From: Convolutriloba macropyga
Lineage: Eukaryota
Direction: 5' to 3'
Assembly (NCBI RefSeq): GCF_964194025.1
Contig: NC_134475.1
Coordinates: forward strand, 25,420,001 to 25,484,000
Length of the DNA: 64,000 nucleotides
Shown here in pieces: positions 1 to 64,000 of the stretch. A model generated the notes under the pieces. It made no database searches. It saw only the letters and a list, made by a program, of their open reading frames with translations, and was not told where the DNA came from. Position numbers and translations under genes: made by a program. Within the stretch, counting starts at the first letter, position 1. Every line of letters begins with the position of its first letter.

Positions 1-2630
1 ATGGAGATTAAATGCTTAAAAAATATATTACTGATGATTAGGAGTATATGGGTCTGGGCGAAAGCATTGGCACGAGCATTTTTCATATTTTCCTTTTTTA
101 CAGGCCACCAACTGGCCGAGCAAATTTTTTTTATCTCAATGGAACGATATTTTTCAAGTACGGAGCAACGTGAAAACTTTATTGATCTTGGGTGACTTCA
201 ATGTGTAATATAATAAAAACCAAGATTCCTTCACAAAAACTCTAGTTTCTCTGCATCAGGAATTTGGTTTCCAGCAATTTGTAAAATTTCCCACCCATTC
301 AAAGGGCAATGTTTTATATTTAGTTTTTTCCACAGAAGATCGCATTCGTTCCACTTATCACTTGCGCTTAGAGCTTTCTGATCGCACCCCGATTGTTATT
401 GAAATGAACAAACTGATGGCGCGGAAGAAAATTTAATGAAATTTCGCTGTTACAATCAAGAGAAAATAAAGAAGTTTGTAGAGGGGTTTTCATTATTCAA
501 TTTTGACGATTCGGTCATACAGCCCAGTCAACACTTTGGCTTCGATGTGGTAATTGAAAAATTAAAGAATTTGAGGGAACATTACTTCCCAGAAAAAATC
601 GAGGTGGTTGACAGAGCATCAATGCAAGTTCTTTGACAACGAGTTGAGAAAACAGAGGAGGATATAAAGACGTGAAGAGGGAAAGTATGGATTGCCACCT
701 GCACTTGAGAGCAAACAAAATTTCAGACGCAAACCAAATAAACTTTATGCCTTGCTTAATGAAAAGCGTAAAAATTTCATTTTAGAAAAATTAACAAACG
801 TTAACAATAAACATTGTTGGAAGGCATTAAGAGATATTATTGGACAGCAAATTTGCAGAGATCTGCCTGATCACCTTGATGGTAAGAAAATGGCGGATGA
901 TTTTAACGATTTCTTCATCTATAAGACAGAAAACATACGACGAGCAATCGAAGAAACTTCTTTCATTTTGGAACGCGTACGGCCAAAGGAGTCTTTTTCT
1001 TATCTATTACGAGTGAAAAACAGCTCTCAGATGTGCTCATCGACCTCTCTGAAACTACTAGCCGATCCGTTGATCCTATTGATCCCGTTCCGACAAAAAT
1101 TTAGAAAAAACTTTATCTAGCTAAATTGAAACTCGTTTTATCAATGAGTCATTGACATTTGGTATTTATCCAGATGCCTTAAAGTTTTCGGTTATTCGTC
1201 CAATGAAGAAAAAACCTACCTTGGACAAAAACTTTCTATCCAAGTATCGCCCAGTGTCAAATATCATGTTTTTCTCCAAAGTGCTTGAAAAAGTTTTCCT
1301 TAAACAGTTGCAACTTTTTTTTGACACGCATGGTCTTAGTGATGGACGACAATCGCGCTATAAAGCCTACCATTCAACTGAGACAGCATTGTTAAGTATA
1401 CTGGATGACGTTTATCTTTGGCTCGATAAGTTTTATCTTTTGTTTGTAAGTTTTGGATATGCAAGCTGCTTTTGATACTGTTGACAGAAGTAGACTGTTA
1501 GACATCTTATCAAAATTTCTTTCTTTCGATAAGGCAGCGCTTTTTGGATTGAATCATATCTCTCTGCCCGCAAAAAATGTGTAATGATCAACGAATGTTA
1601 TTCAGAACATAAAGAAGTGTTTTACGGAGTCCCTCAAGGGTCCACTCTTGGCCCAGTACTTTTTTGTGTTTGTTCATTCCCTCTCAAGACCGTTCTAAAA
1701 CAATATAATTGCAATTACCATGTCTATGCAGACGACACATCGGTCTATGTGCGAATCAATGGTGATATTCTCAAGTCACTAGAACAACTTTCAACTATAT
1801 TGAGTGGCGTAAAAAAAGTGGTTCAATTGGATGTTTCTCAAACTGAATACCGAAAAAACTGAAATCATGATTATTCGTTCAAAGAAATCAAATATCAGTG
1901 TACCTGATTCCACAGTTTTGCTGGACAGTGAAATAAAGAGTTCTGATAAATTGAAAATGCCCCGAGTTTTTTTCGACTGTCACCTTACAATGGTACTTCA
2001 CGTGAATAATATTATAGCCATTTGTTATTCTCAGTTCAAACGTTTGTGGTCCATTTGAAATTTTTTTCAATCGCTTTGTGTAAAACATTAGTGCTGGCAA
2101 TGGTTACATCTCGTCTTGATTACTGTAATTCTTTACTTTTCAATCTACCTCAGAACCTCGCAGCGAAACTTGATAGAGTGCAAACTGCATGCATCAAATT
2201 TATTTACAAAGTTCCACGAATTTTCTCCAAGCATGTCTAAATGCAAGAGTTACACTGGCTCCCAGTTGCGTATCGAGTGAAATTCAAATTTTTGACTTTT
2301 ATGTTTAGAGTTTTCACAGACATGCCGGTGCCATTATACATGAAAGAAATGTTTCGCAGATCAATTCAGAGCCGATCAAGTGGCAATGCCACTGGAAACA
2401 ATTTTGAAGCCCCCAGAACACGCAAAAGCTATGGAGATCGAGCAATTTCTTCATGTGGGCCCAAACTTTGGAATAGCATTCCTCTAGAATTGAAAAACTG
2501 CTGTTCCCTGCTAATTTTCAAGAAAAATCTGAAAACGCATTTTTTCAGACTGCTATATTGTTAATTATCTGTACACACTTTTGAGCATTATCATAAATGT
2601 AAAGAGTGTATAATTTAAAAAGAAAAAAGA
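1..2630 (+). mobile_element. Decayed L2/CR1-group LINE ORF2 (APE endonuclease end + RT + C-terminal domain), frameshifted
   Basis: APE motifs LILGDFNV (~182-205), PTHSKGN..LVF and LSD; RT motifs YRPVSNIMFFSKVLEK, HSTETALL, YGVPQGSTLGPVLF, YADDT, LKLNTEKTE; L2-type C-terminus SRLDYCNSLL, LHWLPV..RVKFK, GPKLWNSIP..FKKNLKTHFF spread over consecutive ORFs. Confidence 0.88.
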
Positions 2631-2719
2631 CACGCACTTTAGAGTTCTCATTGTCAAAATTTGACAAATGGGCAAATGGGTTACTGTTTAGTCTCAAAAG
2701 AAAGATGTCCCCGGAATGA

Positions 2720-3250
2720 AAAGCGTACATTTTACTTGATCTCTCTAAATAGCGTCCCCTGTCTGTTCCGACTTGGACGCAACTTCATCACAATCTAAAG
2801 AACCAACATCCAACAAATAGAAATCTTCCACAAAAGAAGTAATAGCATGCACAACAGGAATGAAGTCATACTACTCGAGCCACTTGAAAATGCTGAACAA
2901 ACTCCCTCTCCCAATTTACTTTGAACTCTACAAACTGCGACATTTCACGGTACCAATCCATAATGAGGAGACAGAGATTAGGCTATCTGAATTATGATCT
3001 TGTATTGAATGTACGATCATGAATTACGATAATACCATGTAGACACCCGATTTGCTTTGAAACGACCCAAACAAGGACCAAGCAATGCGAATTTATTTTT
3101 TTTTAAAAAAATATGGCGGCCCAGTGGATCGAAGAACGAAACACGTCAGTTTTGTAAAACTGATAGCAATTGAGGTCCCTCAATTATGAAAAAAAGAACC
3201 GTGGAAAAGTCACTTGAGAAGTTGCAGAATTTTCGAGGACAAAAGTATCA
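2720..3250 (+). mobile_element. Highly degraded 3' fragment of a CR1-like LINE
   Basis: Translation YSSHLKMLNKLPLPIYFELYKL (~2872-2937) resembles the LLPLPMYYQHNDLLLL segment of the CR1-like fragment at 50603-50926. Confidence 0.35.
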
Positions 3251-4491
3251 GAATGCAAGCGAAACTATGCATAAAAACACACGTTTACAACATTTGCTTC
3301 AATGTTCGTTTGAGAGCTATTAAAAAAATGGGAAGGGGAATGGAAGTTATGTATTTATAATTTTGCCCTAGGTCTAAGCACAGTTTTGTAAACTCAAACG
3401 ACCAATTTACAAACCCAAGTTTTTTGCTTTCAAAGTCGTAGTTGTAGGAAAAAATAATATGCATAAACACAAACTGACGAGATAAACTGCTTTCGAATGA
3501 CATTCGGGTCAATTTAGCTTAGATGAGGTGTAGTTTAGAATTTTTCAAGGGAGAAAAACTAATTCTGGAAAGTTACACCCGTGACAATTAGCTATACAGG
3601 CTTTGCTACTTTCTCGAGTAGAATCACCTCTATGTGGGCAACAGATTTTATTACCGAATGAAACCGACGATTTCTTATGTTTGAAATTAAAACAAAATTC
3701 TCAATTCTCCAGGTTGACCGCAACATCTCCGTATACGACAAGTAAGATAGCCATAGAATCGCGGAAGCCAATTCATTCGTTTTTGGAACTTTCGACGATA
3801 AAGCCTAGGCAATATTTTAGGTTTCCCCGAAACCACAAATTAATGGAAACTTGGATTCAAATACGTACTCCAGAGCATCCGTCACAAAATTGCATTATGT
3901 CAAATCGCAATCCAAACTTAAAGGTTATTTTCACAAACATTGTGATCAGTATGTGATCAAATAGTACGTGCGTTTGGGGGTGTGCTCTCGAGAGCTAAAA
4001 AAAGTGCCAACAATATTATTATCAAAAAACTGCAAATTGTATAGCACGTTTGTAACGGCTGCTTTCCTATCAAAGTGAAGGAAAACTTTACACCGCCCAG
4101 TTCGTTTCAGCTGTTTCAAATCTGTCCGGATATTGTGTTTTTGCAGTCAATTTTTGTGAACTGTATTATCCGCTCAACTGTAGAAAGCCGTTGCATTACT
4201 TAACACTCAATAATTTCAAATAATTACTCGTTCAGCTTTGCTGAATGACAAATAATTTTTCTTCAATTAAGCAAAAGTCCGAAAATTCAAATAACCAATT
4301 AGTCTCAAATTGGAGGTTTTTTTTTATGATATCTTCTTAACCATAAATGCTAATGAGCTCAAATTTCACAGGATGATGAACGTTAAGTAGGCCTACTATC
4401 TGATGTAAAAATAAGCAACGCTTGGTAAACTGCGTTGGTGAGGCTACCTATTATATGATACACCAAATCTTAATACATGAGCAAAAATTTC

Positions 4492-4618
4492 GGGTCTATC
4501 CCATTATAGCCCCCCCCCCCCAGCTTAGTGGTCAGATAACCTATAGCCCCCCAATCATGGTAAATATACCATAATGGGGGGCTATATTTTTATGGGGGGG
4601 CTAAAATGGGAAAGACCC
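4492..4618. mobile_element. MITE family A, copy 1 (~127 bp, ~24-bp TIRs with C/G runs)
   Basis: Starts GGGTCTATCCCATTATAGCCCCCC, ends GGGGGGCTAAAATGGGAAAGACCC; related copies at 6832-6942 and 8407-8525. Confidence 0.75.
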
Positions 4619-6398
4619 AAAATTTCAATGTTAAATAACTCTGAAAATAATGATTCAAAATTCAGCAGACTTGGCAGTGCACTTCACTGTCATACAAGTA
4701 ATTAAGCAAAAAAGAAATTACCTGAATCGGTTGAATTGTCTTCGAGAAATAACACAACATTTTTTACCTCAGAATCAAATATTCTGAGTTAATTTAATCA
4801 AAAAATGTTGTTTCTCATTTAACTTAGGAGTTTTGTTCCTCAGAAGGAAAGTTTTGAGAATATCAAAGTTAATTCTCTTTTCAACAAGTCGAAGTTAAGT
4901 TAAAACTGTGCGATCACTAATATGTTTTACAGAAACAAGACACGATAACAAGTTATTTACCGCTCAAAGTGTGCTTCAAAACGCACGGTATGTCAGCTTA
5001 ATATAACCAAATAAAAGAGTTTTAACTGATTTTTGGTAGTTTCTCAAGCTCTGTTTATACTGCTAGTCACGTGAATTTACATGTCAAATTAAACTGTTGA
5101 TTAGTTGTAGATAATAATGTCGACAGAATGTGAACTCTTTTCTATAACGTCATTTTTTCAGTGTAATATTGATGTCATGGGAAGTTTGTTAAATATGTAG
5201 AAGTTTTGTCGAATATTTTGGGTCAAAAACAGGTTGATTCGCAATCCAGTCTCAAAGAATCTGATGCAATTTAGTAATGAATTTAGTCTTTTCTTCCAAT
5301 TAAATCTTCAAATAGAAATTCTACGACTTCAGTGCAATAGTCATAGCTGTTGGGGATAGTAAACTCCGAAATTTTCTATTCAGTATTCGCCAGATTCAGG
5401 GAGAGAAAAACTAAAGCTATTTTAAGCTTTTCACGCAAATGTCTCTCAGTTGTTTTTGTGCATGATTGGCAATTTGATTTGCAGATAGTGACGGTAATTC
5501 CGGTTTGAGTTTCAGTTTAACTTCATGTTTGATAATTGCGCACTAATAATAGTTACTAAATATAAATGTTGAACAAAATGAAAAAATCCGTATGCCTTCA
5601 GTAAAATGTAGCATTAAATTTTGCTCTTTATGCTATTCTAGCTTTAATGCACGAAAAATACTTGAAACGCTATTCAGTTTGGTTATTGAGTTAGTAAGCT
5701 CAGCCACAACATTACTATGAGGGACAAAAAATCATGCGGTTGATGCTTTTAAGTTGTGCGCTGATGTGACGTCCGCAGGTTCCTGCAAATGTTGCAGTCG
5801 CAGATAAACGCACCGGGCTGACCACTACGAGTTCTTCAGGAGGGAGCCTGCATTTATCAAGTGCTGGTTATTATGCCCAGAAAAAAAAACAAGAATAACT
5901 ATTCAGACTGTTCAGAGTACTTCAATTGTTAAATATGGTGTGAGCCTGGCATGTAATGCCCAATCCGGATTGAAGCAGGTTCAAAACAGAATGTTCTTGG
6001 GCTGGCAATAATTGTGCAATAATGTTAATTAGGCTGATCATTGCATGATAATAGTAATGGATAGATCAAAATCAGGTTAAAATCAGAAGTGCAAATTTAC
6101 TCTGAAATAAAAACTGATTAGTGTTTATTTTCACATGAACATAGAATGTACAATTGTAAAAATGACTGTATACAGTTCTTGATTTAGACTGGTTAAGTAT
6201 TGAAATATTCTGAGGGGTCAGCCCGGGGGATTATATACTTCTGAAAATCTTTCGACTATTTTTGCTTCAACTATTTTTCCCATGATGTTCTTTTTTAGTA
6301 TAATGGGGATATGTTAAGGTGTACTTATAATATATTTATTACGGGAAATGGGGGCTATCTTATGACCAATAAAGCTTGGAGGGCTATAATGGAAAAAA

Positions 6399-6570
6399 GA
6401 TCTTTTCCCTTTGTGCCCCCCCCCGTACGTTTTGCGCCCCCCCCCAACTTACAGAGCACGTGCCATTACATAGTAAATCATTAAGTACAAATATGGCACG
6501 CGCGTCTGTGGGGTGCAAATAACATGAGCCAACTAAGCTGGGGGGGGGGGGGCACAAATGAAAAAGATCC
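6399..6570. mobile_element. MITE family B, copy 1
   Basis: TIRs GATCTTTTCCCTTTGTGCCCCCC / GGGGGGCACAAATGAAAAAGATCC; second copy at 7968-8175. Confidence 0.75.
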
Positions 6571-6831
6571 GGAAAATATATGTTTGACGCACACAAAGCT
6601 ATGTGAGTTAGAAATTAAATCCGATTTACAAGTACTGCCAAATACATCAAACCTTCATATGTTATACGTTATATGACCACTGAACTGGGGGGGGGGGGGG
6701 GGGGTGTTCTGGTCAAATTTTTTTCAATCTTTGTGTGTTACACAAAACTTAAGTCAAGTCCAAAAATCTTATTTTACTGTTTACAGAAATACGGAGAACA
6801 AATCCCAAGAATCACAAAAATAAAGAGAATT

Positions 6832-6942
6832 CGGTACTTTCCCATTATAGCCCCCCATGGAATATTTACCATGATTGAGGTGGGCTATGAGTTATCTGAC
6901 CACTAAGCTGGGTGGGGGGGGGGCTATAATGGGAAAGACCCG
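6832..6942. mobile_element. MITE family A, copy 2 (inverted relative to copy 1)
   Basis: CTTTCCCATTATAGCCCCCC ... GGGGGGCTATAATGGGAAAGACCCG; internal GTTATCTGACCACTAAGCTG is the reverse complement of the copy 1 internal sequence. Confidence 0.75.
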
Positions 6943-7446
6943 AGACTTTCAGTACTCACTGACGGTAGAAAGGCAGTGCATTTGATCAACATTTTTGATT
7001 TACAATTCAAAGAGCGATAATATTGAGACACGTGCTCAAAAGACAAATGATCGTGCGCCAAATTGGTCGACTGCGAGTTTAGGTAACAAGCAAAAAATGA
7101 ATTCTAGGCGACGACGTGATAACAAAACAATTTCTGCGACCGTAACACTTCAATTGCCCTAAATCAACATCGCATAAACTAGCCACATTTCCAATGAATA
7201 GCGCAACGAACCTATCCATGAGTTAGCGCAGCACCTAAAAGGGGATCTTTCCTATTACAGCCCTCATGAAATTAGCGCCTAATTTTGGCATTGGGGGCTC
7301 TAGTCCCTCCCCCCGCTCCCCCCAGAGGGAATCGCGCGTAGAACGTCTCCAATGACATGAAATAGGCGTTAATTTTATTAGCCCTATAATGAGAAACAGT
7401 ATTTATTGGGTGTTGCGCCAACCCATGGATATGCGTTTCATTAGTT

Positions 7447-7897
7447 CCCGGGACGCGGTTTCACCCTTAATCCACTAGCGGGGTTTAGGGTGTAAAGCGT
7501 ATTCCACTCCTATTTATCGGAGAAGAGTGGAAGAGTGCAATTTTAACACTGTTTTTACACACTTTTCTCCACTCTTTGCAAAGAGTGTAATCTAGGGTGG
7601 ACTCATAAAAAATTACACTCATACACAATTACCAATATAACCAAACTGAAACTGCAAACTCAAGTATAATTTGGCACAACTGTTAATGCACAAAGTCAAG
7701 GAAATATGTTCGACAGAAGGATGATGGGGGATCAAACATCACTACCTCCTTCCATTTTCCATTTTTCTTTTTTAAAATTACACTCTGATAATTACACTCT
7801 TCCACCCTTAATTAAGCGGAGAAATAGGGGTGTTTTTTTTTATTTTTACACTCTTTACACTCTTTTCGTTGTTTTTGGGTAAAAACCTCGACCCGAG
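7447..7897. mobile_element. Non-autonomous DNA transposon with CCCGGG-type TIRs and subterminal repeats (CACTA/EnSpm-like)
   Basis: Left end CCCGGGACGCGGTTT matches the reverse complement of right end AAACCTCGACCCGAG at 12/15; internal TTACACTC/GAGTG repeats; the same CCTCGACCCG end occurs at 31785-31796. Confidence 0.5.
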
Positions 7898-7967
7898 CTA
7901 CACTTCCTAGTTGATATTTAGCATGATGTTTTTCCCCTGCCCGCTGAATAATATGATAACAACAATT

Positions 7968-8175
7968 GGATCTTTTCCGTTTGTGCCCCCACCCCCGTAC
8001 GTTTTGCCCCCCCCCCCCCCCCCCGTACGTTTTGCCCCCCCCCCCCCCCCAGCTACAGAGCACGTGGCATTACATAGTAAATCATTATGTAAAAATATGA
8101 CACGTGTGTCTGGGGGGAACAAATATTATGTGCCCACTAAGCTGGAGGGGGGGGGGGACAAACGTTAAAAATCCC
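7968..8175. mobile_element. MITE family B, copy 2
   Basis: GGATCTTTTCCGTTTGTGCCCCC ... GGGGGGACAAACGTTAAAAATCC; shared internal ACAGAGCACGTG.CATTACATAGTAAATCATT; duplicated CCCCGTACGTTTTG unit. Confidence 0.75.
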
Positions 8176-8406
8176 AACAATTTAATATGATTTTTCTACC
8201 CCGTATTTAATGATGACTTCTAATGGTGTGTTGAGGCTGTTTTCTTTTCAACCCAAAATCAAAGAACTCTCAATTTTAGCGAACCCACTTAATTCAGGTG
8301 TCAGCTTTTGGAAAATGATTAAAGCTCCTCAGCTTTGTTCTCTTTTGATCATTTCTCAACATATGTTCTAAATTCTTCAGGGCTTAAGTCTTTCAATTGA
8401 AAAATT

Positions 8407-8525
8407 CAGTCTTTCCCAATACAGCCCCCTCCATCTTAGTGGCTAGAAAACCTATACCCCCATCATGGTAAATATACCATAATGGGTGGATATAATTTCA
8501 TGGGGGCTATTATGGGAAAGACCCG
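8407..8525. mobile_element. MITE family A, copy 3
   Basis: GTCTTTCCCAATACAGCCCCC ... GGGGGCTATTATGGGAAAGACCCG; shared ATCATGGTAAATATACCATAATGGG core. Confidence 0.7.
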
Positions 8526-9699
8526 AAAATTCTTCAATTTCTATGAAAATTTGTTCCAGGAAATTGCTCTGATTATTATTTGGAGAGAATCTCTGGCTTT
8601 TTTCGAATTGGACCAAATCTTCCGTTTTTGCATGCAAATGAGATAACTAAATCTGCATTTCAATTAAAACAAGCTTTAGAAAATAAAAGTTTCCGTGTAA
8701 GACCAAAATGACATCTGATCAGACTTTCCTGCGACCCAATTATTAGTGTTATTTTTGTTCGACTTTCACGTGAACATATTTGTAGTGCAATTTTAGTTCA
8801 AGCAAGACCTGGTGCCACCTTCGTGTGACCCAAATTTCAGTACACGTAGGTTGAAAAGGAAAGATCTAATAATGAGTGGGTATCAATAGTATTTTTTATC
8901 GAGTCAAAGAGCGGTTTGAACCAAACAAAATTCCTTGTGCCAACTCCCCATTGTTTCTATAGAGTCTAAATCATCCAGACTTTTTATATAGATTACCTAG
9001 CAGAAAAGTTATTGTTTTCATTCTTTTTCTCTTTGCTGCATTTTTTTTTGAAACAAAAAGTGTTTTGATTGGGTCGAGCAGCTATTTAAGAAAACGAATT
9101 TTCTGTGTGAGCTTCTCATTGCATGCATAGAGTCAAAATCAACGGGAATTTTGGTTTTCTATCTAGCTTAAATGGCCCAGAGTTTAGCTTTGTCATTCCT
9201 TTTTTTTTGTTGATGGGCTAATAAACGTTTTGAAAAATGGTATCCTTCATTGAGTCAAGGAGATGCTGAAAAGGATCCAAAATTAATTTTGGAGGCTCCC
9301 CACTGTATGCAGAGTCTTTGTCATCACAAATTGTTCATTTGACCCTCGCCCAGATTTTCGTGCGACAATTGTCTAGACTTTTGTGTGACTATAATATTTT
9401 CCAGACCCTGTAACTATCCTGTAACGACCCCACATTTTAGTTCTCGGGTGTTTCAGAGCGTCCTGCCGGCTTTTTTTTTACTTAGGGAGTTGTTTGGAAG
9501 GCTGTCAGCTATTGAACTGCTGGGCCCTGATGAATTTAGCTACTTCGAAAATTTGAACTGTTTTCTTTTTCACAGAATTTTCAACAGATTTGTTCTATCG
9601 TATAAGCAAACTTCAAGGGTCAATGAAATATTGTACGAAGTACAAAGAAAGCTCCTGTTACTGTCTTTTACTGTGTTTCTTTGAAGTTCATAGAAAGCT

Positions 9700-12600
9700 C
9701 CTGTAAAGCCCTGGAAAATTATTATTCATTTTTTATTGATTCTATCAATTGAGCATATATTCAATTTTAAAAAAGAGTCTTTTAGAGTTCAGAAAAAAAT
9801 TAAAACAAAGCGTTGCCAGGTTTTTGAAATCTGGTTTCCTTGTTTAACAATTGAAATTTCTGTCTAATCCCTATTTACCTAAGCGGAATTAACTTAAGGG
9901 TAATTTGAATTTGGTTTTGTAATTTGAGTTATCATAACAACTCGAGCACATTGTGGTTTCTTTTAACTATTGTTATAGATATTTCGAGAAAAACAAAATA
10001 GTTGATTGACAAAACTCGATGACCAGTTTTACGACAAATAAAAAAAGCAGCGCACTCTACGATAACCCGTATTAAAATTCCATAGAGTTGAACTGCATTG
10101 AATCAATAGGACAGATTTTGAACAATTAAAACAAGCTGCCAGGCGTAAAATTTTCCCGGAGATGAGTTGAAGAACAGCTTCAACTTTTGGTCCTCTGACC
10201 TCAACAAGAGACAGACAAAATCTATTTCACAACAAAACTGGGGAAAAGAAGATAATAGAACCAGTAACAGAAGCCATTGGGGCTAATACAAAAATCACCG
10301 CAAATTTTTAGCATCGAACACGAAAATATTCAGTGTGGCAAAATTCAGTTTTTGGATTTTGAATCTCTCACAAGTTAGCTGCCGTCGACAACAATGACAA
10401 CAACAGACGAGCCTGAAAGACTACAGAAAACCTATGATTATGATGGAAGCGTTTGATGTTAGCGTATAAGTTGACGTATGAGCACTAGCCAAAACGCATA
10501 AACAGCGATATCTACCGGTTTTTGAACTGATAGCAAACAATCTTCCATAAGAGGAACAAGTTATCAGAGAACTGTACAAACAATTTTTAAAAATATTTTG
10601 AAAAATTCACACTAAGTGAAGTCTTGCTGGCTATAAAACAGACAAGTTCTGAAATCAATCAATCAAGATAAAGGTTATTTATCATCAGACCTTTCTTGGT
10701 TTTGGAAAAATAAGCCGTGTCACCAACGTGTAGTAGTTAAAGAGCAAAGTAAAGCTGGTAAACTTATTATAAAACAAGGAGGCTCGGTAATGTGCGTACG
10801 CACATAAGGTTCCGACCCAGCTCATCCACATTCCTGACTTAATTGGCTACCAAATGATGAAGAGATAGAAAACTTTCAAAGCATACATATCGTTCCATAA
10901 AAAAACCAATGAAATACAATAATGCCACCCTAAAGTGCCAATGAACGTTGTTGATAATAGGAATACTAGAAAAAACAATAATAAATATCGAACAACAAAC
11001 ATTATTTACGACCAAAACTCGATGTCTATAATAAAAAGAAATCATAAGAAAATTAAACTCGCATCAGATAAAACCTAAACAAAAACCTTAACCTTTACTT
11101 CATTAGAAAAAATACGCGACCTGTCCTCAATGCAACTGATTAACAGGTCGAGAAAAAAGAGAAAAGAGGTGCGAATTTAAAAAAACAGGTCTCTATTTTT
11201 GAAACCAATTAATTTCACAGTTATTAGATATCAACTGGAATCTCTAAAATGCTAATTTATATCTCCATAGGAAGTAACTGAGACTGGTCAATATCCAATG
11301 TTCAATTGCACAGAATTGCAAAGCCAAAGGGTTCTACGACTAATGTTATTAAATTAAAAAAAAAGAAAACAAAACTGCTATAAAATCTGAAAAAAATCTC
11401 AAATATTTTGTGAAATCTCGTAGTGACAGTAGTAACAAAGCCGAGAAGCAAATGTTTGAAGCTTAAACTGTTATGAAAATTAATTTATAGTTCACTAGAA
11501 ACGGTTTGCAATCTGTGTTTACAGAAATTAAGCTAAAAATTGACCGAAAAACTTTTAAAAAAACGACAAATCTCAAAAACTCAAATGTTTTTTTGAAAAC
11601 AAAATGTTTTCAAAATTCATAACAGACTTCAGATTTCAACAAATGGCAATGAATTAATATGCAAAACTTCAGGAAGCCTCTTGGGATTGTTAAAAAAAGA
11701 CTAAGCTGCAACCCCACAAAAACAACAAATATATCACGAAGCCAAAACATCAAACAATTTTACGAGATGACACTTTTCAAGGCAATATAATCATAAGATT
11801 TCACCTGCAAGAACTGTATATAGTCAATTTTTCCTCATTTTAATCTCAATGAATCTTCCGTATAGAAGGGCTACGTTGACATGACAATAAAAAATACCCA
11901 AAAATTGAGCAATACAGAAATCTCGAAAACCTTTTTGAAACTGATAGTCGAAGCAATCAGTCACAACGTATAACACAGCACAAAAACAAATTCAATCAAC
12001 AAAAAAAATGAGTTTTAATAAGTAAGATTGAGTTAAATGGTTACGAAAATGAAAGCAATAATAATACAGTTTTTTGAATTAAGTTTTTTGAATAAAGTTA
12101 GGTACAATAGAATTTTTTTTTTGAATTTCATTTTCTTATTAAATTCATTATAACAAACAGCTACAAACAAAAATCTTCAACTAAGTTGAGTTATACAACT
12201 TGAAGGGGAAACAATTGAGACCTAACTTTATCAGGTGTATGGCGTACAACAACAAAAAGAAAGACAGACATAGGCAGAAACAAAAAAACCTAAAAATTTT
12301 GCGAGATAAATGTGTCTCAGCCCAAAAAGCATGAAATATATAACAAAAACAATTAATATATCCAAAAACGCCTTCTTCTAACGCTGTTCATTTTCTCTAT
12401 TATGTGTCTTTCAGTTGGATTTGTCAATAATGTGATAAATCGACAAGGAAGCAAATGAAATCATTAAATATGCAATTATGCTCAAAAATAAAAAAATTAA
12501 AACAAGTAGTATCAAAACAAAGAGACCATTAGTTGAGCATAAAACTGTTACGGACATTGTTTTATAACCCACGAGAAATTGGTTTCTGCCTGTTTTTACT

Positions 12601-12900
12601 GAGATTGAGCACGAAGTTGGAGAAATAGGAGGAAATTTTGGCAAAGTTAAAAAAAAACCGATATTATCTTAAAACAAATATTTTCAAAGTCATAGCAGAC
12701 ATTTGGTAGCAACTAAGAAAATTGTCAAGGTTCAATTATACCTCCTAAAAGTTACTTGATCTTTCAATGGGGACAATAAATCAGTGGGCTACAAAAGAGA
12801 TAACAAAAAGATAAATTAAAATTCAAGAAGTACATAAAATTTTTTTTCAATAAACAATTGGTCAGAGCCATAAAAATCATGAGCTTAACTCTGAAACTGT
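9700..12900 (+). other. Strongly A-biased degraded coding-like tract, possibly a Polinton/adintovirus-like remnant
   Basis: Persistent A-rich strand bias and short peptide remnants (e.g. KPINFTVI near 11202); no intact ORF; the assignment is an impression only. Confidence 0.2.
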
Positions 12901-14851
12901 AATATACTCTCATTGGTTTTTACTTTTTGTAAATATTATCTGTCATTAATTGAGCCCCGATGTGGAATTCTTCTAAGTTAAAAAAAATTACATAAGAACA
13001 TTTACAATATTTTAAAAAGTCGCGCCCCAATAAAATCTAAAATTTTATTATCGTAAGGATACATGGCGAAACCATGATTAGCCGAGATCTTGCTGCGGGT
13101 CTAACAAATGTTCATTTCTTCAAAAAGTTGCAAAATAGATCTATTTTTCCAAAAAATTTTTGAGTTTGTCAATAATGAAAATTCATGTTATGTAAATATC
13201 AAGTTTAAATTTGCATAAAAACTGGCAAATTTTTTTTCCAGAAAACTCTAAAAGCCAGTGGGTGTACAACTAACTTGTTTGTGAGCTTAAAAAGAATATG
13301 GCCGCATTTTTAGGGTATATACTTCCATAACATTTAAAGCAATTGGGCTAAAAATGCAAATTTGGCCAAAAAAAACAAATTTTTAAAAATTTAGCATAAA
13401 TTCTAGCCAAAAACCTCAAATCGAACGATTCAGCAACTCTCTTCTATCTTCAGAGATGAAATCAATAACACTGCAGTTAACAATTTTAATAAACTTAAGC
13501 AAAATTGTCGAAAATTAGGTCAAAAATACCGAAAACCAGAATAAAAACAGCTGAATTACGTCTAACATTCAGAAAAATTTAAACCTCGATAACTCCCTTT
13601 AAGAAGGGAACATTGAAAAAATCTTTTTAATTCCATATTCTACGCTGAATGGGGTTTTTAATGATACCAATCATATTTCTATGCGATGAATATCGGCCAA
13701 AATTGTCTGAACAAAAAAATAAAAAAAAAATGAGTATATAGTTGTGGGTGTGAGCATACTAAAGTGGGTTGGAACAACAAAAGTAGCAAGATTAGTTCAA
13801 ATGAAAAACTTATTGAACAGGTGTTGCAGAATGTAATGGTACCTAACTGTCAAGTTAAGTTCTAACCCATTACTTAAATATTATTGGGAAAACAGAATTG
13901 TAACATCTCAAGAACAACAATTGATACCGAATTCGAAGCAAAGTTGCAACTTGAACAAGCAACTTTTGATCGTACTATAAGGGCAATTAAGTCAAACGAA
14001 GGAGCTGAAAACAAATCATCCATTTCCTTAGGAAGCACGCGAGCTAATATGCAAGTTAAAAAAGAAATAGGAAAATGCTGATGCCCTTTATTCTCACCTG
14101 ACACATGAGCGTGAGTAACTATCCTTTGCTGAAAGTGAGCGGTTTCTTTGCCCAAGAATGCCCTATATGTCTAACTCAACTTCGAAAGAAACAAAGCAAA
14201 GAGCAGGAAAGCTTAATTACACGTTATCAGCCGGTGTTCCATATAGATTTAGACTTCGATATAGATATCGATATTGACATCGAACAGCAGTGATATCTCA
14301 AAAATTGAAGTTGCGAAACTTGATACCAAGGCCGAGGATATTCCCCGAAAATAACAGAGAAAAGAGTGTACAGAGTATTAAAAAATTTGTACACCATTAG
14401 TGCCCGCTTAAAAAGGGGGTGGCTAAAGTGTAATTCAAGCATGTTATTTTAAGTTCAAAGGTGGAATAAGGGTGGATGAACTCATTTTAATCTTTTGACA
14501 CGCTTAATATAAATTTACATTTTAATTACACCATTCGTTATATTTTTTTACACTTTTTTGATTGCACCATTAAAACGTTTTCCACTGCGTTTACACTTTA
14601 TTTCATTTTTACATCCTTTAAATTGTGAAACCTTGTTAAGCGGGTCACTAACGGGGAAAATTGCCGGCCCGGTTAACAAGCTGTTTAACTTTAGTTTTTG
14701 AGTCAATTTTTGATCCAATTGAGTAGCCCTAGTGCTCTGATATGATATCTGCGAATTAAACAAAACGAAACGTGTCCTTACAAATTAATTCACATGATTA
14801 CAAGCAGAAACAACTGATCTAAACCATCTTCTAAAGATACAGAATGGGAGC

Positions 14852-15241
14852 TGTTATACCCGTGGATATCTAACATTTCCTTTATTTATTTGATGCAGTA
14901 AAATTCATATGATGTATTTATTTAGTTCAGTTTATTTGCCCTTCATTTACATTTCAGGTTTATTCAGACCTTGTCTCAAGATATTTCTTTCCATCCTTTC
15001 TTGGTTTCCCGCTTCGGGACCAGGCATGTCTGATCACACCTTTATTACCTGCTTTCAAGTACTTGAGTTTATAGTTTCACATTCGTAATTCAAATTCAGT
15101 TTCTCCCCTCTCTTTGCAAACTCGCTCCGCAAGTAAGCGTAAACGAAATTAAGCTTGGATTTCGCTCCGCGAATCATAATTCTAAAAGTTGCAAGCGAAC
15201 TCGCGTCGCAAGTGACTGCTGAATTCCAAAAGTGTACGACA
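14852..15241 (+). repeat. 5' LTR of Gypsy element 1
   Basis: TGTTATACCCG...GTGTACGACA; direct repeat of 20925-21320. Confidence 0.92.
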
Positions 15242-18200
15242 TGGCGCAGTCAGCAAACAAACGCGCACTGTTCGGGATGGATGCATTTCGGGATAAGCCA
15301 CCACCCGATCCTCCACTTTGTTGGGAGAATGGAGAGTACATTACAAACTGGCACTTCTAGCAAAGGAGAATATCATTCTCGACACTCTACTCAGACAAAA
15401 ACCTTAGTTGGTAGATCTGCCGTTGGAACCCATTTACGAAGAAACAATAGTTGGTTCGAAGGCACAATCGGAGAGAGAAAGAAATGCCCGCAATGTCCAG
15501 CAAAAAAGTGAATTGGTAGAACAAGTGTCAACGATTGATTGAAGTCGGTATCATATGCGGAGATAAACCATGGCCACTTGCGGATCCAAAAACGGTCTCA
15601 CCTCTCTACTTGAGCATCGGGGTGGAAAGACGATGGATACTGAACTGCAAAAACCCTCACATAATGATGGATACATCGTTTACTGCGGAAATTTGGAAGA
15701 TTGTGGAAACCGCATTCTAACAACCCTGGAACATCAAGTTCAATCGTCACGTCTTTTTGATAACGAAACAGCTTCAAAGTGAAACCGTCGAACATTTTTA
15801 TGGTAAGCTAAAAGAATTAGCTGAAAATTGCGACTATGAGAATGAAAAGGAAACACTGATACGTGATGTATTCATCACTAATTTGACTGACCCTGAGATT
15901 CAAATAAAATCCCTCCAACAAATAGTAGAGCCGCGTCAGGCGTTAGAATTGGCTATTAACTTGGAACTTGGGATAGGAAACCAGCAACAAATTCAACAGC
16001 ATAACAGGACTCGGATTCCTGCAAGCGTGAACGCCATTCATTTTCCAAAAAAACCGCGATCATCAAATTGGTCATTCTCGAACAATTTCGAGAAAACGAC
16101 CAATCGTCCAACACTATATTGTTCAAATTGTGGCGGGAACTGTCTCCAAAATCATGGCAATAAATGCATCGCAAAAGAAAAAATATGTAATAATTGCGGG
16201 TTAATGAACCATTTCGCCAAGGTCTGCCGAAAACAAAACGTGAAGCTTCGAAGCACCAAGAAAAGAACCGTGAATACAGTGAATGAAGAACCGCACCCGC
16301 AAGATTTGGTGAATTTTTTTCAGTCGGTCACAATCTACAAATCTGACTACAGCAGCAGGAAGGACAATAGATTCTGACAATGACAAAGATAGAACCCCTC
16401 AATATGCCCTTCAAAATTGGTAACTTCTCAACTAATTTCCTTGTGGACCTCGGAAGCGCATGCCGCAATCTCAATCGGTCACTCGCGTTGCAAGTAGTAA
16501 AATACAGCCCACAGACTTTCTGAATTCACGAGAAAGTCAGCCCACAACTGAGGACATTCTCGAATGAACGTTGAAGGAAAAGTACAGACCCCAATTACAA
16601 GCAACGGCTGGAGCTCAAATTCAACCCCTTTCACCGTCGATCCTGATGGTCTAAAATCTCTAATTGGTAGAGATCTGTTCAATCAACAAATTCTAGCTGT
16701 AACACAATATTGTTCATTTCAAGGTAATCACGTTAACAACATTTTTTTCATCGTCAAAATTCAAAGAACATATTGCAACAAACTTTACTAATCTAATCTC
16801 GCGTATTGGAAAATCCAAAAATTAAGTGAATATATCTAATTTTCGCAAGGTTTTACAAACTAGACATCAAAAAGTTAGACGCATACCTATTAACCTTCAA
16901 GATAAGGTCAATGATGCACTCAAAAAATTATTAGATGAAAAACACATAATAAAACTTTCTAGTTGCCCTGATAAGTACTTTATATCTCCCATTATGGTCA
17001 CCGTAAGGAAAGACCAAACAAATAAACTTGCACTGGATTCAATAATTCTTAATAAAGTCATTCACAAAAACAAACATCAAATTCTTAACTTTGATACGCT
17101 CATTGAGTCTTATTGTCAAAAATTAGTGTTCCCGCATCGCAAATAACAACGTTTTTCTCTACAGTGGATTTGAAGTACGCGTACAGTCAATTAAATCTAG
17201 ATTCCTACGCAGCAAATCACTGTACCTTTATTTTAATTAGTGGCGACATGACAGGCACGTACAGATTTCAAACTGGATTTTATGGCTTAACAGATATGCC
17301 GGTAGAATTTCAAAAAGCAATGGAATATACCCTCATTGGTTAAAAGAATGCTTAATGATTTATCAAACAAATTCCGATTATAAAGAAAAGATCAGAGAAA
17401 GAACATTAACATTACGTTCTGAATTGTCTTAGGCGGTTAGATGACGAAAATCATAGGATAAACCTCTCAAAATGTCAATTCTCTAAATTAGAAATTGATT
17501 GGCTTGGATACCACATCTCACAATTGGGTATTTTGCCTATTGAGAGCAAGACCACTGCTATTTTGGCTCTTGAAGCTCCAAAGACATTAAAGAAAATCGG
17601 CTCTTTTCTGGGTTTAATGCACTACTTCAGTTAATTTATTCCAAATCTAGCCTAAATTAGTAATCCACTCCGGCCTTTTTTTAAAAAGTCATCATAATTT
17701 ATCTTGATCAATGTACAAGAAAATTGCTTCTCTGAAATAAAGAACCGGATTGCAAACGCTAAGGAAGATACCTTAACTACAACCCGCTGATCGAAACGCG
17801 CGTAAAATGTGAAGCCTTTTGTTTCGGTCTCGGAGCAGCGCTTGAACATTTAACAGTTGATGGGTGGAAACCGATTGCGTTTACATCCCAATTTCTCAAT
17901 TCATATAAAGAACCCTCTAGCGTCAATGAACTTGAACATCTCGGGATGGTTTGAACTATTGAACATTTTAAAAATTAACTCTATGGAAAAAATTATACAG
18001 AAATTACAAATCACAGAGGTCTCCTTTCTATATTGAAGGAAAATTGATCCAATAAATCATACAACAGTCGCTGCATTGATAGGCTACTTCCATTTCAATT
18101 TGTTATTGAACATTTGTCAGGGTCAAAACTGGGATGTTGAAATATTTTCACGACACCAAATCAAAAAGCTAAAAAAGTTTCCTTATATGACGAGAAATTA

Positions 18201-20627
18201 ATTGTGGAAAAATGAAACTTATCTCCGCATCAGTCAATTCACTAAATTTAAAATCTAATGAACCTGCACTTCATTTATACAATTGAATACAGGCGCACGA
18301 GCCCGCGTATCAAATCACACCAAAAACTGAGGCTACATCTAATGCGGTAAATTTAATTAGCATAAACGCTACCCGCGCGTATAAGCACGATTATTAATTA
18401 TACTCCGCACCGCAAAATCAAATTACAAATACTATTTGTAATTTCAGCAGTTTAAATGTGCATATTCCGCGTCACAAATACCACTAAACATTTCACTTGC
18501 TAAACGAAATGCAACTCAATGTAAACAATCTTTCCAAAATCGGAATGAAAAGTATCTCGCAAGGCGCGAAACTTGTTTCAATAAGTCTGGTTTCCCGCTA
18601 ATTAGGAGACATTCCAAAAATATTTCTATAGTTCACTACTCAAAAATAGCATTAGTGCTTTTTGCTTCAAATCATCCTGAAATTCAGTTGCCTAACTCTC
18701 ATTCAAATACTTCCTCATATTTTAAACGCAAATCAGATATCAATTATATTAACATAATTGAATAAAATGTGCATTTCATAAAACTCGTCACTAGAGTTTG
18801 CTTCACTGACTCCTCACGCACTACGAATCCACCCTCTACGACTTCAACCTCATCTCTCACCGCAAATCAAACGCTCAATTCCTCAAGTGCTACTTGGCGA
18901 ATCCTACCCTCATCACAACCCCAACATCTCCAACTCTGTCATCAAATGTTAGTACTCCCTAAGACACAGTCCCCAATTTCCCACATTTGATCATATTGTC
19001 AGCAAAATATTCAGTAAGTCCCTAATTGCATCCCTAACTAGCAATGACGCTGTATTGAAAGAGGTTCGAGATTGTATAAACACTAATAATGAAAGCAGAC
19101 TAAAAGCCATATATTCACTCCTATTGGAGAGATCTCCACGTTCGATCCGGCTTCGTATGTATCGAGGAAGAATTTCCGATACCTTAACTTTGTGACAATT
19201 TTCACTGGAGCCACCCAGGTACTTGAGGGATGATCTGCATGGCCACGCATTGCTGGTGGCCATAAATGTATCGTGAACTCATAGTCAAAGTTACAGAGTT
19301 CAAATCTTTCGCCACAGTCGTTAAAAAACTGAAATCTGTAATTCCCGCTAAGCAATATCGACCCCATGTACCGTGTGTTGAACCGAGTCAAGAAATGCAT
19401 ATTGGCTTTGGATGGCCTATTTTTACCGAAAAAGGCAATGAAGTTTATTTCTTATCTGCAATAGACCGTTTCTCTAAATACTCTACTGCATGTATATATG
19501 AAAAAGCTAATGAACCATTTTAAAATTTTTGGACATGTACTTCGAAATTCATGAAATTCATCGTTCTACTCGACTGAACTAAGCAAACTGTTTAGTTGAA
19601 ATCAGGTAAAGACCTTCTGTACTAGAAATAATATTCAAAATATTTAAGCTCCTGTTAATGATCATCGTGCTGTTGGTTTGGTAGAAAGATTAATTCAAAC
19701 GATTAAGATTAGACTGGCATGTAACAAAGAAGAAGAATCGGCAAATAAAGCATTTCATGTAACGCTTGCATTAAAGATTATCATTCATCAATTGCGAATC
19801 TGCAAACAGAAAACAACAAAAATCTCGCCATTCGAGGCGCACTTTGACCGTAAACTAATAGTCCATTAGGAGCATAATCTCCACTAAACCTAAATTTCTC
19901 TAATCTCTCATATGAGAATTTTGTAAACCACTAATTAGATGAAGACACAGTTACACCCGAGGCCACTCTCCCAGACAACAAAAGGATATCGGAGCGAAAT
20001 CGAAGTGGAACTCGGAATGGCTCCAAGAAGAATCTAGAGGGCTTGTTTGAGGTTTTGGCTCCAGGTTCGAACATCTTGAAAGTTAGCCTAACAACATCAA
20101 CTATATAAGAGCCCAGAAAAGCCATCGTGGCCGTAGGCAATAGTGGTAACGCTAGATTTGTGACAGTTCAGGAGCGATAAGCCTTTTTAAAAGTTTTTGC
20201 GGATCTATGTGGGCCAAGTACTTGTGGAAAATTTGTGGAATAGCCAACTCCAATCCACATAAAACAATTCAACCGAAAAATCAAGGATGACAAGAAATTG
20301 AAGCACCGCAAGCAAGATCCTGGCAGTGGGGTTTCATCTTCTCGCTCCAATATTTCACGCGCGATGCAAGGGCGCATTCTCAAATTTCCGGATTTTCTTG
20401 CGATTTGAAGTCGAAACAATGAGGAACAGACCAAATTGGCAAGCGATTTGGTTCTTCCCGCACAATCAGTATCTTCATCAGCTCTACACCAAGTGGAACC
20501 AGCATCTTTGGCAGTGCAGGGCAAGCGCAATCGACGTAGCCCTTCACACGACGGTTTTGTCAACTCGTCTTCGGACTCGACTATCGCAGCTCCACCCAAA
20601 CGACCACGCCAAGCGGGAGACATTTAA
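15241..20627 (+). pseudogene. Frameshifted gag-pol of Gypsy element 1
   Basis: ETVEHFYGKLKELAENC; CSNC..H...C and CNNCGLMNHFAKVC knuckles; LVDLGSA protease; DLKYAYSQL and YRFQTGFYGLTDMP RT motifs; SAIDRFSKY and VERLIQTIK integrase motifs; many stops. Confidence 0.9.
15242..15255 (+). promoter_or_regulatory. Primer binding site, probably tRNA-Ser
   Basis: TGGCGCAGTCAGCA immediately after the LTR terminal CA; complementary to a ...GACUGCGCCA tRNA 3' end. Confidence 0.75.
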
Positions 20628-20924
20628 AACTTCCAGCCTCCATCTACAACGGATGTAGAGACAGTACAGAGTATCGCAACCCAACAGCCCGAAGAGACCA
20701 ATATTTCTCCCGTTCTCGGAGAAGTTTTGCCACCCGGTCCCCTACTTAGATTCATAATTTAATGTTTTTTCATTTTTTAGATATGATAACCAGTACATAT
20801 ATTGTTACTATTTTTTTAACCGGGGACCAAGTATTAACTGGTAAGCATTGTTAATATTATTCTCTACATATTACAAGAAAAATTGTTCATTTCACAATTT
20901 GTCTTTCGTCGCAACAAGTGGGTA

Positions 20925-21320
20925 TGTGATGCCCGCCCGTGGATATATAACTTTTCCTTTATTTATTTGATGCAGTAAAATTTCAAGTGATGTATTTAGT
21001 TAGCTCAGTTTAGTTGCCCTTCATTTACATTTCATTTTTATTCATACCTTGTCTCAAGATATTTCATTTCATCTTTTTTTTTGGTTTCCCGCTTCGGGAC
21101 CAGACATGTCTGATCACACCTTTATTACTTGCTTTCAAGTTTTTGAGTTTATAGTTTCGCTTTCGTAATTCAATTTTAGTTGCTACCCTATCTTTGCAAA
21201 CTCGCTCCGCAAGTAAGTGTAAAGTAATTAGGCTTGGATTTTGTTCCGCAAATCATAATCCTAAAAGTTGTAAGCGATCTCGCGTCGCAATTGACTACTG
21301 AGTTTTAATAGTGTACGATA
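20925..21320 (+). repeat. 3' LTR of Gypsy element 1
   Basis: TGTGATGCCCG...GTGTACGATA preceded by PPT-like ACAAGTGGGTA. Confidence 0.92.
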
Positions 21321-21468
21321 GGAGCTGCTCCTATGCTATGAATCGGGGGAAGAGAACCAGTCGAAGATTATAGAATGACGCTGGTATTTGTATTGGAGGT
21401 AGGGCCAAAACCAACCGGCTACTACATTCAGAAAATCTAGTGAATTAGAAAAAGCACGCATTGAATCG

Positions 21469-21855
21469 TGTCGTACTCTACTTAGATTCAGTGGTCACTT
21501 GCGAAGCGCGTTAGCTTATTTCTCTCAAAAATGTGATTCGAAGTATGATTCGATCCCAATTTGAACTACTTTGGTTTACTTGCGGCGCAAGGTACAAAGT
21601 TTGCAACTTAATTCAAATTAAGAAACTGAAGTTATGACGCTCAAGTGCTTGTAATCAAATAAACAAGGTGTGATCACACATGTTTGATCTTGAAGCGGGA
21701 AGCCAAGACAAGATATAAATCAACAACATAAAATCAAGGATTGAATGAACGTGAAATGATAAATCAAGGGCAAATGAAATTGAACTAAATTAAGAGCATC
21801 TAATTAAAATATACTGCAACAATTAAATAACAAATTGTGATACATACGTAGCACA
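21469..21855 (-). repeat. 3' LTR of Gypsy element 2
   Basis: Direct repeat of 29848-30246; adjacent PPT CAAGGGGTA on the minus strand. Confidence 0.9.
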
Positions 21856-23579
21856 TACCCCTTGTTTTGACAAAGAAAAATTGTGACAATAACTATTTTT
21901 CGTATGTATAAAATAATAATACTATTTACAAATTAGTACTCGGTCCCCTGTTAAATAAAAAATAACAATATATGTGATGATTATAATAGCTAAGAAATAG
22001 GTAATATTAGTTTAAAAAGTTTATTAAGATTCAGTTTTCATCGAACTTTACTCATCCATCGTTTCTTGGTTTTCGGCTTCGAATGCCGTCACAGAGCGTA
22101 CCAGTGTCGGGGTATCAATATCCAGAAGTGATGGAACTTGACGAGCGCGTGGCAAGACGTCTTCTATTATCGGGGAGATGTTTGTTGCGTCCGGTTGTTG
22201 TTTCGCATTATGTTGGACCATTTCAATGATCGACTCAATTATCAAAGTCTCCCGATCTGCGTGGACGTTTGGGGGGAGCTGCTATTGTCGAATCAGATGA
22301 TGAGTTATCGAAGCCATAGTATAAGGGGCTGCGACGGTTTCTGTCTGACGATCTTTTAGTCTGTGTCGTTGTTGTTGTAGGTGCAGCTGATGTTGTCGGT
22401 TGAGGAGAAATGGGCTGGTCGCTATGTAAAGCAGTATTCTATTCTAACTGTTGATTGCGAATGGCGAAAAAAATGGGGATTTTTGGGATACGCCATCGCA
22501 TCGCGCGTGAAATGTTGGATTTCGAAGATGAAACCCTGCTGCCCGGGTCACGTTTGCGATGTTTCATCTTCTTTTCCCCTTTTATTTTTCGCGTAAATTC
22601 TTTAATGTGGCTTTGAATTAGTTCCTCCACCAATTTTTCTCCAGTTAGTGGTCCTCTACGGTCCGCGTACAGTTTTAACGGAGTTTCTTTATCCTACAGA
22701 TTTTCGCTATATCACTGTTCCTTACTGTTACCACGGGTATTCCGGGCTCCCTAATTGTTGATGTAGTCGGGCTTAGTTTGAGAATCTGCGATCCAGGAGT
22801 AAGCACATCATATAAGCCTTCCAAATTCTTTTTTGAACGCCGCTTGCCTTTTATTTTCCTGACTAGTTTCGTTTCCACAGCCCGTGCTTTCAGAGGAAGA
22901 GGACGGCAGGCGTTTGACCGTAGGAAGCGAGATTAGCCGTCTGTGCTTGATCATTCCCTATTGTTAGCGTCCTGCCAAGCGCGGGTCATTCCAGCTTCGA
23001 CCTCTATGTCGGTCCGATAGCCATTCACCCACTTATTGTCGGGAAGGATTTCCTCTGGCATAACTGTGTCTCCATCTAAATAGTAGTTTACAGTATTTTC
23101 ATATGAGAGATTAGACAACTTATGTTTAGTCGACATCACGCTCAGTGGGGTATTAGGTTTTGTTCCAAAGTGTGCTTCGAAGGGCGAGACCTTTGTTGTT
23201 TTTTGCTTACATACTCGCAATTGGTGAACTATTATCTTTATTGCAGACTTTACATGAAAGGCGTTATTAGTCGTGATTCCTTTTCTTTGTTGCATGCAAG
23301 TCTACTTTTAATCGTCTGAATGAGGGTTTCTACCAAACCAATAGCACGATGATCGTTTACTGGAGCTTCAATGATATCAATATTGTTTTTATTACAGAAG
23401 TTCTTTACTTGATGACCAACTAAACATTTTGCTTGATCCAATCGAATAGATCGGAGTATTCCATGATTTTCAATTTGACTGTCAAAAATTTTAGAAGGTT
23501 CATTAGCTTTGTCATTGATACAAGCAGTAGAGTATTTAGAAAAACGACTTGCACTTTGTAGCTCTTACAATAAGCTCGC

Positions 23580-26500
23580 GGTTCAGGTATGGCCACAGGC
23601 AATGCGTGGCCATGCATATCATACCCCAGGTACCCGGATGGCTGTAGTGAATGTCGTCAATTGGCTGTAGTGAACGCCTCTCGAACAACATTTGGTATTG
23701 CGATTTTTTCGTCAACGCACACACAGCCGGAACGTAAGTGGAGATTTCTATAGAATGAATGTATGTACGGGTTTAGGGCTTTAAGACGGCTTGCGTTATT
23801 TGTAAGTATACAGTCCCGTACCTCTTTCAGAACTAAGTCCTTGCTCGTTAGGGATGCGATAAGAGAATTTCTAAAAATCTTAATTACGATGTGATCGAAT
23901 GTTTTAATTTGTGGGCTAGGCGTAAGGGGGGAACTGACGTTAGAAGAGAGAGCCGGAGATGTTGGTCCTGTTATTTGTGGGGAGCTTGCTGCGCGAGTAC
24001 TGCTCGGAGAATTGAATCGTTGACGTGCGGGGGGAGTTGTATTTTAATGCGAAGATTACTGATTCGCTTAGCGGAAAGCGTCATTAAAACGAACTCTTGT
24101 GATACGCTTTTTAAAAGGCATGTCATTGTTTTTCTTGTTAATATGTTTTGTTTCTAGGATGTGTTTGGATGACAATGAATTATTTGAGTTAGAAGTGAAC
24201 GACTGATTTCCAGAATAATTTAAGGCAAAAAGCACTGATTCTATATGTGGTTAGTGACTTTTAGATATATTTGCGGAAAGCGGGAACTTAAGTTGATTGA
24301 GTTGAGCTTCGCACGTCGCGAGGGATAATTTTGGATTTTGGAAGAATTGTTTACAATGGGTTGTAGTTTGCTCTGCGAGTGAAGTGTTAAGCGGTTTTTG
24401 CGACACGGGATATGCTAAATTGTTTAAATTGTTATTTTTGTTTATAGTGTGATTTTTCTGTGCGAGTGATAAGTGAGGATTATGCTTGTGTATGCGCTTT
24501 GCGTGTGTGCTAATTAAATTTATAGTTTTAATTATAGGTTCAATTTTAAGTGTGATTTGCTCTGCGTGATCATGTGCTTGTAATAATTTATTAAAATGAA
24601 CGGCAGATGTGGTGGGTTCTGATTTAAAGGAACAGAGATAAGTTTCAATTTTGTCTCAATAAATTCATCATCATATGCAGATACTATTTTGGCTTTTTGA
24701 TTTGGGTGTCGGGATATGTAGTCTACGAAACCCATTTTTGCACCGGGCAAGTGTTCAATATCGATGTGGAACGGAAATAGCCTATCAATCCAGCGAGTTA
24801 AGCGGCTGTTACTTATAAGATCTATTTTTTTAATATAGAAAAAAGGGCTCTATGATCTGTAGTATTGACTGTGAAGTGTTTACCGTAGAGTTAATTTTTA
24901 AAATATTCAATAGAACAAACTACCCCGAGAAGTTCGAGTTCATTCACGCAATATCGTTCATCTCAAGAATTTAAAAATTGAGATGTAAATGCAATTGAAT
25001 TCCACCCATCAACAGTTGATTGTTCGAGAGCTGCCCCGAGACCGGAACCAGAGGCGTCACATTTGACACGCATTTCGAGTTGCGGGTTATTGTGACTATT
25101 TTCGGTAGCATTTGCGATGTGGTTCTTTATTTCAATAAAAGAATTTTCATGCTCCTCAAATCAGATAACTATAGATAACTTTCTTATCAGGGATCGGAGT
25201 GGGTGACTAATTTGAGCTAAAATTAGTAAAAACTTACTAATATACTGTACCGAACTCAGGAAAGAGCGGAATTTCTTTAGTGTCTTTGGAGCCTCGAGAG
25301 AAAAGATTGCATAAGTTTTGCTCTCGATGGGCGAGATGCCCGATGTGAAACATGATACCCCAACCAATCAATTTCTAGTTTTGAGAAATGACATTTTTGA
25401 AGATTGGTCCGAAGATTTTCATCATCTAAACGTTTAAGACAATTCAAAACGTTTTTATTCTGTTCGGCCTCTAATCAATTACTTACAATCAAAATATCGT
25501 CAGGACAACAATAAGTGTCTTTCAAACCAATGAGAGTATAATCCATGGTTCTTTGAAATTTTGCCGGCATATCTGTTTGAAATTCGGTTTGAAATGTCTA
25601 TGTGCCAGTCATCTCTCTACTTATTATATTGAAATTACAGTGATTTGCTGTGTTAGGATCTAAGTTTAATTGACTGTACGCATATTTCAAGTCCAGCGTC
25701 ATGAATTATGTTGTGTTCTGCGATACAGGAACACTAATTTGTTGAGAGGTATATTCGATGAGCGTATCAATCTTGGGCATCTGATACCGGTTTTTATGAA
25801 TAGCGTTATTTAGTATTTTAGAGTCCAGTGCCAGATTAATCGTTTGGTCTTTTTTATTCTAAGAACAATTTTCGTCAAATAATTTTTGGAGTTCGGTTCA
25901 GGTATGGCCACAGGCAATGCGTGGCCATGCATATAATACCCCAGGTACCCGGATGGCTGTAGTGAATGTCGTCAATGAACGCCTCTCGAACAATATTTGG
26001 TATTGCAATTTTTTCGTCAACGCACACACAGCCGGAACGTAAGTGGAGATTTCTATAGAATGAATGTATGTACGGGTTTAGGGCTTTAAGACGGCTTTCG
26101 TTATTTGTAAGTATACAGTCCCGTACCTCTTTCAGAACTATGTCCTTGCTCGTTAGGGAAGCGATAAGAGACCTTCTAAAAATCTTAATTACGATGTGAT
26201 CGAATGTTTTAATTTGTGGGCTAGGCGTAAGGGGGGAACTGACGTTAGAAGAGAGAGCCGGAGATGTTGGTCCTGTTAATTGTGGGGAGCTTGCTGCGCG
26301 AGTAATGCTCGGAGAATTGAATCGTTGACGTGCGGGGGAGTTGTATTTTGATGCGAAGATGACTGATTCGCTTAGCGGAAAGCGTCATTAAAACGAACTC
26401 TTGTGATACGCTTTTTAAAAGGCATGTCATTGTTTTTCTTGTTAATATATTTTGTTTCTAGGATGTGTTTGGATGACAATGAATTATTTGAGTTAGAAGT

Positions 26501-28213
26501 GAACGACTGATTTCTAGAACAATTTAAGGCAAAAAGCACTGATTATATATGTGGTTAGTGACTTTTAGATATATTTGCGGAAAGCGGGAACTTAAGTTGA
26601 TTGAGTTGAGCTTCGCGCGTCGCGAGGGATAATTTTGGATTTTGGAAGAATTGCAATTATTGTTTACAATGGGTTGTAGTTTGCTCTACGAGTGAAGTGT
26701 TAAGCGGTTTTTGCGACACGGGATATGCATACTTTAAATTGTTTAAATTGTTATTTTTGTTTATAGTGTGATTTTGCTGTGCGAGTGATAAGTGAGGATT
26801 ATGCTTGTGTATGCGCTTTGCGTGTGTGCTAATTAAATTTATAGTTTTAATTGTAGGCTCAATTTTAGGTGTGATTTGCTCTGCGTGATCATGTGCTTGT
26901 AATAATTTATTAAAATGAACGGCAGATGTGGTGGGTTCTGATTTAAAGGAACAGAGATAAGTTTCAATTTTGTCTCAATAAATTGATCATCATATGCAGA
27001 TACTATTTTGGCTTTTTGATTTGGGTGTCGGGATATGTAGTCTACGAAACCCATTTTTGCAACGGGCACGTGTTCAATATCGAATTGGAACGGAAATAGC
27101 TTATCAATCCAGCGAGTTAAGCGGCTGTTACTTATTAGATCTATTTTTTTTAATATAGAAAAAAGGGCTCTATGATCTGTAGTATTGACTGTGAAGTGTT
27201 TACCGTAGAATTAATTTTTAAAATATTCAATAGAACAAACTACCCCGAGAAGTTCGAGTTCATTCACGCAATATCGTTCATCTCAAGAATTTAAAAATTG
27301 AGAGGTAATTGCAATTGAATTCCACCCATCAACGGTTGATTGTTCGAGAGCTGCCCCGAGACCGGAACCAGAGGCGTCACATTTGACACGCATTTCGAGT
27401 TGCGGGTTATTGTGACTATTTTTGGTAGCATTTGCGATGCGGTTCTTTATTTCAAAAAAAGAATTTTCATGCTCCTCAAATCAGATAACTTTGGATAACT
27501 TTCTTATCAAGGATCGGAGTGGGTGACTAATTTGAGCTAAAATTAGTAAAAACTTACTAATATACTGTACCGAACTCAGGAAAGAGCGGAATTTCTTTAG
27601 TGTCTTTGGAGCCTCGAGAGAAAAGATTGCATAAGTTTTGCTCTCGATGGGCGAGATGCCCGATGTGAAACATGATACCCCAACCAATCAATTTCTAGTT
27701 TTGAGAAATGACATTTTTGAAGATTGGTCCGAAGATTTTCATCATCTAAACGTTTAAGACAATTCAAAACGTTTTTATTCTGTTCGGCCTCTAATCAATT
27801 ACTTACAATCAAAATATCGTCAGGACAACAATAAGTGTCTTTCAAACCAATGAGAGTATAATCCATGGTTCTTTGAAATTTTGCCGGCATATCTGTTTGA
27901 AATTCGGTTTGAAATGTCTATGTGCCAGTCATCTCTCTACTTATTATATTGAAATTACAGTGATTTGCTGTGTTAGGATCTAAGTTTAATTGACTGTACG
28001 CATATTTCAAGTCCAGCGTAGTGAATTATCTTGTGTTCTGCGATGCAGGAACACTAATTTGTTGAGAGGTAGTTCGAAGAGCGCATCAATATTGGGCATC
28101 TGATACCGGTTTTTATGAATAGCGTTATTTAGTATTTTAGAGTCCAGTGCCAGATTAATCGTTTGGTCTTTTTTACTCTAAGAACAATTTTCGTCAAATA
28201 ATTTTTGGAGTTC
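23580..28213 (-). repeat. Tandem duplication (~2315-bp unit) of RT/RNase H/linker/integrase start inside Gypsy element 2
   Basis: 23581 GTTCAGGTATGGCCAC recurs at 25896; near-identical ORFs 25161-25367 vs 27481-27687 and 24532-24750 vs 26839-27069. Confidence 0.95.
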
Positions 28214-29143
28214 TTTGTTCACTTTATCTTGAAGATTAATTGGTATTCGTCTACCTTTTTATTGTCTAGGTTGACAGTCTTTATCAAAATTAAGATTTAG
28301 CCACATGATTTTTTGATCTTCCGATGCGCGAAATCAAATTCAGAAAATTTTTGCAATATGCTCTTCGAATTCTGACGATGAAACAATGGTGTTGACCTGG
28401 TTAACTTTTACTGACGGAGATCTTGTTACCACCAGACCCAGACGATCAAATAGGTCTCATCCAATGAGAAGTTTGAAGGCGTCCGCCATAACACTGAAAG
28501 TCGCTTAATTCGAAGTTCATCCATTGCTTGTTATGGGAGTTTTTGGGCTGACTTGTTTGTGAATCGAGAACGCATGCGGAATGCTATCCAATACTTGCGT
28601 CGCGAGTGATCGATTAAGATACTGCATGCGCTCCCGGAGTCCACGAGAAGAGTAGTTGAAATATTGCCTATTTTGATAGGCATATTGAGGGGCTCAATCT
28701 TCGCTATGTCGTTTTCAATTAACGCAACCGTGTTATCTTCTCCACTGCTATAGTCGGATTCGTACAATTTGGTTGTGTGGAGGAATTTTACAGAATCCTC
28801 AGGGTGAGGTTCCTCATTCATTGTATTCTCTGTTCGCTTTGTGGAATTCGGAGTTTTTATATTCTTTTGTTTTCTGCACACTTTAGCGAAAAGATTCAGT
28901 AGTCAGCAGTAATTGCAGCTTTTCCATTTCGCTACACATTTATCACGATGGTTAGGTAGCAAATTTCCCTTGCAATTTGAGCTATATAGAGGTGGTCTAC
29001 TGTTTGCTTTCTGGAAGTTGTTTGAGTAGGACCAATTTGATGATCAGGAGTTGCTCGGAAACTGAATCGCGTTCCCGCTTGCCGGGATGAGCGTCTTGTT
29101 GTGCTGTTGATTTTGGTGCTGGTTTCGCACGCCGAGTTCCATA

Positions 29144-29848
29144 TTAATGGCCAACTCTAGTGCCTGGCGTGGTTCTAAAGTCTGTTTGAGGAGTTTTTTG
29201 TATCTCCGGATCAATTAAATTGGTGATGAATACAAAATCCTCTTTGTTCTCAAAATCACAGTTTTCTGCTAATTCTTTTAGCTTACCATAGAAATGCTCG
29301 ACTGTTTCTCCCCGAAATTTTTTTGTTATGAGAAATACGTGTCGTTCGAAAGTAATGTTTCGAGGGCGGATGAATGCAATTTCCACAATGTTCCAAAAGT
29401 CTGCAGTAGACAGTGTATCAATCATGATGTGCGGGTTCTTACGGTTTAGGATCTGACTACTTTCCACTCCATTACTCAGGTATAGGAGAGACACTGTTTT
29501 ACGATCTGCATGTGGCCATAGCTTGTCTCCACACATGATGCCGATTTCGATTAGTCGTTGGCATTTGTTTTGCCAATTCATCTTCTGTTGAGCGTTGCGG
29601 GTACTCCTTTCCCTTTCTGACTGTGCAGAGGAACCCATTATAGTGTATTCGTATATTAATTCTAACGGAAGATCCACCATCTCAGGTTCGGGTCCAAGTA
29701 CAGTGTCGAGAATTATTTTATCCTTTGCCAATTGTGCCAATTTGTATTGCACTCTCCATTTTTCCCAGCGAAGAGGGGGGTCGGTTGTTGGCTTATCCCA
29801 AAAAGCGTCGATCCCGAGCGGTGTACGCTTGTTTTCTGACTGCGCCAT
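29144..29848 (-). pseudogene. gag N-terminal part of Gypsy element 2
   Basis: 234-aa ORF MAQSENKRTPLGIDAFW...RGETVEHFYGKLKELAENCDFE; frameshifted before the zinc knuckles. Confidence 0.9.
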
Positions 29849-30246
29849 GTCGTACTCTACTTAGATTCAGTGCTCACTTGCGAAGCGCGTTTGCTTATTT
29901 CTCTCAGAAATGTGATTCGTGGAGCGCGATTCCAATCTGAATTATTTTCGTTTACTTCGGTGCGAGATACAAAGAAAAGTTTCCAACTGAGTTTGAATTA
30001 AAAAACTGAAGTTATGAAGCTCAAGGGCTTGTAATCAACTATACAAGGTGTGATCAGACATGTCTGATCACGAAGCGGGAAACCAAGACAAGATATAAAG
30101 GAACAATATAAAATCAAAATTGAATTAACGTGAAATGATAAGTCAAGGGCAAATGAAATTGAACTAAATTTAGAGCATCGAATTAAAATAACAAGCATCA
30201 TTCAGAGCATCAAATAAATAACAAAGTATGATACTTGGGTATCACA
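29848..30246 (-). repeat. 5' LTR of Gypsy element 2
   Basis: TGTGATACCC...GAGTACGACA on the minus strand, followed by the PBS. Confidence 0.9.
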
Positions 30247-31584
30247 AACCGAATGGAAGCAACAATTAAACAAAGCAACGACGTTTTGATTTTTCTTCTC
30301 TAACTTCTGTAGGAATTCGGAGTAGTGTCCGTATTTTCAACGCATAGGCCCTCTTTAATAGTGGATAAACGGTGGAAAAATTGTTTATGAGAGGTAATTT
30401 GTCAAAGACGCCGAGGTTACGTAAAACATAGAAGGCATAAATCGAAAGAACATTAGTCGACAGAGGAAATTGCTGTCAATATAAAACAACTGCGCTCAGC
30501 GTGCTCCTCTTGGAGCGCTTCTTTGTCATTTTTCCTGGGGACACAAAATGTAATACTACAAAAACATGAAAACACAACTTGTGTTGACGCCCGACAGCAA
30601 TCAACCTTTTGTTGTCCGACTCCATCATTGCAAAAATTTTGCAAACAATTTTCAGTATAACTTTGTTTGTCAACAAATTGGAAAGAAATGAAATTATATA
30701 CTATGCTCACAGCATATTTTCGTTGATCCCATTTCGGTGTCTAAAAAATTGGCTGAGCATTTTTTAAGCTGTTTTTTAGAATCAAGTGGCTACATCAAGA
30801 ATATGAAAAAGATTTGTGACACACAGGGACCAATTTGTGAACAATTAAAGGATCAATTGTTCCTTTTTTTCACCAAATTGATTTCAGTTAGTTGTCTGAA
30901 TAACCGGGAACAAATTATTCTATTTCTGGTTGTTTAAGATATGGCATCAAAGCTCAATTAACAAACGTTTGGTAAAGAGCATAGTCTTAGTAAATTTATG
31001 CCCAAATCTTCAGCTACGTACAATTTTTAATCACCATTACTTAGTCAAATAATAGTCTATAATTTTATTTGTCAATTATCAGTCAACAAGACTCAAAATG
31101 AAGACTAAAACAAACAGTCATAACGCTTTATCTCAAAATATATTGCTTTAAATTTCAACCAAATGCTGGCAAAATGTTGGAGAGTTATGGATTTCTTCCA
31201 GTGGAAAAATGTTGGGAGAAAATGAAATTCAGGGAAGAAACGGCATTGTTTGACATCTAATTTATCTAATCTAAATAAGTTCAATTTTTAACTTGGCGAC
31301 TTTAGTTATGTCAAAAACGTTTCTAAACAAAATATTGTTGGGATATGTTCTCGAACAAAAACTCAATTGGTTCGAATTTATTTAGAAACAACTTCCGAAG
31401 ATGTAATCTTGTGAAAATTGAATTTATATTTCTAAAGCCCCAGATAGTTTTGGTCATTGCGCTGACCAATAGGAAGGAGGTAATGCGGAGTCGTTATGTT
31501 CACCTGCACGCTGTCCAAAAAGAGAGTAAGATTTCCGGAAATGTTTAATGTAATACAACTTTTCCAATGATGAAAATTTGTAAG

Positions 31585-31796
31585 ATTAGCGGTGAATTTT
31601 GCGGTGAATTTTTATAAGAATTGCGATTTTTAGCGGTGAATTTTTTTCACCGCATAAGCGGTGAAAAAATTTTTCACCGCTTAAAAGTTTTTTCACCGCA
31701 TTGATTGCATTGAGCGCTAATCTTACACTTTTTACTCAAATTCACCGCAAATCTTACATCTTTTAGCGATTTTTAGCGGTGACACCTCGACCCGGG
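31585..31796. repeat. Subterminal repeat array (GCGGTGAA / TTCACCGC in both orientations) ending in a CCTCGACCCGGG transposon-like terminus
   Basis: About five GCGGTGA(A) and four TTCACCGC units; terminus shared with the 7447-7897 element. Confidence 0.6.
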
Positions 31797-32183
31797 CCAT
31801 TGCTGTGACGGCTGCAATATCCCGACTCTTGAAACTGCTTTACGCCAGGTTGGCTGTATTGAACCGATAAAAAGCACTGTATCTGAACCATGAAGACTGT
31901 AAGCTGGTTGTCTGCTGTTTGATGGTAATTCTTTGCATTAACAGCACATAATTCATAACATATTGATTATAATATTGTGTGATATTGTGCGATTGTAGAA
32001 TATTGGAAATGCGAAAAACCTTATTAATCTTAAAACTGACTATTGTGCTATCTTTGAATATTATTTAGATAGATTCAATTGGCTCCTAAAGTCCGAGCTC
32101 CGGTCGATCCATCAGACGATATGTTGTTGGAGCCACATGGATCGAATGGAATCTGGGTGCATAGACGTTAGTTCTATTCTGCC

Positions 32184-33305
32184 AAACCTCTTAATATATA
32201 TCGTTGAAGCCGTATGGGCTACAAAAGTCTCACCTCTAAAGAATGACCCATGGTTTAGGAAAATTTGTGGCAACCATGACCGCACAGGTCTTGTGGAACC
32301 TGAACTCAAATAGGCAGCGGTAAAGCAACCGAAGCCGGCAATTGTTTCATCAATTTCCGGAGTTGAATTAAAACATTTCTCTGGACTGTCCTACTCATCT
32401 CCTACACTCTCCTACACTGAGTTCTAAACAAATTCAAATCTTGGTTGGTGACTTAAGCGTAACTCTGTTTTCAAGTTACAACTGTTATGGTCTTTCACTA
32501 GATTTAGCTAACAAAATCAAGCCTAAAACAATTTTCGGTGATAATTAGACAAAATTTGTGGTTGCTACTAAAAAGTTGCAAACTCAAATAAATAGTTGGA
32601 ACAAGCAGCAGCAAGAGGAACTATTATTTCACAAGAAAATTAAGTGGCGCCTCTATCCTCCACGATCTCCAAATTTGATTGAAGTCTCTGATAGACTAAA
32701 TTGGAGTTGCGAATCATTGAAAATTTCGATACTTGGCAACAAAAATTTAAATTACGAGATACTCAACAAAAACTTTGAAGAAAAGACCTTCAAAGCAAAC
32801 TATCACCCGCAGGCAACGGCTCCAAAAGCGCTAAAAATGTTGAGTGTGTTGCGTTCTCTTAATATAGTTTTCTTTGGCCGAGTGAATAAATCAGCTCTAT
32901 TTTAACCGTCAGCAGGGAAGTTTGCACCTTTTCAAATATCATAAAAGGCAAAGCTAACATGATCTGGCTGTGACGGTCAAACGAGCGTCTATCCAAAAAG
33001 CAACTATCGGGAAATTTGAAACAAAAAAGATCCGAAGTAGTTCAAAGATCAAATCAAATTAGTTGATGTAGTTTGCCTGGTGTAGAAAATGGGAAATCAT
33101 ACTTTACCCATAAAAGGTCGCAAATGGAAGTTGAATGGGTCGAAAATTGATTTTCTGAGGGGGACCAAGTTTATAAAAGTTAGATATCAATCGATATTTA
33201 ACTCACTCAGTGTGGTCAAAATTGGTGGGGAGTTAGCACACACTTGGGGCAAATTCCATTGTTGTCACTTTTTGGGAATTTGTTTTATAGCTACCACCGG
33301 GGGGC
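32184..33305 (+). mobile_element. Degraded BEL/Pao integrase and 3' end, preceded by a ~190-bp conserved head
   Basis: IFGDN*TKFVVA..SWNKQQ..IKWRLYPPRSPNL..DRL resembles BEL SDNGTNFVGA..WKFNPPxAPHxGGxWERL; C-terminal SVVKIGGEL; ends in CCGGGGGGC PPT before the LTR. Confidence 0.7.
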
Positions 33306-34114
33306 TGTAGACTTCCAAGTAAGGCTTAATTTCTTGAGTTCATAGTTGGACCGATTGACTAATTGGTAGCGTCATAAGTCTGTTACTGATTTTGTTTTAG
33401 TTTGAATAGCTTGAGTAGAAGTCGGCATTGAATAAGGAACGTGCTCAGGTCATTCAATCGTTTTTTTTTTGGAATCATAACAAACGTTACCTAAGAAAAT
33501 TATAATTAATGTAGTCCAAAATGCAAAATGAAAAAATTATATTGCTTTGATCACTCTTGTACGTCGTTGCTTGATAGGTTACTAAGGAGTAGAGCAACAA
33601 AATTACCAAAAACAGTACCATAATAAGAGCTGTAGCTTAGGAGTCGATCTTTAGAGAAGTTGTGACAATAATATTGTTGAGAGAGTTGAACGGACTTGAT
33701 AAATTCAGGACTTCAGTTTGCGCGATTGGAAATCAGAATGACTGAGAACACCGGAGAACCGCAGTTAGATCAAGCGGCTTAATTGATAGCTTGTAGAATT
33801 GAGAGAACATTAGCCCTTTTTTGTGAGTTTAGTCACAAAATTAAAGTTGTGAACCATCTTTTATATTAAGACTCTAGTTGATTTTTGATTTTATTTTGTG
33901 ATCTTTTACATTTCTTGTTCATTTAACTCAATCAAAGTTATTTGATTACTCGAATCATTCATTACTTTCATAAGGCCAACAAGAGCAGCGTGGTGACAAA
34001 AGAACCCTCCAAAAAAAGTCTGAGAGCAGTCAAAAAACCCCTTTCAATTTGTTAGAGTTTTGGGCGCTAGCCGGTCCACAGCTAGTCAGCCTAAGCATAG
34101 TACAAAATTCTACA
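33306..34114 (+). repeat. BEL-type LTR copy 1
   Basis: Terminal inverted repeat TGTAGA...TCTACA; homologous to 39364-40170 and 43103-43914. Confidence 0.85.
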
Positions 34115-34522
34115 GTCGCGCTCCTGGGTTGGCGCTCCACAAATCTTGACAGTTGATGTGGATTGACGGCTCTGGTTGTTGCAAATGAACAAGATTGGAC
34201 TTTGCTAATGTAATTGACGAGAAAAGGGAATCGACTTGTGTTACAAGTGAAGAAGGAAGAGAAACCCATGGACAGAGTCAAGTTGGAGCTTGACTGTGAG
34301 GACCAGAGAGAGTGCGGGTGTGCAGAGTAGTTTTCAGTTGAGTTGGATTTTGACTGTGGGTGTTGTTAACATTCAGCTTTTCTTAAGATTAGAGGAGAGT
34401 GTGTTTTGACTTAGTCAAGATTGTAAGTTTTGTGAGGCTTAGTTTGTGCAGAAAATTGGCTATCCAAGCAAAAATTGTCACAACGCTTATGCCGAGATCA
34501 AAAGTTTTGTGAGGCAAGGTAA

Positions 34523-34558
<36 letters not shown>
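34523..34558. repeat. (GA)n microsatellite
   Basis: Direct observation; one interruption. Confidence 0.95.
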
Positions 34559-34761
34559 TTGCTAGTCCAGAGTTAGAGGTGGTCTAAAAAGGTAAAGGTT
34601 TAGTTAGAGCATGTTATTCAAGACTGTCCTTGTTAGTAATTGGTTTTTCTTGAAAAAAATCTCTTCTTTAAGAGAAACCATTTCTGGATATCGAGAGCTT
34701 GAAACAGGAAGTTGGTAAGTTGTTATTTGGCAAGTGACAGTTGTGAGTGTAAGGTTTGTGA

Positions 34762-34903
34762 NNNNNNNNNNNNNNNNNNNNNNNNNNNNNNNNNNNNNNN
34801 NNNNNNNNNNNNNNNNNNNNNNNNNNNNNNNNNNNNNNNNNNNNNNNNNNNNNNNNNNNNNNNNNNNNNNNNNNNNNNNNNNNNNNNNNNNNNNNNNNNN
34901 NNN
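34762..34903. other. Assembly gap (142 N)
   Basis: Run of n. Confidence 1.
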
Positions 34904-37900
34904 TTTCCTTCAAACTGGAGGAGCACATGTCGGAAAGTTTAAATCTGAAGCAGAGAACTAGAATAAATTTGCAAACGAGGCTTGTGGTGGTTCAACAGCA
35001 GCAGTATGCTATTATAGTGTTGCATAGCAGATAAATCAGGTTAGAGGAACAGGAGTTACTGATAGGATCGAAAGAATTGAGCTCAGCAGAAGTGAGAGGC
35101 TAAGTGATCTTCTCAGACAGAGAAGGCCGTTAGACAGAGTAGAAACAGTTAGAGTTGAGAAACACCACGAATAAAAAGACGAAAAAAAGAGTTACAAAAT
35201 TATTCATTAAGGATGGATTGGAGTGCGTTCCTGTTCGTAGAGTATTTTGCGTCGGAAAGTTTCCTGAATTGGTAGGACTGGAGGATGTACTACCTTGACG
35301 TTATAGACGTGTTATAAAAGATTGAGGATCAAGCTAGGTTGTCAATGCTTAGTCTATTGAGAGGGTGGGCGTTGCAAGCGGTTTTGCATTTGCATTTCAG
35401 ATTCTGGTTGTCGGAAACTGGTGAATAAGTAATGTCGTTAAGATAATACTTTGACCTCATTGAGAAGAAGCTATCTAGAAGTAAGAAAAAAAACATTAGT
35501 TGTACGGACAGTATTAGAAGTAGGGGAAGAAATGTAATGGACGAAAAATGACAAAGTGAGAATGGTCTAGCGGAAGGCAGGATAAAAGACTGCTCAAACC
35601 AGAACTTCGAAGAAGACTTTGAACTTATTGAAAATGGTTCGAAACTAGTGAGAACAAGATGCAGTAACCAAGATGAAGCAACGGGAAACTTCCAGAACAA
35701 ATTAAATGTGCAACAATTGAGTTAGGAGCAAGCAGAAGAGATAGGTCTGAGTATGTTGGGAGAAGTAAACAGGGAAGAGCAAGTAGGAATCAAGTATCGG
35801 TACGATCAAGGAACCGGACGGGAAATAATTTTGATCCCAAGTAAATGGCTCGAGACAACTGTTGTTTCTATAGACTTTGCAAGGGAGTCAATTAAAAATT
35901 TTGATGAAGAAGCGTGCCGAGGAAAAAAAACGTTGGTAATAGAGTTGAACTATACAAAAATATTGATGAACAAGAAGGATTGGGGATAGCGAGCTGCAGT
36001 CAGGAATTGAAAAAAGGAGGAAAAGCAGCGCCGTAAAATAGAGAACAAAAAAGAGAGAAGACTATATGAGAAGAGTAGGGAAATATTCTTATCAAGGTTA
36101 GAGAAAGTAGTTACGCTTGAAGGTTTGTCTTCTACGTTGACAACTCATCAGCGATTGATTGAGGGCTTGACTGTCTCTTCATGACTGAATTCGAATACAA
36201 GGACAAAGAGAATGACGGAATTAAGCTTCTTCCTTAGTTCTTTGGATGTACTCAAGAGACAAGCCTTTGGGATGTACCTCCCATGGCACCTGAGTTTTCG
36301 TCTCCATTTGAAGGCGGTTAAATGGATATGAGAGAGATAGAGTCCATTTATAGAATTTTTGCGGAATACCTAGCTGATGACAATTTTAGAGCTAATTTAA
36401 TTGAAGACATTGGCAATGTAATTGAAGAAATTCTATGTATAGTTGAGAAAAGGGGTGCTGTATCTAGTAAAATTGAAGATGCATCTTTTCGAAACGTGAA
36501 TCAAGTCAAAAGGAAACATATTGGTTCCGTTTCTCCTGCAAGCGTTAATTGTGGACCCTGGCAATGTGCAGACTTACAAACAAATAGGATGGGAGAAATT
36601 TCTCGACAGATTCAGTGGAGTGAAAACCTTGGTGACTTAAAAGGAGAACGGCCAAAAGTATGTGCAGATTTTAATCCACTGGTGGATCCTAAAGTTCATG
36701 AATTTAAATCGGAGGAGAAAATTAGTACATGGGCAGTTGTGGACTTTCAAAATGATAGGAGAGCAGTCCAGAGACCCCAAAATTAGAATAAACGAGATAG
36801 GATTCAAGTTATATCGGGGGTTTGTGAAATAGACTTCTGCTGAAAAACAACAGGGGTTTTTGAAGTTAGTGAAACGAGCAGGTCTAAAGCTGACAGTGTT
36901 CAAATCCCGGAAAACTGCACTTCAATGGTTTCAGTGGTACATCCAGGAAACATTTCAGGTGAATGCATATTACAAGTGCTGTCTTTGGCTAGAGTTGCTG
37001 AGTTTGATTGAGAAAACTCGTCAGAGGGTCCTATCGAGGGTATATGTGCAGTGATTTCCACCAGAGAGCGGGATCAACTCTCCAATTTCACTGTAGTATT
37101 AGAACGATTTGAGGTTTGTTCAGTTAATGACAAGACAAAAACGAGTGTTCACAAGAAGGGACTGATAGAGGCCTGCATGACTGATTCGGAGTAATGTCAA
37201 GAATTACAGAGGAGCTACGATCGTACATTGTGTCTTGAGAACCAGTCATGCTTAAATAGGCCCGAGCTCCGGGCCAGACTGGAAAAGAACTTGTTCAGAT
37301 TTGAACACCCGTGGCCGGAAGATGGGGATGAAGGGGAGATTGTCCCCGCGCGAGAGAGTGATACTCAGCGCAAATCGGAAGCCCAAGTTAACAAAGATTT
37401 TTTGACTAACCCAATTTTAAGAGAAAACCTGAGTGTCTAAAGTTGTCATAACAACTGGAGAACAGCTGAAGTGTCTTTGGTGGAGGAAATTTTGACAATT
37501 TTGGAACAGTTTTCCATGAAAAGTCAAATAGAGTTAAAGGAGGGATTTGTTTTTCAAGGTTCAAATCAAGGACGAAATGTAGGACATCCGAGAACAGCTA
37601 GGCGGAAGAGGTTTGGCTTTGGAAGTCAGTACACAAAATGCTATATGAAGCGGCTTGGAAAGCTTGAAAGCGTTGTCAGAATGCGGCATCTGGCAGAGAG
37701 AAAAGGCGGAATGAAGGCAGACTCAAGTCGCAGTGAGCAATCAACGGATTCACGCAGCTCATGTAGTGAGGATTTGGGATCCAGGATTTGTGGTGCGGCC
37801 ATAGCCGAAACAAGTGAGTCTTGTAGTTCACCAGAGGACTTAGCAGCATATGAGCGAACAAACTAGAAAGGGAGTTAATTTAGAAGTTTGAGCCATCAGC

Positions 37901-39363
37901 TGTTTCCCAGTACTAAGCTGATCAAGCCGAGAGCTGGATACGGAACCCTAAATAGCGGTCAGAAATCGAAGCACGACCATATCTGATCCTCGAAGGATGA
38001 ACGGATGATCGGGGTGGCTTAAGACAATTCGAAAAAAGAGATGGAGCAGACTGATGATCGTGCGGAGATGGTGCTGGAAGAGGAGACCTCTAGATGCGAG
38101 GTGGCTGTCTAGTGATGAGATGGGAGGACATCCCTTCAAGCATGGAAGAAAAGAAGATTTTAAGAAAGTACAGTCGGTTTCATAATCTTCAGCATGATAG
38201 CTTTTTCTCCTTTTGGTGTCTAATCTTGTGTTTCAGATTGGTTTCTGTGTCTAACCATTGGTCATTAAAGTGCTAAACTTAGTCTGAAATATTGGTTAAT
38301 TGTGTTAAGTTTGTGTTTGTGGCGAAATAACTGCTTGGTATTTTTATCCAAACTGTAACCGGTAGAGGGTGTGTAAAGTATCAGTGGTTAAACACAGAAA
38401 CTTGATTTGTGAGTATTGTGCAGAGTAAGCTATTTGCATATAACTTACCTTGAAATTATATTAGAAAGGTGAGTTGAACCAATTTATTTGAATTGATTAT
38501 TACTAAAACGTTCAAATAGAAATTTTGGCGAGGTGAACGGGTTAAGTGCTGAAGAGATTCGATGGATTCACTAGCCAGTTGTTGGGTAGATATAGCGTAT
38601 CAAAAAGTGGTTTTGAGTTTTCTCTTTACTAGTTGTTATATGTGTTGTATCTATAAACAGAGACAAGTTTCTAATTTGCGTAATCCTTCTAGTAGTTTTA
38701 GCCATTATTGTTGATTTGGATTCATATGCTGTAAATTTGGTAAGTTTTCTAGAGTAATACGTTGATGTACTATTACAAATCATTGGTAGATAGCAATGGT
38801 CCACAATTAGTCTACTAGGCGTAGCAAAAATGCATAAGTCTCTTGTGATGTGTCGTGGAACTAATAAAGAAAAGGTAAGGCATGCTTGACGCAAAATCTA
38901 CTGGTAAGGGAGACTAGATGAATCAACGAGACGAGCAGAACCTTTTTTTTCTAAGGTTGCCTAAGATTTAGGTCAATTGCCAGATTTAGTAAATATTTGG
39001 GAGAATAATAACATAGAAGGGAGGAATGTAGAATATTGGAAATCCTACTTTTCTCACAGAAGTGTCGCAATTGGAAATTGTATAAAATTAATTTGGAAAA
39101 ATGGTTTCCTACAAAATGTTAGTGTGGCTTTCGGCTTGCAATTGAATGTCATTTGGCCAACCAGAAATTTGTGGAACAAAAGTGTAGATCTTAGAAGATG
39201 AATGGGTCGAAAATTTATTTTCGGAGGGGGACCAAGTTTATGGAAGTTATCAATCGATATTTATCTCAGTGTGGTCAAAATTGGTGGGGAATTAGTACAA
39301 ACTTGGGGCAAATTCCATTGTTGTCATTTTTGGGGAATTTGTTTCATAGGTACCGCCGGGGGC

Positions 39364-40170
39364 TTTAAACTTCCAAATAAGGCTTAAATTCTTTAGTTTA
39401 TAAGTTGACCGACTGACTAATTGGTAGCGTCATAAGTCTGTTAATGCTTTTGTTTTAGTTTGAATAGCTTGAGAAGAAGTCAGCATTTTAGAAAGAAGGC
39501 GGTCAGGTAGTTCAATCGTTATTTTGTTGCCATAACAAACGTTACGTAAGAAAGGCATAACTAATGCAGTCCATAATGCGAAGTGAACAAATTCTTTCGT
39601 TTGGGCACTCTGGTACGTTTTTGCTTGATAAGTTACAAAGGAATAGAGCAACAACACTAATAAACAGTACCATAATAAGAGCTGTAGCTTAGGAGTTGAT
39701 CTTAAGAGAAATTGTGATAACAAAAACATTGTTTAGGTAGTTGAACTGACTTGATAAATTCAGAACACTGGTTTGCACGATTGGAAATCAGAACATTTGA
39801 GAACACCGGAGAACCACAGTTAGATCAAGTGACTTAATTGATAGGTTGTAGAATTGAGAGAATAGTAGCTCTTTGTTTGTGAGTTTAGTTACAAAGTTAA
39901 AATTGCGAACTTTCTCTTATAATAAGACTCTAGTTGATTTTTGATTATATTTTGTAATCTTTTACATTTCTTGTTCACTATTTAAAAAGTTACTCGAATC
40001 AATTCATTATCGCAACTAGAGTTTCTTACAGCCAACAAGAGCCATGTGGGGACAAAAGAACCCTCCAACAGAAGTCTGAGAGCCATCAAAACAACCCTCT
40101 CAATTTGTTAGATTTTCGGGCGCTAGTCGGTCCACAGCTAGTCAGCCTAAGCAAAGTACAAAATTCTACA
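39364..40170 (+). repeat. BEL-type LTR copy 2
   Basis: Homologous to 33306-34114; ends AAATTCTACA; start mutated to TTTAAA. Confidence 0.85.
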
Positions 40171-40489
40171 GCTGGTTGATAAGATTTCCAAAATTTGTTA
40201 TCGCAAGAGAACGGCAACGATTCAGATGTACAAAGCTTAGTTAAGAGATAGAATTCCAACTAGAAAGAAATACACGAAATGAAACAAAAAATTCAACTGT
40301 ACAATTTAACAAAACCAAAGTAAGTCGATACGCATCTGCTACATCAAATCGAAAATGTATATTTACTCAGATGTAGAATTTTGTAGATACGACTGCAGAT
40401 ATGTAAAAAATCGTTTTAAATTTACTTGAAGGAATGATTTTAGTGATTTGCATTTTATTTTCGGCTTTTCTTTTTAGCATTTTGTATTG

Positions 40490-40536
40490 TTTATAACCTG
40501 ACGATGAATTCAGAGTTCGAAAACGTTTGTAAGAAA
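40490..40536 (+). ncRNA. Minimal type I hammerhead ribozyme motif, copy 1
   Basis: CTGACGA-T-GAATT(CAG)AGTTC-GAAA-ACGTT-T: both core boxes, 5-bp stem II, palindromic AACGTT stem III, weak stem I; lies in a Penelope pseudo-LTR. Confidence 0.78.
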
Positions 40537-41750
40537 GTTTTAAATTGACAAGTTTTAAATCTTGATCAAATCTGTCAATTCAATAAGCCGAAGCCCAGGA
40601 AGAGGCAAGTTGCGTTTTCTATGTCAATTTAGCTAGATCAACCTGAAATATTTACAGATTGAAGAAAGGTGGCAAATTCTGGCGGCAAGTTCGCTTTTCC
40701 ATGATTAAAGCCAAAAAACAGCAATCATCGAAATCTGTTACTCCTGTCAGTGACGGCTATTCCGTGTCTTTATTTCAACTCAAATTCCAGAAACGCCAAA
40801 AATAACATAAGAAACGCCTGGGACAGGGGTCACAGGAAAAACCGGAATGATTTCTTGATTTGGCAAGACACTTTGAACAACTCCATCACCCCTCACAAAC
40901 GAACAAACGACAACAGGCCGTGTGATGTAAAGGAGTTTTTTACAATGTCATTCGGACAGAATCAAGGCGGTATTTTAATCTCAAACGTATGGCGCAAAAA
41001 TATTTTAGAACAGCTTTTAAAATCGGGAATTTTAGTGATCTAGTTAAACAAGCATTTCGTGTCAATACGGAAGCAAAAGAACACCAATATCATCAGCAGA
41101 TACTTCCAACTCAGGTCCCCAAAATTGAGCTTAAATCACTTGGGTTAGGGTTAAAACATCAATGTAATCTACGGAAATTTGATTTGTGATCTTATTATGT
41201 AATTTTTTTATTTTGTAATCATTTACATTTCTTGTTCACTATTTAAAAAGTTACTCGAATCAATTCATTATCGCAACTAGAGTTTCTTACAGCCAACAAG
41301 AGCCATGTGGGGACAAAAGAACCCTCCAACAGAAGTCTGAGAGCCATCAAAACAACCCTCTCAATTTGTTAGATTTTCGGGCGCTAGTCGGTCCACAGCT
41401 AGTCAGCCTAAGCAAAGTACAAAAATCTACAGCTGGTTGATAAGATTTCCAAAATTTGTTATCGCAAGAGAACGGCAACGATTCAGATGTACAAAGCTTA
41501 GTTAAGAGATAGAATTCCAACTAGAAAGAAATACACGAAATGAAACAAAAAATTCAACTGTACAATTTAACAAAACCAAAGTAAGTCGATATGCATCTGC
41601 TACATCAAATCGAAAATGTATATTTACTCAGATGTAGAATTTTGTAGATACGACTGCAGATATGTAAAAAATCGTTTTAAATTTACTTGAAGGAATGATT
41701 TTAGTGATTTGCATTTTATTTTCGGCTTTTCTTTTTAGCATTTTGTATTG

Positions 41751-41797
41751 TTTATAACCTGACGATGAATTCAGAGTTCGAAAACGTTTGTAAGAAA
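41751..41797 (+). ncRNA. Minimal hammerhead ribozyme motif, copy 2
   Basis: Identical to copy 1; CTGACGA at 41759-41765. Confidence 0.78.
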
Positions 41798-43102
41798 GTT
41801 TTAAATTGACAAGTTTTAAATCTTGATCAAATCTGTCAATTCAATAAGCCGAAGCCCAGGAAGAGGCAAGTTGCGTTTTCTATGTCAATTTAGCTAGATC
41901 AACCTGAAATATTTACAGATTGAAGAAAGGTGGCAAATTCTGGCGGCAGGTTCGCTTTTCCATGATTGAAGCCAAAAAACAGCAATCATCAAAATCTGTT
42001 ACTCCTGTCAGTGACGGCCATTCCGTGTCTTTATTTCAACTCAAATTCCAGAAACGCCAAAAATAACATAAGAAACGCCTGGGACAGGGGTCACCGAAAA
42101 AACCGGAATGATTTCTTGATTTGGCACGACACTTTGAACAACTCCATCACCCCTCACACACGAACAAACGACAACAGGCCGTGTGATGTAGAGGAGTTTT
42201 TTACAATGTCATTCGGACAGAATCAAGGCGGTATTTTAATCTCAAACGTATGGCGCAAAAATATTTTAGAACAGCTTTTAAAATTGGGAATTTTAGTGAT
42301 CTAGTTAAACAAGCATTTCGTGTCAATACGGAAGCAAAAGAACACCAATATCATCAGCAGATACCTCCAACTCAGGTCCCCAAAATTGAGCCTAAATCAC
42401 TTGGGTTAGGGTTAAAACATCAATGTAATCTACGGAAATTGTCGAAAAAGAACAGGGGAAAAAAACTGAGCAAAAATCAACGGAAGGCAACGAGAAAACG
42501 AATGATCAGTGGTAAGTGATAGCATCTCTTGGTGTTTTCTCACCGGAGATCTTTCACAAATCTTCAGCTATGCTTAAACTGCCGAGATGTTGGTTAAGAA
42601 CAATTCTGCAAAGAAAGACTGTTGGGAACCATACTGCGACTATGAAAGGTTTTTTCTAAGGTTGCCTAAGATTTAGGTCAATTGCCAGATATAGCTTTTA
42701 TTTTGAAGAATAATAACATAGAAGGGAGGAATGAAGAATTTTGGAAATCATCCTTTTCTCACAAAAGTGTCGCAATTGGAAATTGTATAAAATTAATTTC
42801 GAAGATCGGTTTCCTACAAATTGTCATTTGGCCAACCAGAAATTTGTGGAACAAAAAGTCATTTTGGCCAACCAAATAATGTCATTTGGCCAACCAGAAA
42901 TTTGTGGAACAAAAAGTGAAGATCTTAGAAGTTGAATGGGTTGAAAATTGATTTTCGGAGGGGGTCCAAATTTATGGAAGTTAGTTATCAATCGATATTT
43001 AACTCAGTGTGGTCAAAATTGATGGGGAATTAGGACAAACTTGGGGCAAATTCCATTGTTGTCACCTTTGGGGAATTTGTTTCATATGTACCGCCGGGAG
43101 GC

Positions 43103-43914
43103 TTTAAACTTCCAAATAAGGCTTAAAATCTTTAAATCATAGTTTGACCGATTGACTAATTGGTAGCGTCATAAGTCTGTAACTGCTTTTGTTTTAGTTT
43201 GAATAGCTTGAGAAGAAGTCAGCATTTTAGAAAGAAGGCGGTCGGGTGGTTCAATTGTTCTTTTGTTGCCATAACAAACGTTACGTAAGAAAGGCATAAC
43301 TAATGCAGTCCATAATGCGAAGTGAACAAATTCTTTCGTTTTGGCCACTCTCATACGTTTTTGCTTGATAAGTTACAAAGGAATAGAGCAACAAGATTAA
43401 TAAACAGCACCATAATAATAGCTGTAGTTTAGGAATAGATCTTAAGAGAAATTGTGATAACAAAATCATTGTTTAGTTAGTTGAACTGACTTGATAAATT
43501 CAGAACACTGGTTTGCGCGATTGGAAATCAGAAAGAACACTTGAGAACACCCGAGAACCGCAGTTTGATCAAGCGAATTAATTCATAGGTTGTAGAATTG
43601 AGAGAATTGTAGCTCTTTGTTTGCAAGTTTAGTTACAAATTTAAAATTGCGAACCTTCTCTCATAATGAGACCCTAGTTGATTTTTGATTTAATTTTGTG
43701 ATCTTTTACATTTCTTGTTCACTATTTAAAAAGTTACTCGAATCAATTCTTTATTGCAACTAGAGTTTCCTACAGCCGACAAGAGCCATGTGGGGACAAA
43801 AGAACCCTCCAACAGAAGTCTGAGAGCCATCAAAACAACCCTCTCAATTTGTTAGATTTTTGGGCGCTAGTCGGTCCACAGCTAGTCAGCCTAAGCAAAG
43901 TACAAAATTCTACA
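43103..43914 (+). repeat. BEL-type LTR, third full copy
   Basis: Homologous to 39364-40170; ends AAATTCTACA. Confidence 0.85.
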
Positions 43915-44264
43915 GCTGGTTGATAAGATTTCCAAAATTTGTTATCGCAAGAGAACGGCAACGTTTCAGATGTACAAAGCTTAGTTAGGAGATAGAATTA
44001 CAACTTGAAAGAAAGACACGGCACGAAACAAAAATTTCAACTGTACAATTTAACAAAACCAAAGTAAGTTTCAGTTAATTTTTTAAGGTTTTTATCATGT
44101 CGATATGCATCTGCTACTTCAAATCGAAAATGTATATTTACTCAGTTGTAGAATTGTGTAGATACGACTGCCGATATGTGAAAAATTGTTTTAAATTTAC
44201 TTGAAGGTATGATTTTAGTGATTTGCATTTTATTTTCGGCTGTTCTTTTTAGCATTTTGTATTG

Positions 44265-44311
44265 TTTATAACCTGATGATGAATTCAGAGTTCGAAAACG
44301 TTTGTAAGAAA
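44265..44311 (+). ncRNA. Minimal hammerhead ribozyme motif, copy 3
   Basis: CTGATGA (44273-44279)-T-GAATT(CAG)AGTTC-GAAA-ACGTT-T. Confidence 0.8.
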
Positions 44312-44395
44312 GTTTTAAATTGACAAGTTTTAAATCTTGATCAAATCTGTCAATTCAATAAACCGAAGCCCAGGAAGAGGCAAGTTGCGTTTTCT

Positions 44396-45037
44396 ATGTC
44401 AATTTAGCTAGATCAACATGAAATATTTACAGATTGAAGAATGGTGGCAAATTCTGGCGGCAAGTTCGCTTTTCCATGCATTAAAGCCAAAAAACAGCAA
44501 ACATCACAATCCGTTACTCCTGTCATTGATGGCCATTCCGTGTCTTTCGTTCAACTCAAATTCCAGAAACGCCAAAAATAACATAAGAAACGCCTGGGAC
44601 AGGGGTCACCGGAAAAACTGGAATGATTTCTTGATTTGGAACGACACTTTGAGTAACTCCATCACCCCTCACAAACTAACAAACGACAACAGGCCGTGCA
44701 ATGTAGAGGAGTTTTTTACAATGTCATTCGGACAGAATCAAGGCAGTATTTTAATTTCAAACATATGGCGCAAAGAATATTTTAGAACAGCTTTTAAAAT
44801 CGGGAACTTTAGTGATCTAGTTAAAGAAGCATTTCGTGTCAATACGGAAGCAAAAGAACACCAATATCATCAGCAGATACCTCCAACTCAGGTCCCCAAA
44901 ATTGAGCTTAAATCACTTGGGTTAGGGTTAAATCATCAATGAAATCTACGGAAATTGTTGAAAAAGAACAGGGGAAAAAGAAAACTGAGCAAAAATCAAC
45001 GGAAGGCACGGAGAAAACGAATGCTCAGTGGTAAGTG
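44396..45037 (+). pseudogene. Upstream accessory ORF (~210 aa) of the Penelope-like element; possible degenerate SGNH-fold protein with basic C-terminal tail
   Basis: 174-aa ORF 44418-44942 plus frameshifted tail KKNRGKKLSKNQRKARRKR; homologous copies at 40621-41180 and 41882-42519; motifs ILAASS, AIPCLSF, IW(H/N/Q)DTL(N/S)NS. Confidence 0.55.
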
Positions 45038-45088
45038 ATAGCATCTCTTGTTGTTTGCTCACCGGAGATCTTTCACAAACCTTCAGCT

Positions 45089-47640
45089 ATGCTTAAACTG
45101 CCGAGATGTTGGTTAAGAACAATTCTGCAAAAAAAAGACTGTTGGGAACCATACTTCGACTATGAAAACAATGTTTGTAAGTTTGAAAGTATTAGATGCA
45201 GAATAAATTTTCTTAAAACTTGCCTTAGCACAGATGAAATACGGGATTTTTTTAGAATTTCGTGTTCCAAAAACATGTTTTGTCGGATCAAGCAGTGTAT
45301 AGTTTTCAACTAAAATTGCTAAGGTCGGAAATTTCCACAGCAGCTGACACACACCATAAATGTGACCAAAAGCGAGCTTCTAGTCGAAAAAATCACCTTA
45401 AGAATTTAGATAACCACCTATTGCCCTCCGTAATTTTTAAATTGCGCAACCGAGTTTCCAACCATGTAGTTAATTCTGAACAAAGACTGCGGGGAAAACT
45501 TGCCAAACTTCCGGAAAAGGAAAACAAGCTACTCAGATTATCTAATGGAAGACTGTAGTGGTTCTCGATAATATCATTTTGCCGGGATTCGTCAGGGATA
45601 TTCTCGCTTTTGGTTCAAAGCATCCAACAAGGGACAAGTGTAAAGAGTTGCATTTCTTGGCGGACATAGCAGTTTGATAAGAAATCTGAGTGAGAACAAC
45701 GTACCAGGTGAAAAAATGTTCGAGATTGAACTCGCAGCAAATTGGTAAGCAAAACAGAGAAACACCTTTAGATAGAGCAATAGCAAAGGTGCCAAAATAT
45801 CTGCGTGACAACGCCATGATTGCTGTTGCTTTTGATTAGGCTGATGGGTTTTCTCTTATAAAAAGGAGCTCGTTTGCTGAAAAACTGAAAAAAAAGTATT
45901 GGACTGCGAACAGTTCAGAAAAGAGTTGTGATAAAATCGTAATGAAAAATGAAAAAAAAACTAAACAAAGATTTTTGGATATGAGGGAAAAAAGATACCG
46001 GATCACAACCAGCAAGGTTGTATGAACTAGCTAAAGTACACAAAAATAAACCCTTCCGGGACCTTTTCTCTCTATCCCGAGAAGTTGTTAGCATGAACTT
46101 AACAATTTTATAACACCCTTTTTCCAAAAGATTGAAGGAGCAAACACGGAAATTAACACCAATGACGCACGAAAAACTTTTGGGCAAAAAAACTTGAAAA
46201 AGACGAACAAATCCTATCATTAGATTTAAAAAATTTCGTCCATCAATGCTCCCGTAAAGGAAGCTATTAACATTACCCTGCAATTGTTTTATGCTAGGGA
46301 CGATAAACAAGACATACCTAGAACAACAATAAAACGTCTGCTCGAACTAGCCGTCACAAATGTTCATTTTAAATGCAATGAAAGTTGGTACTGTCAGAAA
46401 AACGAGTTGGCAATGCTCGCGTCCTTGGCAGTAATTTTTCCTAACCTTTGTATGAACTCGTGGGGCTACAATAGAATCTAAGGACACCTATAGTTAATCC
46501 AACACACAATTTAGCACTTGCCGCAATTGCGAACACCGTGTGACAGCACGTTCCAGGGGTGTTGAGTGTGACCTTTGCAGTAGATGGTTCCACGCTAAAT
46601 GTCAGCATATCAGTAACACAGAATATGATAGCATGGAAAACCAGTTCTGGATGTGCTTATTCTGCCGTGAAAATGATGAAATTAACATTAACACTGAGAA
46701 AAACCAAATTTTTTCAAAGATATGTCGACGTTATTGTGAGTACAGTTAGAGCTGACACAAAAAAGCTGTTAGTTGCGGTCAGTAGCCTCCATCCAAATCT
46801 TAAGTTGGCATTAGAAACAACGGATGACAAAAACAGTTTGGCATTTCTGGACATGTCAATTAACGTAAAACCGGAGGGGACAAATTTTTGCACTTGGTAT
46901 CAAAAACCATCAGAGACTGGAAAAATTCCGAACTTTTGTATCTGTGCACCCCTTCAACATAAGAAAAACATTATACAGGGAGCAATACACCACCTGTTCC
47001 GAGCCACCAGCAATTTGGAAGCGTTCCATGAAGAATTTACAAAAATGAAGAAATTTGTGATTGTAATCAATATTCTAGGCGTTGGATAGTGAATATTGTC
47101 AAGGACATAATTAACCAATTGCGAATGAAAGAACAATGAAAAGGATTTAACGCGGTTGTAGCCGTAAAACAGCAGAAAAATACTGAGGAACAATAATTTG
47201 CATGACACTACAGAGGCAACATCTCTAATGACTTTGTTAGGAAGCTGAACAAAATTCGTCCCGTACAGACGATTTTCACCTATCGGAAACTTAATAGCTG
47301 TTTACCTAGCCTCAAGTCTAACTTTGATAAGGATCTCAAATCTCACGTGGTTTTTGAACTCATTTGTAATGGATGCAAATCCGTCTACGTAGGGCAGACT
47401 TGCTGACATATTACCACAAGGGTTGCAGAGCATGCCAAGGCGGACTCAACGGTGGAAATACATGCAATTGAGTTCAACGGTGAAAAAACAGCTTTCAAGT
47501 GGAAGATATTAGACCAGTGCGGCAACCAATCTAAGTTAATGACAATAGAGTCGCTCTATATTAGAATACTAAAACCAGCCATCAACACTCGCAACAAATA
47601 CCGAACACGAGAACACACTGAAAGCTTAGTTTGGAGATAA
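45089..47640 (+). pseudogene. Penelope RT-(PHD)-GIY-YIG ORF, frameshifted
   Basis: Begins MLKLPRCWLRTILQKK; RT motifs; PHD at 46519-46665; GIY-YIG at ~47340-47610. Confidence 0.9.
46519..46665 (+). other. PHD finger (C4HC3) inside the RT domain
   Basis: CRNC-x11-CDLC-x4-HAKC-x16-W-x-CLFC; all eight ligands and the PHD tryptophan present. Confidence 0.88.
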
Positions 47641-47903
47641 AGTTCCAACTTGAAAGAAAGACACGATATGAAACGAAAATTTCAATTGTACAAAGTAAAC
47701 CAAAGTAAGTTTAAGGTAATTTATGAAGGTTTTTAAATACAAAAACATGTTGATATGCATCTGCTACATCAAATCGAAAATGTATTTTGACTCAGATGTA
47801 AAATTTTGAAGATACGACTGTAGATATGTAAAAATTCGTTTTAAATTTCCTTGATTGAATGGTTTTAGTGATTTGCATTTTATTTTTGTAGCATTTTGTA
47901 TTT

Positions 47904-47950
47904 TGTAAAACCTGACGATGAATTCCGAGTTCGAAAACAATTGTAAGAAA
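47904..47950 (+). ncRNA. Hammerhead motif, copy 4 (stem III mutated)
   Basis: CTGACGA-T-GAATT(CCG)AGTTC-GAAA-ACAAT-T. Confidence 0.6.
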
Positions 47951-48397
47951 GTTTTAAATTGGCAGTCCTTTTTTAAATCTTGAATGATATTGTTGCCAGC
48001 AGCAGCAATCAGAACTCCAGGTTGAACATACAAACGTCCAGCAGTCAAATTGGCGCCAAAATCAATACCTGAATATATTTGAGCCAAAAACAGTGCCAGT
48101 GACATTCGCGACGATGGGTTATTGGTGCAAATAAGAACCTGACAAACTGTTCCCTTTAAACTTTTTCAATTATTTTTATGTCATTAATATCTTTTTCGTT
48201 GTACTTGAACATAACAGGATTCCTAATGATGCTAAAATACACAGCATAGGTAAAATTTTGGCCTATTTTAGTTTTTGGCGTGTTGAAGTTCATCTTTTTT
48301 GAACTTTTGGTAATTCTGGTGCAAAAGTACTCATTTGGGAATGAAAACTACTCTATGTTCGTCACCATGGCCGTCACCACGGCCGACACCATTTCCA

Positions 48398-50033
48398 TCA
48401 CCAACGTCCATTGCAAATGCAAGAAAATTTGGTACTGTCAGAAAGACGGGTTGGCAATGGGTGCGTTCTTGGCGGTGATTTTGGCAAACTTTTGGATGAA
48501 ATCGTGGGAGCCACAACTGAAATTACAGACAAATAAATGTAAAAACAAAACACAATCTAGCACTTATCGCAATTTCGCACACCGTGTGACAGCACGTGCC
48601 AGGGGTGTTGAGTGTGAAGTTTGTAATAGATGGTTCCACGCAAAATGTCAGCAAATCAGTAACACAGAAAATGATAGCTTGGAAAACCACTTCTGGATAT
48701 GATCATTCTATCGAGAAAATGATCAGGTTGACATTAACCATTCGTCCGAAACTAACGTTTTTCTAAGATTTGTCGACGATATTGTGAGAACAGTTAGAGC
48801 TGACACAAAAGAGCTGTTAGATGCGGTCAATAACCTCCATCCAAATCTCCAATTTACATTAGGAACAACAGATGACAAAAACAGTTTGCCATTTTTTGAC
48901 ATGTCAATTAACGTACAACCGGAGGGGAACACTTTTTGCACATGGTATCAGATACTGGAACAATTCTGAACTATCGTAGCTGTGCAACCCTACAACATAA
49001 GAAAAGCATAATACAGGGAACAATACACCGCCTGTTCCGAGCCACCAGCATTTGGGAAGCGTTCCACGAAGCATCGACAAAAAATGAAAAAATTTGGGAA
49101 CTTAATCAATATCCTAGGCATTGGGTAGTGAATGTCGTCAAGGATACAATTAACCAGCTGCAAATGAAAAAACAAAGAAAAGGACATAGATATAACGCGG
49201 GTGTAGCCGTAAAACAACAGGAAAATACTGAGAAACAACAATTTGTATTACAATACAGCGGCAACATCTCTAATGAATTTGTATAGAAATTGAACAAAAT
49301 TCATCCTGCACAGACGATTTTCACCTATCGGAAACTTAATAGCTGTTTACCTACCCTCAAGTCTAACTTTGAAAAGGATCTCAAATCCCACGTGGTTTTT
49401 GAACTCATTTGGAATGGATGCAAATCTATCTATGCAGGGCAGACATGCCAACATATTACCACAAGGGTTGCAGAGCATGCCAAGTCGGACTCAACGATGG
49501 GGGTACATGCAATGGAATGCAACGTTGAGAAAGCAGCTTTCCAGTGGAAGATATTAGACCAATGCAGCAACCAATCTAATTTAATGACACTAGAGGCGCT
49601 CTATATAAGAACATTGAAACCAGTCATCAACACGCGCAACGAATACCGAAGACGAAAATTGACACTTAAATTGGAGATGAAAATCGAACTTAAAAGGCAC
49701 GTTAAGAAACGAAAATTTCAACTTTACAATTGAACAAAACTGGAGTAAGTTTAAAGCAATATATGTAGGTTTTTAAATAAAAGAACATGTCGATATGCAT
49801 CTGCTACATCAAATCAAAATTTTTTTTTTTACTCAGATGTAAATATTTTGTAGATACGATTGTAGATATGTAAAAATTCGTTTTAAATTTCCTTGAATGA
49901 TTGATTTTAGTGATTTGCTTTTATTTTCTGGCTTTTCAATTTAGCATTTTGTATTGTTTATAACCCGAAGATGAACTCAGAGTTCGAAAACGTTCGTAAG
50001 AAAGTTTTAAATTGACAATTTTTTTTTAAATCT
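48398..50033 (+). mobile_element. 5'-truncated Penelope-like element, second diverged copy, also with an in-RT PHD remnant
   Basis: KDGLAMGAFLAVILANFWM..GVECEVCNRWFHAKCQQI..FW..RFVDDIVR..LHPNLQFTL; GIY-YIG ORF 49290-49733; 3' pseudo-LTR. Confidence 0.92.
49957..50003 (+). ncRNA. Hammerhead motif, copy 5 (U4C variant, perfect stem II, UC cleavage site)
   Basis: CCGAAGA-T-GAACT(CAG)AGTTC-GAAA-ACGTT-C. Confidence 0.65.
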
Positions 50034-50483
50034 TACTCTATGTTCATTTTAAATCTTATGTGCGAGAACCATTATGAAGTGCATATGAGAAAGCTGGTCA
50101 CCGATTAACCCAACCTTGTCTAAAGCCACCAGGTTTTATTTCGCAGATGCTAAATGTTGCGAAAACTTGAGATCTTAAACTGATAGCTTATTCAATGAAC
50201 TATTGCGTTAATCAAAACATCTGTGATGTAATAATTTATCATTAGTCATAAAAGTTGCTGATATTGAGATTATAGCCACTTTCAATGTTAATATTCCCCA
50301 TGAGGTAGTTGTTTAGGAACATAATGGTCTTGAACTCTTTCCCCAATTATATCAATATTGGTCTTATAGAATCTGAACTTCCAGTACCCATTTAAAATGA
50401 AAAAATTTTTGGTTACGCACGCCCAAGTGGTCGTAAATGTCACCCCATTTACAGTTATTTTCAGATTATTTATTAGTTTTCGA

Positions 50484-50520
<37 letters not shown>

Positions 50521-50521
50521 G
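50484..50521. repeat. (TTG/CAA)n microsatellite, near the 3' end of a CR1-like fragment
   Basis: About 12 perfect units. Confidence 0.95.
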
Positions 50522-50579
50522 GGGATTTTCTTTACAGAAGGGATTTCTCCCAATTAAAACAGTTATAGAAAATTGGTCC

Positions 50580-51640
50580 ATGTCTCTCTGCAGTGTTGAC
50601 AGTCACATGCAGACGTTTTCTGGTTTGTACCGCATCATGATATCATTCCAAATTTGCTTTAGAATTCTGTGTTTTGGGCCGTCTTGATTTCCGAAGTCAA
50701 TGCCGTGATGAAATCTGTTTGCTATCCTTTGTGTACGAAAGATGAATTCGCCGCGAGATTTTTCGATTTGTTTTTTCGTTAAGTCAAAGTAATCGTTTCT
50801 TCTCATTGATCTGTTTCCAGGCAGCACCGGCTGTTTTGTATTTGTCGGTTGAATTTGTTGAAGACTTGATAGTAGTAGAAGATCATTGTGCTGATAGTAC
50901 ATTGGCAAGGGTAGTAGATTTGACAAACCTAGTTGTTCGATGTAACTCAGTGTCTTGCTATTTGTTATCCAGGACGATTATTCGTTGAAATCGTTCTAAG
51001 TTTCTCATATCTCCTCGGTTTAAGTTACAGCACGAGGAACCGTACATTAGAACTGGCAGAATCATCGAAGTCCCAGTTTGATGCGCATATTTACTTTATT
51101 TGCTACGTTTCTTATCAGGGAATAGAAGACTCGGTTAGTTTTCTTCATTATTTCCTCTAAGTGGATTTTTTAAGTCAAATAGTATTGTATCCGAATCCCT
51201 AAGTCCTTTACACCCGCTGAGGTTTGGAGGAGACCTCCACTCAGGTAGAAGTGGCTTTCCTTTCCTTTGAACAAAACTTTAGCGCGTTTTTCAAAAGCTA
51301 GACCCATTTTTTTCGGGTGACTCAGTCTTCCAGTGCGTCGAGGTTACTCTGTACTTGGTCTGCTGGTGTTCCAATTTGGAGTATTTTTAGGTCATCCGCG
51401 AATATAAAGGGTTCGCCAAATCTGAGGGCATCTGGCAGGTCGTTGGTGTATATGCAAAAAAAAGATCGGCCCGAACAGTGATCTCTGTTGGACACCACTT
51501 GTCACTGGTAAATACTTCGATTTGATGTTCTCCACTCGGACAAATTGTTCTCGTCCGTTGGGATAGTCATATAAGACTTCAAGGAGACAACCTCCAGTGC
51601 CAGTTTGCCCTGCTTTCAGTTGAAGTTCGTAGTGGGGTAC
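50580..51640 (-). mobile_element. 5'-truncated CR1-like LINE fragment
   Basis: GREQFVRVENIKSKYLPVTSGVQQRSLFGPIFF, (F)ADDLK, LLPLPMYYQHNDLLLL, RGEFIFRTQRIAN. Confidence 0.8.
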
Positions 51641-51659
51641 ACGATATATATCATTGGGG

Positions 51660-51900
51660 ACCACGATATATATCATTGAGTTCAGCCCAGTTCCTGTCGT
51701 GTCTTCTTTTGAAGATGTTTAGACTAAGACAGGACGTAACCTCTTCTTTCAGATTGTTCCAATCTTTAGCCGCTCGCACAGTGAAGCAGTTCCGTCTGCT
51801 TTCGGCTCTTGCTTTTTTCGACACCACCTTCTTCTGATTTCCTCTAGAGATTCTGGCGTTAGGGTCAAACAATCTGTCACTTGCCCTGATAACTGGATAA
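51660..51900 (-). mobile_element. Extreme 3' fragment of a different CR1 LINE
   Basis: RGNQKK..RRNCFTVRAAKDWNNLKEEVTSCLSLNIFKRRHD, the typical CR1 ORF2 C-terminus. Confidence 0.75.
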
Positions 51901-52397
51901 CTGTGTGGATCAAATGTGACGGCTAAAATATCTCGACTTTTTGACTTTGCTTTACACCGGTCTAAAATAGTCGAGAATACATATATCATATCACGATTTG
52001 AAAAAACTCGATTTTTGATCTTGTTACTACTTCAAAGAGTCAAAAATGTGTTAACAGAGCTTCAAAATAGACAGAGCACCGAAACACTTTTAATACTTCG
52101 AATGAAGTTAGAAAATTTAACTTAGAAGGGAACAAACTACAATAGCATATAGACAAAATGTATGTGAGGTTTAATCAGAACAGTTACAGAAAGGTCGAGA
52201 ACAGTATTTACAAAAATGGTGGAAAAAATTAGTTCAATCGGTACCAGTTAAGAAATTGAACGAATTTAAAAAGGAGATGAGAGAAGTTCGGGTACAGCGA
52301 AGGGTTTGCTTTAAAACCAACAATCAACTTAAAGTGAGATAAAAATTATCACAACGTAAAACAAATCTAAAAGAAAATCAAATAAAGGAGTATCAAC

Positions 52398-55358
52398 TTA
52401 AAAGCCTCCCTTCCTCGACAACCGCCCCCATGGAAGCCCGACCGGCTTCAGTCGACGGAGCGAGCGGTAACCGCGCAGGCAGAGTACGGAGCTCCGGAGT
52501 AGCGCAAAGCTGATTTTCGTTCGGATAAACGTGATGATGTTGGCGTAGGAGTCGTCGTTCTTAAGGCTCAGTTTGCTGGCAACTTGCTTTATCACCCAAG
52601 TTGCTGAAGGTCCTGCTCCTCTTGAGCAAGAAAAAATCAACGGACTGAGAGTGCCCTTCTCAACATTTATAACTCGAGGCTCGTATTTCAATTTTTTGAT
52701 ATTTTCATGGTAGCTATACGCGTCTTCGATATTTTTCGTGCAGCTTTGGCAAAGGGGTTGAAGATTTTTACATCGAAAAACGTTTTTGTAAATCTGCTGT
52801 CCCAGAGACCATTGGCTTTAATATCCAATCGTGCGTCATCTTCAGTGCTGGTAGTTGTATTTGCAAAGGACTCACCTTGCAACGGCAGAAGATTAGGCTC
52901 GATTTCAACGTCAAAACAAATTTCCTCAAGCAGATTGTCGAAAGAGTCACGGATGTCGTTATGTCTTTAGTGGGTATACCCGCCTCTGGGACAGGAAAGG
53001 GCATGGGCATCTGTGATTGGCTAGCCACAAACACAGTTGGTCGCAAATTTGGGGTGCTCCCAACCATACCGAAGAGCAATACCATCTCGGAATTAAGACT
53101 CGGATAGATTGAAGTTATACTTTTTCATTGGCATGGCATTAAGCCAACATGAAGCCCCTTTTTTAGAGGCTAGATCGATTGCATACATTTTGTTTGCATT
53201 CAAGCAGTTTTTAATGCTGGATTTTTCCTCAATCATTTTCTGTGATTTATCTTTTCTGATCTTCTCAACTCTTTTTAATTGTTCGGACTCGATGTTTGAT
53301 ACGTCCCCGAGGAATAGCGGCTCTGAAATGGTTTTCGAACGTTTGTATTCGAGAATTCTATCTTCAGGGCGAATGATGTTGAGTTCACCTTCGCGTACGG
53401 GGAGTGAAAATATGTCGCGATAGGTTTCGTCATAATTTGTAATACATACAAGGTTAGGGATGAGGTGATCATTGATAATTTTCTCGGCTTCTTCCAACAA
53501 GTCGAACGTTGTCCTCGATAAGAAGGTTAATTTATGCTGCACAGAGTTCGTCATGCATTTGAACACATTTTGAGGTGCAATTTTCGCGTGTTTGGCTAAT
53601 TTTTGCTTTATACGTAGATAGTTTTGCTTTTGATCTTCTATGTATTGTCTGCAGGAGTCCACGTTTCCCATAACAGATCCAAGAACTCTTGATCCATCAA
53701 TAATATCTACTTCTCCACCTTTAAACACGTTTTTTGCGTCATTGACGAACTCTGCTTTGGTGATAAGATAGCATTTGATAACATTATAACCGAATGAAGG
53801 ACCATGCAGTTCCAACTTCGATAGAAGGACTTTCAGCACTTCGACCGATCCGCGGGGTTTCTGTCATCCGCGTACCATTTTTAAATCAGGTTGTCGTCGG
53901 AAACCTTTTCGATGAGGGGCAAAATAGCTAGTCCATACATTGCCATTGCAAGTGGGTCGCCTTGAGTAGTTCCCTCTCGGGATTGCAGAACTTTGTGAGA
54001 AACATAGGGATTAGATGGGGTCTCATAAGAACTGGATAAAGCCAGATAAAGAGATGGACAAAGAACTTCGATGTTTTTAGGGCTAAGTCTCTGTTCAAAC
54101 TGTTGAAGGCATTTTTCGCATCAATAAGGAGGATGGCCTGTGTCTCCGGTTGCCCGAAGGTCTCAAGTAGAGAGTGAAAGGCATGTTCAATGCCGCATCT
54201 TTGACCAGGACAAAGTTGGAGATTACCTCCGAGGAATTTGAGGTCATTTTTGACGCACGCAACAATGGCCCTACCAATGATGCGTCGCATTACCTCACCA
54301 ACGCCTATGGGCCGTACACCAGGGCATGACTTGCAAATGTCGTTTGACGTAGATTTGAACGATGTAAGGATGCGTCTCCATTCATTTGCATCTAATCCTG
54401 AGGGACCACGGCTGCCGTGTGTCTTCATGGCCGATCTACGTATTGCAGATGCGTTGATGCGATCAAATATAGAGTGGTGATAGGGTAATGTATTTAAATG
54501 GGGGTCTTTCACAACGTAGTCAAGGTTTGCAGTCTATGGGGCGGGATGCTTTTCAACTAATATGTCCATTACTGTTTTCGTTCTTAGTTTTTGATTTAGG
54601 GGTAAGACACCGCCCTTCGGTTCTTCGGTTAGACATCTTAGTGCATTCGAGACTTTTCCAGTTTCCATGTTTTTGTCGACTAGTTTGAATTAATTTGTTT
54701 CATGTTTATACTTCGATTTTGTAAGTCTGTCTTGTAGTCCTTTCGCTTCTAGAAATAATAATTCAAATTCGCAATGTATCCAGAGGTCGAGTCGCCTAGC
54801 TATGATTTTACCTACTGATCAATCGTTGCCCTTTTTTGTTCTAGCGAGGATGAGATGGGGCATGACCATGGCGGCTAACATCCCAGCTTCACTATTATGG
54901 TTAATAGTCTCACATTGTGACAATGCAACGCTGAGTGAAGCGACAATGCGATAGCCAACTTTATTTTTGCTTAAAATGAAAAAGACGGGTTTCCAATGAA
55001 CAATTTCTTGGTAAACGTTTTTGAGCGTTTCTTTCTTACCGGTGGTTAGATTGGACCAGAAGGCGGTAGCAGTGAGAGAATTAGGCGTATGGGGGGCAGG
55101 GGTTTGGGTGACATGGGTATGGGATACATGGGTATGGGAATCTGCGTTGTTTGCATTCGTGATTGCTGATGTGTCGGTGATTAACGCCTCGTGTGTGCGT
55201 GCGCTGGGGCAGTTTTCGCATTCGAAGTTGTCATGGTGTTCGCGCGCAAATCGAAGTCCGCTACATTGGACATGCATATAGGTACCGCATGAGTAACACC
55301 ATATACCCCTCTTCTTGAGGGGTTTGAGACACTTCGAGCAGTGCGTCTGCTCGGACAT
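52398..55358 (-). pseudogene. CRE-type ORF2: PHD - RT - zinc knuckle - RLE (frameshifted)
   Basis: ORF pieces 54819-55358, 53928-54512, 53093-53839, 52688-52882, 52398-52691; PHD CSKC..CYSC..HVQC..FECENC at 55209-55340. Confidence 0.88.
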
Positions 55359-55414
55359 GGGAACGGTTTGTCGAGGAAGGGAGGATAAATTGGTGAATTA
55401 GTTGATGAAAACTA

Positions 55415-55994
55415 TTAAGAATGAAGTATAGATGAGAATACTCGATTACCAATATGAGAAAAATGAACACCATCACGGCAAAACATGAAAGGCGATAGGT
55501 TAAAAGAGGGCGAGATAACATGAGGGAAACAGTAATGTAGCAATTTATAAATCGCGCAATTTTTCAAATATTGCTTATGGTTTATCAAACGATTGATTTT
55601 TGATGGGATGATTTTGGGGGCTATCAGGACTGATGGGTTGAATTTGTATCTAATAAGTTCAATTAGGAGTCTATAACATTCAATGAAATGAAAATTTTCT
55701 GTAGAATGATCATTGAAGCCATAAATTAGCGTCACGGCGAAAATTTAGAGGGTAGTATTGTTGCACAACATCAATGAGGTCCCGTATATTTGCACCGCGA
55801 AAAGAGTGTATTGTTGCGCCGATATCACTGCCCTTAATGTATTTCGTCCTTGAGGTTCCGGGCACAAGGTTCTTGACGTCCCAAGGGAGAAGGGGAGCTG
55901 TGAAGCGGGGTCGCATGGAGGGCCGAGTTGTTCCTGTTCTCCGAACACTCGGGTGATAGGGACATACAATGCTTGCCTCTAAAATTCTCTCCAC
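55415..55994 (-). pseudogene. SGNH/GDSL esterase-like ORF1 (~190 aa, one frameshift near 55740)
   Basis: Block I LVPGTS, block II SFRGA, block III YGFND, block V RDGVHFS..G in the correct order and spacing. Confidence 0.85.
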
Positions 55995-56315
55995 GGAGAG
56001 ACCATTCTTGCAAGACTTAGCATATCAAATCTATTTAATAAGTTTATCCCAACAATTAGTCTAAAATAGTCGAGGAAAGAGGACTGCAAGTGAACCGCTA
56101 GTACTGTAAGCTGGCCGTCCCCTGTTTGGCGGTCGTCCGTTTATTTTAACAATGTATCGATAACGCAAAGGAAAAGGAATGAATACCAATTTGTGCGCCA
56201 AAAATTTTGCCTATGCTCAATATTTTATTGCTCTTAATACTTCCTATTGTGCCGTCTTAGACTTGATCATTAGATTTAATTAGATCCGAATACCCGAACT
56301 ACTAAGCTCCAGTAG

Positions 56316-57098
56316 AAACCTCTTAATATATATCGTTGAAGCCGTATGGGCTACGGAAGTCTCACCTCTAAAGAATGACCCATTAGGAAAATTTGTGGCA
56401 ACCATGACCGCACAGGTCTTGTGGAACCTGAACTCAAATAGGCAGCGGTAAAGCAACCGAAGCCGGCGATTGTTTCATCAATTTCCGGAGTTGACTTAAG
56501 AAATTTTTCTGGACCGTCCTAATCACCTCCTACATTGAGTTCTAACCAAACCCAAATTTTGCTCGGTGTCTTAAGCTCAATTCTGTTCTCAAGTTAAAAC
56601 TGTTCTGGTCTTTCACCAGATTTAGCTAACGAAATCAAGCCTTAAACACTTCTCAATGACAATTGGACAAACTTTGTGGTTTCTACTAAGAAGTCACACC
56701 CACATAAGAAGTTGGAACAAACAGCAGCTACAGCTATTATTTCACAAGAAAATTAAATGGCGCCTCTATCCTCGCCGATCTCCAAATTTTGTTGAAGTAT
56801 GAGATAGACTAGTTTGGAGTTGCAAAATATTGATGATTGCGGTACTTATTGAACAGACTTTCAATACAAAACCACTGACACCCGCAAGCAACGGCTCTCA
56901 AAATTTTGAGTGTCTTACGCCTAAAAGTTTTTTTTTAGACGAGTGAATATACCAGCTCCATTTATACCATCAGCAGAGAAGTTTGCACATTTTCGAAAAT
57001 CATACAAAATGGCTCAATGCTAATTTGATCTGGCTGTGACGGTCAAAAGAGCGTCTATCCAAAAAGAAACTATCGGGGGAAGTGAAACAAAAAAGATC
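56316..57098 (+). repeat. Second copy of the 32184-33032 segment (conserved head + BEL integrase remnant)
   Basis: AAACCTCTTAATATATATCGTTGAAGCC... through GAAACAAAAAAGATC shared with the first copy. Confidence 0.9.
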
Positions 57099-57112
57099 GG
57101 ACTGTATTCTGT

Positions 57113-57500
57113 TCACGCTATTGGCCACATTACCAGCAACTTTAGAGATTTAGCATAAAATTTTTTCGATTTGTGTAGAATCGAACGAACAGCCAGTTGT
57201 TGAACTTTTTTCTGTCCACGCATAGAAGTTAGTGAGGGACACCATGAGAAAGATATGCAGAGCCGCACTGATAATACTAGAGAGATAAAAAGTTGCTTTT
57301 TTCGTAGGAAAGAAAGGCTAACCGGTATATTTCGCTTTAAGAAATTAAAAACGGTGTTCCAATTCCGTAGTTTTGCATGTCTAGATATGGCAGTCACATG
57401 AAACATTTGAGCAAACTTCAACACTAAATCACGAGGATTTGTAATAGTATTCAAGGGGTTGCCGTTTATGTCCCAAAGCGGTCGTTTATTAATAATGGAA
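57113..57500 (-). mobile_element. Degraded CR1-like LINE fragment
   Basis: RDLVL, VFNFLKRNIP, KKQLFISLVLS, WCPS, YAKSLKLL remnants of the post-RT region. Confidence 0.55.
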
Positions 57501-57829
57501 TGTCGAGTTTCAGTCGAATGTTGCGGAGGTTGATTGCGTGGGCAAAGAACCCTGGAGGTACCCTTGCCCTCAGAGTCCCGCATCGTACGCGGAGGCTTTA
57601 ACATGAGCGTTCATACACCGCCGTTCACGTGCCATATTTTTCAATAATGCGCTGGTAACGACGTCGCGCACTCTGTAACCGACAGAGGGGTGAAAACATA
57701 GCAAAATTTAAATTATATGCAGAAGACTCAAATTCTAAAAAATATTGCAGGAGAGAGCATAGACAGTTAGTAACCAGCGAGGGTATTGGTTTAGAAAATT
57801 AACCTTTGTTCGAAAGATTGATTAGCAAA

Positions 57830-58024
57830 TTTTGAGAAATGACCACAATCTTTAAAAGATTTTTAAGTACTAAGTTTGATAAACCCTGAAACTGACAACT
57901 GAGGGGAAGAAATTGAACAGAATTTTTTTGAGAAAATGACCACAATATTTAAAAGATTTTTAAGTACTAAGTTTGATAAACTCTGAAACTGACAACTGAG
58001 GGGAAGAAATTGAACAGAACTTTT
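57830..58024. repeat. Two-copy ~97-bp tandem duplication
   Basis: TTTTGAGAAATGACCACAAT...GAAATTGAACAGAA repeated. Confidence 0.9.
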
Positions 58025-58544
58025 TATAAAGCAAAATTAAAATATGTAGCATCCTAATTATATGATGTTGATTTCTCGGCAAAATAGTATTGGCCGCGAT
58101 AACAATTGAGTAGAACTTGATTTTTATTAAATCCAACAAACAGTGTGAATAATCTTTGAGTTCATTAGGGGAACTTCGATGAGAATTAAAACCTGCCATA
58201 AAAACAGCAATTCATATAAAATGAAAGCTGAAAATGAATAGAGCTACATTTGTTTATTGATAATTTATACAGATGAAGTCGAATTTGTTAGGTATAACCT
58301 GTTCGAGTTGAAAATGTTGTATCTGGGTGAGCCGATGTCAAGAAGGGTTGCATCTGGAGTTCGAGCCATCAAAATCACTACAGTAAAAAGGGGGTATAAT
58401 CCATCCCATGGACGGAAGAGTGAGCAGCCACTATTAAACATCACAGCACAGTATTCAAATTTACTGCAAAATGTTTTGTATTTCAAACTTAGAGCAATAT
58501 GCTAGGCTCAGTTATACGTTAATTACCTCGGCAGCCTCTGAAAG

Positions 58545-58800
58545 ATAATTGCGCTGGTGGGATGTTACAGTAGTGAACTTGCTTGCCCCTGCTCTCCTTG
58601 AGAGCGGATCGGTCGCCAACCCGGTCAAAGCAGATGCAGAGACCGAAAAACTAAAGCAACGAAATATAGAGAACTCGCTGAGAAAGGCTATTTGTTCCAG
58701 CCTATAGCTTTTGACGATGCAAGGATCTGCCTGGTCCTCCACCGAACCCAAAGCCGGCCCCTCTCTGAAACAACGAATCGTGGCGATTCATGTTTCAAAC
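58545..58800 (+). mobile_element. Short RLE endonuclease fragment of another CRE-type element
   Basis: WDVTVVNLLAP..A.AE.EK / KYRELAEKGYLFQPIAF..QGSA across frameshifts. Confidence 0.65.
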
Positions 58801-59623
58801 ACCGCGTGTGTAATAACAACTTTTCACGAGATTTTTCTTTGTAGCCTTTTAACGTTCTGTATTGAGTTGACAGTTGCAGTGCAACGGTTAGTACGGGAGT
58901 CTCATTATGTTAGTTACAATTTTACTTACGTTTTACCACGACTTTCAAGCCCAGAGATTACTTTTACATTCTTTGCCGAGCCACTATGTAGATTATCATC
59001 CCTTGTATCCCTTCTGAATTATTATGGAACAAAAAATTTCTTAAGTAGCTGCCTTAATCGTCCAATTCACAGGAGTGCGAAACTTGCAGAGTGCAAAACT
59101 TGCGTGTTGCAGAGGGCTCTATGCCTCCCATGCAGTAAAGCACGAGTGGAACAAAAGTACTTTTTCAATTTCCAAAATTCTTTGTCGATATTTTATATTT
59201 TGTTGCCTCGTGAAACTTGTATGCTTCCTTAATTTCTTTCACATCGAAGAAAGTTAGCTGAATCTGGACCCCCACAAGCCGTTTGCTTTGATGTCAAGTC
59301 AAGTGTTAATGATATAAAAAACATTACAGACATGAAACCATTTAATTTGTCTCACAACATGTAGGCAAACTGAGATACATTCAGGCACAGTTTGTGAATT
59401 GAGATAAATTCAGATAGCTTTTACTGGCAATTTAAATTGTTTGTTTTCTGTTCCTGCAATTGGAGTAGTTTGTTTTATAGATTGATATAAAACAGTTGTA
59501 AATGTAGTGGCCTTTGTCTGTTGACTTGCAAAATTTATCCTTTAGACAAAAGGAAAAAATGTTGATCAATATAGCCGGTAAATTTTTTTAGATCAATATA
59601 GCCTTGAATGGTGGGTGGTGGAT

Positions 59624-59932
59624 ATGAGAAGGATTCCGTTGTTTCGGCTTATCGTGTACACTTCTGTGTCAATATTCCTTTTCACAGTCATGTGGCTATT
59701 CCGTTTACAAGCAAAAAATCAAGAACTGCATGAGAGGCAATATTCGGCTTTGTACAAAATGATTCTGGATACGCAGTCCATGATGTCGAGAACGGGAATG
59801 TATATCAATCAAATAGAGGCAGTTATTGAAAGCACCAAGAAGCTTGATCTCCTGAAATTTAGTAGCGAGTTAGATGAGATTGATACAAGGTCCGCATTTG
59901 TTCCACCCAATATTCATGCAGTCATCGGTAAT
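59624..59932 (+). CDS. Probable first coding exon of a host type II membrane protein (Golgi glycosyltransferase-like N-terminus)
   Basis: Acceptor TTTTTTTAG at 59591, ATG at 59624, short basic tail MRR, hydrophobic segment LIVYTSVSIFLFTVMWLF, helical stem, open frame up to a GTAAGT donor at 59933. Confidence 0.6.
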
Positions 59933-60839
59933 GTAAGTGCATTATATTTCTGTATAACTGTGGCTTCATCGTAACCAAGCATATTTTTGGAAGCACCAGC
60001 TTCAGAAAAGAAACACAAATTTTGGCATGAAACGTTCATGCTCCCCCTGACGTACAAAATACAAATATCAAATAAAAGCTTCATGATAGAGCTGTGGGCA
60101 TTATACATGATCACATGCTGACCTACCGGAAAACAAAAAATATCTTTGCGCTTCTCAGGAGGTGCATCCAAGACTCAAGAACGCTTAAGAAGGTGGGAAA
60201 TTGTTGTTATACTTCAATAGGATCTGTGCCTCTTCAAGTAGTGCCTTTTCTTTGTTTATTTTATTAATAGCCGCGTCAGCAATTCCAGGCGGCTACTATT
60301 GAGCTCCTATTCTACAATTCCAAGAATTTGAATTGTATTGGGGCGCTGTCTTTTTTTTTAAGATCTGTTCACACAATTTCATGATTTTTGAAGTCAAATT
60401 GGAGTAGTGATTTTGTTCACGCCGAAGCAGGAAGTGGAGCGAAAAAGCGAGTGGTTTTGCGGCCTAAAATTTTTTTTCGCTCTAGTTGTAAAGTAGAGTG
60501 AGAGAACGGTGTTTGAACAAAAATGCGCTTTCTCGCTAGTGGTTTTTTTGTTCACATGCGGCAATTTTTTTGCAGTTAAAACTTGTCTGCGTGACGTCAT
60601 TTCTGCTTTTAGGTCGATTGCGTGACTTACCTCACTCAAAAAATGACCTCTGAAACTCACTTATGGAACTTTATTTTATGAACATTTACCAGTTAAAGAT
60701 CAATAGTGTGCATCTAAGTAGTGCCAAACTTATATGCCCTAATTCTTGAGTATTAGTGTTGAGTTTTTGATTTCGAAAATCAGTTTTGAAAAAGCTCTTT
60801 TAAGGCTTTTTCCTTATAGACCGTATGTGTATTAAAAAA

Positions 60840-63800
60840 AATGACAGTACGTATCTAACCTAAAAAATCTAGTGGTCTACTAAAGGACTTTTGGTCAATC
60901 TGCCTATCTTGTTTCTTAGTTGTTTCAATTCATGGAAGGCCCCAAGCGTCTATCGCGGCTATTTTCTGGCAATCTGCCGGCTATCTTTCTATTCTTTATT
61001 GAATTCTCTATTAAGACGTAGAACTGGGACAACCCATGGACCATCAAATGTGAAACCAGTGGAGCCGCGTTTTTTCAATTTTTGTTTTTTCTTTTTATGC
61101 CTGTATTTTTCACCTGAAAATGAGTAGATCCAATTAGCAAATCAAATTTGGTTACGTTTTAGTGTTAAATGACGCGTTTTTCTACCGTTGTACTACAGAA
61201 TATATTCGGTTAATGTCACAAGTGAAAAATGTCAGCTGAAAGTTTTTTCAATAGTTTTGGTCCCAAAGAGGTAATAATTTTGTCCAAAAACTTTTGCTCC
61301 GCAAATAACATTTTTGAAAGATCGAATCAATTAGCTGAATTATGCACTTCATTTGAAAATATTTAAAGTTGTAGATGCAAATGTTTGAATTGTATGGCCT
61401 TATTTCTTTTATATCATGTAATAACTTCAGTAGAGATGGTATATATACACATTTCATTTTCTGGTTGTTTTTGTGGTTATTATTTGACTTTTAATATGAC
61501 TATAATTTGCTTATAAATTATTCAAGCTAGATTTAAAATAATCTGGCATGCCCTTCATTTGTAGAAGTTCAAGATTCTGGGTATCACTATACCCACGGGC
61601 GGTCTGCGCCCTCGTTTGTTAGTCAACACACATTAAATTTTTCCGAAGATTGCTTTTTTACATCCACATAAAATACGCCATGTGCATTTGTCATCGACAT
61701 TCAAGGACATTACAAATAGTGCCAGTAAGTCTTTGATATTGTACTTTTGCAGAGTTTGTTGCCAGTTTTCAGATTTTTAATTTTTATACGCAGTAATTTG
61801 ACCAAAAAGTTGTCATCTGATGTTCTCAAGCTGTTTTTTTTTCGAGTCACGGCGGGTCTGTTGTCATATTATTTTATCGCAAAGTTCAGAATGGCATATT
61901 TTTTGCAGTAAAATTGTCCTTGATTATTGACAAGAACATCAAAAAATCGTGCATTTCTATATACAAGCACAAATGTAGTAGCTCGAGTTCTTTAGTCTAT
62001 AAACATAACAACAATCTTTTTTCAAAATCCATTTTGTTGCCCTCATTTGCAGCCATAGAAAATTTTGCGTATGACTTTAGTTAGATTCCAAACCTGAAAG
62101 CCGTGTGTGATAATGGGCACAATGTAGCCTCTATACGCCGTTAGATTACTTGCTTTGGAGCATAATTTTGACACTTTTCTGTTGATGAGGTAGAAAGCTT
62201 TAGTGGCTTTGCTGGCTCGTAATTCACAGTTGTCACTCTAATTTAATTTTTCAGATATGAAGGGTCCCAAATCTCCTTGGAATGCTACGGAACTTAGCAT
62301 TTCTCCATTTAAATAGCATTGCAAGTTCATTTGGTGTTTAGCAAGATGCACTTTTTTACAGGAAGCTTCATGCGATTGGTTTTACACCTTTTTTCAATCT
62401 GGTTTGAAGAATGATTGAGACTGGCTTGGTTCTGTGAAAGCCTTTTAAAGCCGTCAGCAAATCGGCAGCACTCAATGCCTGGAAGCACATTTAGTAAGTC
62501 ATGAATATATGAACAGCAGAGACCCGAGGATTGAGCCCTGCGGTACCCCACTTGTGACATTTGACAATTCTGAATCGGTATCATTTACCTGACAAATTGT
62601 TTTCGATCAGTCAAGTAGGAGAACCGAACCACAATTTCAGCAAACTTCCACCTATCAAAAAGTTCTGTAATTTTTAATTTGCGTGGCATCGTGTCGAATT
62701 CCTTCGGAAAGTCTAAGTAAAGAATTATTAATGAATCTCGGTCTGGGTTGCATTTGACAAGTCGTCGATAAAAAGAGTTGAGAAACATGAATAATTAGAA
62801 CGTTGGAGACCGGGCTTTTCTGACGCCATATGAATTCTCAAAAAATCGGTGATGTCATTGTTCGAAAGTGCGGTCAAAATTAACTAAAAATGACAGTACG
62901 TATCTAATCTAAAAAATTAGTGGTCTACTAAAGGACTTTTGGTCAATCTGCCTATCTTGTTTCTGAGTTGTTTTAATTCATGGAAGGCCACAAGCGTCTA
63001 TCGCGGCTATTTTCCGGCAATCTGCTGGCTATCTTTCTATTCTTTATTGAATGCTCTATTAAGATGTAGAACTGGGACGACCCATGGACCATCAAATGTG
63101 CAACCAGTGGAGCCGCGTTTTTTCAATTTGTTTTTTCTTTTTATGCCTGTATTTTCACCTGAAAATGAGTAGATCCAATTTGCAAATCAAATCTAATTAC
63201 TGGTTACGTTTTAGTGTTAACTGACGCGTTTTTCTACCGTTGTACTACAGAAATTATTCGGTTAATGTCACAAGTGGAAAATGCCAGTTGAAAGTTTTTT
63301 TCAATAGTTTTGGTCCCAAAGAGGTAATAATTTTGTCCGAAAATTTTAGCTCCGCAAATAACATTTTTGAAAGATCGAATCAATTAGCTGAATTATGCAC
63401 TTCATTTGAAAATATTTAACGTTGTAGATGCAAATGTTTGAATTGTATGGCCTTACTTCATTTATATCATGTAATAACTTCAGTAGAGATGGTATATATA
63501 TACACATTTAATTTTCTGGTTGTTGTGCTTATTATTTGACTTTTAATGACTATTATATGCTTATAAATTATTCAAGCTAGATTTAAAATAATCTGGCATG
63601 CCCTTCATTTGTAGAAGTTCAAGATTCTGGGTATCACTATACCCACGGGCGGTAGCGCCCTCGTTTGTTAGTAAACACACATTAAATTTTTCTGAAGATT
63701 GCATTTTTACATCCACATACAATACGCCATGTGCATTTGTCATCGACATTCAAGGACATTACAAATAGTGCGAGTAAGTCTTTGATATTGTACTTTTGCA

Positions 63801-64000
63801 GAGTTTGTTGCCAGTTTTCAGATTTTTATTTTTTATACGCAGTAATTTGACCAAAAAGTTGTCATCTGATGTTCTCAAGCTGTTTTTTTCGAGTCACGGC
63901 GGGTCTGTTGTCTTATTATTTTATCGCAAAGTTCAGAATGGCATCTTTTTTGCAGTAAAATTGTCCTTGATTATTGACAAGAACATAAAAAAATCGTGCA
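60840..64000. repeat. Tandem duplication, ~2049-bp period; second copy runs off the window
   Basis: 60841 ATGACAGTACGTATCTAA recurs at 62890; ORFs 60891-61127 and 62939-63172 nearly identical. Confidence 0.95.
61950..62870 (-). mobile_element. Degraded CR1-like RT fragment
   Basis: LYLDFPKEFDTMP, SYLTDRKQFVR, SGVPQGSILG (frameshifted), RFADGFK. Confidence 0.75.

What the first reader, a model, noticed from the sequence alone, without database searches (positions are those of the whole stretch)
46380..46760. PHD finger inserted inside the catalytic RT domain of a Penelope-like element
Seen: between RT motif B' (ELAMLASLAVIFPNLCM) and the catalytic motif (QRYVDVI) lies a complete C4HC3 PHD finger, TCRNCEHRVTARSRGVECDLCSRWFHAKCQHISNTEYDSMENQFWMCLFC (46519-46665). 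The diverged second copy has the same insert at the same place (KDGLAMGAFLAVILANFWM...GVECEVCNRWFHAKC...RFVDDI), so it is a family trait and not a one-off insertion. Established: this B'-C interval is normally short in Penelope RTs, and PHD fingers are often histone H3 tail readers that usually sit in ORF1 or at protein termini of retroelements. Inference: a chromatin-reading module grafted onto the RT palm could steer target-primed insertion. I cannot confirm whether this exact position has been reported; PHDs are known as accessory domains in some other retroelement clades.
Basis: partly seen in the sequence, partly recalled or inferred. Interest (0 to 1): 0.9.

Follow-up and report, generated by a model that had tools for sequence, protein, structure and literature searches.

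The report
PHD finger inside Penelope-like reverse transcriptase
Two dead copies of a Penelope-like jumping gene lie here; their family, still intact elsewhere in this animal genome, carries a conserved PHD zinc finger (a module that usually reads histone tails) looped into the middle of its reverse transcriptase, a placement I could not find described for animal elements and whose function is untested.

Summary
Window 46519-46665 encodes a complete C4HC3 PHD finger (Pfam PF00628, 28.1 bits). It lies between RT motif 4(B) (46404-46454) and motif 5(C) (46715-46735) of a Penelope-like element with a C-terminal GIY-YIG endonuclease.

Both window copies are dead. In copy 1 the three pieces sit in three frames. 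Copy 2 has lost 4 of its 8 zinc ligands.

The genome also holds natural intact copies with RT, PHD and endonuclease in one frame: two 885-codon frames of this family, and 13 869-codon frames of a second family; the two copies of that family compared are 99% identical.

In 38 other PLE RTs the B-to-C interval is 28-35 aa. In 15 PHD-bearing RTs it is 95-116 aa. These 15 form one supported group on an RT tree built without the insert. The PHD core is conserved (40% identity, fixed length) and its two linkers are not (13-15%).

The predicted fold matches histone-tail-reading PHDs (Pygopus, TM about 0.85). The nearest sequence relatives are tandem PHDs of other transposons.

Histone reading that steers integration is plausible but untested. 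A PHD inside a PLE RT is already published for algal Chlamys elements, at another position, so this is a new variant of a known kind. The scan flagged the same trait in 35 other notes on this genome.

The parts
45035..47640 (+). Copy 1: decayed full-length ORF2 (RT-PHD-GIY-YIG) of the Penelope-like element
   Evidence: tblastn of the natural intact 885-aa ORF (L004) covers aa 1-882 in pieces on all three frames, 55-81% identity; stops and frameshifts are visible
46404..46454 (+). Copy 1, RT motif 4(B)
   Evidence: aligns to the invariant Q-x-x-G-x-A-M-G block of 54 PLE RTs
46519..46665 (+). Copy 1, PHD finger, first to eighth zinc ligand, all eight present
   Evidence: Pfam PF00628 28.1 bits, E 2e-6; coordinates
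46715..46735 (+). Copy 1, RT motif 5(C) remnant QRYVDVI (second catalytic Asp replaced)
   Evidence: intact copies read RYVDDI
47347..47589 (+). Copy 1, GIY-YIG endonuclease core with the internal C-x2-C of the CCHH motif
   Evidence: Pfam PF01541 on the intact homologue
48391..49733 (+). Copy 2: 5'-truncated copy (equivalent to aa 455-885), 80-85% identical to the intact ORF
   Evidence: tblastn; direct repeats D6, D8, D9, D11, D12 at about 2,045-bp spacing from copy 1
48445..48498 (+). Copy 2, RT motif 4(B)
48565..48702 (+). Copy 2, PHD remnant in frame with motif B; 4 of 8 ligand positions lost; ends at a stop where the seventh Cys should be
   Evidence: Pfam PF00628 25.6 bits
48766..48783 (+). 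Copy 2, RT motif 5(C) RFVDDI
49392..49634 (+). Copy 2, GIY-YIG endonuclease core
   Evidence: Pfam PF01541 24.7 bits on ORF 49290-49733
44418..44942 (+). Upstream ORF1 remnant of copy 1 (174 aa, no Pfam match)
   Evidence: 31% identical, E 7e-18, to the 219-aa ORF1 that precedes the intact ORF2 of the second family (L063 813-1472); no Pfam family
40000..44400 (+). Tandem partial copies / pseudo-LTR array of the same element (1,261-bp period)
   Evidence: direct-repeat families D1-D5 and D7; 5' ORF2 fragment at 42516-42646

Best explanation
The stretch is the middle of a dead copy of a Penelope-like retrotransposon (PLE). [quoted passage not shown] In this lineage an insert of 67-88 aa sits in the RT loop between the motif 4(B) helix and the motif 5(C) hairpin. 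The insert is a folded C4HC3 PHD finger of about 50 aa held by two variable linkers. One gain of the insert in the ancestor of the clade is enough to explain its distribution. The clade includes at least two families in this genome, one of them very recently active, and relatives in marine metagenomes and in an acoel-related protein cluster. The finger has been kept under constraint. These points are shown (about 0.95). Inferred (about 0.45): the finger belongs to a PHD subtype that other transposons (Helitron-like and APE-type non-LTR proteins) carry in tandem. It most likely acts as a histone-tail reader, for the H3 N-terminus around K4 with the methylation state unresolved. In that role it would tether the RT-EN ribonucleoprotein to nucleosomes and so bias or assist target-primed reverse transcription. 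From general RT architecture (my recollection, not measured here) the B-C loop lies on the outer, under side of the palm, so a looped-out domain would not block the catalytic cleft. The confidence given is for the whole statement including the inferred mechanism.
For: Anatomy and family trait:
- Pfam PHD, RVT_1 and GIY-YIG.
- Natural intact ORFs with the PHD in frame: two 885-codon frames and 13 869-codon frames. L063 and L064 are 99.3% identical over 3,760 bp.

The finger is an insert:
- The Gly(B)-to-Tyr(C) interval is 28-35 aa in 38 PLE RTs and 95-116 aa in 15 carriers.
- One gain is enough: on an RT tree without the insert columns the carriers form one group (SH-aLRT 97), sister (100) to an insert-less group.

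Constraint:
- Six zinc ligands and the Trp of the W-[FY]-H motif are invariant in 14 sequences. The first Cys and a second Trp are nearly invariant. The eighth Cys shifts by one position in some members.
- The PHD core has 40% mean pairwise identity and a fixed length of 47-51 aa. The linkers have 13-15% identity and lengths of 21-34 and 9-21 aa.

Fold:
- Full-length AF2 model: pLDDT 88.5, pTM 0.78; PHD 85-89, linkers 58-62. Best PDB neighbours are TERTs.
- PHD-only model: pLDDT 88.5; TM 0.8-0.86 to Pygopus PHD, then MLL3 PHD6, BPTF, AL1, PHF2 and DIDO. Most of these entries are histone-peptide complexes or known histone-tail readers.
- The sequence search of the PDB gives the same set.

Transposon PHD subtype:
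- 39% identity, E about 1e-10, to each of three tandem PHDs of P0239, which also carries DUF6570. My reading of DUF6570 as the Helitron-associated N-terminal domain is from memory.
- Similar PHDs sit in an APE-endonuclease protein, P0269.
Against: No direct evidence of histone binding exists. Aligned to MLL1 PHD3 and AL1, only the Trp of the aromatic cage is invariant. An aromatic residue at the position I take (from memory) for MLL1's second cage tyrosine is present in 7 of 14 members and absent from the window's own family. The loop before the third Cys is conserved and basic, which would also suit nucleic-acid binding. The complex prediction of the PHD with the host H3 tail gave no verdict. 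Within this genome, shared substitutions in the PHD core show less third-position bias (12, 5, 11) than in the RT (10, 6, 23 and 10, 12, 22), so constraint on the finger is weaker than on the RT. No model coordinates were available, so the placement relative to the active site is not measured. No insertion-site survey was possible.
Confidence: 0.45

Rival explanations
1. The finger is functional but is not a histone reader. It would bind nucleic acid (the element's RNA template or the target DNA) or another protein (ORF1p, a second RT-EN molecule or a host factor), and serve RNP assembly or processivity.
For: The segment R-x-V-[TS]-x-R-[GS]-x-[GS] before the third Cys is conserved and basic. 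The methyl-lysine cage is incomplete. The best structural neighbour, the Pygopus PHD, is solved in complex with BCL9/Legless HD1 as well as with a methylated H3 tail. MLL3/MLL4 PHD6, also near neighbours, bind H4 and not H3. The element has a conserved ORF1 of unknown function that could be a partner.
Against: The nearest solved relatives, by sequence and by fold, are mostly histone-tail readers. The invariant Trp sits at the position that, as I recall, walls the K4 pocket in those readers. The same PHD subtype is used by mechanistically unrelated transposons (Helitron-like, APE non-LTR). That fits a shared host target such as chromatin better than element-specific RNA or protein partners.
Confidence: 0.3
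2. The finger is a structural or nearly neutral passenger: a captured zinc module that the RT tolerates in a surface loop and that has no ligand of its own.
For: It sits in a loop with floppy linkers. Within-genome shared substitutions show little third-position bias in the core. One relative (P0019) has lost the first Cys.
Against: Ligands and two Trp residues are kept across sequences that are only 31-52% identical in this region. Core length is fixed while both linkers drift freely. Every intact, recently active copy retains it. None of the 15 sampled members of the clade lacks the insert.
Confidence: 0.1
3. The PHD-coding segment is an optional retained intron (exitron), so the working RT lacks the finger.
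For: In-frame GT...AG pairs that would remove 198-219 nt exist in both families. No RNA run was found to check.
Against: The candidate sites differ between the families, and two of the three candidate acceptors lack a polypyrimidine tract. Conservation at the protein level of ligands and fold-defining residues across the clade shows that the segment is translated.
Confidence: 0.05
4. The finger is a one-off nested insertion or an assembly chimera limited to this locus.
For: None beyond the decayed state of the two window copies.
Against: There are more than 2,100 first-look candidates for the motif B + PHD segment in the genome. Two families have intact ORFs. Relatives occur in independent ENA assemblies and in a Tara Oceans contig.
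Confidence: 0.01

Closest known systems
Penelope/Poseidon-type EN+ Penelope-like elements (Arkhipova 2006; Craig et al. 2021, PMC8557442)
   Same: DKG motif upstream of the RT. TERT-like RT. Thumb (Pfam HTH_animal). C-terminal GIY-YIG endonuclease with an internal CCHH motif. No CX2-5CxxC finger in the RT-EN linker. Partial tandem / pseudo-LTR insertions.
   Different: An insert of 67-88 aa containing a PHD finger lies between RT4(B) and RT5(C). A conserved upstream ORF1 is present. Rfam finds no hammerhead ribozyme. Placement among labelled reference clades was not tested.
Chlamys PLEs of Chlamydomonas with PHD insertions (Craig et al. 2021, PMC8557442)
   Same: A PLE whose polyprotein has a PHD finger inserted inside a catalytic domain, including inside the RT.
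   Different: Chlamys elements have an N-terminal endonuclease without CCHH and are algal. Their PHD lies between RT2a and RT3(A) or inside the EN. Here the EN is C-terminal with CCHH, the host is an animal, and the PHD lies between RT4(B) and RT5(C). This is therefore an independent acquisition.
PHD fingers of other transposons (CR1 non-LTR ORF1, Kapitonov & Jurka 2003; Rehavkus, Dupeyron et al. 2019; both as cited in PMC8557442)
   Same: The PLE finger is 39% identical (E about 1e-10) to tandem PHDs of a DUF6570 (Helitron-like) protein. It aligns with PHDs of an APE-endonuclease protein.
   Different: Those fingers sit at protein N-termini, often in tandem and after 2A-like NPGP peptides, not inside a polymerase domain.
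Histone-reading PHD fingers (Pygopus, BPTF, MLL1 PHD3, Alfin-like 1, PHF2, DIDO)
   Same: C4HC3 ligand spacing, the W-[FY]-H motif, and a predicted fold with TM 0.7-0.86 and rmsd 1.1-2.2 Å.
   Different: Only one of the cage residues is invariant. Ligand binding is untested.

Membership tests
Penelope-like elements, C-terminal EN+ (Penelope/Poseidon type) | TERT-like reverse transcriptase with RT motifs 1-7 and the upstream DKG motif | tested here: met
   Pfam RVT_1 33.5 bits. D270, K271 and the motif A, B and C residues are invariant or nearly so in 54 PLE sequences. The best PDB fold matches are TERTs 6usr, 6zdq and 3du5.
Penelope-like elements, C-terminal EN+ (Penelope/Poseidon type) | C-terminal GIY-YIG endonuclease containing the CCHH motif | tested here: met
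   Pfam PF01541 at aa 791-868 of the intact ORF and in window copy 2. C798, H820 and H830 are nearly invariant. C-x2-C is read directly.
Penelope-like elements, C-terminal EN+ (Penelope/Poseidon type) | No CX2-5CxxC zinc finger in the RT-EN linker (this separates Penelope/Poseidon from Neptune and Nematis; PMC8557442) | tested here: met
   The linker of the intact ORF (about aa 716-790) holds a single Cys.
Penelope-like elements, C-terminal EN+ (Penelope/Poseidon type) | Partial tandem / pseudo-LTR organisation with 5' truncation | tested here: met
   The window holds an array with a 1,261-bp period and a truncated copy 2. In L063 the 3'-terminal 439 bp is repeated upstream of the full unit.
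Penelope-like elements, C-terminal EN+ (Penelope/Poseidon type) | Hammerhead ribozyme motif in the pseudo-LTR | tested here: not met
   Rfam with the permissive E-value threshold found no hammerhead in window 38000-58000 or in L063, L064 and L004. A simple core-pattern scan also found none. Very minimal motifs could escape both searches.
Penelope-like elements, C-terminal EN+ (Penelope/Poseidon type) | Placement inside the named clade on a phylogeny with labelled reference elements | not tested
   No labelled Penelope, Poseidon, Neptune, Nematis or Hydra sequences were available. My tree shows only that the clade and its insert-less sister stand apart from 30 other PLE RTs.
PHD finger (Pfam PF00628) | C4HC3 zinc-ligand pattern with canonical spacing | tested here: met
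   C-x2-C-x12-C-x2-C-x4-H-x2-C-x17-C-x2-C. The ligands are invariant across the clade, except that the first Cys is nearly invariant and the last shifts by one position in some members.
PHD finger (Pfam PF00628) | Profile score above the curated threshold | tested here: met
   28.1 and 25.6 bits for the window copies and 26.8 bits in the family 2 ORF, against a cut-off of 24. The family 1 intact ORF scores 22.2 bits, just below the cut-off.
PHD finger (Pfam PF00628) | PHD fold | tested here: met
   Predicted model with pLDDT 88.5. TM 0.8-0.86 and rmsd 1.1-1.6 Å to Pygopus PHD structures.
Histone H3K4me-reading PHD fingers | Aromatic cage (two to four residues) around the methyl-lysine | tested here: inconclusive
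   The Trp of W-[FY]-H is invariant. A second aromatic residue is present in 7 of 14 members and absent from the window's family. The other cage positions are not aromatic. Residue roles are recalled from the literature.
Histone H3K4me-reading PHD fingers | Binding to the H3 N-terminal tail | not testable with these tools
   The single complex prediction gave no verdict. A biochemical assay is needed.
Chlamys PLEs with PHD insertion | N-terminal GIY-YIG EN without CCHH; PHD between RT2a and RT3(A) or inside the EN | tested here: not met
   Here the EN is C-terminal with CCHH and the PHD lies between RT4(B) and RT5(C).

The most novel reading that the evidence does not exclude
A clade of animal Penelope-like elements has built a histone-mark reader into its polymerase, independently of the algal Chlamys elements. 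Nucleosome-mark recognition would then be physically coupled to target-primed reverse transcription and would decide where these still-active elements land. PHD-in-RT would be a recurrent solution in PLE evolution, drawing on a pool of PHD modules shared among unrelated transposon classes.
Probability: 0.35. Interest if true: 0.65.

Novelty: new variant of a known kind. Interest (0 to 1): 0.5.

Why it matters
How PLEs choose their targets is poorly understood, and only Penelope of Drosophila virilis has been characterised experimentally (PMC8557442). A conserved reader-type domain inside the RT of a recently active family offers a concrete handle: a small, separately folding domain that can be expressed and tested against histone peptides. 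This genome also offers a comparison between two PHD-bearing families, and the related insert-less group offers a control. The finding adds a second, independent case of a PHD inserted into a PLE RT, which suggests that surface loops of this polymerase tolerate accessory domains. It also links the module to a PHD subtype shared by Helitron-like and non-LTR elements. For genome annotation, it explains why gene predictors may report 'PHD-domain proteins' that are really PLE fragments.

Tried and rejected
- Complex prediction of the PHD (aa 500-578) with the host's own H3 tail (aa 2-41) gave no verdict: score 0.28 against a mark of 0.34. It is evidence neither for nor against binding.
- The ESM Atlas feature search with aa 480-600 gave no usable hit.
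- PF27108, seen on the relatives, is not in the local Pfam copy. One search shows it is 'PHD_Pygo', a general PHD model and not a PLE-specific family.
The two sites I did have (L063, L064) show no microsatellite or shared target.
- Two searches for RNA runs found no run on record as RNA, so neither expression nor splicing could be checked.
- Two cluster look-ups for organism names returned one named member only. It is a Symsagittifera roscoffensis fragment that ends before the finger. The window's genome is not that species: the best match is 63% identical.
- A second word-based protein search restricted to the finger found only 3 proteins.
- The idea that the PLE finger shares its origin with the PHD-like finger of the neighbouring non-LTR element (54819-55358, minus strand) is not supported: BLASTP E 2.6.
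- Hammerhead ribozymes were not found.
Natural intact copies made one unnecessary.
Full report
**What is in the window**

In copy 1:
- RT motif 4(B) lies at 46404-46454.
- A complete 49-aa C4HC3 finger lies at 46519-46665.
- The motif 5(C) remnant QRYVDVI lies at 46715-46735.
- These three pieces are in three different frames with stops between them, and the second catalytic Asp is Val. The copy is dead.

In copy 2:
- The copy is 5'-truncated (48391-49733).
- Motif B (48445-48498), the finger remnant (48565-48699) and RFVDDI (48766-48783) are in one frame.
- The first, second and eighth Cys are replaced, and the seventh is a stop codon.

Pfam scores the two fingers 28.1 and 25.6 bits against a gathering score of 24. 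It also finds GIY-YIG in copy 2.

tblastn with a natural intact ORF maps copy 1 to aa 1-882 and copy 2 to aa 455-884. It also finds a 5' fragment at 42516-42646. Upstream lies a tandem array with a 1,261-bp period, the partial-tandem (pseudo-LTR) arrangement typical of PLEs.

**The finger is in frame in intact copies**

A six-frame search of the window's own genome (1.18 Gb) used the motif B + PHD segment as query.
- It gave 2,126 first-look candidates. All 150 scored had E <= 1e-24.
- Two loci (L004, L009) hold an uninterrupted 885-codon frame that reads motif B, finger, RYVDDI, thumb and GIY-YIG.
- Pfam finds RVT_1 at aa 351-503, PHD at 513-561 and GIY-YIG at 791-868.

A search with the motif A-B segment alone found a second family, 74% identical in that segment.
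- It has 13 loci with 869-codon open frames.
- One of them (L063) has a 219-aa ORF1, then an 868-aa ORF2 with the PHD at 26.8 bits.
- Two copies are 99.3% identical over a 3,760-bp unit that is preceded by a 439-bp pseudo-LTR, so this family was active very recently.

I built no consensus.

**It is an insert, one gain explains it, and it is kept**

The large protein collection returned about 23 relatives that cover the whole region and many PLE RTs that align only on either side of it.

Size of the insert (54-sequence alignment):
- The distance from the invariant Gly of motif B to the Tyr of YxDD is 28-35 aa in 38 PLE RTs.
- It is 95-116 aa in the 15 carriers.
- One further sequence was an obvious duplication artefact.
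- The residues flanking the insert (K-x-[FWY]-E after motif B, K-[LIV]-F before RYVDD) are shared with the insert-less relatives. The finger and its linkers therefore replace about three residues of a short loop.

Phylogeny:
- A maximum-likelihood tree of the RT, made without the insert columns, places all 15 carriers on one side of a branch (SH-aLRT 97).
- They are sister (support 100) to a group of eight insert-less RTs. One change of state suffices.

Constraint within the carriers:
- Six zinc ligands and the Trp of W-[FY]-H are invariant. The first Cys and a second Trp are nearly invariant. The last Cys is C-x2-C in one subgroup and C-x-C in another.
- Mean pairwise identity is 0.40 in the core, whose length is 47-51 aa.
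- It is 0.15 and 0.13 in the two linkers, whose lengths are 21-34 and 9-21 aa.
- It is 0.66 and 0.49 in the motif B and motif C blocks.

Among 45 distinct genomic copies, singleton substitutions are flat across codon positions, as expected for neutral decay. Shared substitutions favour third positions in the RT (10, 6, 23 and 10, 12, 22) but hardly in the finger (12, 5, 11). The finger therefore evolves faster than the RT core, while its fold-defining residues are held.

**Structure**

The AF2 model of the intact ORF is confident (pLDDT 88.5, pTM 0.78).
- The motif B helix is at 480-491.
- The finger (about 510-560) has pLDDT 85-89.
- Both linkers dip to about 60.
- The motif C hairpin is at 578-590.
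- The best PDB matches are TERTs, then group II intron RT, in line with the known kinship of PLEs and telomerase.

The finger modelled alone has pLDDT 88.5.
- It superposes on Pygopus PHD structures at TM 0.8-0.86 and rmsd 1.1-1.6 Å.
- Next come MLL3 PHD6, BPTF, AL1, PHF2, DIDO, MLL1 PHD3 and TAF3. Most of these entries are histone-peptide complexes or known histone-tail readers.
- The sequence search of the PDB gives the same set.

From general RT architecture (my recollection) the loop between the motif B helix and the first motif C strand is on the outer, under side of the palm, far from the catalytic turn.

**Where the finger comes from**

An exhaustive profile search of 1.84 billion representatives used the motif B-PHD-motif C profile.
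- It gave 262 hits at E <= 1e-10.
- By my count, roughly 60 of the best 150 span motif B and the finger contiguously. Most are fragments.
- Other strong hits match the finger alone, several times per protein.
- These include P0239 and P0252, which have a 2A-like ...NPGP peptide followed by three tandem PHDs. P0239 continues into DUF6570, which I recall as the Helitron-associated N-terminal domain.
- They also include P0269, which has a 2A-like peptide, PHDs and then an APE-type endonuclease.
- The PLE finger is 39% identical (E about 1e-10) to each P0239 repeat and aligns with them throughout.

The finger thus belongs to a PHD subtype that circulates among unrelated transposon classes. By contrast, the PHD-like finger of the neighbouring non-LTR element in this window shows no similarity.

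**Function**

- Shown: the domain is real, folded, looped out on flexible tethers, kept in active copies and conserved across a diverse clade.
- Inferred: it reads a histone tail and so tethers the RT-EN particle to chromatin. Its closest solved relatives by sequence and by fold are nearly all histone-tail readers. The Trp that, as I recall, walls the K4 pocket in those readers is invariant. Unrelated transposons use the same subtype, which points to a common host target.
- Against: the rest of the cage is not conserved, a basic loop is conserved, and nothing here tests binding. The one complex prediction gave no verdict.

**Comparison with what is known**

By the criteria quoted in Craig et al. 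2021 (PMC8557442) the element has the features of C-terminal EN+ PLEs of the Penelope/Poseidon type:
- the DKG motif;
- CCHH inside the GIY-YIG domain;
- no CX2-5CxxC finger in the linker;
- pseudo-LTR tandems.

Rfam found no hammerhead ribozyme, and I had no labelled references for a clade assignment.

The same paper reports PHD insertions in five Chlamys families of Chlamydomonas, between RT2a and RT3(A) or inside the EN. It notes PHDs in CR1 and Rehavkus elements. Full-text searches for PLE plus PHD found no other report. Two other hits matched only 'PhD' in their funding statements.

Among named NCBI/UniRef proteins returned by the search, none carries the insert. The only named cluster member is a Symsagittifera roscoffensis fragment that stops before the finger. 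The host of this window is not that species. One relative comes from a Tara Oceans marine metagenome contig.

**Verdict**

This is a new variant of a known kind: a PLE with a PHD accessory domain, at a new position and in a new host group. It is moderately interesting.

The scan has flagged the same trait in 35 other notes on this genome, and one earlier follow-up reached the same reading.

Noticed in passing
window 44418-44942 (+); L063 813-1472: This PLE clade has a conserved upstream ORF1 (174-219 aa; 31% identity, E 7e-18, between the two families) that matches no Pfam family. In L063, ORF1 ends 4 nt before the ORF2 start.
   Followed up: partly
window 38000-58000; L063, L064: Rfam at a permissive threshold and a simple CUGAUGA...GAAA scan found no hammerhead ribozyme in the pseudo-LTRs, although canonical EN+ PLEs usually have one and another first-stage note claims five minimal motifs here.
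   Followed up: partly
window 52700-55800 (-): A decayed non-LTR-type retroelement lies on the minus strand. Its 179-aa ORF (54819-55358) starts with a PHD-like C-x2-C...C-x2-C...H-x2-C...C-x2-C finger (Pfam sub-threshold). That finger shows no sequence similarity to the PLE finger (BLASTP E 2.6).
   Followed up: partly
P0239, P0252, P0269 (database proteins): Transposon proteins begin with a 2A-like self-cleaving peptide motif (D-[IV]-E/H-x-NPGP) followed by two or three tandem PHD fingers of the same subtype. They then continue into DUF6570 (Helitron-like) or an APE endonuclease.
   Followed up: partly
G000 C1:61917500-61923500 (L063) and 12 further loci: A second PHD-bearing PLE family has 13 open 869-codon frames, and two of its copies are 99.3% identical. 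It appears to have been mobile very recently in this genome.
   Followed up: partly
window 40000-44400: Head-to-tail partial PLE units repeat every 1,261 bp at 95-100% identity, upstream of copy 1.
   Followed up: no
G000 C12:11363000-11416000: A tandem histone gene cluster (H3 copies a few kb apart) came up while I fetched the host H3 for the complex test.
   Followed up: no
window 34762-34903: A run of 142 N (assembly gap or mask), left untouched.
   Followed up: no
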